Shown here in pieces: positions 1-64,000 of a DNA stretch of 64,000 nucleotides. The position numbers and the translations under genes are program-made. Every line of letters begins with the position of its first letter. Position 1 is the stretch's first letter. The stretch covers positions 10,372 to 74,371 of the forward strand of contig CAYSSY010000003.1 in assembly GCA_964434055.1 (NCBI GenBank), written 5' to 3'. The notes beneath the pieces were generated by a model. It searched no databases. It was not told the origin of the DNA and was given only the letters and a program-made list of their open reading frames with translations. This DNA comes from an uncultured Gammaproteobacteria bacterium (GTDB lineage: Bacteria > Patescibacteriota > Patescibacteriia > UBA2196 > CAYSSY01).

Positions 1-239
1 AAAATTTTTCTGATTTTTTGCGATTATGTGTAACCTGATCGAGATAACCCAACAAAAAATCAATTATGCTTTCCAAAACATTCTGCAATCCTTTAGGCAC
101 TGACTTGATCTTAGTTTGTCTAAAGACTAACGCCAATGTAACAAAAAAAATCACAGCTAAAAAACTATTAATCAAAGAATTGGTGACCGGAAAACTGCCG
201 ATATGAAAAATAGGTTCAGCACTTAAACTAATATTCATA
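1..239 (-). CDS. atpB: F0F1 ATP synthase subunit a (5' part, runs off the window start)
   Basis: The minus-strand ORF starts with ATG at 239..237 and translates to MNISLSAEPIFHIGSFPVTNSLINSFLAVIFFVTLALVFRQ...GLQNVLESIIDFLLGY. This matches the conserved N-terminus of F0 subunit a (FxIGxFxITNS...PxGxQN). It lies immediately downstream of an AtpZ/AtpI-like gene, as in atp operons. Confidence 0.6.
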
Positions 240-271
240 ACTTAATAGTTTTTATCTATGATTTTAAATTA

Positions 272-547
272 TTAATTAAGATTATCTTTTTTATCTCGTT
301 GATTATCTGTGGGATAGACCATTTCCTTTATTCTTTCCGATTTCTTCCAGACCAAGTAAACTGCGCTGCCGATACCCAATAGTCCGCCTAAAAAGGTGAA
401 AACAAAATCACTGGAAATTTTTCTATCCAAATAGCGCCCAACCAGAGTAAAAAAAATAACTGGCAAAGCAATCGTATATGCCAGCTCCCAGCCAATGGCG
501 CTTGCGAGCAGCATCTTTCTTTTCTGGCTTGGATCAATTTTAAACAT
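272..547 (-). CDS. AtpZ/AtpI-family small membrane protein (ATP synthase protein I-like)
   Basis: It is 91 aa with two predicted TM helices (LLASAIGWELAYTIALPVIFFTLVGRYLDRK...FLGGLLGIGSAVYLVW), which fits the ATPase_gene1/AtpZ pattern. It sits directly upstream of atpB on the same strand. Confidence 0.5.
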   Translation of the reverse strand: MFKIDPSQKRKMLLASAIGWELAYTIALPVIFFTLVGRYLDRKISSDFVFTFLGGLLGIGSAVYLVWKKSERIKEMVYPTDNQRDKKDNLN

Positions 548-672
548 GCAATGAAATTATCAAAATTTGAACAATTTTCCAAAACTTCTGCAATCTTTCT
601 ATTTTCAGTTTAATATTCTATAAAAAAAAATTGAACTGGTCAAGACTAAAATTTTTTTTTGGCTAATTTAAG

Positions 673-990
673 CTATTTTTTCTGATCCTTTTCTTTACCA
701 ATATAAATACGAACTTGTTTGATTAATTTATCAAAAGCCATGTCTAAAGCTTCTCTGATAGTATGATCGTCTTCAGAAGCAGTAAAGCTTTTACCGGCTA
801 AAGTAAAAATAAATTCAACTTGATAGGCTGATTTTTTAGCAAATTGCTCGGCTTTGACATCAAGTTTAAACTGATCAATTGCTCTGCCGGCACATAATTT
901 TTCTAAACGTTTAATTTTCTCTTTTAAGTAATCTTCCAAAAAAAATTTTTCTTTTTCTTCAATACTCTTTAGATAAAAATTAACATTCAT
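673..990 (-). CDS. hpf: ribosome hibernation promoting factor / ribosome-associated inhibitor A family
   Basis: It is 105 aa. The sequence NVNFYLKSIE...DYLKEKIKRLEKL...YQVEFIFTLAGKSF..ASEDDHTIREALDMAFDKL is the typical HPF/YfiA fold signature. Confidence 0.8.
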   Translation of the reverse strand: MNVNFYLKSIEEKEKFFLEDYLKEKIKRLEKLCAGRAIDQFKLDVKAEQFAKKSAYQVEFIFTLAGKSFTASEDDHTIREALDMAFDKLIKQVRIYIGKEKDQKK

Positions 991-995
991 ATTCT

Positions 996-1973
996 TTATG
1001 TTAAACCAATAATTTTTTTAATTGCTGATAGATTCTTGTCGGCGATGCGACTTGCTTTGGCAGCGCCTAAACGCAAAATCTTTTCTATATATTTTTTATC
1101 TTTTAACAATTCTTCTCTTTTTTTTCTAATTGGGTTTAAAAAAGCAATAATTGATTCTGCTAAAACAGGCTTGAGTTCTGAATATTTTAATTGACCTTTT
1201 TGATAATCAACTTCAAACTTCTTAATCAGCTTTTCGTCTTGAACAAATTCTTTTAATAAATAAAGTAAATTCTGACCACCACCACTACCTTGAACGTTCC
1301 CGCTATCAGTGGTAGCACTCTTAATCTTACTTATTATTGTCTCTGGTGAATCAGACAAAGCAATATAGGATTTTGAACCCAAAGACTTAGACATTTTTTT
1401 ATTAGGATCTGACAAAGACATAATTCTCTTAGCTTGACTCAACTTAGGTTGTGGCTCGGGGAAAAATTGACCAAAACGATTGTTAAATTTGCGGGCGATT
1501 AAACGTGCCAGCTCGACATGTTGAACCTGATCCTCGCCAACCGGCACTATTCCTGCCTTATAGAGTAAAATATCAGCTGCCATCAAAACCGGATAATCAA
1601 AAAGACCCATATTGATATTGGCTTGCTGTCTTAAAGCTTTATCTTTATATTGAGTCATCCTTTCCAGCTCTGAGACCGGCGTTAAACAATTAAAAATCCA
1701 AGCCAACTCAGTGTGTTCAGAAACATGTGACTGAACAAAAATAATTGATTTCTCGGGATCAAGGCCACAAGCTAAAAAATCAACAGCAGTATCAAAAATT
1801 TGTTGCTGTTTTTTCTTGGGGTCAAAATCTTCAGTTAGTGAATGATAATCAACTACGCAAAAAATTGCTTGATAATCAGTCTGCATTTCTACCCACTGTT
1901 TAAGGGCGCCTAAATAATTACCTATATGGAGTTCGCCAGTCGGTTGAATACCGGAAAAAAGTATTGGTTTCAT
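996..1973 (-). CDS. trpS: tryptophan--tRNA ligase
   Basis: It carries the class I aaRS HIGN motif (GIQPTGELHIGNYLG) and the KMSKS motif. The 325-aa length is typical of bacterial TrpS. Confidence 0.9.
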   Translation of the reverse strand: MKPILFSGIQPTGELHIGNYLGALKQWVEMQTDYQAIFCVVDYHSLTEDFDPKKKQQQIFDTAVDFLACGLDPEKSIIFVQSHVSEHTELAWIFNCLTPVSELERMTQYKDKALRQQANINMGLFDYPVLMAADILLYKAGIVPVGEDQVQHVELARLIARKFNNRFGQFFPEPQPKLSQAKRIMSLSDPNKKMSKSLGSKSYIALSDSPETIISKIKSATTDSGNVQGSGGGQNLLYLLKEFVQDEKLIKKFEVDYQKGQLKYSELKPVLAESIIAFLNPIRKKREELLKDKKYIEKILRLGAAKASRIADKNLSAIKKIIGLT

Positions 1974-2075
1974 ATGTTTTTATTGTAACTGATTTTTGCC
2001 TGGCTGTAAACTAAAAAACGAGTTAATTTCTCGTTTTTAAAGCATCGGATGTCTTTAAAAAATATTTCAATAAAA

Positions 2076-3563
2076 TTAAATTCTAACAACTTGACCTGAA
2101 TCGGCATTGACTCTAATTTTGTCTCCATCATTAAATATCTGAGTAGCAATTTTTGTGCCAATAACACAAGGAATCTTTAGTTCTCGCGCCATGATAGCAG
2201 CGTGGCAGGTTATGCCACCTTGATCAGTCACAATCGCTGCCGCTTTTTTCATGGCCGGCACCAGCACCGGTACGGTTTTTTCAGAAACCAAAATATCACC
2301 AAATTCCATTTTAGCCATGTCTTCTAGATCATTAATTATTTTAACCTTGCCCGTCACTTGTCCACCATAGGCAGTCTGCCCAATCAAATTATTTTGAGAC
2401 AAATCAACTTGTTTTGGTTTGAAAAACTGCAGTGCCATTTTTTTTGCCTCAGCACCAGTATAAATTTTAATCTTATGATCAGTTAAAACTATAATTGAAT
2501 GCTGAATACGAGCATTAAGTTCATGAACGTTATGTTTATTATCAACCAAAGCGGCTTTCATTTCCTGAGGCAGAATATGCCTAACCTGAATCGGGGTTAA
2601 ATGTAACCGCTTGGCAATCTCATGAATTAATTTATCCATATAAAAATAAGACTGATACAAGATGTCTTTTCTTTTATTTTTCCACCACATTAATAACTGA
2701 GCATTTTTAAAAAGATAACCTAACTTTTCATCTTTATCAAGCTCGCACTCGCGCCAATATCTTCTTTGTTTAGCAGCAAAATCTTTTCGAGCAAGCTTCA
2801 TCTTTTTCAATTCTTTGAACGGATCTATTTTTCTGGAAAGTAAGTCTTTAGCTTGATCTGTAAAATATTCTTCAGTCCAAGCTTGACCCTCATAATCAAA
2901 AGGCAACCAGCAATACTTTTTAGTGTGGTCCGCAATAAGCTTCTTTGAATAACTATTATTGAGCTTCCTCTTTGATTTAATCAGCATCTCAAGAAAATCA
3001 ATTTGTTCTTGTTCACGGACAGTAGTGCGATTAAGTGTAGTCATGACAAAAAAATATTCACCAACTTGATTCTCTTTTTTCAACTTTTTTAACTTAACTA
3101 GCAATAATTTTTTTAGATATTCAGAAAAAAGATTATTCTGCCCCTCCGGAGCATTGGGCACCCAGCCATATAAATACATCGCAAAATAAAGCTTTCGGTA
3201 TTGAAGATAAAGACTCAATAGTTGATGATTGTTTTTTTTACTTAAATCGCTCCGATAAACAGAGTGGCTAAAATTAATCAATTTACAACAAGAGGCTTCT
3301 AGTTTTTTTAAACAGTGTTGAACCCATTTTTTGTCAGCCATGATTCTCTTAATGGTCTTTTTGGCAACTAAATCAAATCGCTTATTATCGACCGCCCAAC
3401 GATTTACACGTTGACGCCATTCACCAACCGCCGAACCAAAATTCAAACCAGTTATTTTTTGAAAGTGAAAACAAAGCATTTCACTCAACATTAGCAAAGG
3501 CCAAATAGAAACATTATAATTTGAGGTAGCATAACTAAATTTTTTTGGATCCAATTTTACCAT
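2076..3563 (-). CDS. PEP-utilising-enzyme mobile (phosphohistidine swivel) domain protein with an uncharacterised ~380-aa N-terminal domain
   Basis: The C-terminal ~110 aa (GQTAYGGQVTGKVKII...GDILVSEKTVPVLVPAMKKAAAIVTDQGGITCHAAIMARELKIPCVIGT) match the PEP-utilisers swivel domain, including the catalytic His in TCHAAI. No ATP-grasp (PPDK_N, GGK motif) region is recognisable. The ATG start is 3 nt downstream of the last paralog of the array. Confidence 0.7.
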   Translation of the reverse strand: MVKLDPKKFSYATSNYNVSIWPLLMLSEMLCFHFQKITGLNFGSAVGEWRQRVNRWAVDNKRFDLVAKKTIKRIMADKKWVQHCLKKLEASCCKLINFSHSVYRSDLSKKNNHQLLSLYLQYRKLYFAMYLYGWVPNAPEGQNNLFSEYLKKLLLVKLKKLKKENQVGEYFFVMTTLNRTTVREQEQIDFLEMLIKSKRKLNNSYSKKLIADHTKKYCWLPFDYEGQAWTEEYFTDQAKDLLSRKIDPFKELKKMKLARKDFAAKQRRYWRECELDKDEKLGYLFKNAQLLMWWKNKRKDILYQSYFYMDKLIHEIAKRLHLTPIQVRHILPQEMKAALVDNKHNVHELNARIQHSIIVLTDHKIKIYTGAEAKKMALQFFKPKQVDLSQNNLIGQTAYGGQVTGKVKIINDLEDMAKMEFGDILVSEKTVPVLVPAMKKAAAIVTDQGGITCHAAIMARELKIPCVIGTKIATQIFNDGDKIRVNADSGQVVRI

Positions 3564-3566
3564 AAA

Positions 3567-4427
3567 TTATTTACGTTTCATTATATAAATTGATTTGTTG
3601 TGAAAGGAATAACTAGGATCCTGGTCAATCTGAATTATCTTAAAAAATTTTTTAAATATCTTTTCATAATCACCTTGATAAAGCTGGGTAAATTTTGCAT
3701 CCAGGCCTAAGTTAAAAGATAAAGCACGATAAACTGCTTGATCTATCTTTTTACGCTTCAAGAAATTAAGCAGTGACTGTTCATACCACCCAAACTTGAT
3801 CTGCCACTTTTGTTGATCAAAATATTCTTTATTATGATTATTAATAAAGGCTTGATAAATAATTTCTTTATTGGAAAAATTCTTAAACCAGCCTGGCTTT
3901 TTTCGATAAAATTCGATCAGCGCTTTAAACTTCCCAGAGCGGATTTCCTTAGGTAAAAAAGACTTGTTCACCAAATAATAGCAACCATAAAGATAATAAC
4001 CACCATCTTTTAAATAATCATGAACATTTTTATGAAAAGATAAATAGTCTTTAAAGGCGATATTGTCCAAAGCTTCATCACTGATCACAAGATCAAAATA
4101 ATTTTTTTTAAATGGCTGGTCAAGCCAATTGCCTATTTTAAGCCGCTCTTTTGTTGGTTCGGTTTTCATAACGGTTTCCATAGCCTGAAACATTTCACGA
4201 TTAACATCAAGACAGGTGACTTGAAACTGGTGGCGGTTAAGCAGGTCGCGAAATTCCGGCGTTGAACCTAAAATTAAAGCGTGCTTATTTCTTTTCTTAC
4301 CAAATACTTTCTGCAAAAATTGGGAATATTTTTTAACTTCAAAAGGTGAAGGACGCCACGGCGGCGTCACTTTCAACCAGACGTCGGCATATTTTTTCCA
4401 ATTTTTATTAAATACCTTTTTAGACAT
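3567..4427 (-). CDS. Paralog 1 of a Rossmann / class I methyltransferase-like family (LGSTPEFRDL loop)
   Basis: The protein begins MSKKVFNKNWKKYADVWLKVTPPWRPSP, followed by ALILGSTPEFRDLL, VTCLDVNREM, FDLVISDEALDNI and LKDGGYYL. The ORF track extends to 4463, but the ATG at 4427 lies 1 nt after the paralog 2 stop and matches the MSK start of paralog 7. Confidence 0.6.
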   Translation of the reverse strand: MSKKVFNKNWKKYADVWLKVTPPWRPSPFEVKKYSQFLQKVFGKKRNKHALILGSTPEFRDLLNRHQFQVTCLDVNREMFQAMETVMKTEPTKERLKIGNWLDQPFKKNYFDLVISDEALDNIAFKDYLSFHKNVHDYLKDGGYYLYGCYYLVNKSFLPKEIRSGKFKALIEFYRKKPGWFKNFSNKEIIYQAFINNHNKEYFDQQKWQIKFGWYEQSLLNFLKRKKIDQAVYRALSFNLGLDAKFTQLYQGDYEKIFKKFFKIIQIDQDPSYSFHNKSIYIMKRK

Positions 4428-4428
4428 A

Positions 4429-5286
4429 TTATTTTTTAACTTGACCAAAGAAAAATAACGCATAATTCTTGGTGAAAAAGAAATTATCAGCTTGTTTAAC
4501 CGGCATTAGCTGAAAAAAAACTGTCATGTTTTTTTCCAATACCTCTTTCTCAACAAAAGTATGAATGATGTTGCTACGAAACCACCACATGGCGTCAAAA
4601 GCTTTTTGTGAAAGCTCACCTTTTTTATAATATAAATACAAATGATCAAACAATTTTTTCATATATAAACGACATTGCTTTCTATTGTAAATCTTAGGTT
4701 TTAGCTCACTGTTAATATAGAGTGATAAGAACATGTCAAACCAATGAGATACACCACGATCGAATTTTTGGGTTATTTTTTTGACCGAATCTGGCGCAAT
4801 CTTTGAATTAAAAACAAATTCCCTAATAATCAAATAACCATCTTTTTTTAAAAGCCGATGATTTTCTTTAAAAAAACGGCTGTGATCTTTAACACTGATA
4901 TTATTAGTGACGCCGTCGCCAATGACAACATCAAAAGAATTATCAGCTAAACCAGATTCCAACCAATCGCCAATAATTATTTTTTCTTTTTTATGACCAG
5001 CATATCTCATGAGTTTATTGCATTTCACAATCATATCAGTGCTAACGTCAAGAGTAACTAAACTACCACCTAATTCTAAAACCAAATCCCTAATTTCCGG
5101 CGTTGCCCCTAGAACTAAAGCTTTGAAATGCTTTTTATTTTTAACAGCTTTCATTATAAGCTCTCGGTAAACAGCGATAATACCTTTCGCGGCTGATGGT
5201 GCACCTGGATAATTTGAGCGCTCCATAGTTCTTTGATCAGCAATTTTATCCCGCCATTCTTTTTGTTTTCTTTTAGTTATTGACAT
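4429..5286 (-). CDS. Paralog 2 of the same family
   Basis: It carries ALVLGATPEIRDLV, VTLDVSTDM, FDVVIGDGVTNNI and LLKKDGYLIIRE. The ATG is at 5286. Confidence 0.6.
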   Translation of the reverse strand: MSITKRKQKEWRDKIADQRTMERSNYPGAPSAAKGIIAVYRELIMKAVKNKKHFKALVLGATPEIRDLVLELGGSLVTLDVSTDMIVKCNKLMRYAGHKKEKIIIGDWLESGLADNSFDVVIGDGVTNNISVKDHSRFFKENHRLLKKDGYLIIREFVFNSKIAPDSVKKITQKFDRGVSHWFDMFLSLYINSELKPKIYNRKQCRLYMKKLFDHLYLYYKKGELSQKAFDAMWWFRSNIIHTFVEKEVLEKNMTVFFQLMPVKQADNFFFTKNYALFFFGQVKK

Positions 5287-5289
5287 AAA

Positions 5290-6132
5290 TTATTTCTTTT
5301 TAGCTAAATAAAAACGAGAAAGTACTTGTTCACCCGGAAACTCGTCCAAAATTTTAAAGTATTTTTCAAAAGATGATAAATAAGTTTCTTTTTTAAAAAT
5401 TACTGCCTGTTTTTTACTATTCAGATAGATCTTGAGGCCAGCTAATTCCTTCTCGGTAATTCTGTTTTGTTTGTACCAATTATCAAGCAGAGTCAGGTGC
5501 TTCTTTAAATTATCAGAATAATCCTGATAATATATTTTTTCATCTTTTGCCCGCCACGTGCTCAAAAGAAGTAGCCAGCGTAAATCATTAACATTGATAT
5601 TTTTTTGGTGATCATAATGACTAATAATTTCAGCGAAACTTTTAAATTGAAAGGTTTTATCAAAATAGCCAGTTTGCTCAAAAAAATAGCCAGTATTTTT
5701 TAACCAATGATTAATATTTAGAAATAATTTTGGCAAGTCTACTCTGGACACCATGTTAACTGCCCAATCTGATAAAACTAAATCAAAATGATTTTGAGGA
5801 AGAGAAGCTTTTAACCAGTCGGCATTAATCAAAACTTCTTGGGCATAATTTTGTTTCATAAACCGGCGCATGGCAAGCTGCATGTTATGGTTGATGTCAA
5901 TACTGGTTAAATGCCAACCTCGGGCTAAACACAAATCACGTAATTCCGGAGTCGAACCCAACACCAAAGTTTTTATGTTTTTCTTTTTTATAAGCTGACT
6001 TAAATACTTTCGATAAATTTTTATCGAATATGGTGAAACACGCCCGGGCGGCAAAGTCACTCGCCAGTTTTTGACTAAGCTGGGAATAGAATTATCTGGA
6101 AAATATTGGCTTAAATTTTTTTTAAGCGTCAT
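5290..6132 (-). CDS. Paralog 3 of the same family
   Basis: It carries WRVTLPPGRVSP, TLVLGSTPELRDLC, TSIDINHNM, FDLVLSDWAVNMV and LKNTGYFF. The ATG start overlaps the paralog 4 stop by 11 nt. Confidence 0.6.
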   Translation of the reverse strand: MTLKKNLSQYFPDNSIPSLVKNWRVTLPPGRVSPYSIKIYRKYLSQLIKKKNIKTLVLGSTPELRDLCLARGWHLTSIDINHNMQLAMRRFMKQNYAQEVLINADWLKASLPQNHFDLVLSDWAVNMVSRVDLPKLFLNINHWLKNTGYFFEQTGYFDKTFQFKSFAEIISHYDHQKNINVNDLRWLLLLSTWRAKDEKIYYQDYSDNLKKHLTLLDNWYKQNRITEKELAGLKIYLNSKKQAVIFKKETYLSSFEKYFKILDEFPGEQVLSRFYLAKKK

Positions 6133-6976
6133 ATTTTTTCTTTAATAAATAAGCTGGCATCTGCATAGCACAAAAATGATAATCCTGACATTGCTCTAGT
6201 GGGGATATTTCAAAATCTTTGCTTAATAAATCTTCTAAATGATCTTTAAATAATAACATCATGTATTTGTGAGCATTACTATGCGCATCTTGATACCAAT
6301 TAAAAAAATCTTTTATTTCATATTTTTTGTTAATTTTCAAAAGCTCCTGGTAAACAGCATATGAATCAACTATAGTCGGCGATCTCAGACAAGGATTTAT
6401 ATAACTGGAATATTTCAAATAATTAAAAAGTTCTATGTCAGATAATTGACCCTCTCGACGGGCGGCAAAATAATTTCCAACCTGTTCTGGAGTAATCATT
6501 TTGTTGCTAGTAACCGCTACAACCTCTCGGGTTAAAAAATAACCACCAGGACTCAATATCTTACTAATTTTATTAAGTAATTTTATAAGTTCATCCAAAT
6601 TTAAAATTTGATTTAAAGAAGCATCGCCAAGAACCAAATCAAATTCACCTTCTTTAAATTTAGTGGTCAGCCAATTAGAAACCAGGTAGTGTTCGTTTTT
6701 CTCTGTTTGGTGCATTAACTTCTCCATTGCCAAAATCATGCCTTCATTCAAATCACAAACCGTAACTTCATAGCCGTGACTGGCCAGCAGATCACGAAAC
6801 TCGGGCGTGGAGCCGAGAGTTAAGGCTTTAGGATTTGCTTTTTTAGCCTTGATTGTTTTAATAACTTTCTCCCAAATTTTAAGCTGAGTTGGACATGGTC
6901 GTGAAGGCGGCTTAACTAGATCAACCCATGACCGAGCCATAATTTCCCAGGTTTCTTTGTTTTGTGCCAGAGACAT
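6122..6976 (-). CDS. Paralog 4 of the same family
   Basis: It carries WVDLVKPPSRPCP, ALTLGSTPEFRDLL, VTVCDLNEGM, FDLVLGDASLNQI and LSPGGYFLTRE. Confidence 0.6.
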   Translation of the reverse strand: MSLAQNKETWEIMARSWVDLVKPPSRPCPTQLKIWEKVIKTIKAKKANPKALTLGSTPEFRDLLASHGYEVTVCDLNEGMILAMEKLMHQTEKNEHYLVSNWLTTKFKEGEFDLVLGDASLNQILNLDELIKLLNKISKILSPGGYFLTREVVAVTSNKMITPEQVGNYFAARREGQLSDIELFNYLKYSSYINPCLRSPTIVDSYAVYQELLKINKKYEIKDFFNWYQDAHSNAHKYMMLLFKDHLEDLLSKDFEISPLEQCQDYHFCAMQMPAYLLKKKYDA

Positions 6977-6978
6977 AT

Positions 6979-7821
6979 TTATTGCTTCCTTTTTAGTTTA
7001 TAAATCCGAGACAGCTGACGGTAAACTGGGTGACAGGTGTCAGGCAGATACTTTTCAATTACAAAATATTTTTTAAGTAATTTTTCATCTTCTTGGCCAC
7101 TGTAGCCATAGGCCCAATATTTATGGCGTGGAATTATTTTTAAGGTTGCATCATTTAATTTTTTAATTTTTTGATCATTTTTCGCTAAAAATTTTAGTCT
7201 GGCAAAAAGCCGGTCGGCACTGACCTGTTTATTTTGACTGCCGCAACAAAAAACACCAAATGACCACAGATCACTGACCACTTTATCAGTCAATTTCTTT
7301 TGACTCATTTTCACAATCACCTTGTCTAAATCTAACAAGGCTTTTTTGTTAAAATAACTGAAAAAACGAGTAATAAAATAACCATCTTTTTTTAGTAAAT
7401 CATTGATATGCTGATACATTTGAAGTAAATCCCGACGGGGCACATTGCCAGTGACAAAATCACCAAAAACCAAATCGTAATAATTTTGCCTTAAGGGCGC
7501 GGTCGTCCAGCTTGCTTTAATCCAGGTTTCATTGTCTGTTTTTCTTTTCATTAAATTCGTCATGGCAATAATCATTTCCATATTAATGTCACACACCGTC
7601 ACTTTAAGCTGATGATATTTAGCAAACAAGTCTCGCAACTCTGGCGTCGAACCCAACAACAGCACTTGAACATTGTTTTTATTTTTAATTGCTTCGAACA
7701 TTAGTTTTTTAAAAGCCATAATATTGCCGAGAGAGGGCCGGGAGGGTGGATAAATTTTTAGCCAGGTTGCGGCAAAATTCCGCCAGGCTGCAGTATATTT
7801 TTTTTGAAGTGATTGAGGCAT
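6979..7821 (-). CDS. Paralog 5 of the same family
   Basis: It carries WLKIYPPSRPS, VLLLGSTPELRDLF, VTVCDINMEM, YDLVFGDFVTGNV and LLKKDGYFITR. Confidence 0.6.
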   Translation of the reverse strand: MPQSLQKKYTAAWRNFAATWLKIYPPSRPSLGNIMAFKKLMFEAIKNKNNVQVLLLGSTPELRDLFAKYHQLKVTVCDINMEMIIAMTNLMKRKTDNETWIKASWTTAPLRQNYYDLVFGDFVTGNVPRRDLLQMYQHINDLLKKDGYFITRFFSYFNKKALLDLDKVIVKMSQKKLTDKVVSDLWSFGVFCCGSQNKQVSADRLFARLKFLAKNDQKIKKLNDATLKIIPRHKYWAYGYSGQEDEKLLKKYFVIEKYLPDTCHPVYRQLSRIYKLKRKQ

Positions 7822-7822
7822 A

Positions 7823-8629
7823 CTATTTTTTCTTTAAAAAATAAACAGGGCAAAGATATGACAAGCGATGATCAGAAGCGTGTTTTTTGGCTGTGATCTG
7901 GAAATATTTTTTTAGCTTTTTTTCTTCATTAATTTCTGCGTCCTGAAACCAAGTTTTTTCAAAAGGATAATCTGCAATAAATCTTTGATACAAAATTTTA
8001 TATTTTCTTCTGTTAGAAAGTGCTTGCTTACGGATCATCTGCTTAATAATTTGTCTAACACTTCTAAAGTCAAATTGTTTTAGTTTTTTATTCCAAACCA
8101 CTGACTGCAAGGCAAATTGAAACTCGCAGATATTAGGATCTTTTTGATCGGCATAATGTGTGACAACAGCGCTTGCTTTTAAATTATGATCAAGCATTAT
8201 GTGGCGAGTTATAAATAAGCCATCTTTTTTTAATAATCTTTTTATCTCTAAGTAAAACTGGCTGCGCAAATTGAGGGGGATATTGGAAATAACAAAATCA
8301 CCCAAGATATAATCAAAATAATTTGTCTTTAAAGGTGTTTCAAGCCAGTTGGCAATAACCCATGTTTCAGCAGCGCTTTTATAAGAGTATTTCATTAGTC
8401 GCGAGGTTGAGACAAGCATCTCTAAATTCATGTCACAGGCAACCACTTCACATTTTAACTCATGTCCGAGATCACGATATCTAGGTGTGGCGCCCAAAAC
8501 CAAAACTCTAGCGCCGGTTCTCATAACTTTCTTCATTAAAGCAACTTCACCAAAGGATGGTATTATTGGTTCGCGGTAAATATGCCATTGATCAGCAATC
8601 TTTTTAAACCAGTTAATGTTTGAATTCAT
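7823..8629 (-). CDS. Paralog 6 of the same family
   Basis: It carries VLVLGATPRYRDLG, VVACDMNLEM, FDYILGDFVISNI and LLKKDGLFITR. Confidence 0.6.
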   Translation of the reverse strand: MNSNINWFKKIADQWHIYREPIIPSFGEVALMKKVMRTGARVLVLGATPRYRDLGHELKCEVVACDMNLEMLVSTSRLMKYSYKSAAETWVIANWLETPLKTNYFDYILGDFVISNIPLNLRSQFYLEIKRLLKKDGLFITRHIMLDHNLKASAVVTHYADQKDPNICEFQFALQSVVWNKKLKQFDFRSVRQIIKQMIRKQALSNRRKYKILYQRFIADYPFEKTWFQDAEINEEKKLKKYFQITAKKHASDHRLSYLCPVYFLKKK

Positions 8630-8639
8630 AAATGGTTGA

Positions 8640-8712
8640 GTTTTAGTAAGTGGTAGCCAGTAGTAAGTAACAGGGAGTAAGTAGTCGGTAAGCTATAGTC
8701 GTAAGTCATAAG
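8640..8712. repeat. Short tandem-ish array of (A)GTAAGT motifs in the paralog 7 / paralog 6 spacer
   Basis: The motif GTAAG(T) occurs at 8646, 8663, 8677, 8688 and 8701, spaced 11-17 nt apart, within the 91-nt gap between the paralog 7 stop and the paralog 6 start. Confidence 0.4.
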
Positions 8713-8720
8713 TCAGCCGA

Positions 8721-9596
8721 TTATTTGACTTGCATCAGCCAAATCGGAAAACACTGATCATTGCATCTAAAATAGCAATCAGCTAAAACTTTTTTATTCA
8801 GAATCTTAAAATATCTTTTTATTTGCTTTTCGACCTCAACTTCCCAAGAGACGCTCCAGGTTTTTTTCATCGGTTGCCACATCTGCCACATATCGTTAAG
8901 CAAAACGTTTAGTTTTTTATCGGGATGAACAAAATGATCTTTTCTAAAAAATTTGTTTAAACCTTTTATAATTAAAGACAAATCTATTAATTTCTTCCTG
9001 TAATTAAAAGTTAAGTTATGAAGATAAACTAAAAGTTCTATAGACATACAGGAACGATCGCGATAAAAGTCACTGGGGACGTCTTTAAATTTATTAAGAA
9101 CAATCTCATAATCTTCAAATGGAAAATCTTGTGGCACCACCTCAATCTTGCTGATAAAATAACCGCTGTTTTTTAATACACGGACAATCTCTTTTAAAAA
9201 TCTATCTTGCAAATTCCCAGGGACATTTGACAAAACAACATCTCCCATGGCTGCGTCAAAATAATGATCCTGAAAAGGCAAGTCGCACCAATTGCCGCGC
9301 ACCACGATCTCATTTGGATTCTTGTGCTTCATAATCGAAGTCATGGCGAGAATCATTTCCAAATTTAAATCAATAAAAGCAACTTCAAATTTTTCTTCAA
9401 AGGCTAAATCCCTAAGTTCTGGCGTGGAACCAAAAATTAAAACTCGCGGTTTTCTTTTTAAACCACGTTTAGCTGTTCTTAAGTGCCGGCGATATTCGGC
9501 AATGGCACTTTGAGAAGGCCGGCCCGGCGGCCGATAATATTTCTGCCACCTCTGAGCATAATCTTTCCATGGCTCGGCAAAAGTTTCTTTAGACAT
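8721..9596 (-). CDS. Paralog 7 of the same family; first gene of the apparent operon
   Basis: The protein begins MSKETFAEPWKDYAQRWQKYYRPPGRPS, followed by VLIFGSTPELRDLA, VAFIDLNLEM, FDAAMGDVVLSNV and LKNSGYFIS. The ORF-track start at 9632 is a TTG codon, whereas the ATG at 9596 gives an N-terminus that aligns with paralog 1. Confidence 0.55.
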   Translation of the reverse strand: MSKETFAEPWKDYAQRWQKYYRPPGRPSQSAIAEYRRHLRTAKRGLKRKPRVLIFGSTPELRDLAFEEKFEVAFIDLNLEMILAMTSIMKHKNPNEIVVRGNWCDLPFQDHYFDAAMGDVVLSNVPGNLQDRFLKEIVRVLKNSGYFISKIEVVPQDFPFEDYEIVLNKFKDVPSDFYRDRSCMSIELLVYLHNLTFNYRKKLIDLSLIIKGLNKFFRKDHFVHPDKKLNVLLNDMWQMWQPMKKTWSVSWEVEVEKQIKRYFKILNKKVLADCYFRCNDQCFPIWLMQVK

Positions 9597-9654
9597 ATAT
9601 ATAAATCTACCGCGAAATACCTTAAAAATCAATAATAAAAATTTATTTTGTCAT

Positions 9655-9745
9655 ACTGAGCCTGTCGAAGTATGAGCATGTCTGCCCACCGAATCGGATG
9701 GTCAAAGTATAAGTCTGTCACCCTTCGACAAGCTCAGGATAACAT
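9655..9745. repeat. Imperfect inverted repeat (~30-nt arms) upstream of the paralog array and downstream of the TPM-domain gene
   Basis: The arm GTCATACTGAGCCTGTCGAAGTATGAGCATGTCTG is mirrored by the reverse complement of GTCTGTCACCCTTCGACAAGCTCAGGAT, with the core CTGAGCCTGTCGAAG matching CTTCGACAAGCTCAG. Both arms are visible directly in the sequence. Confidence 0.5.
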
Positions 9746-9768
9746 TGATAAATATAGTAAATCAAAAA

Positions 9769-10653
9769 TTACCAACTGCCACTACTGCCGCCGCCACCAG
9801 ACATGCCACCGCCAAAACCACCAAAACCACCACCACCTGAGCCGCCGCCAAAATGCCCGCCACCAGCCCACCAGGGCACATGACCCTTGGCCTTGCCAGT
9901 TCGATATTGTTTAGAAACGACATAATCAAAAAGCAAACCAACTGGAATTAAAATCGCTATTGAAGTTAAACCAAAATACATAAAACCTTTAAACAAACCA
10001 AGAATCACACCAACTACGGCGCCGATGACTCCCCCGAGCCACCATGATTTACTACGCGCCAAAATAGCAGACAGCCACATAATTACCATCATGCCCAACC
10101 AGATTATACCTTCCCAAAAAGAGTCCGAATGTTTGTTACCGCTGCTTGACTGACTGGGGACTGCTTCACCTTGAGTCGCGGATATAATTTTATCAACTGC
10201 GCCGTCAATACCTTGATAAAAATTATCTGCCTGAAAAGCCGGTTTCATGATTTGATTAAAAATCCAACTGGCCTGAGCATCGGTCAAAGCGCCTTCTAAA
10301 CCATAGCCAACCTCAATTCTCATTTTCCGGTCATCTTTGGCAATTAAAATCATCACGCCATTATCGCTACCTTTCTTACCAACACCCCATTCTTGAAAAA
10401 GATTTTCTGCAAAATTCTCAATAGTATCGCCTTGCAAATCTTTGATAATAATGACGGTTATTTCATGACTTGATTGTTTTTCAAATTCACCGAGTTTGTT
10501 CTCTAATAATTGCTTCTGGTCAGTGCTTAAAACACCAGCATAATCATTAACAAAGCCGGTAGGCGTGCCGGGATTATAATATGCCCCAGCCGTGCTGCCT
10601 AAAAACAGCACGGCTGAAACAATAAGAACAATTTTTAACAAAAATAGTTTCAT
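9769..10653 (-). CDS. TPM-domain (TLP18.3/Psb32/MOLO-1 family) membrane protein with a Gly-rich C-terminal tail
   Basis: It has a signal peptide and then YVNDYAGVLS...EITVIIIKDLQGDTIENFAENLFQEWGVGKKGSDNGVMILI, the TPM phosphatase-fold signature. A TM segment and a poly-Gly tail follow. It is paired with lemA. Confidence 0.75.
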   Translation of the reverse strand: MKLFLLKIVLIVSAVLFLGSTAGAYYNPGTPTGFVNDYAGVLSTDQKQLLENKLGEFEKQSSHEITVIIIKDLQGDTIENFAENLFQEWGVGKKGSDNGVMILIAKDDRKMRIEVGYGLEGALTDAQASWIFNQIMKPAFQADNFYQGIDGAVDKIISATQGEAVPSQSSSGNKHSDSFWEGIIWLGMMVIMWLSAILARSKSWWLGGVIGAVVGVILGLFKGFMYFGLTSIAILIPVGLLFDYVVSKQYRTGKAKGHVPWWAGGGHFGGGSGGGGFGGFGGGMSGGGGSSGSW

Positions 10654-11217
10654 TTATTCAGTCTGAAGATCAACTTGTGGGGCATTTTCTGTGCCAGCTT
10701 GGGCCTCAAAATACACCTTAGTCCCATAACCTAATTGCTTGGCGATCAAGTTGGTGGGAAATCTTTTAATGGCCACATTAAAACTATTAACAACATCATT
10801 ATAGCGCTTACGTTCAACACTGATTCTATTTTCCGTACCTTCAAGCTGAGCCATCAGTGTTTGCACATTCTCCGCTGATTTTAACTGCGGATAATTTTCC
10901 ATGACAGCCAAGAGTCTCGCTAAGGAACCTTCAACAGCAGTAGCGGCTTCAGCTTTCGCATCAGCACTGGCGGCACCGGCATAACGCGTGCGGGCTTCTG
11001 CCAATTCGGTAAATATTTTTTGTTCCTGAGTCATGACGCCTTTTACTGATTCCACTAAATTAGGAATCAGATCAAAACGGCGCTGATATTGCGTTTCGAC
11101 TTGTGCCCACTGATTATTAACTGCTTCGTTGGCAGTCACCAGCCGATTATAGGTCAGCCAATAGTAGCCGCCGATAATCACCAAGATCGCCACCAAGATA
11201 ATTAGAGCTTTCTTCAT
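10654..11217 (-). CDS. lemA: LemA family protein
   Basis: An N-terminal TM helix is followed by YNRLV...QWAQVETQYQRRFDLIPNLVESVKG...EARTRYAGA, the LemA signature. The ORF abuts the TPM-domain gene, the classic LemA-TPM pair. Confidence 0.85.
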   Translation of the reverse strand: MKKALIILVAILVIIGGYYWLTYNRLVTANEAVNNQWAQVETQYQRRFDLIPNLVESVKGVMTQEQKIFTELAEARTRYAGAASADAKAEAATAVEGSLARLLAVMENYPQLKSAENVQTLMAQLEGTENRISVERKRYNDVVNSFNVAIKRFPTNLIAKQLGYGTKVYFEAQAGTENAPQVDLQTE

Positions 11218-11317
11218 AATTTTTTGGTTAATTAATTATTGATAATTTTTTACGACCTAAATTTTAGTTAATATTTTTTAGTCGCCGGTGTTGTTAGTCG
11301 TCTGTTGTCAATCATAT

Positions 11318-13138
11318 CTATACCTGTATCACCACTGGCAAAACCATAGGCCGCTTTTCAGTCTTGGAAAAAACAAACTGCCCGACATCGTTGCGTATTT
11401 TATTCTTAAGATAGTCATCTTGCAACGGCACATTTGGGTCAACAAGGTCGAAAATTTTGCGTACTTTCTTGCGCACTTGCTCAATTAGTTCTTTATTTTC
11501 TTTCAGATAGACAAAACCGCGAGAAATAATGTCTGGATTGTGAACGAGCTTATTATTTTTCTTACTAACAGTAGCAATCACTACAATCATACCATCCCCG
11601 GCTAAAATTTGCCGATCACGTAAAACGACATGCTGTAAATTAGTCACACCTAAACCATCAACAAAAACCGGATCAGTCACAACCTTTGTCTCCAGCACTC
11701 GACCGCCTCTTTTATTAAATTCTAAAACTGAACCATTATCTGGTACAAAGACATGCTTGTCGTCATAACCAATATCATAACCAATCTTGGCCACTTCTTT
11801 AAGCATAAAATGATTGGCATAAACCGGCACCAGATAATCTGGCTTAATTTGTTTAATAATTTCTCTGACATCACTGGCGGTTGCATGACCACCGGCATGC
11901 ACATCCATTATATCAGAATGAATAACGTTATCACTTTGGCGATAAATTAAATCTTTTAATTTTTGCACGGTTCGCTCGTTGCCGGGAATAACTGAAGAAG
12001 AAAAAATAACAGTATCACTCTTTTTGAATTTAATGTGCCGGTGTTCTCCATTTGCGATCCGAGCTAAAACTGCGTTTTCTTCACCTTGCGCCCCAGTACA
12101 CATGACAATAATCTTTTTATCCGGATAATCATTAACCTGATTAATTAAAATCAAATTTTTCAGGTCGAATTTGATATAACCAAGCTTTTTGGCTATTTCT
12201 ACATTGGTCTTCATACTGAAACCATCGACCGCTACTTTTTTTCCATGTTTTTCTGCTATTTCTAAGACCACCTTGATTCTTTCAACCATCGAAGAAAAAG
12301 TACCAATGACTACTCTCCCAGGAGAATTAGCAATAATGGTCTCTAGATTTTTGTACATTATCTTTTCAGAAACCGGCGGTTTCAGATAATTAACTCCCAA
12401 ACTTTCAAGCATTAAAATACTTGGTTTTCTTACTTTTGAAAGTTGACGATAATCCAGGGGACGACCAATCGGGTCATGTTCAATTTTCCAGTCACCTGGA
12501 TGAACAACTGAGGCTACTGGTGTTTCTAAAATGATACCCATGGCATCCATAATACTGTGCGAAACAGGAAAGGCTTGAAAAATAAACTTACCAAGGCTCA
12601 ATCTTTGGTTGTAGTCGTTGACGATCTTGGTTTTCAAATTTTTAGCCCCGCCTTTGTGATAATCCTCAACTCGAGCTTTAATCATATGAATCGTTAAATT
12701 GCTGCCGATCAAAATTGGATTACCCAACTTTTCAACAATAAACGGCACCGCACCAATATGATCTAAATGGCCATGAGTAAAAATTACAGCTCTAATTTTC
12801 TTTTCTTTACCCCTTAAATAATCGGTGTTAGGAATAACATAATCAATACCTGGCATATCCTCTTCAGGAAATTGCAGACCAATATCAATAACGACAATAT
12901 CATTACCATATTCAAAAACAGTCATATTACGACCAACTTCTTCACAACCACCTAAGGGAATTATCTTTAAAACTCCACCATCATAACGTTGCGTTGGTTG
13001 TCTATTTTCATTTGCTCTTGAATAGTAATTCTGATGTGATTGGTGTCTTTGTCGATCAGAAAAATTTCTCTTTAGTCTTTCAGATGAACTTCGTACTTGG
13101 GAATGTGTTTTTTGTTTTGTATTTCTTTGTGTAATCAT
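11318..13138 (-). CDS. rnj: ribonuclease J (metallo-beta-lactamase/beta-CASP) with a ~70-aa basic, Gln/Ser/Arg-rich N-terminal extension
   Basis: It carries the FTHGHLDHIGAVPF metal-binding motif, beta-CASP region motifs and an RNase J C-terminal domain. The N-terminus is low-complexity (RNTKQKTHSQVRSSSERLKRNFSDRQRHQSHQNYYSRANENRQ). Confidence 0.85.
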   Translation of the reverse strand: MITQRNTKQKTHSQVRSSSERLKRNFSDRQRHQSHQNYYSRANENRQPTQRYDGGVLKIIPLGGCEEVGRNMTVFEYGNDIVVIDIGLQFPEEDMPGIDYVIPNTDYLRGKEKKIRAVIFTHGHLDHIGAVPFIVEKLGNPILIGSNLTIHMIKARVEDYHKGGAKNLKTKIVNDYNQRLSLGKFIFQAFPVSHSIMDAMGIILETPVASVVHPGDWKIEHDPIGRPLDYRQLSKVRKPSILMLESLGVNYLKPPVSEKIMYKNLETIIANSPGRVVIGTFSSMVERIKVVLEIAEKHGKKVAVDGFSMKTNVEIAKKLGYIKFDLKNLILINQVNDYPDKKIIVMCTGAQGEENAVLARIANGEHRHIKFKKSDTVIFSSSVIPGNERTVQKLKDLIYRQSDNVIHSDIMDVHAGGHATASDVREIIKQIKPDYLVPVYANHFMLKEVAKIGYDIGYDDKHVFVPDNGSVLEFNKRGGRVLETKVVTDPVFVDGLGVTNLQHVVLRDRQILAGDGMIVVIATVSKKNNKLVHNPDIISRGFVYLKENKELIEQVRKKVRKIFDLVDPNVPLQDDYLKNKIRNDVGQFVFSKTEKRPMVLPVVIQV

Positions 13139-13437
13139 AAACTATTTGTTTGATATATAAACATATAAACATTAGGTGTTTACTTCTAAAAAAATAATAA
13201 ATATGTTTTTAGAATCTTAATTAATTATTAACTTTAAAGATTATCTTTAAAGTGAAGTGTGCGACCAAGTTTTTAAGCAAAATTAATCTGCCTCGACTTT
13301 TTTTTGGTCTATATTGAAAAATTTTAACTAATAAATACTAACTTCTGAGATTAAAAGCTAGCCGGCCATAATTTGCCTTGAGGGAGAGTCGAACTCCCGA
13401 AGGGTTGCCCCCGCTAGCTCCCTTGCCCATCATCAAA

Positions 13438-13521
13438 TGCCCTCGAGAGGATTCGAACCTCCAATTCTTTGCAGAAACTAGCTCCTGAAGCTAGCGCGTA
13501 TACCAATTCCGCCACGAGGGC
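13438..13521 (-). tRNA. tRNA-Leu (anticodon CAG), 84 nt, long variable arm
   Basis: On the minus strand the sequence reads GCCCTCGTGGCGGAATTGGTATACGCGCTAGCTTCAGGAGCTAGTTTCTGCAAAGAATTGGAGGTTCGAATCCTCTCGAGGGCA. The acceptor stem is GCCCTCG/CGAGGGC, the anticodon stem-loop is CTAGC-TTCAGGA-GCTAG with anticodon CAG, and the T-loop is TTCGAAT. CCA is not encoded. Confidence 0.8.
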
Positions 13522-13694
13522 AATTGGTGAGGGGTGAACTAGCGCGTATACCCGCCTGCCTTAACCTAATAATGAAAACATGATAAAGGTGTTCGAATAA
13601 CATCTAACCCTTTCACTTGAGTTATCAGACTAATAAGGCATCGGTGGGCAGACCAATTCCCTGCCTGTCGGCAGGCGACGCGAAATTACATAAA

Positions 13695-15536
13695 TTACCA
13701 AAGTTTTTTCCGTGTTTCAATATACCAATTACCAATATCATCAAAACGATCTTGGGGGGTCAAAATCCTAAACATGTTAATGCCTTTAACTTTTTCAGAA
13801 ACGACATAGGTATAAGTTGGGTTGTAGAGAAAGATGGCCGGAACCTCTGGAGCAATAATGTTTTGAAAATGAATATATTTATCATTCTTAACTGCTGTGT
13901 CAGATGTTTTTCTGGCTTCTTCTAAAACCTGATCAGCTTCTTTATTGGCATAAAGCGCTAGATTTAGACCAGGATCTTCAATTTGCGACGAATGCCAAAA
14001 TGGATAAGGATCGGGGTCCGCACCAACAATTTCCCCAAAAATCAAAGCTTGATAATTGCGCGGTTTGATAATATTTTTCTGAATTTGCGCTGGGTCTGAT
14101 TCTTCAAGGTTAACTTTAACACCAATACTCTGCCAATTTTTCTTTATGATTTCAGCAATACTTAAATTATTTTTGCGGTTAGCAACTGTCAGATTTACTA
14201 CTAATTCTATTTTATCTTTATTAGTTCTAATAGAAGCCCCCTCGGCTAATTTCCAACCCTCATTCTCTAACAACTCTTTAGCTTTATCAGGATTATATGA
14301 AAACTTTTCAATGCCTGGATGATAACCGGGATAACCGGGTAATAATGGACCATTGATTACTTTTGCTTCTCCTTTTAAGACATTGTTGACAATCGTCTCT
14401 TTATCAATAGCATAAGCCAAAGCCTGGCGCACATTTACGTTTCTTAAAATTTCATTTTGACGTTGATTTAAAAAAACGGCAGTATACTGAGGTAAAAATA
14501 GGGTGTAATATTTTAAATCTAAACGACTAATTAATTCTTTCCGATCATCTTGAGAAAGATAACTTAAACCGTCAATATTTTTGTTCTTTAAAGCAGTAAC
14601 GGCTGATATTGAATCCGGGTAAAACTTAAAAATTATTTTTTCTAAATTCGGTGAACCAAAATGATATTTTTTATTAGCAACAAGGGTATAAGATTTGATA
14701 TGACCTTTATCATCTTTAATTAACGATTCAAATAAGTAAGGACCAAGACCAACCGGCTTTAAATTTAAAGAGGCGAGCCTGGCATTGGTTGGCTCAATTT
14801 CCGACCAAAGATGTTCTGGTAAAATACCAATTGTTAAATTTTCAAGAAAAGGTGTAAAGGGCTCGTTTAATGTAAAGCGCACTTGATACTCATTTAGTTT
14901 CTCAACTTTTACCCCATTAAAAGCTGGACTGAGTGGACTGCTATAACTGCTATCCTGAACAGCGCTAGCAATTGTAAAAACTACATCGTCAGCATTAAAA
15001 TCCTCTCCGTCTGACCATTTAATGTCCCTCTTTAAATTAAAAGTATAATTTTTTTCATCAGCAGATTTTTCCCAATTCTCTGCCAAATCAGTAATCAGTT
15101 GCTGCTCACGATCAAATTTCAGTAATCCCGCATACATCAAGCGCGTTAAATCAAGATCAACTTGGTTCAAACTAGCATATAACGGATTAATAAGAGAAGG
15201 GCTACCAACAACACCTTCACTATATGTCCCACCAAAATCTGGTGCACGACCAATATCGCTTGTCCACCAGGTAAAAATCAAAAAAACTAATGAAATAGTA
15301 AATAATAAAAAAGACAGTCTCACCACTAACCATTGGCCACGAGTTAAAATTTTAGGAAGATATTTGAATTGTTTTAATTTTGGTCTTTGATTGTTACTAA
15401 TTGTTTTAACCAAATCTTCATCAAATTTATTTTGTTTGCGAAAATGACTTTGCAGTCGCGAGATCTTAGTAACAAATCTCAATTTTCTAAAAAAACCCAT
15501 CAGATGTCTACCTGAAGATTGAAAAAAAAATTTCAT
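13695..15536 (-). CDS. ABC transporter substrate-binding protein, family 5 (oligopeptide/dipeptide/nickel type), membrane-anchored
   Basis: It has an N-terminal TM anchor and then a region typical of SBP_bac_5 (OppA/DppA-like), with LMYAGLLKFD, NYTFNLKRDIKWSDGE and periplasmic binding fold motifs. The true start may be an internal Met. Confidence 0.7.
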   Translation of the reverse strand: MKFFFQSSGRHLMGFFRKLRFVTKISRLQSHFRKQNKFDEDLVKTISNNQRPKLKQFKYLPKILTRGQWLVVRLSFLLFTISLVFLIFTWWTSDIGRAPDFGGTYSEGVVGSPSLINPLYASLNQVDLDLTRLMYAGLLKFDREQQLITDLAENWEKSADEKNYTFNLKRDIKWSDGEDFNADDVVFTIASAVQDSSYSSPLSPAFNGVKVEKLNEYQVRFTLNEPFTPFLENLTIGILPEHLWSEIEPTNARLASLNLKPVGLGPYLFESLIKDDKGHIKSYTLVANKKYHFGSPNLEKIIFKFYPDSISAVTALKNKNIDGLSYLSQDDRKELISRLDLKYYTLFLPQYTAVFLNQRQNEILRNVNVRQALAYAIDKETIVNNVLKGEAKVINGPLLPGYPGYHPGIEKFSYNPDKAKELLENEGWKLAEGASIRTNKDKIELVVNLTVANRKNNLSIAEIIKKNWQSIGVKVNLEESDPAQIQKNIIKPRNYQALIFGEIVGADPDPYPFWHSSQIEDPGLNLALYANKEADQVLEEARKTSDTAVKNDKYIHFQNIIAPEVPAIFLYNPTYTYVVSEKVKGINMFRILTPQDRFDDIGNWYIETRKKLW

Positions 15537-15632
15537 AATAAATAAATGGATTTATCCAAATCTGATAAAAATTTAACTGCTGGTTCTAAATTATAAACCA
15601 GTCATCTAAAAACTAAGCTCTTAAAAAAGCAT

Positions 15633-15887
15633 TTAGGAGGAAATAATAAGGCGAACAATGCCTAAAGCAAATAGAAGAATAGCTAAAATAATAGTCAAAA
15701 CAAAAATTACTTTTTCCGCGCCTCGCTTGGTCAAATAAGCAGTGTTCTCACCACCAAAAGCAGCACCTAATCCAGAACCTCGCTGTTGCAGCAGAATACC
15801 AATCATTAACATAAAAGCAATAACAATTTGAATTATTTTTAAAATCTCAATCATATTTTTTAGTCTAAATTTATTTAAGCATAACAA
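15633..15887 (-). CDS. secG: preprotein translocase subunit SecG
   Basis: It is 84 aa with two TM helices. The sequence LQQRGSGLGAAFGG is the SecG signature. Confidence 0.8.
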   Translation of the reverse strand: MLCLNKFRLKNMIEILKIIQIVIAFMLMIGILLQQRGSGLGAAFGGENTAYLTKRGAEKVIFVLTIILAILLFALGIVRLIISS

Positions 15888-15935
15888 ATAATCGATTTAG
15901 TGTCAAGATTAAGCATAAAATCAAAAAAATACTTA

Positions 15936-17729
15936 TTAAAGATTGTTTTTTATTATTTGAGCTTTCTTGCGCCCAACAACGGCTTCTAAATCTTCAGTGC
16001 TGGCTTCTCTTGTTCCCTGGACGGAACCAAAGTGGGCTAATATTTTTTTCTTGAGAACTGGGCCAATGCCTGGCAATTCATCAAGCACCGAATGGTTAGC
16101 ACTTTTCCGTTGTCGTAAACCAAAATAAGAAATGGCAAAACGATGGGCTTCATCTCTTAACAGCTGAATTAATTTTAAAACATCAGAGTCCCTGGATAAA
16201 ATTAAGGGTCTCTTCTGAGTAGGTAAGTAAATCTCCTCTTGACGTTTTGCCAAAGACAAAACGGGCACATTTACCTTATATTCTTTAAATAGTTTCAAAG
16301 CCATATTAAGCTGAGGACGTCCCCCATCAAGAATGACTAAATCGGGTTTGGGCCAATTCGTGTCCTCTAAATTATTTTTTTTATCCAGCCGGAAACGTCG
16401 GCTTATTACCTCCCGCATCATTCCGACGTCGTTTGGTTGAACATCATTATTAATTTTAAATTTGCGGTATTGTTTTTTATCAAGCAAACCTCGTGTCAAA
16501 ACAACCATCGAACCCACGGCGAGCTTGCCTTGAATATTAGAGATATCATAACACTCGATTCTTTCAAGTTTATTTTTTGAGTTAATAATTTTCTGTAGTT
16601 CCTCAAGTGCCTCGCTGGTTGATTTCTCTTTTTTCTGCCAGCTGGCTGCCAAGTTACGGTAAAACTCCCGCGCGTTTAACTCACCCAGATCAAGAAGTTT
16701 TTTCTTTTGACCCATCTGAACGCTGATTATTTTATACTGACTCATGATAGGCGCTTGATTTTTGTTGATCACAATTTCCTGCGGTAGGTCACCGGCCAGC
16801 GAATAATACTTCTCCATAAATTCAGAAATAATTTCTCGACCATCTTTATCAGCAATGTTGGACAGACGGAAATTCAAACTATTAAGCAGCTTGCCATGAC
16901 GCACCACAAACACATGGACAATAGCTAAATCAGGAAAAACTACTAAACTTAAATAATCCTGATTAAGATTTTTGACACTAATAATTTTCTGCTTCAGGCC
17001 TATCTGTTCTATTGCCCTTAACTGATCCCTGATTTTAGCCGCTTTTTCATAGTCTTTTCTGGCTGACAAGGCAGTCATCTGTTGTTTAAGATCGGCTAAA
17101 ACCTCTTGAGTATTTCCTTTTAAAAACTGAGTAATATTTTTAAAAACACTTTGGTAGTCCTTTAAATCAGCCACACCTAAACAAGCGCCGGGGCAGCGAT
17201 GGATCTGATAATTAAAACATGGGCGCGGTCGGGCCGTTACTTTCTGTTGAGGCTTGAGACAAACAGGAAAAACCTTGTTGATCGTTTTTAATAAATCACG
17301 CGCTAAAACACTGGAAGTAAAAGGGCCAAAATATTTATCACGAGACGGACGATTCTTCTGCCGGCTGCCCCGCCGGCGCGTTAAATATATTTCCGGCCAT
17401 TTAAGAGTATAATCAATTTTTATGTAAACATAGCTCTTATCATCCTTAAAAACTATATTATACTTCGGCTGATGCTTTTGAATTAAATTGGCTTCTAAAA
17501 GTAGCGCTTCCTCTTCATTAGAAACCACAATATAATCAAGACTAAAAATTTCCTGAAGCATTTGTTGTTTTTGGGGAGTTAAAGCACGGTATTGATTTTG
17601 GTATGACTGCAGACGTTTCTTTAAATCTAGAGCCTTGCCTATATAGATCACTGCCTGTGATTTATTTTTAAATAAATAAACACCGGGTAAGTGTGGAATT
17701 AATTTTTTCTTTAATATTTCCTGATACAT
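15936..17729 (-). CDS. uvrC: excinuclease ABC subunit C
   Basis: It has an N-terminal GIY-YIG domain (PGVYLFKNKSQAVIYIGKALDLKKRL), a UvrBC-interaction region, and a C-terminal RNase H-like domain plus HhH. The 597-aa length fits UvrC. Confidence 0.9.
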   Translation of the reverse strand: MYQEILKKKLIPHLPGVYLFKNKSQAVIYIGKALDLKKRLQSYQNQYRALTPQKQQMLQEIFSLDYIVVSNEEEALLLEANLIQKHQPKYNIVFKDDKSYVYIKIDYTLKWPEIYLTRRRGSRQKNRPSRDKYFGPFTSSVLARDLLKTINKVFPVCLKPQQKVTARPRPCFNYQIHRCPGACLGVADLKDYQSVFKNITQFLKGNTQEVLADLKQQMTALSARKDYEKAAKIRDQLRAIEQIGLKQKIISVKNLNQDYLSLVVFPDLAIVHVFVVRHGKLLNSLNFRLSNIADKDGREIISEFMEKYYSLAGDLPQEIVINKNQAPIMSQYKIISVQMGQKKKLLDLGELNAREFYRNLAASWQKKEKSTSEALEELQKIINSKNKLERIECYDISNIQGKLAVGSMVVLTRGLLDKKQYRKFKINNDVQPNDVGMMREVISRRFRLDKKNNLEDTNWPKPDLVILDGGRPQLNMALKLFKEYKVNVPVLSLAKRQEEIYLPTQKRPLILSRDSDVLKLIQLLRDEAHRFAISYFGLRQRKSANHSVLDELPGIGPVLKKKILAHFGSVQGTREASTEDLEAVVGRKKAQIIKNNL

Positions 17730-17788
17730 AAACTAATTTATCATTAAAAACGAGGACTATTTAACTGTCTTGACACCTTAAACGTTAT

Positions 17789-18784
17789 TTGATACTTTAT
17801 CTTGATATGTTTAATGATTTAAAGGCTAAAAAAATTTATAGTGCCTTAAAAAGCGCTAGCCGGATATTACTCATCACTCATCAGACAGCTGACGGTGATG
17901 CCTTGGGCTCTGTCTCAGCTCTGGCTCAACTGGCGGCCGCTCTCGGCAAAGATTTTTTTATTTTCACAAAAGGTCCACTGACAACCAATTTATATTTTTT
18001 GCCTTTTATTGAGAAGATCGAAACTGATATGAAAATACTCCAAGAAAAAACTTTTGATTTAATGGTTATACTTGATACTGGTGATTTGACTCATACTGGC
18101 ATTTCTGATTATTTAAAAAAAATATTGGCTGTCGCTGATATTCCTTTAATAAACATCGATCATCATTATACCAATAACATCTTAACTGATTTTGACCTGG
18201 TAGTACCAGAAGCTTCATCGACCGCAGAAATATTATATAATTTTTTTACCGTCAATAATATCGAGCTCAACCGACACTTGGCCACTGCTCTCCTAACTGG
18301 CATTATAACCGATACAGAAAATTTTTCTAATCCAGCCACAACTGACAAGGCTTTAAAAGCTGCAGCTGAACTAGTTAATGCGGGAGGACAATTTAATTTA
18401 ATTACGCGCCACGTTTTCCGTCAACGTTCAATCAGTACGCTCAAAGTTTGGGGGCGTATCTTCTCACGATTATCAATTAATCCGCGAACTGGTATTGCCA
18501 AAACTATTATTACGCAAGATGATTTGAGAGACTGGGATATTGATGACGAAGCAGTGGAAGGTATTTCAAATTTTTTAAAAAATATAGAAGGTGTAAAATT
18601 TGTTTTGGTATTAAAGGAAAAAAATGATGGTACCTTAAGAGGTAGTCTGCGCACCACCAGAGATGATATTGATGTCGCGAAATTAGCGCTGGCCTTAGGT
18701 GGTGGTGGTCATAAAAAAGCCGCTGGTTTTTCCATCAAAGGCACGCTCAAACGCGACGATCAAGATAATTGGTACATCGACTAA
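17789..18784 (+). CDS. nrnA: DHH/DHHA1 phosphoesterase (NrnA-like oligoribonuclease / pAp phosphatase)
   Basis: It carries the DHH motifs (HQTADGDALGS, DHHYTNN) and the DHHA1 GGGGH motif (LALGGGGHKKAAGFS). Confidence 0.8.
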   Translation: MILYLDMFNDLKAKKIYSALKSASRILLITHQTADGDALGSVSALAQLAAALGKDFFIFTKGPLTTNLYFLPFIEKIETDMKILQEKTFDLMVILDTGDLTHTGISDYLKKILAVADIPLINIDHHYTNNILTDFDLVVPEASSTAEILYNFFTVNNIELNRHLATALLTGIITDTENFSNPATTDKALKAAAELVNAGGQFNLITRHVFRQRSISTLKVWGRIFSRLSINPRTGIAKTIITQDDLRDWDIDDEAVEGISNFLKNIEGVKFVLVLKEKNDGTLRGSLRTTRDDIDVAKLALALGGGGHKKAAGFSIKGTLKRDDQDNWYID

Positions 18785-19214
18785 TAAACTGGAATAATTT
18801 TTTTCCTCACAATCTTGGATTACTGTCAATTTTTATATAAAATAAAAAACTAGTAGTATCATATCCCTACTAGTATTTATGTAGAGCTCTGTCACTCCTG
18901 TGTTAAATCCTTTAATGCTTTTTCTAGCCTTAAAACAGTAACCTTATCTTTAGCGGAATGAGGTGATTCTTTAAATTTTTTTGTAACCTTTTCAGGATGT
19001 TTGTTACAAATATGACCAAAGAGCCATTCTCAAACACCGCTCTCTTTGTTACAATAAGGACACTTCTCACCCATTTTTGATTACTCCTCTATTAAAGTAC
19101 TTAATTATATTGATAATACTCTTCATATAATATGTCAATATTATTTGGCAATTTGACAAACCTTTAAACCATATTCTAAAATTAAGTCACGAGTAAATTT
19201 TTTACAAATTTATA

Positions 19215-19350
19215 CACAGGCCTTTCCGGTGGTCCATCGGAAAAAATAATCAGGGAAAGCGGTGTAAATCCGCTGCTGTGCCGCAACTGTAACTCTGCCC
19301 ATATTTTGTGGATAAATATGTGAAGAGAAGCCAGATGACTGATACTGTGT
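19215..19350 (+). promoter_or_regulatory. cobalamin (B12) riboswitch aptamer
   Basis: The segment AATCAGGGAAAGCGGTGTAAATCCGCTGCTGTGCCGCAACTGTAA matches the conserved cobalamin-riboswitch core (GGGAA..GGTG.AA.TCC...GC.G..CCGC.ACTGTAA). A downstream GAAGCCAGATGACTG segment is also present. It lies in the 5' leader of the 19437 gene. Confidence 0.65.
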
Positions 19351-19404
19351 TTTATTAACTAATAACTCTTCGAGCTAAAGAGTTTAGGTTTTTATGCCTA
19401 ATCA

Positions 19405-19436
19405 TCCGCCCTCAAAAGAGTGGGATTTTTTATTTT
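19405..19436 (+). terminator. Putative riboswitch expression-platform terminator hairpin
   Basis: The hairpin CCCTCAAAAGAGTGGG (bulged stem) is followed by ATTTTTTATTTT and ends just before the ATG at 19437. Confidence 0.4.
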
Positions 19437-21218
19437 ATGAAAAAAACTCTAAATTTTTTCCTAATTGGTATTATTCTGACAATGCCACTTTTTTCATCAG
19501 CAATCAATGTCACGACTGAATCAATAACTTATTTAAAAAGTAAAACCAATAATCCTTGGGTAACGATGGCTTTAGTGGCGGCGGGTGAAAATACTGGTAA
19601 TGTTGATTATCTAAAAAATGTCACTGAAACTGAAGCTGTCAAATTAGCAGCACCTATTTTAGCAATAACAGCACTTGGGCAAGATCCGAGATCTTTTGGT
19701 GCACAAAATTTAGTCTCTCAGTTAAAAAAAACATATAAACAAAATCAACTGGGTGATACTGCCACCATGAATGATGATATTTTTGGTTTGTTGGCCCTTG
19801 TGTCAGCTGGCGAAAATAACGAGGACTTGGTCGTGAATGGTACTAAAAATTTTATTCTTAATCACCAAAACAGCGATGGCGGCTGGGGCTTTCAAGTTAA
19901 TGGTTCATCAGATACCAACATGACTGCCATGGCAATTATGGCCTTAATAAAAGCTGGTGAAGATGGTGAGAAGATTAATCAGGCTGTAAATTATTTAAAA
20001 AATTCACAAAATAATGACGGTGGTTTTCCATATGATAAATCAAGCACTTGGAGTTCAGTCTCCGATGCTTCTTCCGATGCTTGGGTAATTTCCGCTATCT
20101 ATTGTCTGGGACAAGATCCATATAATTGGACGAAAAACGGAAAAAACCCAGTTGATCATTTAAAATCATTACTAGCTAATGAAGGCTACTTTCATTATCA
20201 AACAGGAAGTAATGAAGACTCATTTTCTACCATCACTACTGCTTATGCCGTGATTGCTTTGTCTGGAAAATATTATCCAATTAACACAATTAACGTTAGA
20301 CTAAAAGAATATGCTTTCCGTATTGAAGGCTCTAGTGAGACTATTTGTAGCGGTCAAATCGGGGCAGTAACTGCGCTTGATATTGTAAAAAATGCTCAAG
20401 AAATCTGCAGCTTCAATTATCTAATTGAAAATATGAGTTTCGGACCTTATTTAAAAAAAATAAACACTGATGAAGCACAGGGTTTAAAAGGCTGGCTTTA
20501 TTTAGTCAACTATAATTCACCCACAGTTGGCGCCGCTGATTATCAACTTCAAGAAAATGACGAGGTAATCTGGTTCTATGGTGAGTGGACTGATCAACCG
20601 CTTAAGATAAGCGTTGATAAAACCGAGGTTGGACAAAATGAAAATATCACAGCCACGGTCAACTTTTTTAGTCAATCTGGTTGGCAACCACTAACCGGCG
20701 CTCAAATCTTAGATAAAGTTACAGATAGTAGTGGTCAAACCATTCTATCGTTCACTGATGGCTATTATCGATTATCAGCCAAAAAAAATGGCTTCATAAG
20801 AAGTAATCAAATTAATTTAAAAGTCGGCAATCCTCAAGAAAATTCAGTCTCATTAAAAGTTGAGATTGAAAAGGGCCAAGTTGCTGGCGATGAAACCAAT
20901 GGTTCAGGAACAATTTCATTCTCTGTTGAACCAAATGAGTTAAACTTTGGTAAGTTAAAAAACGGCGCTAACAGTTCCCAAAAACTAAAAATAACTAACA
21001 ATGGCAGCACCGCCATGCATATTGAAGCTAAGGTGGACGGTGATGAACTTTTTCGCAATAACTTACAGCTTAATGATAAGTTCTGGCTTTACTTTTCTGA
21101 AAATTTAGAACAAAATCAAAATCGCGATATTACCGCACAATTGTCAGTTCCAGCAAGCTATGGTGGTAGTGCTGGTTCCAAGCAAGGTGCTCTCATTTTT
21201 TGGGCGATGGCACAGTAA
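19437..21218 (+). CDS. Secreted cobalamin-binding-like protein: alpha/alpha-toroid (prenyltransferase/squalene-oxidase-like 'DGGWG' repeats) + DUF4430-like beta domain + C-terminal Ig-like region (transcobalamin/intrinsic-factor-like architecture)
   Basis: It has a signal peptide and repeats NSDGGWGFQVNGSSDTNMTAMAIMALIKAG and NNDGGFPYDKSS...SSDAWVISAIYCLG. A segment GWLYLVNYNSPTVGAADYQLQENDEVIWFYGEW matches the DUF4430 pattern (W.YxVNG...Y.L..GD.I.W.Y). It is under the B12 riboswitch. Confidence 0.55.
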   Translation: MKKTLNFFLIGIILTMPLFSSAINVTTESITYLKSKTNNPWVTMALVAAGENTGNVDYLKNVTETEAVKLAAPILAITALGQDPRSFGAQNLVSQLKKTYKQNQLGDTATMNDDIFGLLALVSAGENNEDLVVNGTKNFILNHQNSDGGWGFQVNGSSDTNMTAMAIMALIKAGEDGEKINQAVNYLKNSQNNDGGFPYDKSSTWSSVSDASSDAWVISAIYCLGQDPYNWTKNGKNPVDHLKSLLANEGYFHYQTGSNEDSFSTITTAYAVIALSGKYYPINTINVRLKEYAFRIEGSSETICSGQIGAVTALDIVKNAQEICSFNYLIENMSFGPYLKKINTDEAQGLKGWLYLVNYNSPTVGAADYQLQENDEVIWFYGEWTDQPLKISVDKTEVGQNENITATVNFFSQSGWQPLTGAQILDKVTDSSGQTILSFTDGYYRLSAKKNGFIRSNQINLKVGNPQENSVSLKVEIEKGQVAGDETNGSGTISFSVEPNELNFGKLKNGANSSQKLKITNNGSTAMHIEAKVDGDELFRNNLQLNDKFWLYFSENLEQNQNRDITAQLSVPASYGGSAGSKQGALIFWAMAQ

Positions 21219-21352
21219 AAAAATGCGAATATAAAAATAAAAAACTATGAGTTTTCATTTTTAACTGTCGTGGCTCTGTCATGACCTCGCAGACTGCGGG
21301 ATAACAGTGAAATGGTCATTCTAATATTTAATTTTTCACTTTAAATTTATTT

Positions 21353-21883
21353 ATGTCTTCATGTAAATATTTAACTAGATACTTGATATTTCTGCTGCTC
21401 CTATTACCATTGTTGACTAAGGCTGCCGGCTTAGCCGTTACGCCAGCAAAAGTCAATTTAGAGATGACTACTGGCCAAGAAAAAAATGTCTCACTCGAAG
21501 TTGAAAACACCAGCAGTAATGTTAATCTCTATGACGTCTGGCTAGACGACGAATTTAATTTTATTAAAATTACCCCTCAAAGTTTTACCTTAGAAAGTGG
21601 GGAAAAGAAAAAGATAAACCTTATTATTACCGGAGAAAGAGAACTGAGTTTAGCCACAACAATTTCGATTATTGGCCGACCGCTTGGCATTCAAGAATTC
21701 AATTTAACGCCGGGCATAAAAATTCCGCTTAGTATAAGCATCGCCCCCCAACAAAAAAAACTAATAAATGAGTATCTTATCTATACTATCTTAAGTTTAA
21801 TGGTCCTGACTGTTGTTGTGTGGCTCATAATACTGACACGTCTTAAAACAAAGAAAAAAACGAAAAACTTATTTTTAAATTAA
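21353..21883 (+). CDS. hypothetical exported protein with a C-terminal TM anchor
   Basis: It is 176 aa with a signal peptide, a beta-rich middle region and a C-terminal TM helix plus a basic tail (LSLMVLTVVVWLIILTRLKTKKKTKN). It lies downstream of the B12-binding-like gene on the same strand. Confidence 0.45.
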   Translation: MSSCKYLTRYLIFLLLLLPLLTKAAGLAVTPAKVNLEMTTGQEKNVSLEVENTSSNVNLYDVWLDDEFNFIKITPQSFTLESGEKKKINLIITGERELSLATTISIIGRPLGIQEFNLTPGIKIPLSISIAPQQKKLINEYLIYTILSLMVLTVVVWLIILTRLKTKKKTKNLFLN

Positions 21884-21885
21884 AT

Positions 21886-21920
21886 TAAAAAAAACAGCCT
21901 TTAAAAAAGGCTGTTTTAAA
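21886..21920. terminator. Bidirectional rho-independent terminator between the 21353 gene (+) and murI (-)
   Basis: The hairpin AAACAGCC-TTTAAAAAA-GGCTGTTT is flanked by an A-run on one side and a T-run on the other. Confidence 0.5.
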
Positions 21921-21929
21921 AATATAAAC

Positions 21930-22727
21930 TTATTCCAATACTACTTTCTCAAGTTTAATTCTATTACTAAGAAATTTTTCTGCGATTTGCTGAAAATGTG
22001 GGGTAATATCAGTCACAAAATAAGCAGCATTACTGGCTTTATCTTTTAAAATCTCTTCTTTTAATGCCACATGTGAATCTAAATATTTTTTAACTTCTTG
22101 AGCGACGCTCTGAGCAGAATCAATTATCCTAACTCTCTTACCAATTGCTTTTTGAATTATTTTTTTAATCAATGGATAATGAGTACAACCGAGAATTAGG
22201 GTATCAACATTTTTAGTTTTCAGACCTTGTAAATATTTTTTTACAATTCTTTTAGTTTCAGCCTCGTCTAACCAACCTTCTTCAACAAGTGACACTAAAA
22301 GTGGACAAGCCTGAGAAGTAACTACCATCTGAGTGCCACCAAGCTCTTTTATTTTTTTTTCATAAATTCCACTGTTAATGGTGGCCCGTGTGCCAATAAC
22401 TGCAATTCTTTTTTTAGTACTGACCTTAAGTGCCTCTTTAACTGCCGGGGTCACAACTTCAAAAATCGGCAATGAAAAATTTTTTCTTAAAACTTCCATG
22501 GCATTGGTTGAAGCTGTATTGCAGGCAACAATGATAATCTGTGCCCCTTTTTCCATTAAAAATTTAGTGTCGCCTAAAGCATAATTCTCCACCATCTCCC
22601 GACTTTTATTACCATAAGGTGTCCGGGCTGTATCGCCTAAATATAAAAAAGGCAAATCCGGCATCTGTCTGATCACTTCTTTAACAACGGTCAAACCGCC
22701 TAAACCTGAATCAAAAATACCTAGCAT
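21930..22727 (-). CDS. murI: glutamate racemase
   Basis: It carries GIFDSGLGGLTV and the two catalytic Cys regions (VACNTAS, GCTHYP). Confidence 0.9.
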   Translation of the reverse strand: MLGIFDSGLGGLTVVKEVIRQMPDLPFLYLGDTARTPYGNKSREMVENYALGDTKFLMEKGAQIIIVACNTASTNAMEVLRKNFSLPIFEVVTPAVKEALKVSTKKRIAVIGTRATINSGIYEKKIKELGGTQMVVTSQACPLLVSLVEEGWLDEAETKRIVKKYLQGLKTKNVDTLILGCTHYPLIKKIIQKAIGKRVRIIDSAQSVAQEVKKYLDSHVALKEEILKDKASNAAYFVTDITPHFQQIAEKFLSNRIKLEKVVLE

Positions 22728-22736
22728 ATTGGCTTA

Positions 22737-23522
22737 TTATTTTAATAGTTTAATTAACTGATTATGAATTCTACCATTACTAACTAATAAATGTCTAGCA
22801 TTAAAACCGGGATACTGGCCACCTAAATCAGTAATCTTTGCCCCGGCTTCTTGAGCAATAACCAATCCGGCGCCTAAGTCTTTTATCTCTTGCCAACCAG
22901 TTAAATCAAAATAAGCATCGAAATGACCTTGGGCTAAATAGCATAAACTCAAAGAGCCTAAACCCATAACACGGAAACGATAAAAATGTTCCATAACTCT
23001 TTTCATACGCTCATTGGTTATTTTGTGCTCTTTCTTATTTAATAAACTTAGACGTGTTATATCTAAATAGATGATTGAATCGCTTAATTTACTAATTGAA
23101 GAAACCTTAATTTTTTTGTGGTTATAATAAGCACCGTGACCTTTTTCTGCCCACCATGAATCCTTGGTCCCTGGCTGATAAACAACTCCCAAAAGCGGTT
23201 TTTCCTGGTACCACAGACCAATAGCTGTCGTAAAAAATTTAATACCAGACTGAAAATATTTACTACCATCAATAGCATCAATCACCCAAGTATAGGGTGA
23301 CTGTTGATTTATATTTTTGGTTTCTTCTCTAATAATATTGTGTCCGGGACACTTTTTTAATATTTTTTCGCTGACACTTTTTTCTATAGCAAAATCTATT
23401 TCAGAAGCAATATCTCTTTTCACTGTCTTACTGACAAAATGATGCTTCTTATTGAGGGTAGTTAAAACTTGGTCACCGCTCTCGCGAGCTAGATTAAGAG
23501 TAAATTTTAAAAGTGGCGACAT
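22737..23522 (-). CDS. inositol monophosphatase family protein (SuhB/CysQ-like)
   Basis: It carries the IMPase motifs, including WVIDAIDGSKYF (WxIDPIDGT-like) and downstream metal-binding residues. Confidence 0.8.
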   Translation of the reverse strand: MSPLLKFTLNLARESGDQVLTTLNKKHHFVSKTVKRDIASEIDFAIEKSVSEKILKKCPGHNIIREETKNINQQSPYTWVIDAIDGSKYFQSGIKFFTTAIGLWYQEKPLLGVVYQPGTKDSWWAEKGHGAYYNHKKIKVSSISKLSDSIIYLDITRLSLLNKKEHKITNERMKRVMEHFYRFRVMGLGSLSLCYLAQGHFDAYFDLTGWQEIKDLGAGLVIAQEAGAKITDLGGQYPGFNARHLLVSNGRIHNQLIKLLK

Positions 23523-23526
23523 ATTT

Positions 23527-24960
23527 TTAATTTAAGACATCTAAATTAACACATAACTGATCCTGCCAGATCATCTCTGGATAGCTCCTCAGAATATCTC
23601 TCGTGTACAACCTCCTTTTTTCATAAGTTACCTCATCTTTAGCCTCAAATTTGACGGTAATATAGGGACCATTTTGGGAATAGCGAAAAACCATCATACC
23701 GTCTTTGAAATCAGCGCGCACACCGTCATCACCAGGTATAATTGAATCATCAGTAATCTCAGCGTCCTGAAAATCATTTTTAAACCTAACAGCTAAATTT
23801 TTAATAACATCCTTTTTCTTGTCATCAGGACAACCAATTTTTATCTCTGGTGACGAAATGTATCTGGGAAATTTATCAACTAAATTGGCTAGGGAAATCT
23901 TTTTTTCTGATAAATATTCTAAAACTCTCAGTGCAGCGTAACAGCCATCATCATGACCATAAGCATTATCAGCGAAAAAGAAATGACCGGAGAGTTCACC
24001 GCCAAAAGCCGCTTTTTCTGTAGCAATTTTACTTTTAATAAATGAATGACCAGTACGCCAAATTATTGGTTGACCACCCTCCTGTAAAATAACCTCCCGG
24101 ACCACCTGGGAACATAAAGTATTATAAATAATTTTCGATTTTGGAAATCTTTCCAAAATTTCTTTGGCAAAAATTGCCACCAAAACATCGTTCCATAAAA
24201 TTCTTCCTTTTGAATCAACAACCCCTAAGCGATCACCATCGCCGTCAAAGGCAAAACCTAAATCAGCCCCCTCTTTTAGAACTTCTTCGCCTAAACTCTT
24301 CATATATTTTTCATCGGTTGGATCAGGCGTGCCTTTAGGGAAACTACCATCAACCTCTAAATTTTTGCCAATGACCTGACACTTGGCTTTCTTAAAAATA
24401 TCAACCACAAATAGACCAGTGGTCCCATGCCGGCCATCAATTACAATTTTATATTTTTTCTTAATAGCTACCCTTTTGAGTAAATCATGGATATAGTCTT
24501 TTTTGATGTCTTTCTTAACTAACTTTCCAATTTTTTTACTGATAAAAAAATTCTCCTGTTCAACATAAGATCTAATTTCCTGAACGTCATCCTCCATGGT
24601 TGTCTGCGAATAACCAACACCTAATTTGAAGCCATTAAAATTATAGGGATTATGCGAAGCGGTCATAATCGCCCCACCATTAGTCTGAAAACGATATTGA
24701 CCATAATACATCATTTGAGTCATGATCATCCCTAAATCAATAATATCGACACCGGTTGAGAGTAAACCCCTGATAAAAGCCGGTAAATATTCTTCGCCAC
24801 TTAAACGGCAGTCACGTCCAACAACCGCCTGTTTAATTTTGCGACGCTTTAAAAAAGTACCGAAAGCTTTGCCTATGACTTCCATTTTTTCGACGTCAAA
24901 ATCTTTACCCGCCTCACCGCGGATATCATAATTTCTAAAAACAAAAGGATTTATCTGCAT
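23527..24960 (-). CDS. phosphohexomutase (phosphoglucomutase/phosphomannomutase family)
   Basis: It carries the active-site Ser loop MTASHNPYNFNGFK, the metal-binding loop FAFDGDGDR and the sugar-binding region GGELSGH. Confidence 0.85.
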   Translation of the reverse strand: MQINPFVFRNYDIRGEAGKDFDVEKMEVIGKAFGTFLKRRKIKQAVVGRDCRLSGEEYLPAFIRGLLSTGVDIIDLGMIMTQMMYYGQYRFQTNGGAIMTASHNPYNFNGFKLGVGYSQTTMEDDVQEIRSYVEQENFFISKKIGKLVKKDIKKDYIHDLLKRVAIKKKYKIVIDGRHGTTGLFVVDIFKKAKCQVIGKNLEVDGSFPKGTPDPTDEKYMKSLGEEVLKEGADLGFAFDGDGDRLGVVDSKGRILWNDVLVAIFAKEILERFPKSKIIYNTLCSQVVREVILQEGGQPIIWRTGHSFIKSKIATEKAAFGGELSGHFFFADNAYGHDDGCYAALRVLEYLSEKKISLANLVDKFPRYISSPEIKIGCPDDKKKDVIKNLAVRFKNDFQDAEITDDSIIPGDDGVRADFKDGMMVFRYSQNGPYITVKFEAKDEVTYEKRRLYTRDILRSYPEMIWQDQLCVNLDVLN

Positions 24961-24964
24961 AAAA

Positions 24965-26398
24965 TTAATTTTTATTTAACTTATAAAATAACTCTTTACC
25001 TTTTTGTAAAATTTCCCCAGCTGTTTTTTTATCAGCAGCACCAGCAATAATTCTAAAAAGTCCAACCTCGGTCTGCGAACCGCGGAAAAAAAGCCAAGTA
25101 TTCTGATTATAGTAAATTTTTAAACCACCAGAACAACCTCTAAAATATTTTAGCTGTGGCTCATATTTTCTAAAATAATGAACAATCTTATCAATTATCT
25201 GTTGATTGTCTCCTATTCGACCAATGACTCCAGTTCGCACTTCATAAAATTCAGGATACTCAGCAACTAGTTCGGTTAATGATTTTTTTTCTTCAGCCAT
25301 TAAAGAAATAATCAGCAATAGTGACAGTAAACCATCGCGACAAGTTGTACCACGGACAATAACTCCACCATTACTACCTTCGCCGCCAATCGGACTTTTT
25401 AAATCTCTCATCTTTTCAACCACGTTTGTCTCTCCAACATCAACTTCAACAATTTTAGCATGATATTTTTTGGCTATCATTTTAACAACTGGTAGTGTTG
25501 GTAAATTGGAAACGACTGTTGATCTTTTATCGTGACAATGTCTTAAATAACTATCAACACATAAAGCTAAACTGTAATGACCGCAGACAATATGGCCACG
25601 CTTTCTTGAAAAATTATTTGTTGGTAAAACAAATTCTGCTCGATCAGCATCACAATCAAAACCTACTCCCAAGTTTGCTTGGCAACGATCGACATCTTCA
25701 ACTAGTTTAATTAAAGTTTCGGAATTCGGTTCTATCTTTCTTTTAAAAATCCCAATTTTTGTATTAATGCCAATATACTTAAGTTCTAATTTCTTAAATA
25801 ATGGCGCCACAATTACACTGGCCGCTCCGCCATTAGGATCAACAACAATTTTGAAACCTGATTTTTTAATTAGACGCAGTCGCCTTAAGCCAATAATTTT
25901 AAAAACATCAGTCAAATATTTCTTTCTGATGTCCTTTTCTTTATTAATCACATTACCTTTTTTAACTAAAAAAATCGTCTCACCCGAAGAATTGTGAGCT
26001 GACTTAATAACCAAAGCTGCTTCACGTTCAGTTAAAATTCCCCCGTTTTTTTGCAATAACTTAAAACCATTATAATGCGGCTCATTATGAGAAGCAGTAA
26101 TAATAATACCACCTTGAGCTTTATAAACACGCACAGCTAATTGTACCATTGGCGTTGTTGCTATACCAACATCAACAATATCAATTCCAAGACTAATCAA
26201 CTCAGTCTTTAAAATTTTGTTTACTAATTCACCTGATGGCCGAGAATCGCGTCCGACAACTATTTTAACGTGCTGATTTTTTTTTCTCAAATATTCGGCA
26301 TAAGCCCGGGCATAGCCAACTATTATTTGCCGATTAAAACTTTGACCAAAGATGCCGCGCACCCCCGACAACGATTCAACTAAAAAATCTTGTGACAT
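24965..26398 (-). CDS. phosphohexomutase (GlmM/ManB-type paralog)
   Basis: It carries the ITASHNEPHYNGFK active-site loop and GVGFDCDADR metal loop. It is the second member of a tandem pair. Confidence 0.8.
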   Translation of the reverse strand: MSQDFLVESLSGVRGIFGQSFNRQIIVGYARAYAEYLRKKNQHVKIVVGRDSRPSGELVNKILKTELISLGIDIVDVGIATTPMVQLAVRVYKAQGGIIITASHNEPHYNGFKLLQKNGGILTEREAALVIKSAHNSSGETIFLVKKGNVINKEKDIRKKYLTDVFKIIGLRRLRLIKKSGFKIVVDPNGGAASVIVAPLFKKLELKYIGINTKIGIFKRKIEPNSETLIKLVEDVDRCQANLGVGFDCDADRAEFVLPTNNFSRKRGHIVCGHYSLALCVDSYLRHCHDKRSTVVSNLPTLPVVKMIAKKYHAKIVEVDVGETNVVEKMRDLKSPIGGEGSNGGVIVRGTTCRDGLLSLLLIISLMAEEKKSLTELVAEYPEFYEVRTGVIGRIGDNQQIIDKIVHYFRKYEPQLKYFRGCSGGLKIYYNQNTWLFFRGSQTEVGLFRIIAGAADKKTAGEILQKGKELFYKLNKN

Positions 26399-26418
26399 AT
26401 ATTACTCAGTTTTTAAAA

Positions 26419-27591
26419 TTATTTCCACTTGGCTAATTCTTCCTTATTGAAAACTACTAAAGCACCTAAAGCCCACCAAGTTAAAACAAGTGATATTAAC
26501 CAACCAATAAACGGCAGTGAGGTAATAATAACTAACACCAAAACACCAATGATCATTGACACCATCATTTGTGGATCTTTCCGACCAAGTGCTTTCAATA
26601 AAGCATAGCCCAAAGAAATACCGACAAAAACCTTGGCCAAATAAAGACTAATTAAGTAAGTAGCAATCATAATTAAAGCCACAGGCAGACCAATTAGCGT
26701 GAAAATCAAGGCTAAAGCTATAACAGGCACAACGATAAAGAAAAGTAAACCTCTGCCAATATTGGCCCAAATGTTGGTAATCATCTGATCACCAACTTTT
26801 CCAACAACCTTAGGTATAAAAGAAACGAGGATCAAACCGACAACCAATAGAGCAAAAAAATTAAAAACCCGGCTCATAACCCAAGCTGTAGTAATTACTT
26901 TTTTTACTTTTTCTTTATTAATAACTGGTTTAATTTGAGGTAAATTGTGAGTAACATTACCTTTAATAACCGCTCCATCTTTAATGTCAGCCTGGTCTTG
27001 GGCTGTATAAGTCAAATCACTGGCTAGCTCGGCATTAGGATAAACAACCAGCTTACCACTTTCTTGTGCATTGCCTAAATAAGCGTTAACTGGTCCACTA
27101 AACTCTCCTGCTAAAATCAGACTACCACCACCAACTAAAACTTCCTTCCCAATCTTACCCCTTAAATCTAGAGCACCGGCACCAGCAGTCACTGATCCAG
27201 TAATTTCACTTTTTTCCTCTAAAGTTAAAGTGCCAGCTCCAGCTAAAATATTCTTGCCGACCAACCCGCTGATGTCTAAAGTGCTTCCAACAGCTCTAAT
27301 ATTTCCTTCAACTTCACCACTGACTTTGACACTACTGCCAGCAGCAAAAACATCGCCAGTCACCTTGCCGCTAATAATTACCGAGGCACCGACCACAAAA
27401 ACATCACCGTCAATTGTACCAGCCACTTCAACTGTTGCCCCCGCCTTGTATAAATTACCAGTTAAAACCTCCTCTTTCCCAATATAAATCACCTCCTGCA
27501 TTTTAGGACCTGCTGCCTGAGTAAAAAAAATCGGAGCTAATATCACTAGACAAATTATTACGAAGAATAAAAATATTTTCTTGGCCTTCAT
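26419..27591 (-). CDS. membrane protein with N-terminal beta-helical (bactofilin-like) repeat domain and C-terminal multi-pass TM domain
   Basis: A signal/TM segment is followed by about 180 aa of repetitive G-x-V-x-G pseudo-repeats (GDVFVVGASVIISGKVTGDVFAAGSSVKVSGEVEGNIRAVGSTLDISGLVGKNI...). Four or five predicted TM helices follow. Confidence 0.5.
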   Translation of the reverse strand: MKAKKIFLFFVIICLVILAPIFFTQAAGPKMQEVIYIGKEEVLTGNLYKAGATVEVAGTIDGDVFVVGASVIISGKVTGDVFAAGSSVKVSGEVEGNIRAVGSTLDISGLVGKNILAGAGTLTLEEKSEITGSVTAGAGALDLRGKIGKEVLVGGGSLILAGEFSGPVNAYLGNAQESGKLVVYPNAELASDLTYTAQDQADIKDGAVIKGNVTHNLPQIKPVINKEKVKKVITTAWVMSRVFNFFALLVVGLILVSFIPKVVGKVGDQMITNIWANIGRGLLFFIVVPVIALALIFTLIGLPVALIMIATYLISLYLAKVFVGISLGYALLKALGRKDPQMMVSMIIGVLVLVIITSLPFIGWLISLVLTWWALGALVVFNKEELAKWK

Positions 27592-27663
27592 ATATTTTTT
27601 TAATATTAATTTTTATAGTTTTTCTTTTCTTAATAATATCACTAAACATGCATCTGGGGCAAA

Positions 27664-27700
27664 TAAAAAAACTCGGCAGTTTATAATAAACTCCCGAGTT
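27664..27700 (-). terminator. rho-independent terminator downstream of the T9SS-CTD gene
   Basis: On the minus strand the hairpin ACTCGGGAGTTTATTATAAACTGCCGAGT is followed by TTTTTTTATTT. Confidence 0.5.
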
Positions 27701-27722
27701 AGAATTCATGAATACAAAAGAA

Positions 27723-28433
27723 TTACTTTGTGAATACCAACCGTTTGGTGTGCACTAGGCCATTGGCCACTAACGAATAAATATATGTTCCGCTGGCAAC
27801 CTGCAAGCCTGCACTATTGGTGCCATCCCAGAGGGTGGTGTGTTTACCTGGTGCCAACCGGTTATTGATCAATGTCCTGATCTCACGACCAAGCAGATCA
27901 TAGATAACCAATCGGACATAGCCGGACATTGGAATAGAAAACTCAATCGTCGTTACGGGATTAAAAGGATTGGGATAATTCTGTGCCAGAACATAGCCGT
28001 TGGGTTGAGAGTGTTCTTTTTCGATCCCAGTCGGCAAAGAACCCTTTGAAATCAGATAGTTTGGCCCAATGTATTCCGTGCCGTTATAAAAAACCCATCT
28101 CAGTCGGTACCAAATGTTGTTGTATAGAAACTTATCGACGTTATAACGACACCCATAATTGGTTGTCGCTGGATAATTACCGCGACCGTCTTTTCGTATA
28201 ACTCCTAATTGCCAAGTCATGCCGCAATCAAAACTTACGTCCAAATAGACGTAAAGGGTTTCGATCTCGTAATAGGTAACCCAACGTACTGAATCACTAG
28301 TTGGCGTGCAATAAGCACTCACCAACTCAAATCTCCCCATATTGACCTCACCAGCCATAACCTGGTTTGCTGCGCCGGATACCATACTGATAGCCACTAA
28401 AGCTGCCAAAACCAATAACCAGTTCTGTCTCAT
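27723..28433 (-). CDS. secreted protein with a T9SS/Por-type C-terminal sorting domain (Por_Secre_tail-like); GC-rich, probably horizontally acquired
   Basis: The C-terminal ~80 aa (QNYPNPFNPVTTIEFSIPMSGYVRLVIYDLLGREIRTLINNRLAPGKHTTLWDGTNSAGLQVASGTYIYSLVANGLVHTKRLVFTK) match the T9SS type-A CTD consensus almost motif-for-motif. It has a signal peptide and a strong GGAGGA Shine-Dalgarno site. GC in 60-nt windows is 42-55%, against about 33% for its neighbours. Confidence 0.7.
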   Translation of the reverse strand: MRQNWLLVLAALVAISMVSGAANQVMAGEVNMGRFELVSAYCTPTSDSVRWVTYYEIETLYVYLDVSFDCGMTWQLGVIRKDGRGNYPATTNYGCRYNVDKFLYNNIWYRLRWVFYNGTEYIGPNYLISKGSLPTGIEKEHSQPNGYVLAQNYPNPFNPVTTIEFSIPMSGYVRLVIYDLLGREIRTLINNRLAPGKHTTLWDGTNSAGLQVASGTYIYSLVANGLVHTKRLVFTK

Positions 28434-28464
28434 GGTTTACTTCCTCCATTAATGAAATGTGGGT

Positions 28465-28491
28465 TTTAAAAAATCCCTTTTTAAAAGGGCA
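28465..28491 (-). terminator. rho-independent terminator (for the 28568..28951 gene) immediately upstream of the T9SS-CTD gene
   Basis: On the minus strand the hairpin GCCCTTTT-AAAAAGGGC is followed by ATTTTTT. Confidence 0.45.
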
Positions 28492-28567
28492 GGATATGAT
28501 TGATAAATTTTAAGAAGTCTAACATTTAAAAATAATCCTGTCAAGAGTAAAATAGCCTTTTATCAAC

Positions 28568-28951
28568 TTATTTATTGGTACGTCTTTTAGACTCAGCCTG
28601 GCGCACTCTTTTTTCATCAAGACCAAAGTGATGAGCAATCTCATGCCAGACGGTATCTTTTACTAATTCTTTTATAGCTTCTGCACTTTTAGCAACCATT
28701 AAAATTGAATTCTTAAAAATGGTTATTTTATCAGGTAACACGGCTGAGTAATTAATACCCCGCATATTCTGTGGTACGCCCTCATACAATCCAAAAAGTA
28801 GTTGATCTGATCTTAAATTAACTTTTTGCTTTTGCAAGGCACTGGGTTCAGCTTCAACTATGATACTCACATTATTCAACTTCTTTAAAAATCTTTCTGG
28901 AATAGCAGCCACGCCTTGTTGCACTAATTGTTCAAATAATTCATCGTCCAT
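28568..28951 (-). CDS. zincin-like metallopeptidase family protein (DUF1025/Zincin_1-like)
   Basis: It is 127 aa. The HExxH-type motif lies in VWHEIAHHFGLDE near the C-terminus, as in the small Zincin_1 family. Confidence 0.65.
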   Translation of the reverse strand: MDDELFEQLVQQGVAAIPERFLKKLNNVSIIVEAEPSALQKQKVNLRSDQLLFGLYEGVPQNMRGINYSAVLPDKITIFKNSILMVAKSAEAIKELVKDTVWHEIAHHFGLDEKRVRQAESKRRTNK

Positions 28952-28955
28952 AATA

Positions 28956-29504
28956 TTATTTTTTATTTATCTTGCTAAAAAATAAACAGATACTTAATAT
29001 CAGATTGATTATCAGTGACAGAAACACACCGCTTAATAAGCCGGTGCGTGTTACTGAATCACCACCTGACAAAAAGCGCAAATGAGGAAAAAAAGTATTT
29101 AACCATGGCGCTTCTGGCGGATAAAAAGCGAAAAAGGAATTACTGGGCAGCCAAGACCTAACTTGATTAATATTTAACACTGCAATCCAAAACCAATAAC
29201 TTAAACTTTCTAAACCAAATAGTCCAAAAATAACTAAAAACAGCCAATAAATTTTGGATAACTTAAATAATCTTAAAAACACAAAACCGCTGCCAAGAAA
29301 AACTAAAAAAATAAGACTAGGATAAATTAGGTTAGCATCTTTAAAAATCCAAGGCAGTCTTTCCCAAGTATAATAGGCCATCAAGTTGCCTTTAATAAAA
29401 GCATCAATCAAACCAACAAAATAAACATTAACAATAGAGATAAAAAATATTTTTAGATATTCCATAATTATTGACATGTATACTTCATTATTATAAAATT
29501 TCAT
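28956..29504 (-). CDS. hypothetical integral membrane protein
   Basis: It is 182 aa with 4-5 hydrophobic helices. No motif is recognised. Confidence 0.45.
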   Translation of the reverse strand: MKFYNNEVYMSIIMEYLKIFFISIVNVYFVGLIDAFIKGNLMAYYTWERLPWIFKDANLIYPSLIFLVFLGSGFVFLRLFKLSKIYWLFLVIFGLFGLESLSYWFWIAVLNINQVRSWLPSNSFFAFYPPEAPWLNTFFPHLRFLSGGDSVTRTGLLSGVFLSLIINLILSICLFFSKINKK

Positions 29505-29544
29505 ATTAAATTAGTTTTCACAATTTGTTATTTGGAGGCACAAA

Positions 29545-29979
29545 ATGTTACAAAAAACTTGGCTCGAACTAAAATCGCCACTACCTGAAAAATATTTTGA
29601 AAGGTTTGCTAGTTTGTACACTCGATTAACTGGCCAACCTCTCCACATACCTGTTGAGCAAATTACGGCTGCAGCTGTTTGGTCAACTTTGCTGCAAATT
29701 AACCACCACCTGTTGGAAAAAAGCAGCGGACGAATAGTTATGGAACAAAGTTATTTTAAGGTTCCGACATACTTCAGACCGGCTGAATTATTGAGTGCCT
29801 TAAAGAACTTATTTGAGGCCTACAATAAAAATATCGATAAGACATTTGTCTTTAATTGGCTTCATATAAGAGACTGTGCGATCTGTGCGACCAGTTTCAC
29901 TTTATTTGTCTCCGGTTTTTTAAAAACAATAGTTAACAAAAAATCTTTTGAAAGAAATATCATCGAACTTATGAATTAA
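29545..29979 (+). CDS. hypothetical protein
   Basis: It is 144 aa. The ORF is supported only by its length and codon usage. Confidence 0.4.
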   Translation: MLQKTWLELKSPLPEKYFERFASLYTRLTGQPLHIPVEQITAAAVWSTLLQINHHLLEKSSGRIVMEQSYFKVPTYFRPAELLSALKNLFEAYNKNIDKTFVFNWLHIRDCAICATSFTLFVSGFLKTIVNKKSFERNIIELMN

Positions 29980-30005
29980 CTCTGGGTACACTACACCTGG
30001 GGTTT

Positions 30006-30737
30006 TTATTTTTTCTGGGCAATGGTTAACAAAGTCCAAGCCTGATCAGAACTAGCTTCTACTCCTTTCTGAGTAAACTTGTTAACTAAAACCGAAAAAT
30101 CACTTTTATAAAGTAATACCTCCAGTTCCTCAGGGCTAAAAAAATGACAATAGCGATAAATTATTTTTTGCCGATGTTTCCAAGGAAAATAAATTTCTTT
30201 AAATTGAAAAATTAAACTTAAAGGCATGTGTCGCAACCGAAAAAATAAATTAAAACGACTATGCCAAAATTTTTTCTGTCTAAGGTTCCAGTTAGTCATT
30301 AGAATGTACCCGCCGGGCTTCAGAACCCGTGCGACTTCCTTAAAAATCTTAAGCTGTAAGTCTTGTGATGGTATGTGATGCATAACAGCAATCATAAATA
30401 CAACATTAAACGAGCTATCTGTGAAAGTCGCTAAATTACAAATGTCATCTTTAATAAAATTAACGTTTGTTAAAGCACTAAATTTTTCTTGAGCCTTAGT
30501 AATTAAAGTGCTACAATTATCAACGCCCGTATATTTTATTTTTTTACTTTTTAAAACCTCAAATAAACGACCATTACCACAACCTAAATCAAGAACACTG
30601 TCACCATCTTTAACATATTTATTTAGTATTGTAAATTCAGCCCAAGGGTACTGTCGGGTATTATTAAACTCATCGGCTAAAAAATTATAATCTGCTGTTG
30701 TTTTAGATAGCAATTTGTTAATTAATTTTTTATTCAT
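30006..30737 (-). CDS. Trm9/ALKBH8-type tRNA (carboxymethyluridine34-5-O)-methyltransferase-like class I SAM MTase
   Basis: It carries the N-terminal Trm9 signature YNFLADEFNNTRQYPW (compare yeast VYNEIAPHFSQTRYKPW). Motif I is VLDLGCGNG. It also has FMIAVMHHIPS (compare ISIAVVHHWST) and LKPGGYILMTNWNLRQ (compare GGQALIYCWALEQ). It is divergent from and abuts the Elp3 gene. Confidence 0.7.
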   Translation of the reverse strand: MNKKLINKLLSKTTADYNFLADEFNNTRQYPWAEFTILNKYVKDGDSVLDLGCGNGRLFEVLKSKKIKYTGVDNCSTLITKAQEKFSALTNVNFIKDDICNLATFTDSSFNVVFMIAVMHHIPSQDLQLKIFKEVARVLKPGGYILMTNWNLRQKKFWHSRFNLFFRLRHMPLSLIFQFKEIYFPWKHRQKIIYRYCHFFSPEELEVLLYKSDFSVLVNKFTQKGVEASSDQAWTLLTIAQKK

Positions 30738-30738
30738 A

Positions 30739-32463
30739 ATGAAAATATTAAGTCGCGAAATTAAAAATATTATTCTAGCTACACCTCAAAATGAAGCAAA
30801 TTTATTATCTTTAAAAAGAAAGTTTGCTAAAAATTCCGGTCAACTACCATTGAATTCAGAATTGCTTTCAGTATACCGCAACCTTTTAAAAAATAACAAG
30901 ATTAAAACTGATAAAAACCTGGAGAAATTGCTGAAGAAAAAAAACATTCGAACTCTTTCAGGTGTAGCACCAATTTCTGTTTTGGTAAAAAATTTTCCCT
31001 GCCCAGGCAACTGTCTTTACTGCCCGACAGAAAAAGCCATGCCTAAAAGCTATCTCTCTAATGAACCAGCGGTGATGCGCGCTGTTTTATGTGACTTTCA
31101 CCCATTTAAACAGGTAGCACTGCGCCTCAAAGCCTTGCAACAAAATGGTCACTCCACTGATAAATTAGAACTGATTGTCATCGGCGGTACTTGGAATGCT
31201 CTGCCTGAAAAATATCGCTTATGGTTTATGTATAACTGCTTTGCCGCAGCCAACGAACCACAAATAACAATTAACAAGAAGCAAATAATTATTAGCAAAA
31301 ACCTTAAATTAAAAACACTTAACAAAGTGACTTGGAAAGATTTATATCGTGAACAGAAAAAAAACGAGATGGCACAAAACAGAATCATTGGCTTGACCTT
31401 GGAAACACGACCTGATTATATTACATGTTCAAATGCGCTTGAAATGCGGCAACTGGGCTGCACGCGAGTGGAACTTGGGGTACAGCATCTTAATGATAAA
31501 ATTTTAAAATTAAATCGACGCGGCCATGGTGTTGCTGAAACCATAAAAGCAACAAATATTCTACGTTCATTGGGTTTTAAAATAACTTATCATCTAATGC
31601 TTAATTTACCTGGATCAAATCCAGCTCATGATCTTGCGATGTTTAAAAAACTTTTTAAAGACGCCTGTTTTCAGCCAGATCAGATTAAAATTTATCCGTG
31701 TGTCGTTACTAAAAATTCTGATCTTTATAATCTTTGGCAAAAAGGCCAATACCAGCCTTATAATACTGAACAATTAACAAATCTTTTAATTAAAATTAAA
31801 AAAATTGTGCCTGAATATGTCAGAATAATTAGGGTTATTAGGGATATTCCAGAAACTTCAATCATCGCTGGTAATAAAATAACTAATCTAAGAGAAACTG
31901 TCTTACAAAATATGCTTTTAAATAATAAACCGTGTCGCTGCATTAGATGCCGAGAAGTAGGACATCAACAGAAAACTCAAATGCCCAATGTCAAATGTAA
32001 AAAAATAAAATTATGCACTAATAAATATGAAGCCGGATCCGGAACAGAATATTTTTTAAATTATGAATCAGTTGATAAAAAAGTACTCTATGCCTTTCTG
32101 CGACTACACCTGCCAACTTCTAAAAATCAGTTACTGGTTACTGATTGTCGGTTACCAGCTGCTGGTTACTGGCTACTGACCACCCCGATAATTCGCGAAC
32201 TCCACACTTACGGCGAACTGGTACCGATTGATCAGCAAGACAAGACAGCCAGTCAACACCGAGGCATGGGTAAAAAACTAATTTTGGAAGCAGAAAAAAT
32301 TGCTTGTCAAAATAATTTTAGAGAAATTGCTGTCATTGCCGGGATCGGTGTCAGAAACTATTATCGCAAACTTGGCTATACTTTATTAAAAGACACTTAT
32401 TTGGTGAAAAAATTGCGGAAAAAAAATAATGGTGGTATAGTTGAAATGAAAAAAAATATATGA
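30739..32463 (+). CDS. elp3: Elongator Elp3-like tRNA uridine(34) carboxymethyl synthase (radical SAM + GNAT)
   Basis: The Cys cluster FPCPGNCLYCP is followed by SYLSNEPAVMRA...LQQNGHSTDKLELIVIGGTWNA, which aligns closely with eukaryotic/archaeal Elp3 (GNICVYCP...SYTGYEPTSMRA...GHSIDKVEYVLMGGTF). A C-terminal GNAT/KAT domain is present (HRGMGKKLILEAE). The ORF-track start at 30715 is a TTG codon. The first ATG is at 30739, 1 nt from the Trm9-like ATG on the other strand. Confidence 0.85.
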   Translation: MKILSREIKNIILATPQNEANLLSLKRKFAKNSGQLPLNSELLSVYRNLLKNNKIKTDKNLEKLLKKKNIRTLSGVAPISVLVKNFPCPGNCLYCPTEKAMPKSYLSNEPAVMRAVLCDFHPFKQVALRLKALQQNGHSTDKLELIVIGGTWNALPEKYRLWFMYNCFAAANEPQITINKKQIIISKNLKLKTLNKVTWKDLYREQKKNEMAQNRIIGLTLETRPDYITCSNALEMRQLGCTRVELGVQHLNDKILKLNRRGHGVAETIKATNILRSLGFKITYHLMLNLPGSNPAHDLAMFKKLFKDACFQPDQIKIYPCVVTKNSDLYNLWQKGQYQPYNTEQLTNLLIKIKKIVPEYVRIIRVIRDIPETSIIAGNKITNLRETVLQNMLLNNKPCRCIRCREVGHQQKTQMPNVKCKKIKLCTNKYEAGSGTEYFLNYESVDKKVLYAFLRLHLPTSKNQLLVTDCRLPAAGYWLLTTPIIRELHTYGELVPIDQQDKTASQHRGMGKKLILEAEKIACQNNFREIAVIAGIGVRNYYRKLGYTLLKDTYLVKKLRKKNNGGIVEMKKNI

Positions 32464-32855
32464 TTCTCCCATCTAAATCTATAATTGCTTCTGGTCCAGT
32501 GATTATCGAAAATAATAAAGTCCTACTAAATAAAGACGCTGATGATTATTTCTGGAAATTTTGTGGTGGAGAGGTAGAAGATTTTTCTATTTCATTGGAG
32601 GAAAATGCCAAACGTGAGGCGCGCGAAGAAATGGGTATTGAGATTGAAATTATTAAACCCTTAAAAACAATTATACTTAATCAGCTGGAAAAAGAGCGTG
32701 TGGTGATTTTGATTCATTATTTAGCAAATAGAATCGGTGAGATAAAACCCGATGGCGATACCACCGAATGGAATTGGTTTGATATTCACAATTTACCAGA
32801 AGACGTTGCACCTAATGTCAAAGAAATAATAAACGACTATTTAAAAATTAAATAA
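32460..32855 (+). CDS. NUDIX hydrolase
   Basis: It carries the Nudix box GGEVEDFSISLEENAKREAREEMGIE. It overlaps the Elp3 stop by 4 nt, which suggests an operon. Confidence 0.8.
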   Translation: MILPSKSIIASGPVIIENNKVLLNKDADDYFWKFCGGEVEDFSISLEENAKREAREEMGIEIEIIKPLKTIILNQLEKERVVILIHYLANRIGEIKPDGDTTEWNWFDIHNLPEDVAPNVKEIINDYLKIK

Positions 32856-32977
32856 ATATGATCTTCGAATCTTTGGAATTCAAATAATCTATATTTTAAA
32901 ACCTTAACAGTTACCTGATAAAAGTGTTACTATTAACTTGTTAAGGTTTTTTATTTTATTATCTAACTGCTAAAAAT

Positions 32978-34234
32978 ATGCCTTTATACGAAAATATAAA
33001 AATTGAAGATCCAGAAATCTACCAGGCACTCATTAACGAACTGGAACGTCAACAGACGGGTCTGGAAATGATTCCTTCAGAAAATTTTGTCTCCCAAGCT
33101 ATCTTGGAAGCCTTGGGCTCTATTGCCACCAATAAATATTCTGAAGGTTATCCTCATAAACGCTATTATGGCGGACAAGAATACATTGACGTCATTGAAG
33201 AACTGGCTATTGAACGCGCTAAACAACTATTTAAAGCTGAACATGTTAATGTCCAGCCTCTTTCTGGTGCACCGGCCAACTTGGCTGTTTATACAGCTTT
33301 ATTAGAACCAGGTGACACAGTCCTGGGTATGGATTTATCACATGGCGGACATTTAACCCATGGGCACCCAGTAACACTCCCGGCAAGAATTTACAATTTT
33401 GTTCGTTATAAAACTGATATGCAAACCGGCTTAATTGATTATGATAATTTACGAGAAATGGCTTTAAAAAATAGACCAAAAATTATTTTAGCCGGCTATT
33501 CAGCCTATTCTCGAATTATTGATTGGCAAAAAATAAAGACTATTGCTCAAGAAGTTAATGCATTAACTATGGCTGATATCGCCCATATTGCTGGCCTGAT
33601 CGCTGGTAATGCCATGGAAAATCCTGTACCAATTTTTGACGTCATAACCACTACTACTCATAAAACCCTGCGCGGACCAAGGGGTGGCATGATTATGTGT
33701 AAAAAAAGCCTGGGGGAAAAAATCGATAAAGCTGTCTTTCCACATCTCCAGGGAGGACCACATGAAAATAATATTGCTGCCAAAGCCATTTGTTTTAAAG
33801 AAGCTTTGGAGCCGAATTTTCAAGACTATGCGCAACAAATCATAAAAAATGCCAAATCTTTAGAATTAATTTTAAAAGAGCACGGATTTAAAATTTGTTT
33901 TGGTCAAACAGACAATCACTTGCTTCTAATTGACCTGACTAACAAACAAATAACTGGTCATGAGGCTCAAGACTTGTTTGATGAAGTTGGTATCACGGTT
34001 AATAAAAACATGATTCCAGATGACCCAAGAAAACCTACCGATCCCTCGGGTATTAGATTAGGGACGCCAGCATTAACTACCCGTGGTTTTATAGAAGATG
34101 ATATGATAATTATTGGCAATCTATTAGCGGAAATAATTGAGAATAAAAATGACAACTCAGTAAAAGATAAAGTCCGCCATGGTGTTAAAGAACTGACACA
34201 AAAACATCCTCTTTATCAAAATTTAATAAAATAA
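32978..34234 (+). CDS. glyA: serine hydroxymethyltransferase
   Basis: It carries MIPSENFVS, YSEGYPHKRYYGGQEYID and the PLP-Lys region TTTTHKTLRGPRGG. Confidence 0.95.
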   Translation: MPLYENIKIEDPEIYQALINELERQQTGLEMIPSENFVSQAILEALGSIATNKYSEGYPHKRYYGGQEYIDVIEELAIERAKQLFKAEHVNVQPLSGAPANLAVYTALLEPGDTVLGMDLSHGGHLTHGHPVTLPARIYNFVRYKTDMQTGLIDYDNLREMALKNRPKIILAGYSAYSRIIDWQKIKTIAQEVNALTMADIAHIAGLIAGNAMENPVPIFDVITTTTHKTLRGPRGGMIMCKKSLGEKIDKAVFPHLQGGPHENNIAAKAICFKEALEPNFQDYAQQIIKNAKSLELILKEHGFKICFGQTDNHLLLIDLTNKQITGHEAQDLFDEVGITVNKNMIPDDPRKPTDPSGIRLGTPALTTRGFIEDDMIIIGNLLAEIIENKNDNSVKDKVRHGVKELTQKHPLYQNLIK

Positions 34235-34257
34235 AAAAGGCCTTAAAAAACAGGCCT
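34232..34257. terminator. Palindromic hairpin AGGCCT-N8-AGGCCT with flanking A-run, shared 3' end of glyA and the convergent small ORF
   Basis: The sequence AAAAAAGGCCTTAAAAAACAGGCCT forms the hairpin. On the minus strand the hairpin is followed by TTTTTT. Confidence 0.45.
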
Positions 34258-34525
34258 ACTGACAATTGTGTGTCACAGAAAAAATCCTTGACTGTTTAAA
34301 TATATGTGCCAATCCTGGTGTCTTTGGGTATAAATCATAAGAAATTTGACTTTCATTATCCAAAATTAATTCCTGAATAATCGCTCTTTTTAAACCATCA
34401 TGTTCCAAAGTTTTGTGTAAAGCATTGGGAGCAATATTGGCAATATGATGGTAAACGACCAGTCCATTTGGTTTTATAAATAAAACCTCATAGAAACTGT
34501 TTTCTTCTAATCGTCCTTCAATCAT
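34256..34525 (-). CDS. hypothetical small protein (downstream member of an overlapping two-gene cassette)
   Basis: It is 89 aa. Its ATG overlaps the stop of the upstream small ORF by 4 nt. No motif is recognised. Confidence 0.4.
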   Translation of the reverse strand: MIEGRLEENSFYEVLFIKPNGLVVYHHIANIAPNALHKTLEHDGLKRAIIQELILDNESQISYDLYPKTPGLAHIFKQSRIFSVTHNCQ

Positions 34526-34776
34526 AATATATGTACTCCATTGACTTCAAATAAAAAAGCAGTGTCGGTCCGGTTGGTTGGTGGATAGTCAATTGCTTTA
34601 GGTTCTTTCTCTCTTATGACCTCAATGAATCTTATTGAATTTAAATTCAATATCTCTTCCACTTCTGCTAGAGGAACTAGCCTGATACATTTTTGATCAC
34701 CATTAGAAAGTCGCATCATGGCCACAAACTTGGTTTCCGAAGTAAAAGGTTTAAGTTGATCTTTAAAATTTGACAT
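34522..34776 (-). CDS. hypothetical small protein (upstream member of the two-gene cassette)
   Basis: It is 84 aa. It lies on the opposite strand between glyA and folD. Confidence 0.4.
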   Translation of the reverse strand: MSNFKDQLKPFTSETKFVAMMRLSNGDQKCIRLVPLAEVEEILNLNSIRFIEVIREKEPKAIDYPPTNRTDTAFLFEVNGVHIL

Positions 34777-34833
34777 TGAACCCTCCTAAAAAAGTTAAAT
34801 TAAAAATAGCAAAATTCTTCTAATAATAAGCCT

Positions 34834-35676
34834 ATGATTAAAAAAAGTCAAGTCATCGACGGTCAAAAAATTGCCATTAAAGAACTGGCAGCATTAAAGA
34901 GCCAAATCCAAAAAAAACGAATTAAACCAGGACTGGCAGTGATTTTAGTCGGCCGTGATCCAGCCTCACAGCTTTATATAAAGCTCAAAGAAAATGCGGC
35001 CAAAAAAGTTGGCATTAATTTTTCCAAATACTTGCTGCCAGAAATGACAACTGAAAAAAAAATAATTAATTTAATAAAAAGTTTGAATAAGCAATCGGCT
35101 GTACATGGTATTATAGTTCAGCTGCCTCTTCCAAAACACTTGAATCCTGATAAAATTATTAACACAATAGACTACAGAAAAGATGCAGACGGCTTCCATA
35201 AAAAAAATTTGACCTCGTTAAAAAGTAAAACTTACTTTATTAAACCAGTTATGCTTGAAGTTGTATCAAACTTACTAAAATGGACAAAACGGAATTTTAA
35301 TAATCAACTGGCATGTTTAGTAGCTAACTCTAATAAATTCTTCGAACCATTTCAGTACTTCTTGCCATCAGCCTTTGGGCTCAGAATAACCACGGCCAAG
35401 GTTGGCCACCGCGATTTAAAAAATAAAGCCAGGCGTGCTGATGTTTTAATCGTAGCTCTGGGTAAACCGCATTTTATCAAAGCTGATTATGTTAAAAAAA
35501 ACGCTATAGTGATTGATATTGGTATTACTAAAAAGGGCACAAAAACCCTGGGGGATGTTGATTTTAATAAAGTTAAAAAAAAGGCTGGCTTTATTACGCC
35601 AGTGCCTGGAGGGGTTGGCCCTTTGACAGTCGCTTACCTTTTAAAAAACGTCTTTTTACTCGCCCATAAAAAATAG
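34834..35676 (+). CDS. folD: bifunctional methylenetetrahydrofolate dehydrogenase/cyclohydrolase
   Basis: The region GLAVILVGRDPASQLYIKLKENAAKKVGINF...GIIVQLPLPKHL is the FolD signature. It lies next to glyA, consistent with one-carbon metabolism. Confidence 0.9.
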   Translation: MIKKSQVIDGQKIAIKELAALKSQIQKKRIKPGLAVILVGRDPASQLYIKLKENAAKKVGINFSKYLLPEMTTEKKIINLIKSLNKQSAVHGIIVQLPLPKHLNPDKIINTIDYRKDADGFHKKNLTSLKSKTYFIKPVMLEVVSNLLKWTKRNFNNQLACLVANSNKFFEPFQYFLPSAFGLRITTAKVGHRDLKNKARRADVLIVALGKPHFIKADYVKKNAIVIDIGITKKGTKTLGDVDFNKVKKKAGFITPVPGGVGPLTVAYLLKNVFLLAHKK

Positions 35677-35696
35677 TCCAAAATTTGGACTATTTT

Positions 35697-36002
35697 TTAT
35701 TCAACCGAATTCTTGACCCATTTTAAATAATCTTGCGCTACTTTTTTTGCTTCATAAGCACAGATACATGGCACTTGATAAGAATGATATTTTTTCACAA
35801 GTAATTCTATATTCTTGATATTTTTCTTAGTTGTCTTGGCAAAAAGGATGACTTCTTTTGATTGTTTAATTTTACCTTGCCAAGAATAAAGAGAAGCACA
35901 AGGAAAAAAATTGGCGCAGGCAATTAGTTTATTTTCCAACAATAGGCGTGTAATTTTGACAGCCTCTTTTTTATTTAAAAAAGTCAGATAAATTAAATAC
36001 AT
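35697..36002 (-). CDS. cutA: divalent-cation tolerance protein CutA family
   Basis: It is 101 aa. The sequence LIACANFFPCASLYSWQGKI...EVILFAKT...YHSYQVPCI matches the CutA1 pattern. Confidence 0.7.
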   Translation of the reverse strand: MYLIYLTFLNKKEAVKITRLLLENKLIACANFFPCASLYSWQGKIKQSKEVILFAKTTKKNIKNIELLVKKYHSYQVPCICAYEAKKVAQDYLKWVKNSVE

Positions 36003-36062
36003 AAATTAAATAAAACTGGCATAGTTTTGAATTATACCTATTATTAAACAGTCACACATTTT

Positions 36063-36317
36063 TTAAGCCACTAGATATGCCAGATCGCCTTCTTTAACTG
36101 GCTGATCGACTTTCATGCCAACCAATTCACCAAGCTGCGCCGATAAAACATTCTGATGCTCAACTTGCATTGAGCTAACAGTTTGCTCAAAGTCCCGACC
36201 GTGTCCGACAAAATGAAGTTTATCGCCTTGTTTTAAACCACTGGCTAATTCTAAAATAGCGACACTCAAATGATCATAATAATGAGTGACTTTGCCAATA
36301 ATTTTTTCTCCAGCCAT
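36063..36317 (-). CDS. hypothetical small beta-rich protein (possibly EF-Tu domain-2-like barrel)
   Basis: It is 84 aa. The sequence GKVTHYYDHLSVAILELASGLKQGDKLHFVG is reminiscent of standalone translation-factor domain-2 barrels, but the assignment is weak. Confidence 0.35.
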   Translation of the reverse strand: MAGEKIIGKVTHYYDHLSVAILELASGLKQGDKLHFVGHGRDFEQTVSSMQVEHQNVLSAQLGELVGMKVDQPVKEGDLAYLVA

Positions 36318-36373
36318 ATATTTTTATTTGTTTAGTTAAGACCTTTAATAATATAAATAAAACATATAAATAT

Positions 36374-36913
36374 TTAGGCCCAACTAACCGGGACTCGATA
36401 TGACTGCCAGCCACCTTTAAATAAAATCTCTTTATTTTTTAAACCATGCTCATAAATGTCTCTGGTAATTTTGACATCATGCAAACAATATTCTTTTAAT
36501 TTATCCAACTCTTGGCGTTGCCACATTTTAATTGCCTCCAAACCATCACTTGTTTTTCCAAGACCCAAAGTGCCTTGAGCGACAGAATCTAAATTAACCC
36601 GATAACCAAGCTGCTTTTCAATTTCTTCTAAAATATCCAAGTGTTGCTGGCGATTGGTGTCCAGCTGTTTGAAATGTGCGCTAACGATTGGCCAATCAAA
36701 ATTCTTGGTATTAAAACCAATAACTAAATCGGTCTGTCTCAATAGTGCTTCCAATAAAGGAAAATCCTCCTGGGTAAAAGCATAAAATTTATCCTCAGGA
36801 TACCAATAAACCCCAGCGACGGAAATCTTTAGTTGGCGCAAGTTAGCCTTACCACCAACATCACTGAATGAATTCTGAGTTTCCAAATCTATTACCAATT
36901 TATTCATAGGCAA
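36374..36913 (-). CDS. DEDDh-family 3'-5' exonuclease (DnaQ/RNase T-like)
   Basis: The Exo I motif is LVIDLETQN and the C-terminal motif is YCLHDVKITRDIY (H-x4-D). It lies immediately downstream of xseB. Confidence 0.65.
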   Translation of the reverse strand: MPMNKLVIDLETQNSFSDVGGKANLRQLKISVAGVYWYPEDKFYAFTQEDFPLLEALLRQTDLVIGFNTKNFDWPIVSAHFKQLDTNRQQHLDILEEIEKQLGYRVNLDSVAQGTLGLGKTSDGLEAIKMWQRQELDKLKEYCLHDVKITRDIYEHGLKNKEILFKGGWQSYRVPVSWA

Positions 36914-37144
36914 TTATTCCTCCACTCCTTCCGAGTCGCTGCGCATCTTTTTCTTAATTTCAACAATTTTATTTTCCACTTCGTTCAAACGTTTCTTAAG
37001 CTCACCAGCTAGTTGCAGCCCTTGTTCAAATTTAATCAAACTTTCATCAAGATCCAAATTGCCTTTTTCAAATTCTGACACAATTGTCTCTAACTCCTTA
37101 AATGAAGTTTGAAAATTAAAACTATTTTTTTTGGTGTTTGTCAT
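36914..37144 (-). CDS. xseB: exodeoxyribonuclease VII small subunit
   Basis: It is a 76-aa coiled-coil protein with FEQGLQLAGELKKRLNEVENKI, the XseB signature. Confidence 0.8.
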   Translation of the reverse strand: MTNTKKNSFNFQTSFKELETIVSEFEKGNLDLDESLIKFEQGLQLAGELKKRLNEVENKIVEIKKKMRSDSEGVEE

Positions 37145-37150
37145 AAAAAA

Positions 37151-38386
37151 TTAATTATTTTTAATTATTTGTGATATTACCGTCCCGTCTTGAAACTGAG
37201 TCTTTATTTTTTCATTATCACTCAACTCGCGGGAACTTTTAACAATTTTACCATTTTTACTGGTTAATGTGAAACCTCTCTTTAATGTCGCCTGAGGTGA
37301 AAGTCTCTTTAGTAATTCTATACTATGTTGTATTTTTATGCTGATATTTTCAACTCTATTAGCGAGAATTGTTACCATGTTATTATGACAATTGGTTAGC
37401 TTTTGCTTGTAAAAAATGACCCGCTGATTTAAAAAGTTTGTGGCATGTTCAAAATTAAGCAATAATTGATTGACTTCAAACAAGCTTCCAGCCAAACTCT
37501 CATCCAAAGATTTGAGTAAATTTTTTATTAATTGTTTATAATCATTAATCGCACCTGTTAAGGTCCGCTCCGCCATTAAAATTAATTGCTCAATTTTAAA
37601 TTTAAGTTCTCGTTTGTGTGGCACTACAATTTCTGCAGCGTTAGTTGGGGTGGAAGCACGAACATCAGCCGCCAGTTCAGCCAAACAAACATCTCGTTCG
37701 TGACCAATTCCGCAAATAATTGGAGTCTTCGAAGCAAAAACAGCTCGGACCACGCGTTCTTCATTAAACGGTTGGTAATCTTCAAGGCTGCCACCGCCCC
37801 GAGTCAAAATTAAAACATCACATGGCCGTTCTTCATTAAAATACCTTAAGGCTTCAATAATCTGCTTAGCCGCACCGACGCCTTGTACTTTGATAGGATA
37901 AAAAAATATATCCAATCCACCCCAACGTTCATTAAGTCTCTTAATAATATCTTTATATGCTGCCCCATCTTTGGCGGTGATAATGCCAATTGAACGGGGA
38001 AAGGCCGGTAGATTTTTTTTATGTTGTTCTAAAAAAAGTCCTTCTGCAGCCAACTTTTTTTTAAGTTCCAGATAAGCTTTTTGTAATGCACCTTCGCCGA
38101 TCAGTTCTACTTCTTGGACAAATAAATAAAACTGTCCTGATTTTTGAAAAAGTTTCGGGACACCATAAATTTTCAGTTCCAATCCATCTTTCAACGGCAC
38201 GTTCAAATTGTATATCAAAGCAAAACAATTTACTTGTGATTTATCGTCTTTTAGAGTAAAAAAAACTGACTGACCTCGCGGTTCGCGATAGCCAGAAACC
38301 TCCCCCTGAATACAAACCGTGCCAAAACTTTCACTTAAAAAAGTGGAAATTAAGTTGACAAATTCTGAAACTGAGAGAATCTTCAT
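37151..38386 (-). CDS. xseA: exodeoxyribonuclease VII large subunit
   Basis: It has an N-terminal OB-fold (LSVSEFVNLISTFLESFGTVCIQGEVSGY) and a catalytic core. The 411-aa length fits XseA. Confidence 0.9.
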   Translation of the reverse strand: MKILSVSEFVNLISTFLSESFGTVCIQGEVSGYREPRGQSVFFTLKDDKSQVNCFALIYNLNVPLKDGLELKIYGVPKLFQKSGQFYLFVQEVELIGEGALQKAYLELKKKLAAEGLFLEQHKKNLPAFPRSIGIITAKDGAAYKDIIKRLNERWGGLDIFFYPIKVQGVGAAKQIIEALRYFNEERPCDVLILTRGGGSLEDYQPFNEERVVRAVFASKTPIICGIGHERDVCLAELAADVRASTPTNAAEIVVPHKRELKFKIEQLILMAERTLTGAINDYKQLIKNLLKSLDESLAGSLFEVNQLLLNFEHATNFLNQRVIFYKQKLTNCHNNMVTILANRVENISIKIQHSIELLKRLSPQATLKRGFTLTSKNGKIVKSSRELSDNEKIKTQFQDGTVISQIIKNN

Positions 38387-38391
38387 AAAAT

Positions 38392-38868
38392 TTATTTTTT
38401 TCTGGTAACATTTTTAAACCAATCAGTCCATTCACGATTGGCTTTCTCGTCTTTTGTCTCACCTTGATAAATAAACCAAAAATCAGTTGGTGTAACCATC
38501 TGAATTCCTTGGTATTCTTCTAACTCCAATAAATGCGAATCTTCAGTAATAATATAATCAGCTTTGACGGTTAGAGCGCAGTTAATAAACTTATCATCTT
38601 CAGAATCATGTTTTATCACCTGAACATTATGATAAACAGGTGCTATTACTAATTGTGCCAAAAATAAATCAAAACTTTGCCGCTCCTTTGCGTTAACTAA
38701 AATGCGATCTAAAATTAAATTATTTTCTTTTAAAATTTTTTCCGAAGCATAAGCAATAACCTGCCCCGTCAGAACTAAGTTAATTACTTTCCAAGCATAA
38801 CTGAAAGAATCATGCGAAGAATTTATAAGAATATTGGTATCAATAATTACTTTGTACATATGTATCAA
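38392..38868 (-). CDS. PIN-domain nuclease
   Basis: It starts YKVIIDTNILI, and D/E residues are spaced as in PIN folds (ITEDSHLL). It is 158 aa, lies 5 nt upstream of xseA, and has no cognate antitoxin ORF. Confidence 0.7.
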   Translation of the reverse strand: MIHMYKVIIDTNILINSSHDSFSYAWKVINLVLTGQVIAYASEKILKENNLILDRILVNAKERQSFDLFLAQLVIAPVYHNVQVIKHDSEDDKFINCALTVKADYIITEDSHLLELEEYQGIQMVTPTDFWFIYQGETKDEKANREWTDWFKNVTRKK

Positions 38869-39035
38869 TTCTAAAGTATCTCTCTCATTTGTTCAATATC
38901 AATTATAAATCTTGCTGTTTATTGTAAATTAATTGTTTAAAATGACTGGGAGTCTCAGCCTTTGACAAAAAAAACAGATTATGTTAATCTTCAAATATGA
39001 AAAATATTTATCAGTTTTTATTTAACAAATAATTT

Positions 39036-39479
39036 ATGCCTCAATACGAACTAGTCTATATCATACCGACAACATTAGCGGACGAAGAAATTAACAAAAC
39101 TAAAGAAGAAATCAGTAAAATAGCCAATGAAATAGGCTTAAAAATTATTAAGGAAGAATTGCTAGGAAAAAAGAAAATGGCTTATGGTATAAAAAAAGTC
39201 AGACACGGAAATTATTATTCCTTGGTATTTGATGGTCAGGGCGATCAACTAGAAAAGTTAAAAAGGGAATTAAAATTAAACCACACAGTTGTCCGCAGTG
39301 TCATAACTCGCTGGCAGCCGGAAAAAGTAATAAATAGTCTGCCAAAAGAACCAAGAAAATTAAAGCCTAAAAAAGAAGAAGAAAAAATAGTTACTGAACC
39401 GGAAACGCCAAAAATTAAGGTCTCTTTAGAGGACTTGGACAAAAAACTAGATGAAATTTTAGAAGGTAATATAGAGTAG
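39036..39479 (+). CDS. rpsF: 30S ribosomal protein S6 (with acidic/basic C-terminal extension)
   Basis: The sequence YELVYIIPTTL...KKKMAYGIKKVRHGNYYSLVFDG is the S6 signature. It is the first gene of an rpsF-ssb-rpsR operon. Confidence 0.9.
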   Translation: MPQYELVYIIPTTLADEEINKTKEEISKIANEIGLKIIKEELLGKKKMAYGIKKVRHGNYYSLVFDGQGDQLEKLKRELKLNHTVVRSVITRWQPEKVINSLPKEPRKLKPKKEEEKIVTEPETPKIKVSLEDLDKKLDEILEGNIE

Positions 39480-39519
39480 TTATTTTTCTAAAAATAAATT
39501 TAGCAGTTAACAAAAATAT

Positions 39520-39960
39520 ATGAATCTTAACAAAGCCATGATTATTGGCAATTTAACAAGAGCCCCTGAGGTGAAGACCACGCCCGACGGCACAAATGTT
39601 GCTACCTTTTCAGTAGCTACTAATTTTGTCTGGAATAGCCCGCAAAGTGGTCGCCAAGAACGAGTTGAATACCATAACATTGTTGCTTGGAGAAAATTAG
39701 CTGAGATCTGCTCTCAATATCTAAAAAAAGGGAGTAAGGTTTACATCGAGGGTCGACTACAAACAAGAAATTGGGATGATCAAAATGGCACTAAACATTA
39801 TCGAACAGAGATAGTCGCCGAAAATATGATTATGTTAGATCGAATCTCTAGCTCGGGTGATAAAAGCCAACCTTCAAATTCAGAACCTGAGACAATCCAG
39901 CTCGAAGATGAACGAACCGATCCGGAAAAAGGTATTGATGTTGATAATGTACCCTTTTAA
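39520..39960 (+). CDS. ssb: single-stranded DNA-binding protein
   Basis: The OB-fold starts NKAMIIGNLTRAPEV...VATNFVW. It also has YHNIVAWRKLAE and an acidic C-terminal tip ending DVDNVPF. Confidence 0.9.
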   Translation: MNLNKAMIIGNLTRAPEVKTTPDGTNVATFSVATNFVWNSPQSGRQERVEYHNIVAWRKLAEICSQYLKKGSKVYIEGRLQTRNWDDQNGTKHYRTEIVAENMIMLDRISSSGDKSQPSNSEPETIQLEDERTDPEKGIDVDNVPF

Positions 39961-39983
39961 CAGTTAATTAATAAAAATAAAAT

Positions 39984-40202
39984 ATGACTTCATCAACTAA
40001 TGAAAAACATTGTTATTACTGCATAAACAATGTAGAAAAAATTGATTGGAAAGATATCGCGACTTTACAGCGTTTTGTTTCGCACTATGCCCGAATAGTC
40101 CCTAGAAAAAGAACTGGGTTGTGTAACAAGCACCAGAGAAAAATAGCCCTAGCAATCAAAAGAGCAAGAACTATGGGCCTTCTACCATATATTAAAACTT
40201 AA
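39984..40202 (+). CDS. rpsR: 30S ribosomal protein S18
   Basis: It carries CYYC...IDWKDIATLQRFVS...IVPRKRTGLCNKHQRKIALAIKRARTMGLLPY. Confidence 0.9.
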   Translation: MTSSTNEKHCYYCINNVEKIDWKDIATLQRFVSHYARIVPRKRTGLCNKHQRKIALAIKRARTMGLLPYIKT

Positions 40203-40214
40203 TAACTAAAAAAA

Positions 40215-40242
40215 CCTCCATGATCGGAGGCTTTTTTGTTTT
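40215..40242. terminator. Bidirectional rho-independent terminator between rpsR (+) and recA (-)
   Basis: The hairpin CCTCC-ATGATC-GGAGG is preceded by AAAAAAA and followed by CTTTTTTGTTTT. Confidence 0.7.
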
Positions 40243-40249
40243 CAAAAAA

Positions 40250-41263
40250 TTAAACGGCTTCCCCCGCTTTACGCCAAATCTGCTTTGATATCTCTGATAT
40301 CAATTTTTTATCTTGCCTTAAAAACGACTTAGCATTTTCCCGACCAACACCTAATTTAACATCGCCATATGAAAATGTCGTTCCACTTTTGCTGATCAGA
40401 TTATATTTAATACCTAAATCTAAAATATCACCAGCAAGAGATATCCCTTCATTATACATAACATCAAACTCAGCCGTTTTAAAGGGCGGGGCAACTTTAT
40501 TTTTAACAACCTTTGCTTTAACCCGGTTGCCGACAATATTTTCACCCATTTTTATTTGCGCCAATCTTTTTAATTCAATCCGAACTGATGAATAAAATTT
40601 TAGCGCCATGCCACCAGTAGTCGTTTCTGGATTTCCGAAAACAATACCGATTTTTTGTCTAGTTTGATTTAAAAAAACTACACATGTTTTTGATTTTGAA
40701 ACAATGGCCGTTAATTTCCTTAGAGCTTGGCTCATTAATCTGGCCTGTAAAGCTATATGCGTATCGCCCATCTCACCCTCAATTTCTTGTCTGGGGGTCA
40801 AAGCCGCCACAGAATCAACTATAATAATATCAACACTATTTGACCTGACTAAAGTTTCCACGATATCTAAAGCTTGTTCACCAGAATCTGGTTGTGACAC
40901 TAAAAGATCATTAATATTTACACCTATTTTTTTGGCATATTCTGGATCGAGTGCGTGTTCAGCATCAACAAAAGCAGCTGTACCACCCCGCTTCTGAACT
41001 TCACAAATTATGTGTTGCGCCAACGTCGTCTTGCCTGATGCTTCAGCGCCATAAATTTCTATAATCCGACCTCTCGGTACTCCACCAACACCTAAAGCTA
41101 CATCTAAAGAAAGGCAACCAGTCGAAATCACCTCAACTTGCATAGCTTTTGCTTCACCAAATTTCATTATTGAACCATCACCAAACTTTTCCCTAATCTG
41201 ATTAATTGCCGTTTCCACCGCTTGATTTTGATTTTTATCTAAGTCGTGTTTTTTTTCTACCAT
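40250..41263 (-). CDS. recA: recombinase RecA
   Basis: It carries the P-loop [23 protein letters not shown] and the L1/L2 loop regions. The 337-aa length fits RecA. Confidence 0.95.
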
Positions 41264-41284
41264 ATAAATAAATTATTTATTAAT

Positions 41285-41974
41285 CTAATTACTCTCTCCA
41301 GATTCAATAACATTAATCCGCCTAATAATAACTGATTCTTTGCCGTATCTTTTTTTCGCTTGCAACTTTATTATATTTAAACCACTCTTTAAGTCAAGTG
41401 TTTTTTGAAAGAATCCCTTTTCGTCAATTCCCAAATCTTCACCATTAAGCATTAAACGAACTTCGTTGTCAACTTGCCCTCTTAATTCAATAGTATGACC
41501 AGTAATAATCAAATCTTCCTGAGGAAAAAATAAATTAATCTTCGGTGGCGAAATTAAAGCATTAACTTTAAACCCCAAATAAAAAATAAGGCCGCAAATT
41601 ACCAAAAAAAATAAAATATTACGCAAGAAATTAGGATAACTGATTAATAAACTTTTCCGTACAACCTCTTGACCAAGATCTTGTTGAAATTTATTTTTAT
41701 TGTCTCTTACGTTTTGTTTGACAGGATTTATTTTTTCAAAACCAGTTATCTCCAGGTAATGGCTATACTTCTTCAAAAAGTTATTCAAATATATTTCTCC
41801 AGGAAAAACTGACCAATTATCATTTTCGATTGCTTCTAAATACTTTTTGCTAATTTTCAATTTACTACTTATTTCCTCAAGAGTTAAACCAAACTCTTTT
41901 CTTTTTTTTCTCAGTGTTTCCCCTAATGATTCAGAACTTTTAATCTGACGGAAAGAAAATGACTTTAAAGACAT
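41285..41974 (-). CDS. rodZ: RodZ-like HTH (XRE-type) transmembrane protein
   Basis: It has an HTH (LGETLRKKRKEFGLTLEEISSKLKISKKYLEAIEND), then a TM helix and a C-terminal beta domain. The start is taken at the ATG at 41974, 4 nt after the ftsK stop; the ORF-track extension to 42061 overlaps ftsK. Confidence 0.6.
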   Translation of the reverse strand: MSLKSFSFRQIKSSESLGETLRKKRKEFGLTLEEISSKLKISKKYLEAIENDNWSVFPGEIYLNNFLKKYSHYLEITGFEKINPVKQNVRDNKNKFQQDLGQEVVRKSLLISYPNFLRNILFFLVICGLIFYLGFKVNALISPPKINLFFPQEDLIITGHTIELRGQVDNEVRLMLNGEDLGIDEKGFFQKTLDLKSGLNIIKLQAKKRYGKESVIIRRINVIESGESN

Positions 41975-41978
41975 AATT

Positions 41979-44297
41979 TTATTCTTTATTACTATTCTCA
42001 GAAACGGAATCTTCTTCAATATCATCACTATCCTCATGATAGCCCTCTGTTTTAACATCATCAGACGAATCCTGATTTAATTCTAAAATATCGGTTGTCC
42101 CAGATGCGTCAACTTCACCAAGATATTCTTCTCTAGTCACTAAAACTTCCCGAGCACGAGCGCCATCTTGTGGACCAATCGTGCCTTCCTCTTCCAAAAG
42201 ATCCATTAGCCGGGCAGCTCGCGCATAACCTAAACTCAAACGTCTCTGCAAGTAAGAAGTAGAAGCCTTCTGTGTCTGAATAATCAATTCCCTGGCTTTA
42301 GGTAACAATGGATCATCTTTTAAATTTAGTCCGCCCAAACCACCATCTTCAGAAACTTTTTGCACCACACTTTCATCGTATTCTGGTTCACTTTTTTGTT
42401 TAAGATAATTAACCACGCGCTCAATTTCATCATCAGATAAAAAAGCACCTTGAATCCTTTTAGGTTTAGCAATTTCGGGAGTTAAAAACAGCATATCGCC
42501 GCGACCGAGAAGTTTTTCTGCACCTGAATGATCCAAAATTGTTCGTGAATCAATTTGGGAAGCGACACTAAAAGCCATACGGGAAGTAATGTTGGCTTTA
42601 ATTAAACCAGTAATAACATCGACTGACGGGCGCTGGGTGGCTAAAACCAAGTGAATACCTACCGCTCTGGCCATCTGTGACAATCTGATTATCGCCGTTT
42701 CCACTTCATTGGCAGCTACGGCCATTAAATCAGCTAATTCATCAACAACAATCACTATATAAGGTAGCTTTTTATCATCCGAAACACTATTATTATAGTC
42801 AGATAACTTCTTTTTGCCATGGCTAGAAAGAACTTGAAAACGCCTTTCCATTTCTTGAGTTGACCACTTTAAAGCGCTAACGGTTTTGGTAACATCAATA
42901 ATAACCGGGGTAATCAGATGAGGAATATTATTATAAACCGGCAATTCAACTCTTTTTGGGTCAACCAGAATAAATTTAAGTTCATTAGGTTGATTTTGAT
43001 AGAGCAATGAAACGATAATTGAATTTAAAGCGACGGTTTTGCCTGAGCCAGTCGCACCAGCAATTAACAAATGAGGCATGCGACTTAAATCCCACAACCA
43101 AGCCTTACCACTGACGTCAGATCCCAAAGCAATCATTAAGTTACTTTTTCTTTCCTTAAATTCCTGACTGGTTAAAATCTCTTTCAAGCTCACTAAAGCT
43201 ACCTTTTGATTTGGAATTTCAATGCCAACCAACGACTTATTTGGAATTGGCGCTTCAATTCTAATCGGATGAGCGGCAAGGGCTAAAGATAAATCATTTG
43301 TCAATGCGACAATTTTAGAAAGTTTCACACCGTCAGCTGGTTTTAAAGTAAACTGAGTAAAAGTAGCACCAATGCTCACTTCGCCCATTTCCACTTCAAT
43401 ACCGAAATGGTTTAATGTCTTTTTGATTACTTCCTGAACTGATTTGATGTCTCTAGATGTTGGCTTAGAGACTTTGCCGGTTAAAAAGTCAATCGGCAGT
43501 TCAATTTTAGGATAACGTTTTTTTGTCTCGGGGAATAATTCAGACTGGCTTTCGGATTGTTCGCCCACTTCCTGTGACTGATTCGGATTATCTTTTTCTT
43601 TTTTGTTATTTTTTTTATTTTTTACCACATCTTGGGTAGATTCAGTCTCTTCACCATCTTGATCTTCAATATCTTTAGTATCAAAAATAATTTGGCTTTC
43701 TAATTCGTCTTTACTTTTTAAACGTGACAGTAAACTTCTCATCTTATCCAAAAACCAAGAAATAAATTTAAATTTACTGGCCATAGTCTCAAGAGAAGTT
43801 TCAAAAATTAATAGCAAAGAAACTAACCATACACCGATTAAAAAAATACCACTCGCCCATACTCCCCATAGTTTAATCAAAGGATAGGCTGTCAATAAAC
43901 CAAGGTAGCCGCCGCCGGTACCTTCAATCGCAGCCGACAAAAGTCCTTGTTTATATTTAAAAAGATGAAAAAAACCAGTGGCACTTAATATAAACAAAAA
44001 AGTGCCCAGCCAATTAACACCGCGAACGTAATAACGTTCTGGTTTAGTAATCAAGTACGCAATAATAATCAAGATAAAAGGTGCCGCCACATAACTCCAA
44101 CCAAAAATGGACTGCAATAAATCCTTTAAAACACCGCCCAAGCTCCCAGCCAGATTAAAAATAGCCAAAATACTAATGAGCGAAAAAGTAAACATTATGA
44201 CGACAGCAATTCCTCTTTTTGTCTCCGGATCCAAGTCAAAAGAAAAGTTGATTTTAGTAAGCCAGTTTCGAGGATTGTTTTTATCTCTTTTCGCCAT
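41979..44297 (-). CDS. ftsK: DNA translocase FtsK/SpoIIIE
   Basis: It has N-terminal TM helices, a low-complexity linker, the Walker A motif LIAGATGSGKTVALNS and a C-terminal winged-helix gamma domain. Confidence 0.9.
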   Translation of the reverse strand: MAKRDKNNPRNWLTKINFSFDLDPETKRGIAVVIMFTFSLISILAIFNLAGSLGGVLKDLLQSIFGWSYVAAPFILIIIAYLITKPERYYVRGVNWLGTFLFILSATGFFHLFKYKQGLLSAAIEGTGGGYLGLLTAYPLIKLWGVWASGIFLIGVWLVSLLLIFETSLETMASKFKFISWFLDKMRSLLSRLKSKDELESQIIFDTKDIEDQDGEETESTQDVVKNKKNNKKEKDNPNQSQEVGEQSESQSELFPETKKRYPKIELPIDFLTGKVSKPTSRDIKSVQEVIKKTLNHFGIEVEMGEVSIGATFTQFTLKPADGVKLSKIVALTNDLSLALAAHPIRIEAPIPNKSLVGIEIPNQKVALVSLKEILTSQEFKERKSNLMIALGSDVSGKAWLWDLSRMPHLLIAGATGSGKTVALNSIIVSLLYQNQPNELKFILVDPKRVELPVYNNIPHLITPVIIDVTKTVSALKWSTQEMERRFQVLSSHGKKKLSDYNNSVSDDKKLPYIVIVVDELADLMAVAANEVETAIIRLSQMARAVGIHLVLATQRPSVDVITGLIKANITSRMAFSVASQIDSRTILDHSGAEKLLGRGDMLFLTPEIAKPKRIQGAFLSDDEIERVVNYLKQKSEPEYDESVVQKVSEDGGLGGLNLKDDPLLPKARELIIQTQKASTSYLQRRLSLGYARAARLMDLLEEEGTIGPQDGARAREVLVTREEYLGEVDASGTTDILELNQDSSDDVKTEGYHEDSDDIEEDSVSENSNKE

Positions 44298-44424
44298 AGA
44301 AAATTAGTATTATAAAGTAATAATCTAGCTTAAATTATAACATTATTTTATTATTTAAAAAAGACTTTATTATCAATAAAAAGAGCACCGTTTGTGATGC
44401 TCTTTTTTAATAACTTAGTTAATA

Positions 44425-47400
44425 TTATTTTTTTTCTACTTTTCGCCAAGCTTGTGCCTCAATAGTTGGGTGAACCTTGCCTGGGCCTTTCTTAATAGTG
44501 TCATATATCTCTTCCGGAGTATAACCACCATAAACATAGGCATTCACTAGTTTGTACCAATAGCGCGGTGAAACATAGATTGGCCTGTTATTATTCAATT
44601 TTATTAAGGCATCCCAAAGTTCTTCGGCAGCTTCTTGTTCAGTAGTCAAACTACCCAAACGTGATTTGCCGTAGATCATTGTCTTATCTTTGGAAATTTT
44701 TACTGGTTTGGGATAAAGTGGACTATAGCCATTTCTAACCTCAATGCCATCCAAATAAGTATCACTATCAGTATCACTATTTTCTGGATCGGTGCCATAC
44801 CATTCTTCTTGTTGATCACTTAAACCGTCATTATCACTATCGGTAATGAGAGCAGCCCCACTAAGTGTTGGGCTGGTCGACTGATCTTGAAATGTCTCTG
44901 TTGGTTTAGTTACAACTGGTTGAACGACATTAGGAGTTACAACGGGGGTTTCACCAAAAACTTGAGTATTATCATTGTTGGCATCTAAAAACAAAACATA
45001 TTTACCATTCACCCATTGCGTCTTACTTAAAGCAGAATCAACACCTTTGGATAAATCAGACCAGATGAATGCATTACTAATATTGGTATTAATATAAGAC
45101 GCAGGAGCCGGTTCCAAGACAGTTGAAGATGAATCACCAATCATTTTAACTTTAACATAGTAATCATTTGTTTGTTTTACGACCGTACCAACCAATTCAA
45201 ATGTTTTAACAGTGCCGGCTGGAATAACCAGATAACTATCATTAAAATAAACACTGCTATTATTAGTGAGTGGATATTCAATATCAGCAGCAACATCCTT
45301 TAACACCAGATTACTAATAACTATATTCTTCGCATCAAGAATACCAAACATCATCTTGTAAATACCAACATCACCTTTTGCATCTGCTGCTACAGTAAAA
45401 CGGTACAAACTTTGTGTACCATTATTTATGGTTGTCGTAAGTAGACTTTTTTTAGAAACAACCGGCTGTGTCTTAAATAAATAAACCTTATTGCTTTGGA
45501 AAGATCCTTCTTTGTTGGTCGGCGAATAAATCAAACCACTTGTTTTACCCACTGCTACCACATCAACAGCCGCCAGATTTAAGACAAGACCATTACCAGA
45601 AGAAGCCGGACAGTTTTCACCAATACAATTTGTATCACCTTTTAGTGCTAGGGTTTTAACGCTATTACTTGTTATTAATAAACCATTGGGAATTGTTAAA
45701 ATTACTTCACTGGTCGAGGTGGGCACTGCCTCACCCAATTTTGTCGCACCATCATAAAGTGTAATTTTATTAATAACTTTCAACAAATTACCACCATTAA
45801 GACCTTCTGTCTTAAATTTTAAACTTTTGACTTCAATGTTTTCAGATATAGCCTTTAAATCAAAATTACCAAAATTAGAATTTGTGCCACCAGCAGTATA
45901 CAGACCACTTGGTACAGTGGCAGCACTGGTGCTAACAACTAACTTGCCTGTATGACCAATAACAACTTTTGAACCCACTAAAGGATAACTGCCACTAACC
46001 TTGATTTGATTGTTTGAACTATTACCAAAAGCTAAAACAAAAGTATCATTGTCAATGCTTATTTGGTGACTGGTGTTATTTTCAGCGCTTGCCGAAATAT
46101 CAGCGGTTAATTTTAAGGTTTTAATAGTGCCTTTTGCAATTATTAAAGGATTATTAAAAACAAGGACTAGATCACTATAAAGACTATTATTAAATGTTCC
46201 TGATTCTGGTATGTTGAGAACGGTTTGAGTACTAACATCAGTTAAGATAATATTAGATAGATCTGCTTGAATACCCACCTTTGACAACGTATCAGTTAGC
46301 TCTACTTTGGTCACTTTAATATCCTCGCTGGAACTACCAGCATCAAATTTAATTGTAGCTAACAACTTATTTATCTCACCAGCTAGATAATGAATTTCTT
46401 TAGCGGTATCGGTCACGGATACATTCAAACTAGGAACATTTGTAGTACTGGGCAGTTGACAAGTGGCTAACTGGGCGCTATCAGTTAAACAGTCATATTT
46501 TTTATCTATGACACCGCCATTAGTATAGACAATATTTACCGGTGCTGTCACCACTGAGCTACGATTTAAATTGTTTGCCCACAGACCAACCTCAGTAATT
46601 GGATATTTATAATTACCATAAACCAAATAAACCTTATCGGGATCAGAACTATATTTTATTAGTGTCCCGTCAGGATAATTATTATTAATGGCTGTGCCTA
46701 TTAGATAATTAACAAAAAAACTATCAGGCACAGTAACCAAACGAGCACTCCAATTACTCCCATAAAGCTTTGTTAGTTGTTCTGTTGATATTTGATGCAG
46801 TTGCTGCTTAGAACCTACGGCATAGACCGTTGCTGATTGAGGAGTTTTGGCTAAACTAGTACCTGGTCTTAAGACAATATTACCACTTAAGGCATAACTT
46901 TCAGCAACAACAGCACTGACTGTTTTTATTTTAGTCGCATCAACTTGCCAAGAATTCATGACATCCTGCTTGTAATTACTACCCAGAGTATAAGGGAAGA
47001 CATAACGTTTATTATTACTCGCTAAATAATAAACATAGTTTAGGTTATTTTCAATGATAAAAAGATCACCTACTTGCAAAACCTCAACATCTGAACTTTT
47101 TCTTATATAGATTAAAGTATCATAACCCTCTCCATTATCATTCTTAGCTTTGATAGCTAAAGTATGTGTGCCAACTGATAAATTAGTAAAGGTATAGCTA
47201 TGTGTCCCAGCCAGGTACATTGTTCCTTTATAGGTTCCGCTACTGTCAGGAATTTCCGTACTATTGTCAAAAAAGTGTAACGTGGCATTCTGATCTAATT
47301 TAAAGTCAACTTTATAATAATTATTAGTGCCAGAATTTTCCCATAATGGATTAGTTATATCTAATTGCGGCTGATTACCCAGACACTTTTCATACTCATG

Positions 47401-49128
47401 ATTATGATCATCAAAATATGACCAAACACGGCGCTGGGTACCATTAAGATTAGTTTTCCAATCAACATCGTTTTGACCTGGAACATACCACTGAGACCAA
47501 GCACCATTAAACCACTGGATACGATATTTTAGAATTTCCGGATGTTTGGAGATATCAAGCCCTAGAGCTTGAAAGTTATAACCACCAAGTGGCTTCTCAT
47601 TAATAATTGTAGTTCGGCCGGTGGTGCAAGATGGAGATATGACTTCAACATTAACTGCTGTTGCAAAAGTATTATTATTTTCGTTTGATTCACTAACATT
47701 ATCTAGTGGATCAACTGTTATTATTATATTATTGTTACCATATACAAAATAATTATCGCTCTTACTAGTTACATCGACGTTACCAACCACATAAACATGA
47801 CTGATATAATTATTAGGCTCAAAATAATCAAAGTAGAATTGCGAATTAAAAATTTCCTTGTTTAAAGTTGTATTTCTGACAGTTAATAAGAAACTTTGAT
47901 TGGGTTTGACCTGTCCAATATTTGTCAAATCAAATTCAAGTTGGATGTCCCAAGGTTCAATATTGGTTTGTCTTAAATCTGTATATTTGAAATTCTTGAC
48001 TGTTAAATCAGCTTTATAATATTGGCCACCATCAGTAGTAGTGGTAAAGTTATAGACTGAACTTTCAGAATAATTGTTCTCACTTGCGGTACAGATAATC
48101 TTATAATAATATTTTGTACTTGGTAATAAGCCATTCAAATTAGCTGAATATAGATAGTAACCTGTCTCGCCACTTAGCGAACGATTCGTATATAACAAAG
48201 ATGTACCATTACTCAAGTCACTATTCTTACTATATACTACGGAACAATTATATTGACCATTGGCAAACCAGGCTAATGAAGCTGATTCAAAACCAATACT
48301 AATTGAAGTGTCCTTAATCAGTGGTTTTGGCGCACCAATTGTTAATGTTTTGGTCAAAATATTATTATTTTCATTCGATTCAATAACATTATTATCACTG
48401 TCAATCCTAAGTGTGTAAATTAAATCTTGCTGAATTAACGTATCTCGATCGTGAGCTGGTTGTGTTCTAAATTCATAACTTTCGCCCGGTTTTAAATTTA
48501 AAATATTAGACCTCAAACCACTGGTACTATTCTTTTCCATAATAGTAAAATAAAAAGGACCAGTATCTACAGTGCCATTATTTTTAAAAGTAGCAACCAT
48601 CTCTAATATATCATATTGCAACCAAATATCGTTGCTAGGGTGGGTTAAGTTTCTTATTTCTAATTTAATTGGAATTAAATCAGGTTTTGTTCGATTGATA
48701 ACAACTAATTCTTTTGTAATGTTATTATTAGATGTATTAATTTCACCGGCAACATTTTTGATAGTAAGTGTGATCGAATAAGTTCCGGGTTCAGTAAAGT
48801 TATAGTTGGTGGTATAAGTGGTGAAATTGCCGGCATTGATGCCAAAACCATCATTCACATCAAAAATTTCAGTAGCAACCAAATCATTGTTTAAACTGAT
48901 TTCCACCTGAATTGAAAAAATCCCCGAAAAAGAAGTTGTACCAATATTTTGAATTGAAGGGACTAATAAAACTGTATTGTCATTATTGCTGTCAGGGTCA
49001 CTTAATCCAAAACCTGAAAAGATCAGATCTGGAGAAATGTTTATTTCACTAGCACTAATAGATAACGGACTAAAGCCCAATAATATAATAGCAGCAATTA
49101 AGATAAAATATATTTTATTTTTTTTCAT
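44425..49128 (-). CDS. Giant (1567 aa) secreted surface protein with multiple Ig-like/CARDB/fibronectin-III-like domains and C-terminal thrombospondin-type-3-like Ca-binding repeats
   Basis: It has a signal peptide. The mid-region is Asn/Thr/Ser-rich and beta-rich. Near the C-terminus are DxDxDG repeats (TDSDNDGLSDQQEEWYGTDPENSDTDSDTYLDG), followed by a ~70-aa conserved tail. Confidence 0.65.
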   Translation of the reverse strand: MKKNKIYFILIAAIILLGFSPLSISASEINISPDLIFSGFGLSDPDSNNDNTVLLVPSIQNIGTTSFSGIFSIQVEISLNNDLVATEIFDVNDGFGINAGNFTTYTTNYNFTEPGTYSITLTIKNVAGEINTSNNNITKELVVINRTKPDLIPIKLEIRNLTHPSNDIWLQYDILEMVATFKNNGTVDTGPFYFTIMEKNSTSGLRSNILNLKPGESYEFRTQPAHDRDTLIQQDLIYTLRIDSDNNVIESNENNNILTKTLTIGAPKPLIKDTSISIGFESASLAWFANGQYNCSVVYSKNSDLSNGTSLLYTNRSLSGETGYYLYSANLNGLLPSTKYYYKIICTASENNYSESSVYNFTTTTDGGQYYKADLTVKNFKYTDLRQTNIEPWDIQLEFDLTNIGQVKPNQSFLLTVRNTTLNKEIFNSQFYFDYFEPNNYISHVYVVGNVDVTSKSDNYFVYGNNNIIITVDPLDNVSESNENNNTFATAVNVEVISPSCTTGRTTIINEKPLGGYNFQALGLDISKHPEILKYRIQWFNGAWSQWYVPGQNDVDWKTNLNGTQRRVWSYFDDHNHEYEKCLGNQPQLDITNPLWENSGTNNYYKVDFKLDQNATLHFFDNSTEIPDSSGTYKGTMYLAGTHSYTFTNLSVGTHTLAIKAKNDNGEGYDTLIYIRKSSDVEVLQVGDLFIIENNLNYVYYLASNNKRYVFPYTLGSNYKQDVMNSWQVDATKIKTVSAVVAESYALSGNIVLRPGTSLAKTPQSATVYAVGSKQQLHQISTEQLTKLYGSNWSARLVTVPDSFFVNYLIGTAINNNYPDGTLIKYSSDPDKVYLVYGNYKYPITEVGLWANNLNRSSVVTAPVNIVYTNGGVIDKKYDCLTDSAQLATCQLPSTTNVPSLNVSVTDTAKEIHYLAGEINKLLATIKFDAGSSSEDIKVTKVELTDTLSKVGIQADLSNIILTDVSTQTVLNIPESGTFNNSLYSDLVLVFNNPLIIAKGTIKTLKLTADISASAENNTSHQISIDNDTFVLAFGNSSNNQIKVSGSYPLVGSKVVIGHTGKLVVSTSAATVPSGLYTAGGTNSNFGNFDLKAISENIEVKSLKFKTEGLNGGNLLKVINKITLYDGATKLGEAVPTSTSEVILTIPNGLLITSNSVKTLALKGDTNCIGENCPASSGNGLVLNLAAVDVVAVGKTSGLIYSPTNKEGSFQSNKVYLFKTQPVVSKKSLLTTTINNGTQSLYRFTVAADAKGDVGIYKMMFGILDAKNIVISNLVLKDVAADIEYPLTNNSSVYFNDSYLVIPAGTVKTFELVGTVVKQTNDYYVKVKMIGDSSSTVLEPAPASYINTNISNAFIWSDLSKGVDSALSKTQWVNGKYVLFLDANNDNTQVFGETPVVTPNVVQPVVTKPTETFQDQSTSPTLSGAALITDSDNDGLSDQQEEWYGTDPENSDTDSDTYLDGIEVRNGYSPLYPKPVKISKDKTMIYGKSRLGSLTTEQEAAEELWDALIKLNNNRPIYVSPRYWYKLVNAYVYGGYTPEEIYDTIKKGPGKVHPTIEAQAWRKVEKK

Positions 49129-49274
49129 ATTAAATGTTCTTTTAGTAATTATTAAAAATAAAAAAATGAACAGGAGTGCTCACTTGTATGGTTATATTAT
49201 ATCAAATGTTTTAAAAAAAGTCAAATCAAAAACCAACCGCTATATTACAAGGTTGGTCTTTATTTAAAATAAAA

Positions 49275-52200
49275 TTATCTTTCGTGCGCTTTCATACCAG
49301 TACCAGCTGGAATCAATCGACCAATAATCACATTTTCTTTCAAACCTCTTAAGTAATCCATCTTGCCAGTAATCGCCGCATCAATCAACACGCGCGCTGT
49401 TTCTTGGAACGAAGCAGCTGACAGGAATGATGAGGTTGAAAGCGAAGATTTTGTAATACCTAATAAAAGGTTTTTTCCTTTAGCAACTTTACCTTTATTT
49501 TTTTTGGCTTGCTCATTACTTTCTGTAAAGTCAGCCCATTCAACAACCTCGCCCGGCAAAAAATCAGTGTCACCGGGGTCAGTTATATAAATCCTAGAAA
49601 ACATCTGTCTGGCGATTAACTCAATATGCTTATCGTTTAATTTTTGACCTTGAGATGTATAAATATACTGAATTTCTTTTAAAACATATTTTTGCGTTGC
49701 AACCTTCCCCCTCAATTCATACAAATCAAAAAGATTGACTGGTCCTTCTGTTAACTGTTGTCCTTTTGTCACAAATTCTCCGTCCTTAACCCAAACAGAA
49801 AAGAAAGGCGGCACTGGTAAATCTCGAGTTACTTTTCTTTTAACTGAAACTTTTAACTGTAAACCGTGTGTATCCTCTGAATCAACGACGCTCAATTTTC
49901 CGCTCTGTGGAGCAACAACTTTTTCACCGTTTCTCTCTAAGAGAAGATCGCCTTTTTTAACTTGTGCGCCATCTTTAATCAGTAAATTATCCAAATCTTT
50001 CTGCCTAATTTCGATGTTTTCGTCTTCAACTAAATCGCTGGACATACGAATAATTCTTTGTTTAATACCACCAGTTTTCTCACCTGATTCCTCAATAATT
50101 TCCACTTCACCGTCAAAAGGGGCTAAAATCGCAGCTTTTTTAATAGGACGAGCTTCAAAAATTTCTTCTACTCTCGGTAAACCTTGGGTAATGTCAGTTC
50201 CAGCCACACCACCAGTATGAAAATTTCTTAGGGTAAGCTGGGTGCCTGGTTCGCCAATACTTTGAGCAGCAATAATACCAACAGCAGTACCTGACTCGAC
50301 TAATTTATTATTGCCCAAATCCCAACCATAACATTTTTTACAAACCCCACGTTGTGCTTGGCAAGTCAAACTGGAACGAATTTTAATTTCTTCTAAATCA
50401 ATCTTCTCTAAAACTCGCATCTTTTCATCATCAATTAAATCATCTTTCTTAAAAATAACCTTATTGTTCTTGGGGTCAACAACATCAGCCACTAAATAAC
50501 GACCAAGAGACCGTTTGGCTATACTTTCGTTCATTTCTTCTGACTCTTTTTTTGTGATAGTCAAACCTACTTCATCATGACAGTCGTCTTGTTTGATAAC
50601 CATATCTTGGGCCACGTCGATTAAACGTCGAGTTAAATAACCAGCATTAGCAGTCCGCAAAGCAGTATCAGTCAAGCCTTTTCGCGCGCCGTGAGTAGAA
50701 ATAAAGTATTCCAAAACATCAAAACCTTCTTTAAAAGAACCTTTGATTGGTAATTCAATTGTTTCACCAGCTGGATTAGTCACCAAACCTTTCATGCCCA
50801 TCATTTGCGTAATCTGCGCCCAAGTACCACGTGCTTCGGAATTAACCATGGTAAATACAGGACCTTCCTGAGGTAAAACTTTTTGACTTTCTTTTGTTAT
50901 TCTGTCTTTAGCCTGAGCCCAAGTTTCAATAACCTTAATTTGCCGCTCGCGCTCAGTCAGTAATCCTTCTTCATATTGACTCATGATCAAATCAATCAAG
51001 CCCTCTGTTTCTTTAATAATATTTTTCTTCTGATCGACGACTGGCAAGTCATCAACGCCCCAAGAATAACCAGAGTAAGTTATATATTTTAAAGTAACTT
51101 TTTTTAGATCATCCAACAACTTAACTGCTGTCGGAAAATCATATATTTCTAAACAACGAGAAATTAATCTCTTTAAAGCACCACGATCAAGAACTTTATT
51201 TATAAACTGTAAGTTTTCTGGGATAACTTTGTTAATAATGATTCGTCCAATACTGGTTTCTAACTTTTCTCCGTCTTTTCTAATAATCACTTTTTCTTGG
51301 AGTTTTAAAAAACCAAGATCATATGCGGTCATAGCTTCTTCCGGGTCAGTAAAAATTTTTATTTTCCCCTTTTGTTCGTTTTCCTCTCTAATATAAGTCA
51401 TGTAGTGGGCTCCCCAAACCATATCTTTTGATGGCATGGCGACTGGTTCACCAGTCGCTGGTTTTAAAATATTCCTCGCAGACAGCATAATATTCGCTGC
51501 TTCATTTTTTGCTTCTTCTGTCAGTGGAACATGAACAGCCATTTGATCACCATCAAAATCAGCATTAAATGGCGGACAAACATAAGGATGGATTTGAATA
51601 GCTTTACCTTCAATCAGAATAGGTTGAAATGCCTGAATACCTAAACGATGTAGCGTCGGGGCACGATTCAATAAAACATGAGCCCCTTTTGTTACTTGTT
51701 CTAATATATCCCAGACCTCGGCATGGCCCATGTCAATAAAACGATTAGCAGATCGAACATTATGAACTAATTCTCTCTTTATTAATTCAGCAATAACAAA
51801 AGGTTTAAATAACTCCAATGCCATTTGTTTAGGCAGACCGCATTGGTGTAAAAGCAAATCTGGCCCGACAACAATTACGCTCCGTCCGGAATAATCGACT
51901 CTCTTGCCTAATAAATTTTGACGAAAACGACCTTGTTTACCTTTTAAAACATCAGCCAAACTCTTTAACATTCTTTTCTGTCCAGTCGATGCAGTGACTG
52001 TCTTTCCATGACGTGCACTATTATCTATTAAAGCATCGACTGCCTCTTGTAACATTCTTTTTTCATTGCGACAGATAACCTCCGGTGCATTTAATTCTTG
52101 TAATCTTTTTAAGCGATTATTACGGTTAATAACCCGTCTATAAAGATCATTCAAATCAGAGGTGGCGAAACGACCACCATCAAGCTGAACCATTGGCCGT

Positions 52201-53147
52201 AAATCGGGAGGAATAACCGGCACCATTGTTAAAATCATCCATTCTGGCCTCAAATGTTGCTTAATTAAAGATTTAATTAGTTTCAAACGTTTAATAATTC
52301 TTTTTTGTTTAGAAGCGATCGCGGTTACCATTTCCATCTCTAAATCTTTAACCATTTGTTCTAAATCAAGCTCTTTAAGTAGACCATGAATAACTTCGGC
52401 ACCAATACCAGCTTCAAAAATATGACCATATTTTAGGGACAAATCATGATATGTATTTTCAGAAATTATCTTATTTATCTTTAAATCTAATAATTCTTTT
52501 TTTGCTAAATCAAAAGCATTACCTAATTCTTCCAGACGCTCCTTCTTTTCTTCGGCAATCTGTTTTACTTTTTTCTCGATATCATTTTCTGAAACTCCTT
52601 GAGTCTTTAAATTTTGAATCTGACTAATGTTTCTTTGATATTCATTTTCAATTTGTTTCCTCTTGCTCTTAACCTCTTCTTGGATTTGTTCCAATGACTG
52701 CTGTCTTAATCCTTCATTAACATTAATAATAATAAAATTTGCAAAATAAATTACTTTTTCTAAATCTTGGGGGGAAATGTCTAAAACCAGACCGAGTTTA
52801 GAAGGTACACCACGCAAAAACCAAATGTGAGAAACGGGCGAGGCTAATTTAATATGTCCCATCCTTTCTCTTCTGACTAACGAACGCGTAACTTCGACTC
52901 CACATTTATCACAAATTATCCCTTTATATCTAATTCTTTTATATTTACCGCAATAGCACTCCCAATCTTTAGTCGGTCCAAAAATCTTTTCACAAAACAA
53001 ACCGTCCTTTTCCGGTTTTTGAGTACGATAATTAATAGTCTCTGGTTTTAAAACCTCGCCATGTGACCAATGCAAAATATCATCGGGGGAAGCTATTTTC
53101 AGCCGAATCGCATCAAAGTTAAATTGTGACTGCTGATTTTCTGACAT
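49275..53147 (-). CDS. rpoC: DNA-directed RNA polymerase subunit beta'
   Basis: It has the zinc-binding N-terminus ([23 protein letters not shown]), the catalytic [12 protein letters not shown] motif and trigger loop / bridge helix regions. Confidence 0.97.
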
Positions 53148-53171
53148 AATTGACTATCTTAAATGATAATT

Positions 53172-56100
53172 TTATCTTCTTTCTCTTTCTCGATTTTTAT
53201 CATGTGCGATATCTTCCTCGAGGTTCTGAATAACTTTACCGTCTTTCAAGATTTCAACATCTAGACCCAAACCTTTTAATTCACGGACCAAAACGTTAAA
53301 TGATTCCGGAACATTAACACGGCGAATTGTTTCGCCTTTAATAATAGACTCATAAGCTTTAGCTCTACCTGGTACATCATCAGATTTTATAGTTAGCATT
53401 TCCTGCAGAGTGTGGGCGGCGCCATAAGCTTCAAGAGCCCACACTTCCATTTCCCCAAAGCGTTGACCACCAAACTGAGCTTTACCGCCTAAAGGTTGCT
53501 GGGTAACTAAAGAATAAGGACCAATGGAACGTTGATGGATCTTGTCTTCAACTAAGTGATTCAATTTAAGCATGTAGGTATAACCAATGGTTGCCTGGTT
53601 ATCAAAAGGTATACCAGTCCGACCATCATAAAGGGTCACCTTACCGTTTTCAGAATAACCAGCATTTTTAAGCTCATTTTTTATTTCGTCTTCAGTGACA
53701 CCATTTAAAGTTGGGGTAGCAACTTTATAACCTAACTTCTTTGCGGCTAAGCCCAGGTGTGTCTCAAGAATCTGACCCAAATTCATACGTGAAGCAACAC
53801 CCAAGGGATTTAAGATAATATCAACAGGCGTACCATCTTTCAAATAAGGCATATTTTCTACGGCTAAAACCCGAGAAACAACACCCTTATTGCCATGTCG
53901 GCCGGCCATTTTATCACCAATCTGAACTTTAACCAAACGAGCCACTGAAATCTGTACTTGTTTAATAACACCTGAAGACAGTTTATCGCCGTTCTCTCTA
54001 CTAAATATCTTAATGTCAACCACTTTGCCATATTCACCATGTTCCAAATAAAGAGATGAATCTCTAACCTCTTTAGCTTTCTCTCCAAAAATTGCCCTTA
54101 ATAATCTTTCTTCTGCTGTCAGTTCAGTCTCACCTTTTGGGGTAATCTTACCAACTAAAATATCGCCCGAAGAAACTTCTGCTCCAATTCTGACAATACC
54201 CTGCTCGTCCAGGTTCTTTAATTTTTCTTCACCAATATTTGGAATATCCGAAGTAATAACTTCCGGACCTAATTTTGTTTCCCTAACATCAATAGTATAA
54301 TCTTCAATATGGATTGAGGTATATAGATCATCATGAACCAATCTTTCAGAAATAATAATGGCATCTTCATAGTTCCAGCCTTCCCAAGGGATAAATGCCA
54401 CTAAAATATTTTGTCCCAAAGCTAACTCACCTTTTTCTGTCGCTGGACCATCGGCGAGAACGTCACCTTTTTTAACAATATCCCCCTTATTAACCACCAC
54501 TTTCTGATTAATACATGTTGAAGCGTTTGATCGCCCAAATTTAACTAAACGATATTCTTTTATATCACCATCATCTTCAAAAATTTCTATTCTGTCTCCA
54601 GAAACCGAAGTTATTTTCCCGTCTTTCTGACAAATAATTGTTTGCCCAGCATCAGAAGCCGCTCTCTTTTCCATGCCCGTCCCAACAATTGGCGAATGCG
54701 GACTAATTAAGGGCACAGCTTGACGTTGCATATTCGTACCCATTAAAGCTCGGACAGCATCATCGTGCTCCAAAAAAGGGATAAGTGATGTGGAGACAGA
54801 AATAATTTGATTGGGTGCTACATCAACAAAATCAATTTCTTTGACATCAGCTAACATTGGCTGACCGCTTTTTCTAACCTCAGCTTTTTCCACTAAAAAA
54901 TAACCATCATTATCATGAGGAGTTGTGGCGGCTGAAGTTATATACTTTTCTTCTTCAAACGCGTCGAGGTAAATAATTTCATTGGTAATTCGCGGGCGAC
55001 CATCAGATTCTTTTATAACTTTAAAAAATGGGGTTTCAATAAAACCAAAATCATTGACTCGAGCAAAAGTTGAAAGATGACCAACTAAACCAATATTTGG
55101 ACCTTCGGGGGTGGCAATTGGACACAAGCGACCATAGTGAGTTCGATGTACATCGCGGACTTCAAAACCGGCTCTCTCTCGTGAAAGACCACCTGGGCCC
55201 ATTGCTGAAACACGTCGTTTATGCTCCAGTTCTGCCAGAGGATTTGTTTGGTCCATAAACTGAGAAAGCTGTGATGACATAAAAAATTCTTTCACTGCTC
55301 CAATTACAGGCCGTGCGTTAATTAATTGTCCTGGAGTAATAGTATTTATGTCTAAGGTTGACATCCTGTCTCTTACTATTCTTTCCATACGTGCTAGACC
55401 AACGCGAAAACGATTTTGAACCAATTCACCTATGGCTCTAATTCGTCTGTTACCCAGATGATCAATGTCGTCTGCTTCTTCTTGACTGATATTAAGACGG
55501 ATAACTTCTTTTAAAATACCCACTAAATCTTGGGGTTTAAAAACACGATGTTCTTTATTTAAAGGATAGTCTTCATTAAAACGCTGATTTAATTTGTAAC
55601 GACCAACTCGTCCAAAATCATAACGCTCAAAATTAAAAAACATGGCATGAATCAAAGATTTGGCATTGTCGACTGTAGCTAAATCACCGGGTCTAATTCT
55701 CTTATAAACTTCTTTTAAACCCTCCGCTTCAGAGTGAGATGGGTCTTTGTTTAATGTTTCTTCAATATAGTCGATAATCTTTTCACCTTTATGCAAACTG
55801 TGCTTGGTGTTAATATCACTAAAAAGATTTTTTATCTCTTCATCACTGCCAATGCCGAAGGCACGCATTAAAGAAGTCACTGGTACTTTGCGTTTGCGAT
55901 CAATTTTTACTGAAATAACATTATTTAAACTAGTTTCAATTTCCAACCAAGCCCCACGATTGGGAATAATTTTTGCCCCATAATAATTACGACCACGATA
56001 ACTATCAAAAGTAAAAAAAACACCCGCCGATCTAATAAACTGGGAAACGACTACACGTTCAATACCATTAATAACAAAAGTACCGCGATCAGTCATTAAC

Positions 56101-56474
56101 GGAAAATCACCTAAATAGATTTCTTGTTCTTTAACTTGACCTGTTCTTTTATTAACCAATTTGGCTATGACTCTTAAAGGCGCCTCGAAGGTAGTGTTTC
56201 GGGCTTTTGCGGTTACCTCGTCAAATTTGGGTTCATCCAAAAAATAGTTACCAAAATACAATTCTAAATCACGCCCAATAAAGTCTCTTATGGGTGAAGT
56301 TTCATCAAATAATTCTTTTAAACCATCTTCAAAAAACCATTGATATGACCTTTTTTGAACTTCAATTAAATCAGGCGGTTCAATGGTAAGCAGGTCATGA
56401 GATTTTTTAAAATACTTTCTGGTTGTTTGCTGTGAAAAGTAGGTAGTTTTATCTGTGGATAAGGGTGATATCAT
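53172..56474 (-). CDS. rpoB: DNA-directed RNA polymerase subunit beta
   Basis: It carries conserved beta-subunit blocks ([10 protein letters not shown], the Rif-cluster region, C-terminal flap/clamp regions). It lies immediately upstream of rpoC. Confidence 0.97.
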
Positions 56475-56720
56475 GTAGTTTTTTTGGCTTATATTAGCTA
56501 AAAAATAATATTTATTGGCTACCTAAATATACAAAAATAAACTCCATCTTTAGTTTTATTTTTGATCGAGTAATTATTTACAGACTAAAAAAGTCTAAGA
56601 AATATTTAAATTGTTCATAAATTGATACTATCAAAAAAAGCTTTAGCTTGTCAAGCTAAATTGAAAAAAGTCTATTTAAAACATGTTATTATTAAAAAAA
56701 GGCTAAAATTAAACAAATTT

Positions 56721-58073
56721 TTAAATTAACTCTTTTACTACTTTTCGATCATCCCAGGAAATTTTTTTACCATCGGCAATGCAAATTGCTTGTTCTGCAC
56801 CTTTTCCAGTAATCAGTACTAAATCACCGGGTTCGGCCAATAACAGTGCTTGATTAATTGCCTCACGTCTATCTAAAATTTTTAAAACTTTATTTTTTTG
56901 TTTGCTGTCTATTAATTCTTCAGCACCAGCGGCTACTTCATTAATAATTTGTTCAGGCTGTTCGTCGTATGGATCTTCGTTGGTTACAATAATCAGATCG
57001 GCATTTTCAGCGGCTATTCTACCTAAAACTGGCCTCCGTGCTTTATCACGACCGCCGCCAGTTGATCCAAGAATATGAATAATCTTTTTATGTGGCAAGT
57101 CTTTAATTGTCTGATATAAATTTGTCAGAGCTTTGGGCTCGAAGGCATAATCGACAATAATTTTTAGATTACGATTATTTTCGATGAATTCCATCCTGCC
57201 AGGCAGGGGTTTTAATTTTTCCACTGCGTTCTTTATTTGTGTTTTCTCAAGGTAAAAAACCTTAGCCACACAAATAGCGGCTAAAACATTATAAATATTA
57301 TATATACCCAGAAGAGGAATGTTAAATATGGAATGTTGAATATCGGCTGAGATAAAATTATTTTTCTGGTGAATGTTATCGGCTGATATACTGGCTAACT
57401 GATATCGGCTACTTGCTATTGTTTTATTCGCTACCATATACCCCATCTTCTCATCAGCCGGAAACCCTAAAAAATATTCCGCGTATTCATTATCTAAATT
57501 AACAATGATAGTCTTTTTAATTTCTATTTTGAGTTCTGTTAATTGTTTTTTGGGGGTTGTGGTCATTAAGTAGGCAAACAGTTTCCCTTTAGCCTTTTTA
57601 TAATTTTCAAAACCACCGTGTGCTTCAATGTGTTCCGGGTAAAGATTAGTAAAAACTAAAACATCATAATTAATGCCAACGTGACGGAACTGCTCAATCC
57701 CTTGTGAAGAAGTTTCTATGATTGCCACCTGACAACCAGCTTTGATCATGTCTTTTAAAAATTTTTGAGTTTGGAAACGACCAAGCATTGTCATTTTACG
57801 ATCATTCAACCATTCTTTTGCACCAATCTTAAATAAAGTAGTCGTGGTCATACCAACCCTGAAACCACAAGACTCTAGTATCTGACTGATAAAATAACAA
57901 GTCGAAGATTTACCAGCAGTTCCGGTTACACCAATAACGATCATCTTTTCTGATGGATAACCATAAATAAAAGCGCTCAATAAGGCTAATGCATGATGAT
58001 ACAACGGTTGAATTAATTTAAATACACTCTTCGGAACAATTTTTTTAATTTGACTAAGAATTATATCAATCAT
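56721..58073 (-). CDS. Mur ligase family protein with MurE-like central/C-terminal domains but only ~45 aa before the P-loop (no UDP-binding domain 1)
   Basis: It carries the P-loop VIGVTGTAGKSST, YPEHIEAHGG, the Mur-ligase PGRMEF motif and the C-terminal GGGRDKARRP...DLVLITGKGAEQ..I.DGKKISWDD motif. Confidence 0.7.
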   Translation of the reverse strand: MIDIILSQIKKIVPKSVFKLIQPLYHHALALLSAFIYGYPSEKMIVIGVTGTAGKSSTCYFISQILESCGFRVGMTTTTLFKIGAKEWLNDRKMTMLGRFQTQKFLKDMIKAGCQVAIIETSSQGIEQFRHVGINYDVLVFTNLYPEHIEAHGGFENYKKAKGKLFAYLMTTTPKKQLTELKIEIKKTIIVNLDNEYAEYFLGFPADEKMGYMVANKTIASSRYQLASISADNIHQKNNFISADIQHSIFNIPLLGIYNIYNVLAAICVAKVFYLEKTQIKNAVEKLKPLPGRMEFIENNRNLKIIVDYAFEPKALTNLYQTIKDLPHKKIIHILGSTGGGRDKARRPVLGRIAAENADLIIVTNEDPYDEQPEQIINEVAAGAEELIDSKQKNKVLKILDRREAINQALLLAEPGDLVLITGKGAEQAICIADGKKISWDDRKVVKELI

Positions 58074-58093
58074 ATTAAAATTTTATGTTTAGT

Positions 58094-58618
58094 CTAACCA
58101 TAAACTTCAACAATTTCAATAATTAAGGCAATCCATAAACTGAATTTCACACAAAATTGAACCAAGGTTCTTAAATCACTATGCTTTTTACTTTTAAAAA
58201 AATATTCAATAAAAATTATTAAAATAAAAAATAACTCACAATAGATAAAAAGTTTCAAAATTAAAACTTGACCATGAAACCAATCCCAAACAACAAAATA
58301 CAAAGCGATATGATTAAAACGATCACTAACGGCGTCAAATTTTTCACCAAAATAAGTAACTTGATCTCGTAATCTGGCAACCGCACCATCAAGTAAATCA
58401 AAAAAATATCCGAAAAAAAATAAAAGACTCTGGATTGGCCTGGGCTGATAATAAGCAATTGGCAGCCAAATCAAAACTACAATAAACCTAAAAAGTGTCA
58501 CTAAATTGGGCGTTACCCGGCGTGGTAAAATTCTGACCACAGGTTCAAAAATATTATCTTTCCATTTTTTTAAAAGATCGTGTTGAGCAACTAATTTATT
58601 ACCAATATCACTTAACAT
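58094..58618 (-). CDS. CDP-alcohol phosphatidyltransferase family protein
   Basis: It carries the signature D-x2-DG-x2-AR-x8-G-x3-D-x3-D (DLLDGAVARLRDQVTYFGEKFDAVSDR) in a multi-TM protein. Confidence 0.7.
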   Translation of the reverse strand: MLSDIGNKLVAQHDLLKKWKDNIFEPVVRILPRRVTPNLVTLFRFIVVLIWLPIAYYQPRPIQSLLFFFGYFFDLLDGAVARLRDQVTYFGEKFDAVSDRFNHIALYFVVWDWFHGQVLILKLFIYCELFFILIIFIEYFFKSKKHSDLRTLVQFCVKFSLWIALIIEIVEVYG

Positions 58619-59663
58619 ATTTTATTGAAAAATTATCATTCTGATTCAAGTGGTGATAAAAAAAGATACCAACTGGAAAATATAACCAATAAGAAAAGAA
58701 ACGATAAACTAACATAACCATTAAGGCCAACTCTAATTGAAAACCAAAAGAATTTAAAACCAACACCAATGACCCTTCAAAAGTTCCTAAACCACCGGGA
58801 AGAAATGATATTAAACTGATCAATCTAGAAAAAGCAAAAGCTGCTAAAGCTAAACCAACAGAAATTGTCTGCCCAAATGAATTAAAAACAAGGATAATTG
58901 TTAAACCCTCTCCGATAAATTTAATTAATTGAATTAATGTCGGTTTAATTAAATCTTTCTTATGATTCTTGATCCAATCCAGATCTTGATAAAAATCTTT
59001 CAATATTTCATCAACCCGGGCATTGTTTTCTTCGTCATTACCGTTTGAGAGACCTGTTTTTTTTAAAAACCACAACACTCGACCTTTAGCCTTACCGTGC
59101 TTACCTAACCAAAAATTAAGCAAAAAACATATAATCAATAAAAGAAGAATAAAAATCGGCAAAATATAAATGCTAGTTTTAGCAATTCTCCCTGAAAAAC
59201 CAACATGATATATAAGATAACCTAAGGTCCATATAGTTAGCAAGACAAAAGCTGAATAAAAACAAACAAATTCAATAATAACCGACATCAAACCCTTACC
59301 TTCTTTCACGCCTTGACCTTTAAGATTTTTTAAAAAATGAATATTGCCCGCAAAACCTAAAGAAGGAATAGTAAAATTCAAAAATAATATTAAAACTGTT
59401 GATTTCATTAAATACCATAATTTCAAATGAGGAAAACGCAAAATCTTAAAGATTACTCGATAGACATTACCTTGAAGAAAAACAATCAGAAATTGAGCAA
59501 AAAAAGCCCCTAATAACCAAATTATTTGGGCCGACATCAACAGACGACCTATCTCCTTAAGCTCTGCTAAACGAAAAAAAACTATACAAACTACTAATAA
59601 CAATATGATTGGAAAAAATAATTTTTTCCAGCTAAAAAATGAATCTTTAATGCTTTCTAACAT
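58608..59663 (-). CDS. integral membrane protein of the lysyl-phosphatidylglycerol-synthase TM-region / flippase-like (UPF0104) type
   Basis: It is 351 aa with about 8 TM helices. Its N-terminal architecture and overall topology resemble MprF-flippase-like standalone proteins. The assignment rests on topology and pattern only. Confidence 0.45.
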   Translation of the reverse strand: MLESIKDSFFSWKKLFFPIILLLVVCIVFFRLAELKEIGRLLMSAQIIWLLGAFFAQFLIVFLQGNVYRVIFKILRFPHLKLWYLMKSTVLILFLNFTIPSLGFAGNIHFLKNLKGQGVKEGKGLMSVIIEFVCFYSAFVLLTIWTLGYLIYHVGFSGRIAKTSIYILPIFILLLLIICFLLNFWLGKHGKAKGRVLWFLKKTGLSNGNDEENNARVDEILKDFYQDLDWIKNHKKDLIKPTLIQLIKFIGEGLTIILVFNSFGQTISVGLALAAFAFSRLISLISFLPGGLGTFEGSLVLVLNSFGFQLELALMVMLVYRFFSYWLYFPVGIFFYHHLNQNDNFSIKYVK

Positions 59664-59826
59664 AGTTTTTTTCTTACATTAACTATCACTAAGCAAATCA
59701 ACTGTCTAAAGATATTGCCTTTAATAAAATATAAAATAGTTGCTCGACCAATACCACTTAAAGAACCGGATATTAAGACAACTTTATTTTCTAAAAATAT
59801 TATACTTTTATTTCTATCAAGTTATT

Positions 59827-59898
59827 TGCCCCCAGCAGGAATCGAACCCACATTCCAAGCTCCGGAAGCTTGTGTCCTATCCATTGAACGATGGGGGC
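59827..59898 (-). tRNA. tRNA-Arg (anticodon CCG), 72 nt
   Basis: On the minus strand the sequence reads GCCCCCATCGTTCAATGGATAGGACACAAGCTTCCGGAGCTTGGAATGTGGGTTCGATTCCTGCTGGGGGCA. The acceptor stem is GCCCCCA/TGGGGGC, the D-stem is GTTC/GGAC, the anticodon stem-loop is CAAGC-TTCCGGA-GCTTG and the T-loop is TTCGATT. Confidence 0.8.
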
Positions 59899-59935
59899 TT
59901 TATCTACAATTGTAATTTTATTATCAAAATAATAA

Positions 59936-61057
59936 CTAACTAAATATAATCATCTTAACTACCTTATAAAGATTCAACCATTTATTGTTAATAATAAAAT
60001 CTAAAGCACCGACATAATTTATTTCTCGGCCGGTTTTTTCCCCAATAAATCCCCGTTTAAATCTAGTAATGCCCAACCAGCTATTCGTTGCCTGATTTTT
60101 GTCATTTGGTGTTTGTAAAGCTATCCCCCAAAAATCATACCAATGATAACCCTGTTTCTTGGCCCATCTAATTGCCGCCCATTGTGTAGCATAATTAGGC
60201 ATAACATCTCTAAAATTATTTGCTGAACCACCATGCAAATAAGTTGCAGTGTCTCCAAAACCCATGACCATTATAGCAGCGAGTACCTTGTTTTGATATT
60301 CAGAAAAAAATAAACAATTTTTTAAATCAGTTCCTGTCTGATCGGAATAATTGAAATAATCTATTAAACTCTGGTAATATTTTTTGCTAAAAATTTTAAT
60401 GCCATCGCGTTGGGCTGTTTCTTGAAGTAAATTATAAAAATTATCAATTTGGGATTTAGAATTTGAAATTGGTGATTTAACGATAACCCCTTTTTTTTCC
60501 GCCAATCTTATATTATATCTGCACTTATGGTGCATGTCTGCTAAAATTTCTTCTTCTGATTTTGTTAAATCAAGAAGCAAGGTAGTGTTTGGATTTTTAG
60601 AATGAACTAAAATTTGTGGTGTCATTAGGCCAGGAATCATAACCTGTAAATCATGCTCATCATATGGTGGCTCAATTCTAAAAAAAATAATTTGCTCCTG
60701 CTTAGCTGTCTTATTAATTTCTCCTACTAACGACTCGAGTATTTCTTTTTTGTCTTCATTTTTTGATATTGAATTTAAGATTACCGGCCCACGCGGACAC
60801 TCCCAATAGTATCTAGCTAAGGGCAATTTCTTTTTGATTATTAAGGCAGTCGCAACTAATTCTGCTTGACCAATATTCTTATTATTGAATAATGTTTTCG
60901 TGCTATAAATAGTGTAATACTTAACTTTTTCCCCTAAGGACTGACGAAACTTACCCCATGTCCAACTTTGCAAAAAAGAAGATGGGGAAGAATTCTCCAT
61001 CACAAATTTATCCCATTTTTTTTGAAAATTTTCGTCATTAATTTCTCTAATTTCCAT
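59936..61057 (-). CDS. FemAB-family aminoacyl-tRNA-dependent peptidyltransferase-like protein
   Basis: The N-terminal FLQSWTWGKF motif is characteristic of the FemX/FemAB family. The 373-aa length fits a tandem GNAT-like fold. Confidence 0.65.
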   Translation of the reverse strand: MEIREINDENFQKKWDKFVMENSSPSSFLQSWTWGKFRQSLGEKVKYYTIYSTKTLFNNKNIGQAELVATALIIKKKLPLARYYWECPRGPVILNSISKNEDKKEILESLVGEINKTAKQEQIIFFRIEPPYDEHDLQVMIPGLMTPQILVHSKNPNTTLLLDLTKSEEEILADMHHKCRYNIRLAEKKGVIVKSPISNSKSQIDNFYNLLQETAQRDGIKIFSKKYYQSLIDYFNYSDQTGTDLKNCLFFSEYQNKVLAAIMVMGFGDTATYLHGGSANNFRDVMPNYATQWAAIRWAKKQGYHWYDFWGIALQTPNDKNQATNSWLGITRFKRGFIGEKTGREINYVGALDFIINNKWLNLYKVVKMIIFS

Positions 61058-61176
61058 ATTACTAATCTAACATTTTAACCCTTGAAAATCAATTAACAGA
61101 CTAAGGCGGGGATATAGATAGTGATTATTTTTTAAAAAATAAAAACAAGCATTTTTAAGACTTGTTTTTTAAAAAA

Positions 61177-61755
61177 TTACCTTTTACCTAACATTTTTAG
61201 GGCCTGCTTGATTGTTTCATTCTCGTCGGTTAAGTTAGTTGAAATTCTTCTCATAACTTCACGTACTTCTCTTTCCGAATAACCCAAACCTTGCAGAGCT
61301 TCAAAGACACCGTGATCATCATTAATACTCTTAATATCCTGCTCACTTAACGCCAAATTTTCTAACTTATCTTTAAGCTCGACAATGATACGATCAGCCG
61401 TCTTTTGTCCAATACCAGAAACCTTGCGCAATAGGGTTGGATCGCCGTGAACAATTGCCTTTTTAATTTCATTGATTTTCGCAATCGTCAGTACCTGAAG
61501 CGCTGATTTTGGACCAACACCTGAAATAGTTATTAACAACTCAAAAAAATTTTTTTCTTCAATTGTTTCAAAGCCATAAAGTTCCATCACATCCTGTCTG
61601 ACATGTAAATGACAAAAGAACTCCTTAACTTCCCCAATTTTCAAGCGTTCTAAAAATGACAAAGGCAGAAAAATTTCATAACCGATATTATTAATATCAA
61701 GAGTTAATGAACGTTGATTCTTATTTTTAATCTGACCTTTTAGATAGGAAATCAT
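61177..61755 (-). CDS. ruvA: Holliday junction branch migration protein RuvA
   Basis: It has an OB domain (MISYLKGQI...GYEIF), an HhH2 region (LITISGVGPKSALQVL) and a C-terminal domain III. Confidence 0.9.
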   Translation of the reverse strand: MISYLKGQIKNKNQRSLTLDINNIGYEIFLPLSFLERLKIGEVKEFFCHLHVRQDVMELYGFETIEEKNFFELLITISGVGPKSALQVLTIAKINEIKKAIVHGDPTLLRKVSGIGQKTADRIIVELKDKLENLALSEQDIKSINDDHGVFEALQGLGYSEREVREVMRRISTNLTDENETIKQALKMLGKR

Positions 61756-61890
61756 TTTTTGAAAAAATTAAACTTTAATCATAGTTTAATTTTAACAGAT
61801 CCTTGGGTTATTTTCAATTTTAATATCCAACCAAATCAGCTATAATATAATTGCTAAATAATTGGCGAAAAAAAATATTTAATATAAATT

Positions 61891-62583
61891 ATGACGGTTA
61901 TAAAAATTGCCCATCGTGGAGCTTCTGGTTATAAACCACAAAACACACTGGCAGCTTTTGATAAAGCATGTGAACTTAAAGTCGACTATATTGAATGTGA
62001 CACTAGATTGTGTCATAGTGGACAGCTAGTTGTAATCCATGATAAAACCGTTGATAAAACAACCAATGGAAAGGGCAGTGTTTCAAAGTTAACATTACAA
62101 GAATTAAAAAAACTTGACGCGGGACAAGGCGAATCAATTCCGACTTTGGCTGAAGTATTGGGACGTTATCAACACCGAGTTAAAATAATGGTTGACTTGA
62201 AATCTCCTAACTGTGCTAATGCTTTTTTAGAACTTATTCGCCGCTACCAGGCGCAAAAAAATATCATCGCTGCTTCCACTTATCATCATTTATTAGCCTC
62301 AATAAAAATAAGAGAACCAAAAATCGAAACTGCTATTTCTTTTGATATTTACAATTATTTAAAACATTTTTTTGTTAAAAATTTCTTTGTGGCCGCCGCA
62401 AAAATTATCAAAGCAGAAAATGTCAACATTTATTACAAATTTATAGATGAAGATCTAGTTAAACGCGCTCATCGCCATAAAATAAAAATTAATGCTTTCC
62501 CGCCGAATAATATTGAAGAAATTAAATGGCTGAAAAACATTAAAGTCGACGGGATTATTTCAAACTTCCCTGATTTAATATAG
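61891..62583 (+). CDS. glycerophosphodiester phosphodiesterase family protein
   Basis: It carries the GDPD motifs IAHRGASGYKPQNTLAAF, ECDTRLCHSGQLVVIHD and a metal-binding Glu/Asp. Confidence 0.85.
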   Translation: MTVIKIAHRGASGYKPQNTLAAFDKACELKVDYIECDTRLCHSGQLVVIHDKTVDKTTNGKGSVSKLTLQELKKLDAGQGESIPTLAEVLGRYQHRVKIMVDLKSPNCANAFLELIRRYQAQKNIIAASTYHHLLASIKIREPKIETAISFDIYNYLKHFFVKNFFVAAAKIIKAENVNIYYKFIDEDLVKRAHRHKIKINAFPPNNIEEIKWLKNIKVDGIISNFPDLI

Positions 62584-62591
62584 AAACATTT

Positions 62592-64000
62592 ATGCCTCAG
62601 TTTAAATTACAAGCCAAATTTTCGCCGAAAGGTGACCAGCCGCAAGCAATCACCGAACTCGTTCAAGGCTTAAAAAATAATTTACACGACCAAACGCTTT
62701 TAGGTGTAACTGGCTCTGGTAAAACTTTTACCATGGCTAATATTATTGCTCAAGTTCAGCGACCAACCTTAATTATCTCGCATAATAAAACGCTAGCGGC
62801 ACAACTGGCAGAAGAATTTAAAGATTTTTTTCCGAAAAATGCAGTAAATTATTTTGTGTCATATTATGACTATTACCAGCCAGAAGCTTATATTCCTCAA
62901 AGTGATACCTATATTGAAAAAGAAACATCTTTAAATGAAGAAATTGACCGCCTGCGACATGCCTCAACTCAGGCGCTGCTTTCACGTTCAGATGTTATCA
63001 TTGTTGCTTCAGTCTCCTGTATTTACGGACTCGGATCGCCAAGCGAGTACAAAGCTGAGAGTTTAGAAATTAAAATCGGACAAAAAATAGCCATGGCTCA
63101 GTTGGCCAGGCAACTCAACAAATTACGTTATACGCGCAATGATTATGATTTTTTTCGCGGACGATATCGTCTAAAGGGTGACACTTTGGATATTTATCAG
63201 CCATATGCTCTAGATGAAGTCACGCGCATTGAATTCTTTGGTCAGACCATTGAAAATATCAGCCTGACCAACTATCTAACTGGTAAAAAAATAACTAACC
63301 TGGAAGGAACAACTGTTTTCCCGGCCAGCCATTATCTAGCACCGGCTGAAAACTTTAAAAAAGCTCTGCGAGATATTAAGAATGATTTAAGAATACGCCT
63401 TCAAGACTTGAAAAAAAAGAAAAAACTCTTGGAGGCTCAGCGATTGGAAGAAAGAACAATCTATGATTTGGAAATGATGGAACAAACTGGCTATTGCAAT
63501 GGTATTGAAAACTACTCCCGTTACTTTGATGGCCGCAAAATTGGAGAACCACCTTACACGCTACTTGATTTCTTTCCGGAAAACTATTTGCTTTTCATCG
63601 ACGAATCACACATGACTATCCCACAAATTAGAGGCATGTACGCCGGCGATCAGGCCAGAAAAAAAACACTCATTGACTTTGGATTTCGTCTACCTTCTGC
63701 CTTGGATAATAGACCATTAAATTTTAAAGAATTTTTAGAACGAACCAGCCAAACAATTTATGTCTCAGCCACACCGCAGGATTGGGAGCTGACAAAATCA
63801 AAAAATGTTGTTGAACAATTAGTCCGTCCGACCGGACTACTCGACCCGGATATCGAAATTAAACCAACAAAAAACCAAATAGATGATCTGATTGAGCAAA
63901 TTCGTCAACGAATCAAAAAAAATCAACGGGTTTTGGTGACAACTCTAACAAAAAGACTCTCCGAGGATTTGGCTAACCATCTCCAAGAAATTGGCCTTAA
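62592..64000 (+). CDS. uvrB: excinuclease ABC subunit B (N-terminal ~470 aa; continues past the window end)
   Basis: The ATG is at 62592 and the protein begins MPQFKLQAKFSPKGDQPQAI. It carries the Walker A motif GVTGSGKTFTMAN and a YYDYYQPEAY beta-hairpin region. No stop codon occurs before position 64000. Confidence 0.9.
   Translation, partial: MPQFKLQAKFSPKGDQPQAITELVQGLKNNLHDQTLLGVTGSGKTFTMANIIAQVQRPTLIISHNKTLAAQLAEEFKDFFPKNAVNYFVSYYDYYQPEAYIPQSDTYIEKETSLNEEIDRLRHASTQALLSRSDVIIVASVSCIYGLGSPSEYKAESLEIKIGQKIAMAQLARQLNKLRYTRNDYDFFRGRYRLKGDTLDIYQPYALDEVTRIEFFGQTIENISLTNYLTGKKITNLEGTTVFPASHYLAPAENFKKALRDIKNDLRIRLQDLKKKKKLLEAQRLEERTIYDLEMMEQTGYCNGIENYSRYFDGRKIGEPPYTLLDFFPENYLLFIDESHMTIPQIRGMYAGDQARKKTLIDFGFRLPSALDNRPLNFKEFLERTSQTIYVSATPQDWELTKSKNVVEQLVRPTGLLDPDIEIKPTKNQIDDLIEQIRQRIKKNQRVLVTTLTKRLSEDLANHLQEIGL

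Follow-up and report, generated by a model that had tools for sequence, protein, structure and literature searches.

A candidate small-molecule modification operon of Patescibacteria and DPANN archaea, present in one strain without its usual head gene

The analysis of a 64-kb stretch of DNA (hereafter the window) suggests that eight consecutive genes near its start represent a truncated copy of an operon conserved in Patescibacteria and DPANN archaea, which typically comprises a PLP enzyme, a series of methyltransferase-fold (MT) paralogs and a dikinase subunit, and whose products most likely modify small molecules rather than macromolecules; we give this reading a probability of about 0.45. 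A full-text literature search recovered neither a description of the operon nor a characterised system matching it. This agrees with the original prediction, which could name no such system: the paralogs belong to no well-characterised family, and their linkage to the kinase subunit recurs in other genomes.

Gene layout and the missing PLP gene

An ORF check recovered eight co-directional minus-strand ORFs at 2076-9632, with every coordinate as first predicted. Starts were compared with those called in L001, a sister contig from a 99%-identical strain. In the direction of transcription the features are:

9633-9768, no strand: upstream intergenic region with the putative PLP-gene deletion scar, a hybrid of two CCTGAGC..TGTCGAAGG repeat copies
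8721-9596, minus strand: M1, MT-fold paralog 1, 291 aa from the ATG at 9596, which is also where M1 begins in the sister contig (a TTG start would give 8721-9632)
8630-8720, minus strand: 91-nt spacer between M1 and M2 with five CTTAC repeats
7823-8629, minus strand: M2, paralog 2, 268 aa, with the motif variant LGATPRYRDL
6979-7821, minus strand: M3, paralog 3, 280 aa, the copy chosen for structure modelling
6122-6976, minus strand: M4, paralog 4, 284 aa, identified by ORF, Pfam and family HMM
5290-6132, minus strand: M5, paralog 5, 280 aa, with an 11-nt overlap with M4
4429-5286, minus strand: M6, paralog 6, 285 aa, with the best Pfam scores of all seven (Methyltransf_11, E 4e-11)
3567-4427, minus strand: M7, paralog 7, 286 aa from the ATG at 4427 as in the sister contig; the ORF is extendable to 4463
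2076-3563, minus strand: PU, a predicted dikinase "H" component (substrate-binding and phospho-His swivel domains), 495 aa, PF00391

The measured gaps from M1 to PU (91, 1, 2, -11, 3, 1 or alternatively -35, and 3 nt) bear out the predicted tight packing, with genes 1-3 nt apart or overlapping and a single repeat-containing spacer of 91 nt. The genes flanking the operon have housekeeping functions. A weak promoter-like site lies on the minus strand at 9668-9640, within the upstream intergenic region, and the promoter and terminator scan as a whole did not rise above shuffled expectation. Rfam searches of the window, the operon 5' region and the PLP leader of L001 found no riboswitch; the sole match was a sub-threshold sRNA over the repeat. 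In the spacer at 8630-8720, the five CTTAC repeats compare with 0.02 triple-repeat matches expected by chance, and among 167 loci this repeat is restricted to the strain lineage of the window. A 27-codon ORF (8709-8626) likewise occurs in the spacer, its stop codon shared in part with the start of M2 (ATGA); it shows no conservation elsewhere in the 167 loci and is probably a chance occurrence.

The operon in the window is incomplete, a point overlooked in the original prediction: the PLP gene that usually heads it is missing. A profile search of the 64-kb window did not find it, while L001 retains a 378-aa gene of the PF01053 Cys/Met-metabolism PLP family. BLAST comparison places this gene on a 1517-bp segment (L001:2314-3830) missing from the window; the two window-L001 alignments overlap on window positions 9718-9733, CCTGAGC..TGTCGAAGG repeats flank the segment in L001, and the window carries inverted repeat copies at 9656-9671 and 9722-9737 as a scar. 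These sequence features indicate that the PLP gene was deleted from the window by recombination between the flanking repeats. Its apparent dispensability in this strain weakens the case for an obligate three-enzyme pathway. The L001 protein retains the catalytic Lys, in SMTKY. Its nearest PDB entries are plant cystathionine gamma-synthase (CGS; the best match), CGL and MGL, the E-value of CGS being better by no more than some three orders of magnitude, and its NCBIfam scores all lie far below the family cut-offs.

The methyltransferase-fold paralogs and the kinase subunit

The proposal that the seven paralogs descend from one ancestor is supported far beyond chance, in that a family HMM matches every copy with E 1e-68 to 1e-104 (M1, 3e-104), even at the 24-32% identity of the other copies to M1. 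Their predicted methyltransferase-like fold is likewise supported by matches of all 7/7 to Pfam Methyltransf_11/25 and by nearest structures with the class I SAM-methyltransferase fold. The Pfam alignments begin only at profile position 12-19, with E 1e-7 to 1e-11 (for M1 and Methyltransf_11, E 5e-10 from position 19), as against position 1 and E 1e-21 for a canonical methyltransferase elsewhere in the window (30006-30737). This offset coincides with the replacement of motif I (E/DxGxGxG after beta1): almost every one of some 125 family members has LG[SA]TPELRD at this place, and all Pfam and PDB alignments start downstream of the replaced loop. The seven copies share LG[SA]TP..RDL and invariant D88, M93, W115, D126 and D131 (M1 numbering), and D78, W105, D116 and D121 (M3 numbering) are conserved in at least 90% of 125 members. 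The shared motifs originally listed are real, with LLKKDG confined to three copies. The ribose-binding Asp that closes beta2, the N/D-W following beta3 and the D..D of beta4 are nearly invariant, as would be expected of a working cofactor site.

The modelled M3 displays a Rossmann-like alpha/beta fold of seven strands, of which beta6 and beta7 form a hairpin, and a hypervariable helical lid inserted between beta5 and beta6. Both this model and the identity profile place the variable C-terminal part in the lid, as had been supposed. Mean identity among the seven copies is 34% in the cofactor core and 15% in the lid (residues 156-250), and recovers to 30% over the last 30 residues, so that the earlier description of the C-terminal halves as barely alignable holds for the lid and not for the extreme C-terminus. 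The structures nearest to M3 are small-molecule methyltransferases with lids (177-222 of 280 residues aligned); profile matches in the PDB are to PH0226 and phosphoethanolamine N-methyltransferases, the latter aligning at E 3e-10 to 5e-7 over the core plus some of the lid. Relative to the small-molecule methyltransferases of the Methyltransf_11/25 group (PH0226, phosphoethanolamine N-methyltransferases, BH2331), motif I and the N-terminal third of the paralogs are unalignable. The structure search with the modelled copy gave no match for the lid, the N-terminal 75 residues had no sequence match in the PDB, and NCBIfam offered no RNA or protein methyltransferase model near cut-off, nor a model for any operon protein. 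M1-M7 form a distinct subfamily of the class I SAM-methyltransferase fold, comprising about 710 clusters at 50% identity. Given that the GxGxG SAM loop is replaced, methyl transfer is a predicted activity; the replaced loop, the alignments that start after it and the unmatched N-terminal 75 residues together indicate that SAM binding may be altered or lost.

Phosphoethanolamine N-methyltransferases rely on a catalytic Tyr/His dyad. When aligned by HMMER with nematode PMT2, the paralog has Asn at what we take to be the catalytic His position; this difference, along with an alignment that leaves out all but the core and some of the lid, speaks against assigning the paralogs to that family. A single MT fusion was found, to an MR/MLE enolase-superfamily domain on a non-CPR contig.

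Six of the seven paralogs (all except M5) are more closely related to sequences from other genomes than to any copy in the array, and arrays in other genomes have diverged to the same degree. Against the 99%-identical sister strain pN/pS is 0.22, with 76 substitutions, 44 of them in M1. These comparisons indicate that the paralogs are old subfamilies under purifying selection rather than products of a recent amplification.

The last gene is, as predicted, a phospho-histidine swivel protein: PF00391 covers PU residues 422-490 (E 6e-24), and the catalytic His, H454, lies in GGITCHAAIMAR and is invariant in 97 homologues. The AF2 model (pLDDT 95) spans a rifampin-binding-like domain and the His-swivel domain and contains no ATP-grasp (PPDK_N) domain, which full-length homologues carry. 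Its best PDB match by Foldseek is rifampin phosphotransferase, RPH (5fbu, 5fbt, 5hv1; E 2e-12, TM 0.50, 468-578 columns), the resemblance extending across both the substrate-binding and the swivel domains. In RPH, however, an N-terminal ATP-grasp domain forms part of the same polypeptide; at 15-17% identity, without PPDK_N, and with NCBIfam RPH models scoring 53-71 bits against cut-offs of 999-1700, PU is neither an orthologue nor a rifampin phosphotransferase proper. Among the papers found, one includes rph-like genes of CPR in a listing.

The match to RPH minus its ATP-grasp domain likens PU to the substrate/phospho-His component of two-component dikinases such as HpeHI, CreHI and PpsAB (phenylphosphate synthase), in which the ATP-grasp subunit is separately encoded and the H component bears the motif GGxT[S/C]HAA[I/V] with the catalytic His (PMC12167813). 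PU conforms to this motif (GGITCHAA, within GGITCHAAIMAR) and shares the arrangement of a rifampin-binding-like domain with a C-terminal swivel. It differs from these systems in being about 100 residues shorter, in the association of its orthogroup with MT arrays, and in having no partner gene within the window. Neither the 64-kb window nor the additional 3.7 kb covered by L001 contains an ATP-grasp partner gene, for which reason PU may be inactive here. Stand-alone ATP-grasp genes lie beside PU arrays in 8/82 and 23/80 of the related loci listed, and in CPR/DPANN loci a single ATP-grasp gene precedes as many as 9-10 H components, an arrangement not described for HpeHI, CreHI or PpsAB. Among the homologues searched there were no MT-PU, PLP-MT or MT-ATP-grasp fusions, and long PU proteins proved to be tandem PUs or PPDK_N fusions.

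Conservation of the operon in other genomes

Genomes were scanned with the pattern LG[SA]TPELRD, the best 80 matches being kept, and loci were annotated by simple ORF calling and HMM thresholds. Fourteen loci bear the label "uncultured Gammaproteobacteria" in TPA assemblies, a label best treated as provisional. Among the loci listed, 30 are arrays, found in Patescibacteria and DPANN archaea, with the PLP enzyme in 23/30 and PU in 18/30. The usual order is the PLP gene, then 1-16 MTs, then the kinase subunit; among the loci listed there are 22 PLP-to-MT junctions, and 18 direct MT-to-PU junctions with a median gap of 2 nt. This synteny upholds the linkage of array and PU, and the occurrence of the operon across both groups contradicts the original description of it as lineage-specific. 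Singletons make up 52/82 of the MT loci listed, and 12 of these 52 adjoin a DUF1749 hydrolase instead; since many contigs end inside the 10-kb flanks, the singleton and no-partner counts are upper bounds. Seen from the PU side, an MT is present in only 4/80 of the loci listed. The 12 PUs nearest to that of the window are all MT-adjacent (12/12 vs 20/179 overall, p 5e-8), and the PU of the window is accordingly a member of an orthogroup seen only directly downstream of MT arrays. The MT subtype adjoining the PLP gene or PU is not conserved in a positional-orthology comparison. Riboflavin-pathway genes flank 5/32 core loci but are absent beside the roughly 48 remaining ones, and several loci have phosphotransacetylase, acetate kinase or PFOR as a neighbour. 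Neither scaffold-forming enzymes, transporters and glycosyltransferases nor SAH hydrolase, nucleosidase, LuxS, MetK and methionine synthase recur in the loci, and a scan of viral contigs for the MT family gave no matches.

Proposed function and alternatives

PLP C-S lyases coupled to S-methyltransferases are found in LmbF/LmbG, GliI/TmtA and the mammalian thiomethyl shunt, and may serve as a lead here. The functions first suggested for the block, xenobiotic or antibiotic inactivation and decoration of a cell-surface molecule, are conjectural. In the reading that we prefer, each paralog would bind SAM and methylate a different small acceptor picked by its lid. By analogy with HpeHI/PpsAB, an ATP-grasp subunit encoded outside the window would charge PU on His454, converting ATP to AMP and Pi with transfer of the beta-phosphate to the His, and a small molecule might then be phosphorylated by PU on one of its hydroxyl groups. 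As for the PLP enzyme, it could supply acceptors (thiols, via C-S or gamma-lyase chemistry) or remove SAH-derived homocysteine, a step presumably lost in the strain of the window. Since the MTs differ from locus to locus but the PLP enzyme and the PU orthogroup do not, both may act on something common to all MTs. That constancy would also suit a role in cofactor supply, in which the PLP enzyme breaks down homocysteine, or thioethers that derive from SAH, to 2-oxobutyrate or, together with PU as a homoserine dikinase, makes homocysteine or methionine from O-phosphohomoserine, thereby sustaining a SAM-hungry MT set. Plant cystathionine gamma-synthase, which the PLP enzyme resembles most among PDB entries, uses O-phosphohomoserine, and the phosphotransacetylase, acetate kinase or PFOR of several loci could turn 2-oxobutyrate into ATP. 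However, the narrow lead of CGS and the low NCBIfam scores, the lack of recurring SAH-recycling and methionine-cycle genes, and the action of all characterised two-component dikinases on phenolics (PMC12167813) make this rather improbable. A single pathway, with the PLP enzyme priming one scaffold, the MTs methylating different positions and PU phosphorylating last to yield a polymethylated phospho-metabolite or surface decoration, is less improbable though still unlikely: the conserved gene order, the one dedicated PU orthogroup closing the operon and the riboflavin-pathway neighbours favour it, but loci carry anywhere from 1 to 16 MTs, whose positions are not orthologous from one genome to the next, the loci show no recurring scaffold-forming enzymes, transporters or glycosyltransferases, and here the seven MTs were kept under purifying selection despite loss of the PLP gene.

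The replaced motif I and the late-starting, weak Pfam alignments raise the question of whether the paralogs are methyltransferases at all, rather than binding proteins, pseudoenzymes or catalysts of some other SAM-dependent reaction (aminocarboxypropyl transfer or cyclisation, for instance). Active methyltransferases without a canonical GxGxG are known, for example CheR and TPMT, and the near-invariance of the ribose-binding Asp, the N/D-W and the beta4 D..D also argues against this possibility, which we hold to be less probable than the cofactor role. That the array consists of housekeeping RNA, protein or DNA methyltransferases, or belongs to a methylation-based defence system, appears very improbable. 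Its neighbours are housekeeping genes and PADLOC reports mad2 matches at E 1e-8 to 1e-11; these, however, span only profile positions 310-400 (to 478 for M5) of 492, which correspond to the generic MT domain, and the remaining MADS components are absent, so that an assignment to MADS was rejected. The absence of RNA or protein methyltransferase models near cut-off, the lidded small-molecule enzymes among the nearest structures, the variable copy number and the absence of the family from viral contigs likewise count against this alternative.

Patescibacteria and DPANN archaea have tiny genomes, depend on hosts, and possess much metabolism without an assigned role; some of them nevertheless devote 10-15 kb to tandem arrays of the MT and PU families. 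A more speculative proposal, to which we give little credence, is that these ultra-small episymbionts (CPR, DPANN) possess a combinatorial small-molecule processing system with up to 16 interchangeable MT-fold enzymes bearing a re-invented cofactor loop, framed by a PLP lyase and a dedicated H component, and that, apart from this cassette, a single ATP-grasp subunit serves as many as ten different H components; scavenged host compounds would be trapped by phosphorylation, or masked or volatilised by methylation. The replaced SAM motif might point to chemistry beyond plain methyl transfer. If correct, these proposals would define an MT subfamily with a replaced GxGxG loop in fixed partnership with a divergent PLP enzyme, and a dikinase architecture with one ATP-grasp subunit serving many substrate components, which would extend the recently recognised two-component dikinases past aromatic catabolism. 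Together, the two would offer a testable way into how Patescibacteria and DPANN archaea handle scavenged or toxic small molecules.

Layout and genomic setting of the operon

The ORF listing of the window bears out the originally predicted minus-strand operon of eight co-directional genes, namely M1-M7, seven paralogs with a methyltransferase (MT) fold, followed by PU, a swivel-domain protein of the dikinase H-component type. Our comparisons robustly identify it as the truncated form of an operon that is conserved elsewhere, in which a PLP enzyme and a dedicated dikinase H component accompany a variable cassette of genes for small-molecule MT-fold enzymes.

Features of the window
2076-9632, minus strand: operon of M1-M7 (268-303 aa; M1 ATG at 9596, M7 start at 4427, as annotated on a near-identical public contig) and PU (495 aa)
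8630-8720: M1-M2 spacer with five CTTAC repeats
8709-8626: 27-codon ORF in this spacer, MTYDYSLPTTYSLLLTTGYHLLKLNHL, its stop overlapping the M2 start codon
9633-9768: repeat region next to the operon
19201-19362: cobalamin riboswitch (40.4 bits, above the gathering score), upstream of the following gene
19437-21218: 593-aa protein with a prenyltransferase-like alpha-alpha toroid and a DUF4430 domain
30006-30737: canonical Methyltransf_25 gene
30715-32463: radical-SAM gene, divergent from the preceding one with a 23-nt overlap
32978-35676: SHMT and FolD, near the preceding pair

The intergenic gaps, in operon order, are 91, 1, 2, -11, 3, 1 (or -35) and 3 nt, and the CTTAC repeat of the first spacer is confined, among 167 loci, to the strain lineage of the window. 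Housekeeping genes flank the block: TrpRS, a hibernation factor and ATP synthase lie at one end, and genes for a TPM-domain protein, LemA and RNase J at the opposite end. With RpoB/C, RecA, FtsK, SHMT and similar genes elsewhere in the window, this places the block on the chromosome, and the homologues of the block indicate that the genome belongs to Patescibacteria. The riboswitch and the domain composition of the 593-aa protein suggest that the latter may be a B12-capture surface protein.

The contig of a sister strain, L001, is 99% identical to the window and encodes an identical PU, with an additional 1.5-kb segment between the TPM gene and M1 that contains, at L001:2582-3718, a 378-aa Cys_Met_Meta_PP (PF01053) gene, here the PLP gene. 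A CCTGAGC..TGTCGAAGG repeat borders this segment on both sides (L001:2290-2313 and 3804-3850), and the window retains a hybrid copy of it at 9633-9768 that forms an inverted pair and gives a sub-threshold Rfam match (AaHKsRNA41, 34.6 bits vs a gathering score of 97). As a PLP gene stands at the head of the array in 20 other loci, the state seen in the window is a deletion. The substitutions separating the strains are clustered, with 44 of 76 in M1 and none in PU, which suggests a putative recombination tract, and the overall pN/pS of 0.22 implies that the operon genes are maintained. The PLP proteins retain the catalytic Lys and are closest to plant cystathionine gamma-synthase, followed by cystathionine and methionine gamma-lyases, with scores far under the curated family cut-offs.

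The methyltransferase-fold paralogs and the dikinase subunit

M1-M7 align over their full length, with 24-32% identity to M1, and the alignment of all copies contains the shared motifs from which common descent had been proposed, including the LG[SA]TP..RDL motif with its invariant G, T, P, R, D and L. All seven fall within Pfam Methyltransf_11/25 (E 1e-7 to 4e-11), and none comes near the cut-off of any curated NCBIfam model. The Pfam matches begin at profile position 10-19 and therefore skip motif I; as an internal control, the canonical methyltransferase at 30006-30737 aligns from position 1 (E 1e-21). Profile searches of the PDB with the family recovered PH0226 and phosphoethanolamine N-methyltransferases (E 2e-11 to 5e-7), in alignments that always begin past the LG[SA]TPELRD segment, and the first 75 residues had no PDB match even at E 10. 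Across the family, L-G-[SA]-T-P-E-L-R-D near-universally replaces GxGxG, and conservation is 90% or higher at the Asp of beta2, the W that follows beta3 and each of the two Asp residues of beta4. We infer that M1-M7 bind SAM.

The AlphaFold2 model of M3 (125 homologues as input, pLDDT 93) adopts the seven-strand topology that is standard for class I, with ~100 helical residues inserted between beta5 and beta6. Identity among M1-M7 is 34% in the core, 15% in the lid and 30% in the beta6-beta7 tail. Taken together, the modeled fold, the conserved core and the variable lid indicate that the idea of a shared pocket beneath diversified lids is structurally sound.

Sequence matches of PU are confined to its C-terminal swivel domain (PF00391, PEP synthase, RPH), in which the catalytic His454, within GGITCHAAIMAR, is invariant in 97 homologues. 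Its AlphaFold2 model (pLDDT 95) has as top PDB match the rifampin-binding and swivel domains of rifampin phosphotransferase (E 2e-12, TM 0.50, 468-578 columns). PU is without the ATP-grasp domain, which occurs in its PPDK_N version in some homologues of ~830 aa; related loci contain stand-alone PPDK_N genes, and the 64-kb window has no ATP-grasp gene. PU shares its architecture with the H component of HpeHI, CreHI and PpsAB, which are two-component small-molecule dikinases. In these enzymes the His is charged by a distinct ATP-grasp subunit, and the H component can by itself exchange phosphate between substrates (PMC12167813). PU paralogs are 45-55% identical in the swivel and 16-24% in the substrate domain, and so share the design of the MTs.

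Distribution and constancy of the operon

LG[SA]TPELRD was sought in 185,579 species-representative genomes; this yielded 76 loci (best 80 matches kept), which were annotated with purpose-built HMMs. An exhaustive HMMER search of 1.84 billion representatives delineated 710 clusters at 50% identity (E < 1e-30). By label, the hosts are mainly Patescibacteria and archaea of the DPANN group; a few high-GC singletons fall outside these groups.

Partners of MT genes (contigs often end within the 10-kb flanks, making singleton counts upper bounds)
Arrays, at least 2 MT genes: 30 loci; PLP gene in 23; PU in 18
MT singletons: 52 loci; PLP gene in 7; PU in 4

The linkage of MT array and PU first noticed in the window thus recurs in other genomes, and at least one of the PLP gene and PU accompanies the MTs in 26 of the 30 array loci. 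MT genes number 16 and 10 in the two largest arrays. The median gap is 2 nt at both MT-MT (n=96) and MT-to-PU (n=18) junctions; PLP-to-MT junctions number 22. Six of the seven window MTs, M5 being the exception, have their closest relatives not among their siblings but in other genomes, at 36-55% identity, and arrays in other loci are equally diverged (median identity 30-34%). No MT subtype was tied to the PLP-adjacent or PU-adjacent position in the loci compared.

PU differs from the MTs in this respect: each of the 12 PUs nearest that of the window immediately follows an MT gene, vs 20 of 179 PUs overall (p 5e-8). From the PU side, MTs are present in just 4 of 80 metagenomic loci. The majority of PUs in these 80 loci form arrays with one ATP-grasp gene and up to 9-10 PUs; for HpeHI and PpsAB, no such sharing of one ATP-grasp gene by many H components is described. 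Such tandem arrays (L091, L096, L122, L145, L166, also L103 and L139) are usually preceded by a single stand-alone PPDK_N gene, and their recurrent neighbors are HAD hydrolases, in 7 loci, and TrmB regulators, in 6.

Several further associations were observed. A DUF1749 alpha/beta-hydrolase adjoins 12 of the 52 singleton MTs, in archaea and bacteria (L008, L009, L019, L022, L024, L027, L036, L044, L045, L084, L021; weaker match in L062), a methyltransferase-plus-esterase arrangement that is distinct from the array mode. Riboflavin genes, namely flavokinase, riboflavin synthase, lumazine synthase, RibBA and EamA-flavokinase fusions, occur next to 5 of 32 loci that contain PLP/PU and next to 0 of ~48 others (L041:12680-14086, L034:10851-12248, L012:12837-14123, L035:19564-20163, L047:17041-19630). 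Phosphotransacetylase lies directly upstream of PU in two loci (L005:125-1114, L040:7449-8456) and is present in a third (L075:2989-3978), and acetate kinase directly precedes the module in L006:1-1135. Protein P0364 (L087:4172-6511) fuses a family MT to a mandelate racemase/muconate-lactonising (enolase superfamily) domain on a contig of 55% GC, unlike CPR; two pairs of aconitase/LeuCD-like subunits precede it and a transporter-like membrane protein follows, a context that hints at carboxylate substrates for some family members. P0275, P0276 and P0282 have six (1704 aa) or two tandem MT domains per ORF, and are putative fusions or gene-calling artefacts.

Interpretation of the operon

Neither the folds nor the principle of a two-component dikinase is new. 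In the literature searched we found no description of the MT subfamily with a replaced motif I, of MT arrays with fixed PLP and PU partners, or of the CPR/DPANN architecture of one ATP-grasp and many H components, all of which appear to be undescribed.

Several explanations compete for the function of the operon. That M1-M7 perform chemistry other than methyl transfer remains an alternative, favored by the loss of the glycine loop across the family. Two others likewise remain: the MTs could serve one pathway leading to a single polymethylated product, or the PLP enzyme and PU could service the SAM/homocysteine pool. Methylation of macromolecules or in defence is the least likely explanation.

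To our preferred reading, lid-selected methylation combined with a trans-charged kinase and constant partners acting on a shared item, we assign a probability of about 0.45. Each MT, using SAM, would methylate its own acceptor as chosen by the lid, while His454 of PU would be charged by a trans-acting ATP-grasp subunit for phosphorylation of a small-molecule hydroxyl. The constant PLP enzyme and PU would act on something common to all the MTs, which might be the supply of acceptors, such as thiols produced by C-S or gamma-lyase chemistry, or the disposal of a by-product.

Follow-up and report, generated by a model that had tools for sequence, protein, structure and literature searches.

Phosphoethanolamine N-methyltransferases (PMTs) from Plasmodium, plants and nematodes and P. 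horikoshii PH0226 (1ve3), all small-molecule SAM methyltransferases of the Methyltransf_11/25 type, are the best sequence and structure matches of the proteins encoded by the gene array analysed here. Like the array proteins, they have a Rossmann fold with an acidic residue at the end of beta2, Asp or Asn after beta3, FD on beta4 and LLKxGG on beta5, and their active site is enclosed by a helical segment at the N-terminus and a cap at the C-terminus. Unlike them, the array proteins have a G-(S/A)-T-P-E-x-R-D motif I in which a hydrophobic residue replaces the acid, together with an invariant Trp following beta3 and an N-terminal W...PPxRPS segment. BioC and RlmE/FtsJ are proven SAM methyltransferases. 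Their loops (GCGPG and GAAPG respectively) resemble that of the array proteins in having Pro as the fourth residue and, in RlmE, in lacking the second Gly, but both proteins retain the third Gly and the motif-I Asp and have neither Thr at the second-Gly position nor Glu at the third.

AzeJ/VioH, MccD, nicotianamine synthase/CntL and the spermidine synthase SpeE use SAM without methylating. Like the array proteins, they have a class I fold in which the glycine loop departs from the standard (GxxxG in AzeJ and GGGDG in SpeE). The by-product of these enzymes is MTA, and their defining signatures are absent from the array proteins. AzeJ, which has the methyltransferase (MT) fold, binds SAH with its GxxxG loop, and the AZE synthases AzeJ/VioH are marked by the FY, PFNxxGN and RxxYYxxC signatures (PMC11794875). 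MccD, another MT-fold enzyme, acts together with the PLP decarboxylase MccE, and an MTA nucleosidase stimulates it (PMC10491745). The methionine S-methyltransferase MmtN group II resembles the array proteins in that it is an MT-fold protein of about 300 aa with a cap domain, is confined to the same episymbiotic lineages (CPR bacteria and DPANN archaea) and has methionine-related neighbourhoods, but all MmtN groups (I-III) keep GxGxG (PMC9135737).

The seven-gene array and its motif I

The window (the whole stretch of 64,000 nucleotides analysed) appears to come from a small-genome bacterium of the Patescibacteria type and contains seven intact ORFs, which are tightly packed at 3567-9596, all on the minus strand, and encode products of 268-291 aa. 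The intergenic spacing is -11 to +3 nt, except for one 91-nt gap, and the distance to the adjoining gene is 3 nt. Paralog 1 (8721-9596) heads the operon and encodes 291 aa from the ATG at 9596, with the loop FGSTPELRDL at 9405-9434 and the N-terminal segment PPGRPS, and its ORF reaches a TTG at 9632. It is followed by paralog 2 (7823-8629; 268 aa; LGATPRYRDL at 8468-8497; EPIIPS), paralog 3 (6979-7821; 280 aa; LGSTPELRDL at 7627-7656; PPSRPS) and paralog 4 (6122-6976; 284 aa; LGSTPEFRDL at 6788-6817; PPSRPC), the 3' end of which overlaps the next gene by 11 nt. Paralog 5 (5290-6132; 280 aa) has LGSTPELRDL at 5932-5961 and PPGRVS, and paralog 6 (4429-5286; 285 aa) has LGATPEIRDL at 5083-5112 and the segment YPGAPS, which lacks Arg. 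Paralog 7 (3567-4427) encodes 286 aa from the ATG at 4427, with LGSTPEFRDL at 4242-4271 and PPWRPS, and its ORF reaches 4463. The internal ATGs at 4427 and 9596 are probably the starts of the ORFs 3567-4463 and 8721-9632; P0001 starts at the internal ATG, and 9596 is the end coordinate given in the original prediction. Compared with the first copy, the others are 24-30% identical.

At the site of the class I methyltransferase motif hh(D/E)hGxGxG, all seven copies have (L/F)-G-(S/A)-T-P-(E/R)-x-R-D-L. The motif strings and their coordinates confirm the original prediction that a non-canonical loop is present in the same register in every paralog. Five copies carry GSTPE; of the other two, one has GATPE and one has GATPR. 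The acid of hh(D/E)hG is replaced by Ile, Val or Leu, and the second and third Gly of GxGxG are both substituted. When the seven copies are aligned, a 12-residue stretch at the loop holds 7 of the 19 invariant columns (hypergeometric P about 9e-7 for this single stretch and about 2e-4 when corrected for all stretches).

An exhaustive profile search yields 481 cluster representatives at E<=1e-30. An alignment with homologues, a check proposed with the original prediction, contains 435 non-redundant relatives, which share the loop: Gly54 is present in 431 of 431 sequences, Thr56 in 430, Pro57 in 403, Glu58 in 379 and Arg60 in 425. These results indicate strong purifying selection, as had been predicted, and the GSTPE-type loop is a fixed signature of a large family, rather than a product of decay. 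A 1704 aa protein contains six fused family domains, three of which have further degenerate loops (GLAPE, GFNSE and GVDPV).

The PP.RPS segment ahead of the fold, which had also been singled out as unusual, is intact in four of the seven copies, the others having PPGRVS, YPGAPS and EPIIPS. In paralog 2, the Arg of this segment is lost and the Glu of the loop is replaced by Arg. Across the family, a basic residue at column 26 is associated with an acidic residue at column 58 (296/17/52/32, odds ratio 10.7; 158/12/39/18, odds ratio 6.1, p 1e-5, for representatives below 45% identity), and this pair ranks 54 of 36,856 by MI-APC, all of these values being calculated without regard to phylogeny. 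By covariation, likewise calculated without regard to phylogeny, the top partners of E58 are W18 and R26, both in the N-terminal segment. Thus, W...PPxRPS is a real, conserved and family-specific feature that is statistically coupled to the loop.

Fold, relatives and distribution

The AF2 model of paralog 3 (pLDDT 89.9) has a plain class I SAM-methyltransferase fold, in which beta1, alphaA, beta2, beta3 and beta4 are assigned to residues 51-56, 60-67, 72-78, 98-102 and 115-121 respectively. In this model, Thr-Pro-Glu opens helix alphaA. The model matches more than 1300 PDB chains with a Foldseek probability of 1.0, with SAM/SAH-bound methyltransferases on top; the leading matches are SAM- or SAH-bound PMTs, PH0226, Coq5 and similar proteins (E 6e-11). 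In a profile search of the PDB, no chain is better than E 4e-11, PMT-2 being matched at 3.8e-11 and PH0226 at 5.5e-11.

The Pfam matches of the array proteins are solely generic (Methyltransf_11/25/12/31). Methyltransf_11 (PF08241) matches all seven copies with 27.9-43.9 bits, above its gathering cut-off of 21.2, in partial alignments without the loop. The Methyltransf_11 and Methyltransf_25 alignments begin at profile position 10-19 in all seven copies, so that the loop itself is unmatched, because GxGxG presumably precedes this position in both models. The other methyltransferase hallmarks are retained, in agreement with the original prediction: the seven copies have an invariant Asp closing beta2, (F/Y)D...(G/S)D on and after beta4, and L..(K)..G(Y/L) at beta5. 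Among the 435 family members, D/E75 is present in 432 of 432 sequences, W102 in 433 of 433 and D/H/E118 in 432 of 432, column 101 after beta3 is Asn in 197, Asp in 179 and Ser in 40, FD is located at columns 112-113, and L140 and G144 represent the beta5 motif.

In the hhalign alignments, GSTPE pairs without a gap with the GCGPG loop of E. coli BioC and the GAAPG loop of RlmE, the overall similarity being weak (probability 69% and 46% respectively). These alignments indicate that Pro is ordinary at its position and that enzymes proven to use SAM can have another residue instead of the second Gly. E. coli SpeE scores 94.9%, the same as the methyltransferase UbiE, over core residues 49-155 only; LRE is opposite LRD, Asp158 is opposite the post-beta4 Asp, and GGGDG is opposite GSTP with a two-residue gap. 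Because SpeE and UbiE score equally, this similarity is generic, and methyl transfer is not separable from aminopropyl or aminocarboxypropyl transfer by sequence similarity.

No entry in Pfam, NCBIfam or the PDB carries a GSTPE-type loop, and no NCBIfam model comes near its own cut-off for the array proteins. A full-text literature search for GSTPE or GATPE with methyltransferase finds nothing relevant. The subfamily is old, has no curated family model, and no description of it was found in the literature. Arrays of this family, with 2-10 old paralogs, are found in CPR bacteria and DPANN archaea. The seven paralogs studied here are likewise old and diverged; each is more similar to some copy in a different genome (32-43% identity) than to its array neighbours (25-32%). 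Some members are fused to an enolase-superfamily domain or riboflavin kinase. Single-copy members occur in free-living bacteria, where an ADH-synthase/GriI-type aldolase gene adjoins 10 of the 64 loci. Aldolases of this type use aspartate semialdehyde.

Cassette partners and flanking sequence

Two partners accompany the family copies, which vary in number, in a conserved cassette: a PLP enzyme resembling cystathionine gamma-synthase and a phosphocarrier protein resembling rifampin phosphotransferase. The PLP gene is found in 20 of the 39 non-redundant arrays versus 1 of the 64 single-copy loci, and the PEP-utilizers gene in 14 arrays, including the one in the window, versus 3 single-copy loci. 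In the window, the latter gene (2076-3563, minus strand) lies 3 nt downstream of paralog 7, and its 495 aa product carries a PEP-utilizers phosphohistidine swivel domain at the C-terminus. Rifampin phosphotransferase (RPH) is the nearest structure across the full length of this product, the model of which aligns with RPH-Lm over about 470-570 columns (E 1e-11, TM 0.50-0.55). The match covers the substrate-binding and swivel-His parts, but the product lacks the ATP-grasp domain, which is present, as a fused PF01326 domain, in only some of its homologues. At least 1721 relatives at E<=1e-10 make this a very large protein family in CPR/DPANN.

In the intergenic region upstream of the array (9653-9740), the repeat ATCCTGAGCTTGTCGAAGGRTG occurs twice, the copies being inverted relative to each other (9653-9674, plus strand; 9719-9740, minus strand). 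In a 98.5%-identical variant (L065), a 1.5 kb segment with the cassette PLP gene sits at this site, exactly upstream of the array. The array of each of two lineages encloses a gene whose score exceeds the TIGR01694 cut-off for MTA phosphorylase (MTAP), at 5293-6135 in L009 and 12627-13436 in L041. A comparison with the anti-phage defence components of PADLOC gives no full-length match, the only match being one of about 90 residues between the generic methyltransferase core and mad2; the PEP-utilizers and PLP proteins have no matches.

Cofactor use and function

On balance, we consider the products of the seven genes, which represent an old subfamily of the class I (Rossmann-fold) SAM-dependent transferases, to be methyltransferases that act on small molecules and have a variant motif I. 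That they bind SAM, transfer its methyl group, form the lid contact and use a small-molecule substrate is inferred, as are the contacts of Thr, Glu and Arg with SAM and the contact between Arg26 and Glu58. The fusions to an enolase-superfamily domain and riboflavin kinase, and the resemblance of the partner protein to the antibiotic-modifying RPH, are counted for a small-molecule role. The hydrophobic residue in motif I, the hhalign score of SpeE and the MTAP gene in two array lineages are counted against methyl transfer.

In the proposed arrangement, motif I is rebuilt: the first Gly lies at the end of beta1, and the usual Gly-x-Gly turn gives way to Thr-Pro-Glu, which supplies the N-cap and the first turn of alphaA, with the invariant Arg-Asp one turn beyond. 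The adenosine end of SAM would be held in the ordinary manner, the ribose by Asp or Glu at the end of beta2 and the adenine by Asp or Asn together with the invariant Trp after beta3. The amino-acid end would be placed under a lid formed by the Glu of the loop and the Arg and Trp of W...PPxRPS, and the invariant Asp (rarely His or Glu) immediately after beta4 may position or deprotonate the acceptor. The array enzymes would work within the cassette with the PLP enzyme and the rifampin-phosphotransferase-like protein.

A different use of SAM is conceivable, but unlikely. SAM would be bound and its methyl group kept, while the gamma-carbon is attacked, resulting in 3-amino-3-carboxypropyl or aminopropyl transfer or in intramolecular cleavage with release of MTA, and the neighbouring gamma-family PLP enzyme would process the resulting gamma-substituted 2-aminobutyrate. 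The loop and the W...PPxRPS lid would then mark an unrecognised class of the MT fold that uses SAM as an aminocarboxypropyl donor or cleaves it, to which we assign a rather low probability. The MTAP genes within two arrays are consistent with this chemistry, since MTA is the by-product of aminocarboxypropyl transfer and SAH that of methyl transfer, but MTAP is found in only 2 of the 39 array groups, possibly as a result of a single ancestral event, and is also a general purine-salvage enzyme. The frequent PLP gene is equally compatible with a methionine/homocysteine cycle. The association of MccD with MccE and MTA nucleosidase (PMC10491745), the SAM lyase AzeJ with its non-GxGxG loop, the aldolase gene beside single-copy loci, the hydrophobic motif-I residue, which SpeE also has, and the SpeE alignment with its paired LRD/LRE and Asp positions also argue for release of MTA. 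However, signatures of the known families are missing. Spermidine synthase/aminopropyltransferase was rejected, as GGGDG, DxxDP and the N-terminal beta-hairpin domain are absent, after beta4 the proteins have only the first Asp in common, and none of the seven copies matches Spermine_synth; AZE synthase was rejected, as FY, PFNxxGN and RxxYYxxC are missing from a 30-sequence alignment and from the consensus. Moreover, the nearest relatives by sequence and structure are methyltransferases, and the prior within this fold is strongly on the side of methyl transfer.

The original prediction had instead suggested that the loop change abolishes or alters cofactor binding, so that the proteins are binding-only pseudoenzymes or bind another nucleotide or a SAM analogue. 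Replacement of both Gly residues and of the motif-I acid, failure of the Pfam alignments to cover the loop, the six-domain 1704 aa protein, some domains of which could be non-catalytic, and a partner that handles phosphoryl groups agree with this suggestion. Nevertheless, it is improbable, because the residues at the adenine, ribose and post-beta4 positions, Thr56 and Trp102 are essentially invariant among the 435 members, which exceeds the needs of a scaffold, substitutions of the same kinds are tolerated in proven SAM enzymes (hhalign; PMC11794875), the genes share operons with enzymes, and no specific alternative ligand is indicated. The AlphaFold check proposed with it gives a plain class I fold that superposes on SAM-bound methyltransferases and lends no support to an altered cofactor. 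It is very improbable that the loop is the normal signature of a characterised family with an assigned function, as the original prediction had also considered, because no Pfam, NCBIfam or PDB entry has this loop. LG(S/A)TPExR superficially resembles LGAGxDTR of the leucine carboxyl methyltransferases, but no copy matches Pfam LCM at E<=1, and the second Gly is Thr. The PMTs are the top PDB matches, but share only 13-18% identity; SRDCIQHI of PMT-2 is opposite gDvvlnnI (SRD..QH opposite GD....N), so that the column of the catalytic His of this segment is N/Q/M/V in the GSTPE family. MmtN group II is known from CPR bacteria and Woesearchaeota, but MmtN is set apart by its published description, according to which GxGxG is retained in every group (PMC9135737); neither the 60 PDB sequence matches listed nor the 50 Foldseek matches listed include the MmtN entries 7VVV, 7VVW and 7VVX.

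In the reading that we favour, the seven copies are differentiated enzymes. Their N-terminal cofactor domain is conserved and their C-terminal cap domain far more divergent, the mean identity being 34% for the N-domain and 16% for the C-domain. This suggests that the substrate differs from copy to copy, or that the copies modify one substrate at successive positions.

Loop conservation in the seven window genes and their family

Seven intact ORFs are located on the minus strand within 3567-9632 and are packed as tightly as the genes of an operon. Internal ATGs at 9596 and 4427 are the most likely starts of the first and last ORFs (8721-9596 and 3567-4427); these starts abolish a 35 nt overlap, and 4427 is the start of database protein P0001. 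The longest-ORF starts, TTG at 9632 (8721-9632) and ATG at 4463 (3567-4463), probably overshoot. With the ATG starts, the intergenic spacing is -11 to +3 nt with a single gap of 91 nt, and the last paralog is separated from the next gene by 3 nt. A scan of 1800-10000 for sigma-70 promoters and terminators gives no excess over the shuffled expectation. The cassette is flanked in the window by housekeeping genes (TrpRS, hibernation factor, LemA, TPM-domain protein, RNase J and UvrC). A plus-strand ORF at 9672-9914 overlaps the TPM-domain gene and looks spurious.

When the seven copies are aligned, their identities to the first copy are 24-30%, and 19 columns are invariant. Seven of these columns (L, G, T, P, R, D and L) fall inside one 12-residue stretch, with a hypergeometric P of ~9e-7 for this stretch and ~2e-4 when corrected for all positions. 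The loops on the minus strand are, in gene order, FGSTPELRDL, LGATPRYRDL, LGSTPELRDL, LGSTPEFRDL, LGSTPELRDL, LGATPEIRDL and LGSTPEFRDL. All seven copies exceed the gathering cut-off of Pfam Methyltransf_11, and the alignments to Methyltransf_11 and Methyltransf_25 all start at profile position 10-19, just past the GxGxG loop of these models. None of the NCBIfam models comes near its own cut-off with any of the seven copies. These results indicate that the original prediction described the non-canonical loop correctly, apart from small corrections. It had named the leucine-carboxyl-MTase-like LGAGxDTR loop as an example of a known family signature that would refute it, but no LCM match is found in the Pfam search, and an LCMT-like identity is therefore rejected.

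A word-indexed homologue search detects only 26 clusters, which would have implied a rare family. This impression is corrected by an exhaustive profile search against representatives of 50%-identity clusters: 3511 proteins are detected at E<=1e-3, of which 1286 reach E<=1e-10 and 481 reach E<=1e-30. The G(S/A/C)T(P/I/V/A)(E/R/D/Q) loop is present in 140 of 174 family proteins, mostly as GATPE (63) or GSTPE (60), and most of the remaining 34 retain G-x-T-P followed by another residue. Among 435 non-redundant members, consisting of the family proteins and the family ORFs from 143 related loci, the loop Gly (alignment column 54) is conserved in 431/431, Thr (column 56) in 430/431, Pro (column 57) in 403, Glu (column 58) in 379 and Arg (column 60) in 425. 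The acid ending beta2 (column 75) is conserved in 432/432 and a Trp (column 102) in 433/433. The residue after beta3 (column 101) is Asn in 197, Asp in 179 and Ser in 40 members, and that after beta4 (column 118) is Asp in 391, His in 25 and Glu in 16. The locus searches were seeded with the strict motif, so that the seeded copies are biased, while the array neighbours and the profile-search matches are unbiased. The motif I acid is replaced by a hydrophobic residue (column 52; Ile in 74, Val in 47 and Leu in 13). Judged from the alignment, this replacement is peculiar to the family, as are the Thr, the Glu and the invariant Arg-Asp one helix turn in.

As had been predicted, the loop is selected and has not decayed, with its Gly and Thr nearly invariant. 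A pseudogene origin is rejected, because none of the seven ORFs is disrupted and every copy is nearer to a relative from another genome than to any of its array neighbours. The other methyltransferase hallmarks are also retained as predicted: the family shares the fold and motifs post-I, II and III with class I SAM methyltransferases, but differs from them at motif I. The loop is the hallmark of a large family without a curated model or an assigned function, which in episymbiotic lineages is strikingly organised in arrays and cassettes. The 481 representatives at E<=1e-30 are currently annotated just as generic "class I SAM-dependent methyltransferase", and the family merits a model of its own. 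In a literature search, neither the motif strings nor methyltransferase arrays of CPR lead to an account of the loop, the arrays or the family. In its accessible part, a 2026 preprint on CPR methyltransferases has resistance- and R-M-type methyltransferases as its subject.

Predicted fold and N-terminal segment

The AlphaFold2 model of the 6979-7821 copy, built from a 30-sequence alignment, has a pLDDT of 89.9 and a pTM of 0.88. In this model, beta1 spans residues 51-56, alphaA 60-67, beta2 72-78, beta3 98-102 and beta4 115-121. According to these boundaries, Gly57-Ser58 would form the turn, Thr59 the helix cap and Pro60-Glu61 the first helix residues. Among PDB structures, Foldseek ranks SAM- or SAH-bound phosphoethanolamine N-methyltransferases, PH0226, MM_2633, Coq5 and CysG(N-16) highest, with E from 6e-11. 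The TM-scores are only ~0.5-0.6, because the C-terminal cap is unmatched. When the family profile is compared with real E. coli proteins by hhalign, it matches UbiE at 94.95% with the loop gapped, and SpeE at 94.9% with GGGDGAMLRE opposite GSTP--ELRD. It matches BioC (68.9%; GCGPG) and RlmE (45.7%; GAAPG) without gaps. These ungapped alignments suggest that the loop Pro is ordinary, and that enzymes proven to use SAM can do without the second Gly. The MT-fold SAM enzyme AzeJ, whose structure was solved with SAH, has a GxxxG loop instead of GxGxG (PMC11794875), and provides a published precedent for SAM binding without the canonical loop. The family also represents a natural experiment, as the part of the methyltransferase fold that is most conserved has been altered: a Thr-Pro-Glu helix cap replaces Gly-x-Gly and would be coupled to an N-terminal Arg/Trp lid.

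Several known families were compared and rejected. The SRD..QH segment of PMTs is absent from the family. MmtN from CPR/DPANN retains GxGxG, and MmtN structures are not among the PDB sequence and fold matches listed for the family. A defence system is rejected because PADLOC yields only a generic methyltransferase-core match.

The segment ahead of the fold, W..(6)..W....PPxRPS, is conserved and covaries with the loop, in agreement with the earlier remark that it is unusual. Among 137 sequences, W11 is conserved in 111, W18 in 108, P24 in 123, R26 in 98 (Lys in another 11), P27 in 123 and S28 in 98. Without correction for phylogeny, basic residues at column 26 tend to occur together with acidic residues at column 58 (296/17/52/32; odds ratio 10.7), and the pair ranks 54 of 36,856 by APC-corrected mutual information. 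When one representative is taken per <45% identity cluster, the counts are 158/12/39/18, with an odds ratio of 6.1 and p of 1e-5. Glu58 covaries best with Trp18 and Arg26, and Arg26 with Trp18 and Glu58. The window copy that has lost the Arg (EPIIPS) is the copy with the GATPR loop. From the covariation only, we infer that the N-terminal Arg and Trp would pack onto the loop Glu as a lid over the amino-acid end of the cofactor. For the Asp/His/Glu after beta4 (column 118), the strongest covariation is with an Arg/Lys after beta5 (column 149; G-Y-F-I-T-R). The corresponding residues of the 6979-7821 copy, Asp121 and Arg152, may form a pair in the active site.

Arrays and their partner genes

Loci were collected from representative genomes and from metagenomes. 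Those from representative genomes belong to Patescibacteria (including Moranii-, Magasanik-, Falkow-, Staskawicz-, Dojka- and Saccharibacteria), to DPANN archaea (including Woese-, Aenigm-, Micr- and Nanoarchaeia) and to free-living bacteria, such as Nitrospirales, Binatia, Vicinamibacterales, Rhodopseudomonas telluris and Enhygromyxa salina. After loci with copies >=90% identical are merged, 103 loci remain, of which 39 contain 2-10 copies and 64 a single copy. The window copies are 32-43% identical to the nearest relative in another genome, but only 25-32% to their own neighbours, and most copies in the other arrays examined likewise have nearer relatives outside their own array. A recent lineage-specific amplification is therefore rejected. 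The mean identity among the seven is 34% in the N-terminal cofactor domain and 16% in the C-terminal domain. These results suggest that the enzymes of an array differentiated long ago and that their caps have diversified. Despite their very small genomes, CPR bacteria and DPANN archaea retain as many as ten of these differentiated copies next to each other, which implies an important function. P0027 (1704 aa) contains six family domains in one polypeptide, which suggests that the copies are able to act together physically. The loops of its domains 1-3 are GLAPELRE, GFNSEIRD and GVDPVLRD, and in these domains not even the Thr is retained. P0029 and P0032 are fusions of two domains. The longest genome-derived arrays, with 10 and 8 copies (L001/L010, CAZAGY010000004.1; L011, CAZCKV010000006.1), come from MAGs labelled 'uncultured Gammaproteobacteria'; this label may have arisen by misbinning or misclassification, because the other arrays are all from Patescibacteria or DPANN.

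When all flanking ORFs are clustered, only two partner families recur widely, and the same two accompany the copies in both domains of life. MetK, AhcY, SpeD and an ATP-grasp partner were sought among these ORFs, and none of them recurs widely. One partner is a divergent PLP-dependent protein of Cys/Met metabolism, for which the nearest models are those of the cystathionine-gamma-synthase family, far under their cut-offs. Its gene is found in 20 of 39 arrays, compared with 1 of 64 single-copy loci. The other is a PEP-utilizers protein of ~500 aa with a C-terminal swivel domain, found in 14 of 39 arrays, including the window (2076-3563), compared with 3 of 64 single-copy loci. Since many contigs are incomplete, all these counts are minimum values. 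The typical order is the PLP gene, the family copies and the PEP-utilizers gene (L036, L050, L086 and L087). The AlphaFold2 model of the PEP-utilizers partner has a pLDDT of 93.9, and its match to rifampin phosphotransferase (RPH) covers ~470-570 columns, spanning the substrate-binding and phosphohistidine parts. Unlike RPH, the 2076-3563 protein does not have the ATP-grasp domain, and a partner ATP-grasp gene is not identified within the window. Some homologues are fused to PPDK_N (ATP-grasp), HAD or UDP-GlcNAc 2-epimerase domains. The PEP-utilizers family is very large in CPR/DPANN, with at least 1721 relatives at E<=1e-10, and is present in 3-6 copies in L028, L046, L048 and L099.

The PLP gene is missing from the window cassette. 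Metagenome contig L065, which is 98.5% identical to 4930-9733 of the window, has an extra 1.5 kb (372-1888) exactly between the TPM-domain gene and the first paralog. This segment holds a PLP gene encoding 378 aa (640-1773), indicating that the complete cassette is present in a near-identical strain. It is bounded by direct copies of the short repeat ATGTCAYCCTGAGCYTG...TCGAAGGRTG, of which the window keeps a single, hybrid copy at 9719-9740 (minus strand), with a degenerate inverted copy at 9653-9674 (plus strand). The PLP gene of the window was apparently lost by recombination between the repeats. A NIF3/DUF34-like protein of ~320-345 aa is encoded in or beside the arrays in 5 of 39 groups (L001, 7223-8182; L011, 12181-13131; L014, 1492-2526; L088; L096). 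The arrays of L001, L011 and L014 are then followed by a conserved gene for ~310 aa (with a weak radical-SAM match in L001), and L001 also has a Memo-AMMECR1 fusion after the array.

Candidate substrates and reactions

Several lines point to small molecules as the substrates. P0160 (779 aa) combines a family domain with an enolase-superfamily (MR_MLE_N/C) domain, which hints at an amino-acid-like or other carboxylate small molecule. P0131 (394 aa) combines a family member with a riboflavin kinase domain, and genes for riboflavin kinase, riboflavin synthase and lumazine synthase lie directly downstream of arrays in three Moranbacteria-type loci (L013, 15417-16850; L016; L022, 13937-15340). The resemblance of the PEP-utilizers partner to RPH is a further pointer. 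In free-living bacteria, the single-copy gene lies in an operon with genes for an ADH-synthase/GriI-like DhnA-type aldolase, an SDR, a PNPOx-like protein (flavin-binding fold) and two related 280-350 aa proteins without a Pfam match (L005, L007, L024, L031, L044, L045, L051, L052, L059, L060 and L064). Aldolases of the ADH-synthase/GriI type use aspartate semialdehyde.

From its sequence and modelled fold, the family is predicted to be a SAM-utilising class I enzyme family, an assignment that does not identify the group transferred. We lean somewhat towards methyl transfer, to which the prior for this fold points and which is the activity of the closest relatives. If the enzymes methylate, the rules for recognizing a SAM site would be widened. 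The analysis does not support the altered cofactor or binding-only function suggested in the original prediction, given the AzeJ precedent and the equivalence of the loop with those of BioC and RlmE, and it is improbable that the proteins are non-catalytic or use another cofactor.

A chemistry that releases MTA, either by aminocarboxypropyl or aminopropyl transfer or by SAM cleavage, is unlikely, but several observations are consistent with it. A gene for S-methyl-5'-thioadenosine phosphorylase (MTAP) above the equivalog cut-off (TIGR01694) lies on the same strand between family copies in two lineages (L009, 5293-6135; L041, 12627-13436), and the by-product of aminocarboxypropyl transfer is MTA, not SAH. 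A parallel is provided by MccD, an MT-fold enzyme that has a PLP enzyme as its partner and is stimulated when MTA is removed (PMC10491745). The family of the PLP partner handles gamma-substituted 2-aminobutyrates, and the free-living operon with its aldolase is conserved. In addition, SpeE aligns with the family as well as UbiE does, with the Asp at its catalytic position opposite the post-beta4 Asp. However, MTAP is found in just 2 of 39 array groups, the PLP enzyme fits the methionine/homocysteine cycle equally well, and none of the signatures of spermidine, AZE and nicotianamine synthases is present in the family. Spermidine synthase, also in view of the hhalign comparison, and AZE synthase are thus rejected as identities. 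We give a low probability to MTA-releasing chemistry inside a new three-component pathway; if MTA is released, the family would represent a new reaction class, with a sequence signature for finding it. In the same two lineages, an MTAP gene within an array is also seen at L070, L073, L084 and L137.

Follow-up and report, generated by a model that had tools for sequence, protein, structure and literature searches.

The question raised by this locus is how a gene that begins at position 19437 of a 64,000-nucleotide stretch of Patescibacteria DNA (the window, which here always means the whole stretch analysed) is controlled by the leader in front of it, and what the product has to do with vitamin B12. 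An earlier note on this DNA had recognised the core of a cobalamin aptamer in the leader, and a bulged hairpin with a U-run in front of the start codon, and had read the two as a riboswitch with a terminator-type expression platform. The analysis presented here indicates that positions 19201-19436 are probably the leader of a two-gene operon with a repressing, transcription-terminating cobalamin (corrinoid) riboswitch, which would bind its ligand and then bring about actual termination.

The whole window was searched with cmscan against all families of Rfam 15 at gathering thresholds, and the sole riboswitch match was to the Cobalamin family RF00174, at 19201-19362 on the forward strand (40.4 bits against a gathering threshold of 31.5; E 9e-7; model positions 1-189 of 189). 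The score is modest, and P1, P2 and the P6 extension contain several pairs marked as non-canonical. The conserved core GGGAAAGCGGTGTAAATCCGCTGCTGTGCCGCAACTGTAA is located at 19253-19292. A promoter-like site sits about 30 nt upstream of P1; judged by its sequence it may serve as the promoter, in which case the transcript would begin near 19190. The promoter-like site and the parts of the aptamer are the following.

19153-19182, forward strand: promoter-like site, TTGACA-18 nt-TAAAAT (consensus scan, 11 of 12 matches)
19201-19362, forward strand: cobalamin aptamer (RF00174; all helix pairs checked)
19214-19219/19345-19350, forward strand: helix P1 (Rfam alignment and minimum-free-energy, MFE, fold only)
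19223-19231/19235-19243, forward strand: helix P2, 9 bp (Rfam alignment and MFE fold only)
19251, 19253, 19254/19339-19341, forward strand: helix P3 (covaries in 46 orthologous leaders)
19258-19262/19270-19274, forward strand: helix P4 (covaries in the same 46 leaders)
19277-19278/19284-19285, forward strand: helix P5 (covaries in the same 46 leaders)
19288-19289/19332-19333, forward strand: helix P6 (covaries in the same 46 leaders)
19293-19296/19324-19327, forward strand: helix P7, in the short P6 extension (covaries in the same 46 leaders)
19300-19306/19314-19320, forward strand: helix P8, in the short P6 extension (covaries in the same 46 leaders)
19329-19341, forward strand: B12 box AGCCAGAUGACUG, formed by the 3' halves of P6 and P3 (in alignment with AGCCAGGAGACCu of the RF00174 consensus)

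The conserved core is present in full in the window; it consists of the L4 T-loop GGUGnnAAnCC, L5, the ACUGUAA segment and the B12 box AGCCAGnnGAC, and its columns are invariant or nearly so in 18-26 orthologous leaders. In the B12 box, A126, G127, C129 and G131 (numbering of alignment A2) are invariant among 26 leaders. With RF00174, a member of clan CL00101 together with RF01482 (AdoCbl) and RF01689 (AdoCbl-II), the window RNA shares the T-loop-type L4 GGUGUAAAUCC, L5, the B12 box, the four-way junction of P3-P6 and the position of a leader before a B12-related gene. It differs in its P6 extension of about 35 nt, where the consensus has an insert of 48 nt, and in its L5, which reads UGCCG as against the consensus UCCCG quoted by Kennedy et al. 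(2023; PMC10327014).

Leaders of orthologous genes were aligned with MAFFT (alignments A2 and A3), which aligned the core well and was inconsistent with the structure in P1/P2, P3, the P6 extension and the 3' arm of P13. Because of this inconsistency, no model was made from these alignments; the covariance model was instead built from a single sequence, the window RNA, with its structure checked by hand and with P1, P2 and the kissing-loop pseudoknot excluded. P1 and P2 are seen in the Rfam alignment and in the MFE fold of the window RNA, the MAFFT alignment being too poor in this region for covariation counts. The model matches at least 60 of 80 species-level orthologous loci (E ≤ 1), always adjoining the 5' side of the ortholog except in three cases, namely second forward-strand copies in loci L067 and L069 and a minus-strand match in L054. 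The remark in the earlier note that riboswitches are rarely catalogued in Patescibacteria therefore does not apply to this gene family. When 16 of the loci were scanned with Rfam, cobalamin-clan matches above the gathering threshold were found directly upstream of the ortholog in nine, five of them to RF00174, three to RF01482 and one to RF01689.

Over 46 leaders, with the alignment fitted to the nested structure, 92.9% of cells were paired, compared with 70.4% in shuffles. Covariation scored 0.441, as against 0.146 for shuffles and at most 0.115 with slid partners; none of 500 shuffles matched the observed values. P3 was paired in 94%, P4 in 97% and P5 and P6 each in 100%, and every one of these helices shows changes on both sides. 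The P6 extension, which forms two helices in the window, varies among orthologs: some lack it, and in others it exceeds 100 nt. The aptamer proposed earlier is thus confirmed both by the Rfam search and by covariation in orthologous leaders, which extends from P3-P8 to P13 and the kissing loop.

Downstream of the aptamer, several elements can be distinguished that together would make up the expression platform; L5 is listed with them as the aptamer half of the kissing loop.

19279-19283, forward strand: L5, UGCCG, aptamer half of the kissing loop (compensatory changes in orthologs)
19364-19384, forward strand: P13, regulatory hairpin AACUCUU/AAGAGUU (a hairpin with a CGAGC-type loop is kept 3' of the aptamer in orthologs)
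19371-19377, forward strand: L13, CGAGCUA, the loop of P13 (its CG(A)GC pairs with GCCG of L5)
19385-19400, forward strand: H2, spacer hairpin UAGGU/GCCUA between P13 and the terminator (MFE folds)
19365-19421, forward strand: predicted antiterminator, 9 bp with a 1x2 internal loop (folding computation)
19404-19436, forward strand: terminator-like element, hairpin and U-run (position matched in orthologs)

The kissing loop of the window consists of four G-C pairs (G19283-C19371, C19282-G19372, C19281-G19374 and G19280-C19375), with A19373 of L13 bulged between them. Over the 46 leaders it is 93.3% paired, with changes on both sides at two of five pairs. The compensation can be followed in individual orthologs, where L5 AUCCG occurs with L13 CGAGAU, UCCCG with CGAGG, UACCG with CGAGUA and UCCUAG with CUAAGGA. 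The P13 stem is 90% paired over the same leaders, and all seven of its pairs covary. On its own it amounts to -4.3 kcal/mol, and in the computed ensemble of the window RNA it forms by itself at equilibrium with a probability of 0.93; switching must therefore be kinetic.

The bulged hairpin and U-run described earlier are found directly in front of the start codon. The hairpin AUCCGCCCUC-AAAA-GAGUGGGAU pairs 19404-19413 with 19418-19426, with one bulge and one 1x1 mismatch, and is followed by the U-run UUUUUUAUUUU at 19427-19436, which reaches the ATG at 19437 and contributes to 10 U in 11 nt. At -5.6 kcal/mol it is the weakest hairpin of the ortholog set, and it was not called by a simple terminator scan of the window. 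Similar combinations of hairpin and U-run occur about 1.1 times per kb and strand in this AT-rich window, which gives a chance of about 6% of meeting one in a gap of equal size. The terminator is thus not significant alone, and its assignment rests on comparative evidence: of 60 orthologous leaders, 47 have a terminator-like hairpin in the interval from the aptamer to the start codon; among equal numbers of controls it was 18 for the reverse complement, 10 for sequence upstream and 6 for sequence within genes, a 3- to 8-fold enrichment. On these sequence data a terminator-type platform, as claimed earlier, is the best-supported mechanism.

The same hairpin could also act mainly on translation, by blocking ribosome loading or by sequestering the Shine-Dalgarno (SD)-like GAGUGGGA once it is indirectly stabilised by the ligand. 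This is considered unlikely as the main mode, and the two modes are not mutually exclusive. The hairpin ends 10 nt upstream of the AUG, within the footprint of the ribosome, and hairpin and U-run abut the ATG in L005, L067, L069, L066 and L076 as well. GAGUGGGA is the only purine-rich, SD-like stretch, the duplex of GAGUGGGAU with the anti-SD (-5.5 kcal/mol) is the second-best among 31 genes tested, the hairpin is weak for a terminator, and the U-run would then be an AU-rich spacer typical of the genome. Against this, most genes of the window are without an SD, so that SD sequestration answers no general need, and a run of U directly after a G+C-rich stem is the signature of an intrinsic terminator. 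In many orthologs, moreover, hairpin and start codon are 23-356 nt apart, with a separate leader, which fits termination better than occlusion; in several of them the distance is 100-350 nt, and there occlusion of the start site is impossible.

Folding computations predict a structure that would compete with the terminator. In the putative antiterminator, 19365-19370 pair with 19416-19421 and 19372-19374 with 19411-19413, so that the 5' arm of P13 and L13 are joined to the terminator at its tip, its loop and the initial 4 nt of its 3' arm; H2 would then become the top of this structure. The duplex amounts to -8.4 kcal/mol in the window. The antiterminator state (-14.3 kcal/mol) is 1.6 kcal/mol less stable than the state with P13, H2 and terminator (-15.9 kcal/mol), and it is the MFE structure of a transcript that ends at 19421. 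In orthologs, the duplex between P13/L13 and the 5' half of the terminator averages -12.3 kcal/mol, compared with -6.6 kcal/mol in shuffles, with a mean z of -2.66 and z below -2 in 16 of 27 leaders. The window leader fails this particular test (z +0.17), and its antiterminator emerges only once the 3' arm of the terminator is included. Among closer relatives only L085 is of use here: P13/L13 of this locus, CUUCGAGCA, can form 9 bp with the terminator UGCUUGAAG. L083 and L084 have just 28-45 nt of leader present. Other partners considered for the 5' arm of the terminator were the L8 loop (GUGGAU/AUCCGC), P4 (GCGGUG/CAUCCGC) and the B12 box (GAUGA/UCAUC); a cascade involving the three copies of AACUCU and the three of AGAG was considered too. 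All of these were dropped as unsupported matches of 5-6 bp. The platform is more elaborate than the earlier note had it: P13/L13, which it missed, the spacer hairpin and the predicted competing antiterminator are to be added to the terminator.

The failed test raises the possibility that the aptamer is real and the platform has decayed in this genome, leaving constitutive partial attenuation or no response to B12, which we regard as improbable. It would agree with a degenerate antiterminator (CUCAAAAG, compared with CUCGAAG in relatives), with the weak terminator and with the fact that the terminated state is the equilibrium MFE. The closest available protein relative, L082 (66% identity), likewise has no recognisable P13 in the approximately 130 nt of leader present; its contig is, however, cut off, and says nothing either way about an aptamer there. 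Decay is further opposed by the 9-bp antiterminator, which does exist when the 3' arm is counted and which the nascent transcript favours, and by the nucleotides of the core aptamer and of the kissing loop, all of which are intact in the window RNA. The leader is also identical to the letter in two more independent assemblies (L087 and L088), i.e. in three in total, and so is not an assembly artefact.

Taking the leader as a terminating riboswitch, the following course of events can be proposed. A corrinoid would bind to the aptamer (19214-19350), upon which L5 UGCCG would kiss the CG-A-GC of L13 and lock the otherwise marginal P13 hairpin (19364-19384). With P13 locked, the bulged hairpin at 19404-19426 could form before the U-run, and RNA polymerase would stop just upstream of the ATG at 19437. 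Without ligand, 19365-19374 would pair with 19411-19421, the terminator would be blocked and the operon transcribed, so that B12-capture proteins would be made only when intracellular B12 is low. The products would be a protein, secreted or on the cell surface, that is folded in two domains like animal transcobalamin and intrinsic factor, and a conserved membrane-anchored partner of about 180 residues.

With regard to subclass, Johnson et al. in 2012 and Polaski et al. in 2017 are said to have distinguished cobalamin riboswitches by the presence or absence of a peripheral extension of P6 and by P2 as opposed to a T-loop in J1/3. The env8 hydroxocobalamin riboswitch, as Johnson et al. in 2012 reportedly described it, controls translation via P13 and is without P2 and the P6 extension. 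The window RNA differs from env8 in its 9-bp P2, its short P6 extension and its downstream terminator. As to the features that separate class I (AdoCbl-selective) from class II, it combines P2 with a P6 extension that is short and made of two helices, and its orthologs are mixed. It resembles env8, a translational class II element, in the bulged, non-contiguous kissing loop (PMC10327014), and the three orthologous leaders noted above score best against RF01482, the model for the env8 type.

The closest parallel is the repressing corrinoid riboswitch of Priestia megaterium metE, which has been dissected experimentally (Kennedy et al. 2023; PMC10327014). In both, a kissing loop between L5 and L13 stabilises P13, a structured spacer follows, and a separate intrinsic terminator is opposed by an antiterminator that forms when P13 is unlocked, this logic being predicted from sequence in the case of the window. 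The window RNA departs from metE in the bulged A of its kissing loop, which has 4-5 pairs, and in its predicted antiterminator, for which L13 and the 5' strand of P13 would be paired with the terminator at its tip, its loop and the beginning of its 3' arm. As in the repressing architecture (PMC10327014), P13 is free of overlap with the terminator; in the window a gap of 19 nt separates the two, and the MFE structure contains both. [quoted passage not shown]

The two genes downstream of the leader are as follows.

19437-21218, forward strand: gene 1, 593 aa, transcobalamin-like predicted extracellular B12 binder (Pfam, PDB match, AlphaFold, Foldseek)
21353-21883, forward strand: gene 2, 176 aa, partner of gene 1 (tblastn; sub-threshold Pfam)

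The product of gene 1 is composed of a signal peptide, an alpha/alpha toroid, a DUF4430 domain (an SLBB beta-grasp) and C-terminal Ig-like beta domains. Pfam matches above the cut-offs were obtained to PF00432/PF13243 at residues 86-198 and to PF14478 at residues 312-382, and a PDB sequence search matched residues 310-376 to the beta domain of transcobalamin. The AlphaFold model has a pLDDT of 84.4, and the top 15 PDB matches found for it by Foldseek are to transcobalamin, intrinsic factor and haptocorrin, with E values from 3e-13 to 8e-10 over some 420 aligned columns. The N-terminus MKKTLNFFLIGIILTMPLFSSA, judged from its sequence and without a dedicated predictor, appears to be a secretion signal, and a basic and then hydrophobic N-terminus is found in nearly all of 77 orthologs with an assigned start. 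Compared with the animal carriers transcobalamin, intrinsic factor and haptocorrin, identity is only 14-17%, and about 200 extra C-terminal residues form the Ig-like domains; the predicted orientation of the domains differs from that in holo-transcobalamin (rmsd of about 21 Å over both domains, TM 0.41). Judging by the modelled fold, the protein may bind B12, and this transcobalamin-like fold supports the earlier view that the genes under the switch have to do with a cofactor supplied from outside. The only annotation that members of the gene 1 family carry is "prenyltransferase/squalene oxidase repeat" or "DUF4430".

Gene 2 encodes a signal peptide, a PapD/Ig-like beta domain (Pfam, below threshold) and a C-terminal transmembrane anchor. 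A homolog lies directly 3' of the transcobalamin-like gene in 67 of 80 genome loci and also in L083-L085 (tblastn). In the region of about 9.6-31.2 kb, and in ten large ORFs of the window outside it, no B12-dependent enzyme, B12 membrane transporter or DUF6580 homolog was found.

Taken by itself, the riboswitch is an ordinary representative of the riboswitch class that is most widespread, and a standard Rfam scan suffices to find it. It matters as independent evidence, at the level of RNA, that ties a large family of Patescibacteria proteins to B12. Secreted bacterial fusions of toroid and SLBB domains with added Ig domains were predicted in 2007 to bind B12 (Burroughs et al. 2007; PMC1796856), and the riboswitch link supports that prediction of bacterial relatives of animal transcobalamin. 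Unlike the animal carriers, the gene 1 family is spread across Patescibacteria and has a dedicated partner of about 180 residues. That at least 60 of 80 species-level representatives regulate the cassette alike fits a dependence on external corrinoids. In the literature available to the analysis, searches on cobalamin riboswitches of Patescibacteria/CPR brought up nothing specific.

More tentatively, and with some doubt, these genes may belong to a phylum-wide, riboswitch-governed cassette by which Patescibacteria capture B12 from a host cell or the environment, an undescribed route of corrinoid acquisition. Its core would be the secreted homolog of transcobalamin and intrinsic factor and its dedicated membrane-anchored, Ig-like partner, to which about a quarter of the lineages would add a DUF4430 protein that stands alone and a small, polytopic membrane protein with DUF6580. 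Such a route would be distinct from BtuBFCD, ECF-CbrT and BtuG/BtuH. The leader is also a candidate for a native expression tool, inducible or repressible by a small molecule, of a kind that a 2024 review described as lacking for Patescibacteria (PMC11665869); if the phylum-wide reading is true, the riboswitch would offer native, ligand-controlled expression in bacteria that are hard to manipulate.

A minor point concerns the genetic code. A small ORF with an in-frame TGA raised the idea of an alternative code with UGA as a sense codon, which was rejected, the long ORFs being intact under table 11; the stop codons counted were 35 TAA, 7 TAG and 3 TGA.

When all 4227 Rfam families were searched for in the window, two tRNAs and one riboswitch passed the gathering thresholds. 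The riboswitch matches RF00174 (Cobalamin) at 19201-19362 (+), over model positions 1-189 of 189 and with an E value of 9e-7. The earlier note had claimed a cobalamin riboswitch here, to be given up if Rfam scored it below the gathering threshold (GA) and the core did not fold into the junction; the match reaches 40.4 bits against a GA of 31.5, and the conserved core quoted in that note was located at 19253-19292. Every test run on its sequence places the RNA in the cobalamin riboswitch family. Helices P1 to P8 of the aptamer were assigned from the Rfam alignment and each pair was checked individually; the regulatory hairpin P13 had been overlooked in the note.

Features of the riboswitch leader
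19153-19182: promoter-like site, TTGACA, 18 nt, TAAAAT (11/12 consensus matches)
19214-19219/19345-19350 (+): P1
19223-19231/19235-19243 (+): P2
19251, 19253, 19254/19339-19341 (+): P3
19258-19262/19270-19274 (+): P4, closing the T-loop-like L4
19277-19278/19284-19285 (+): P5, closing L5
19279-19283 (+): loop L5, UGCCG
19288-19289/19332-19333 (+): P6
19293-19296/19324-19327 (+): P7, part of a short P6 extension
19300-19306/19314-19320 (+): P8, part of the same extension
19329-19341 (+): B12 box, AGCCAGAUGACUG
19364-19384 (+): P13 hairpin, AACUCUU / AAGAGUU, with loop L13, CGAGCUA
19385-19400 (+): small spacer hairpin between P13 and the terminator
19404-19426 (+): terminator-like hairpin, AUCCGCCCUC-AAAA-GAGUGGGAU, with one bulged G and one 1x1 mismatch

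L13 forms a kissing loop with L5 through C19371-G19283, G19372-C19282, G19374-C19281 and C19375-G19280, leaving A19373 bulged, similar to the bulged kissing loop of env8 (PMC10327014). The leader is base-for-base the same in two further public assemblies from different samples.

Homologs of the downstream protein number 670 at E<=1e-5, and the named ones are all from Patescibacteria; an alignment-based scan with one genome per GTDB species gave 80 loci. At gathering thresholds, a cobalamin-clan riboswitch was found directly upstream of the ortholog in nine of 16 loci scanned, split across three Rfam models (RF00174 in five, RF01482 in three and RF01689 in one). A covariance model whose only source was the window sequence (19248-19388, covering P3 to P13 without the pseudoknot) had hits in 60 of these 80 loci (E<=1), and a loose L5 motif recovered about a dozen more. 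The window RNA has P2 and a short P6 extension, while in the orthologs this extension ranges from absent to more than 100 nt. All matches of the model sit just upstream of the ortholog except three, namely an extra plus-strand copy in each of the loci L067 (4156-4259) and L069 (2523-2654) and a minus-strand copy in L054 (4504-4631).

Covariation was counted in the 46 best-aligned leaders, over the nested structure of the P3-to-P13 model and the kissing loop. Paired cells amounted to 92.9% against 70.4% in column shuffles, none of 500 being as high, and the covariation score, 0.441, fell to 0.146 in shuffles and did not exceed 0.115 once the 3' partners were slid by 1-3 columns. Changes on both sides were present in pairs of every counted helix. 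Pairing in the kissing loop reached 93.3%, and two of its five pairs showed compensatory changes; this carries weight because the interaction was absent from the model behind the alignment.

L5 and L13 in orthologous loci
L5 AUCCG, L13 CGAGAU: L044, L051 and L069 (twice)
L5 UCCCG, L13 CGAGG: L054, L067 and L021
L5 UACCG, L13 CGAGUA: L048
L5 GGCCG, L13 CGAGCC or CGAGUC: L025, L016 and L043
L5 UCCUAG, L13 CUAAGGA: L078

Of 60 orthologous leaders, 47 have a terminator-like site (a hairpin with a stem energy of -6 kcal/mol or lower and a U-run with six or more U in 8 nt) in the stretch from aptamer to start codon; the same finder called 18 of 60 reverse complements, 10 of 60 equal upstream stretches and 6 of 60 stretches within the gene. 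L13 and one flank of P13 are usually complementary to the 5' half of the terminator, for example GAGCAAGG with CCUUGCUC in L022, CUUCGAG with CUCGAAG in L005 and CUUCGAGCA with UGCUUGAAG in L085, a closer relative. This duplex has a mean energy of -12.3 kcal/mol, compared with -6.6 for shuffled partners (mean z -2.66; z<-2 in 16 of 27 leaders). In the corrinoid riboswitch of P. megaterium metE, it was demonstrated by mutagenesis that the kissing loop stabilises P13, which is otherwise replaced by an antiterminator, and that the top of this antiterminator comes from a structured spacer lying between P13 and terminator (PMC10327014). The predicted platform logic of the orthologs is the same.

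The case is weakest for the platform of the window itself. The bulged hairpin and U-run that the earlier note placed right before the start codon do exist at 19404-19436, where UUUUUUAUUUU follows the hairpin and continues into the ATG at 19437. The hairpin has -5.6 kcal/mol (P13, -4.3) and was not called by a simple terminator scan. Comparable hairpin/U-run sites occur at about 1.1 per kb per strand in the window (G+C 35%), so that one in the 52-nt gap has a chance expectation of about 6%. The complementarity of P13 to the terminator 5' half seen in orthologs fails here (z = +0.17). Another antiterminator is predicted once the 3' arm of the terminator is taken into account, 19365-19370/19416-19421 with 19372-19374/19411-19413, giving 9 bp around a 1x2 internal loop and a duplex energy of -8.4 kcal/mol. 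For the whole segment, this state has -14.3 kcal/mol, compared with -15.9 for P13, spacer and terminator; when the nascent transcript has reached only 19421, just short of terminator closure, the antiterminator state is its minimum-free-energy fold. The computed structures fit kinetic switching, where the availability of L13 for the antiterminator would depend on the kissing loop. P13 and terminator are 19 nt apart and can coexist. The arrangement is that of repressing switches, not of activating ones, and by analogy the platform is predicted to operate as in the repressing metE type.

The window hairpin may instead control translation, as it ends 10 nt from the AUG. Most window genes, however, have no Shine-Dalgarno sequence, so its masking is not convincing as the primary mechanism, and several orthologous leaders have the terminator-like site 100-350 nt away from the start codon, which makes start occlusion impossible there. 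Across 996-61057, almost none of 31 gene starts has a recognisable Shine-Dalgarno sequence and the leaders are A/U-rich; the best anti-SD duplexes have -6.2 and -5.5 kcal/mol, most being weaker than -2. It therefore appears that translation in this organism mostly starts without an SD sequence.

The regulated genes are as follows.

19437-21218 (+): gene 1, 593 aa, signal-peptide-like N-terminus
21353-21883: gene 2, 176 aa, signal peptide and C-terminal membrane anchor

Public calls of gene 1 begin at internal methionines, 15 or 43 codons late (578 and 550 aa; 19437-19562), and thus lose the signal peptide; these starts lie 45-126 nt downstream of the riboswitch terminator. Pfam gave prenyltransferase/squalene-cyclase-type alpha/alpha toroid repeats and DUF4430, each above cut-off, and a PDB sequence search matched residues 310-376 to the human transcobalamin beta domain (E 0.009). 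When an AlphaFold model (mean pLDDT 84.4, from a 29-sequence alignment) was compared with the PDB by Foldseek, the best 15 matches were transcobalamin, intrinsic factor or haptocorrin (E 3e-13 to 8e-10), with alignments of about 420 columns covering both domains; terpene cyclases and prenyltransferases followed, over the toroid only (E ~1e-7). Secreted bacterial toroid+SLBB fusions, some with extra Ig domains, were predicted to be extracellular B12 binders (Burroughs et al. 2007; PMC1796856), and the gene 1 protein is of the same kind. Gene 2 has sub-threshold matches only to a PapD/Ig-like domain. In 67 of 80 loci, its homolog immediately follows the transcobalamin-like gene, so the regulated unit is, on gene order, a conserved two-gene cassette. 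The genes are separated by 134 nt (21219-21352); in L083, L084 and L085, which are closer relatives, the partner begins 2 nt past the stop codon. No description of cobalamin riboswitches or transcobalamin-like proteins in Patescibacteria was found in the literature searched, with incomplete coverage. The riboswitch itself is of modest importance, and the conserved, putative capture cassette that it marks of somewhat more.

In L082 (1-130), whose protein is the closest non-identical relative of that of gene 1 (66% identity), the leader has two G+C-rich hairpins, and neither a recognisable P13/L13 nor a U-run was seen in the 130 nt present; its riboswitch either lies further upstream beyond the contig end or was lost or replaced. 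The second riboswitch copies in L067 and L054 precede small secreted proteins (136 and 168 aa) that carry a DUF4430-like motif at the C-terminus, and the L069 copy is followed by a toroid-only protein of 329 aa whose signal is TAT-like; Pfam matches for these proteins are weak (E 0.005, 0.0013) or absent, the motif being read by eye. L054 also encodes a clear ATP:corrinoid adenosyltransferase (2431-2952; CobA/CobO/BtuR, E 3e-62) about 2 kb from the riboswitch-regulated genes; therefore, at least some of these Patescibacteria would turn salvaged corrinoid into the adenosyl form. A polytopic DUF6580 membrane protein of about 174 aa, with no NCBIfam match, is encoded a few genes downstream in 19 of 80 loci and in L090, and is a candidate membrane component of the system. 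Its gene lies 2.8-3.4 kb downstream of the transcobalamin-like gene start in the same orientation (L090 10793-11317; among the 19 loci, for example, L016 7861-8379 and L025 7772-8287), preceded in L090 by a stand-alone DUF4430 gene. In the annotated parts of the window, which cover about 9.6-31.2 kb plus ten large ORFs outside that stretch, neither these genes of the related loci nor B12-dependent enzymes were found.

Divergent from the riboswitch promoter is a 60-codon ORF (18892-19074, -) with a strong GAGGAG Shine-Dalgarno, rare in this genome, and a zinc-finger-like N-terminus (CxxC...HxxxxH, MGEKCPYCNKESGV*EWLFGHICNKHPE...). An in-frame TGA (19030-19032) interrupts it. It may be a pseudogene or have arisen by chance, or the TGA may be a site of recoding or selenocysteine insertion; tblastn gave no homolog in the related loci. 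At 23527-24960 and 24965-26398 (-), adjacent tandem phosphoglucomutase/phosphomannomutase paralogs of 477 aa each were observed. A 1567-aa ORF (44425-49128, -) adjoining ftsK and rpoBC has only CARDB and purple-acid-phosphatase N-terminal domains and probably encodes a giant surface protein.
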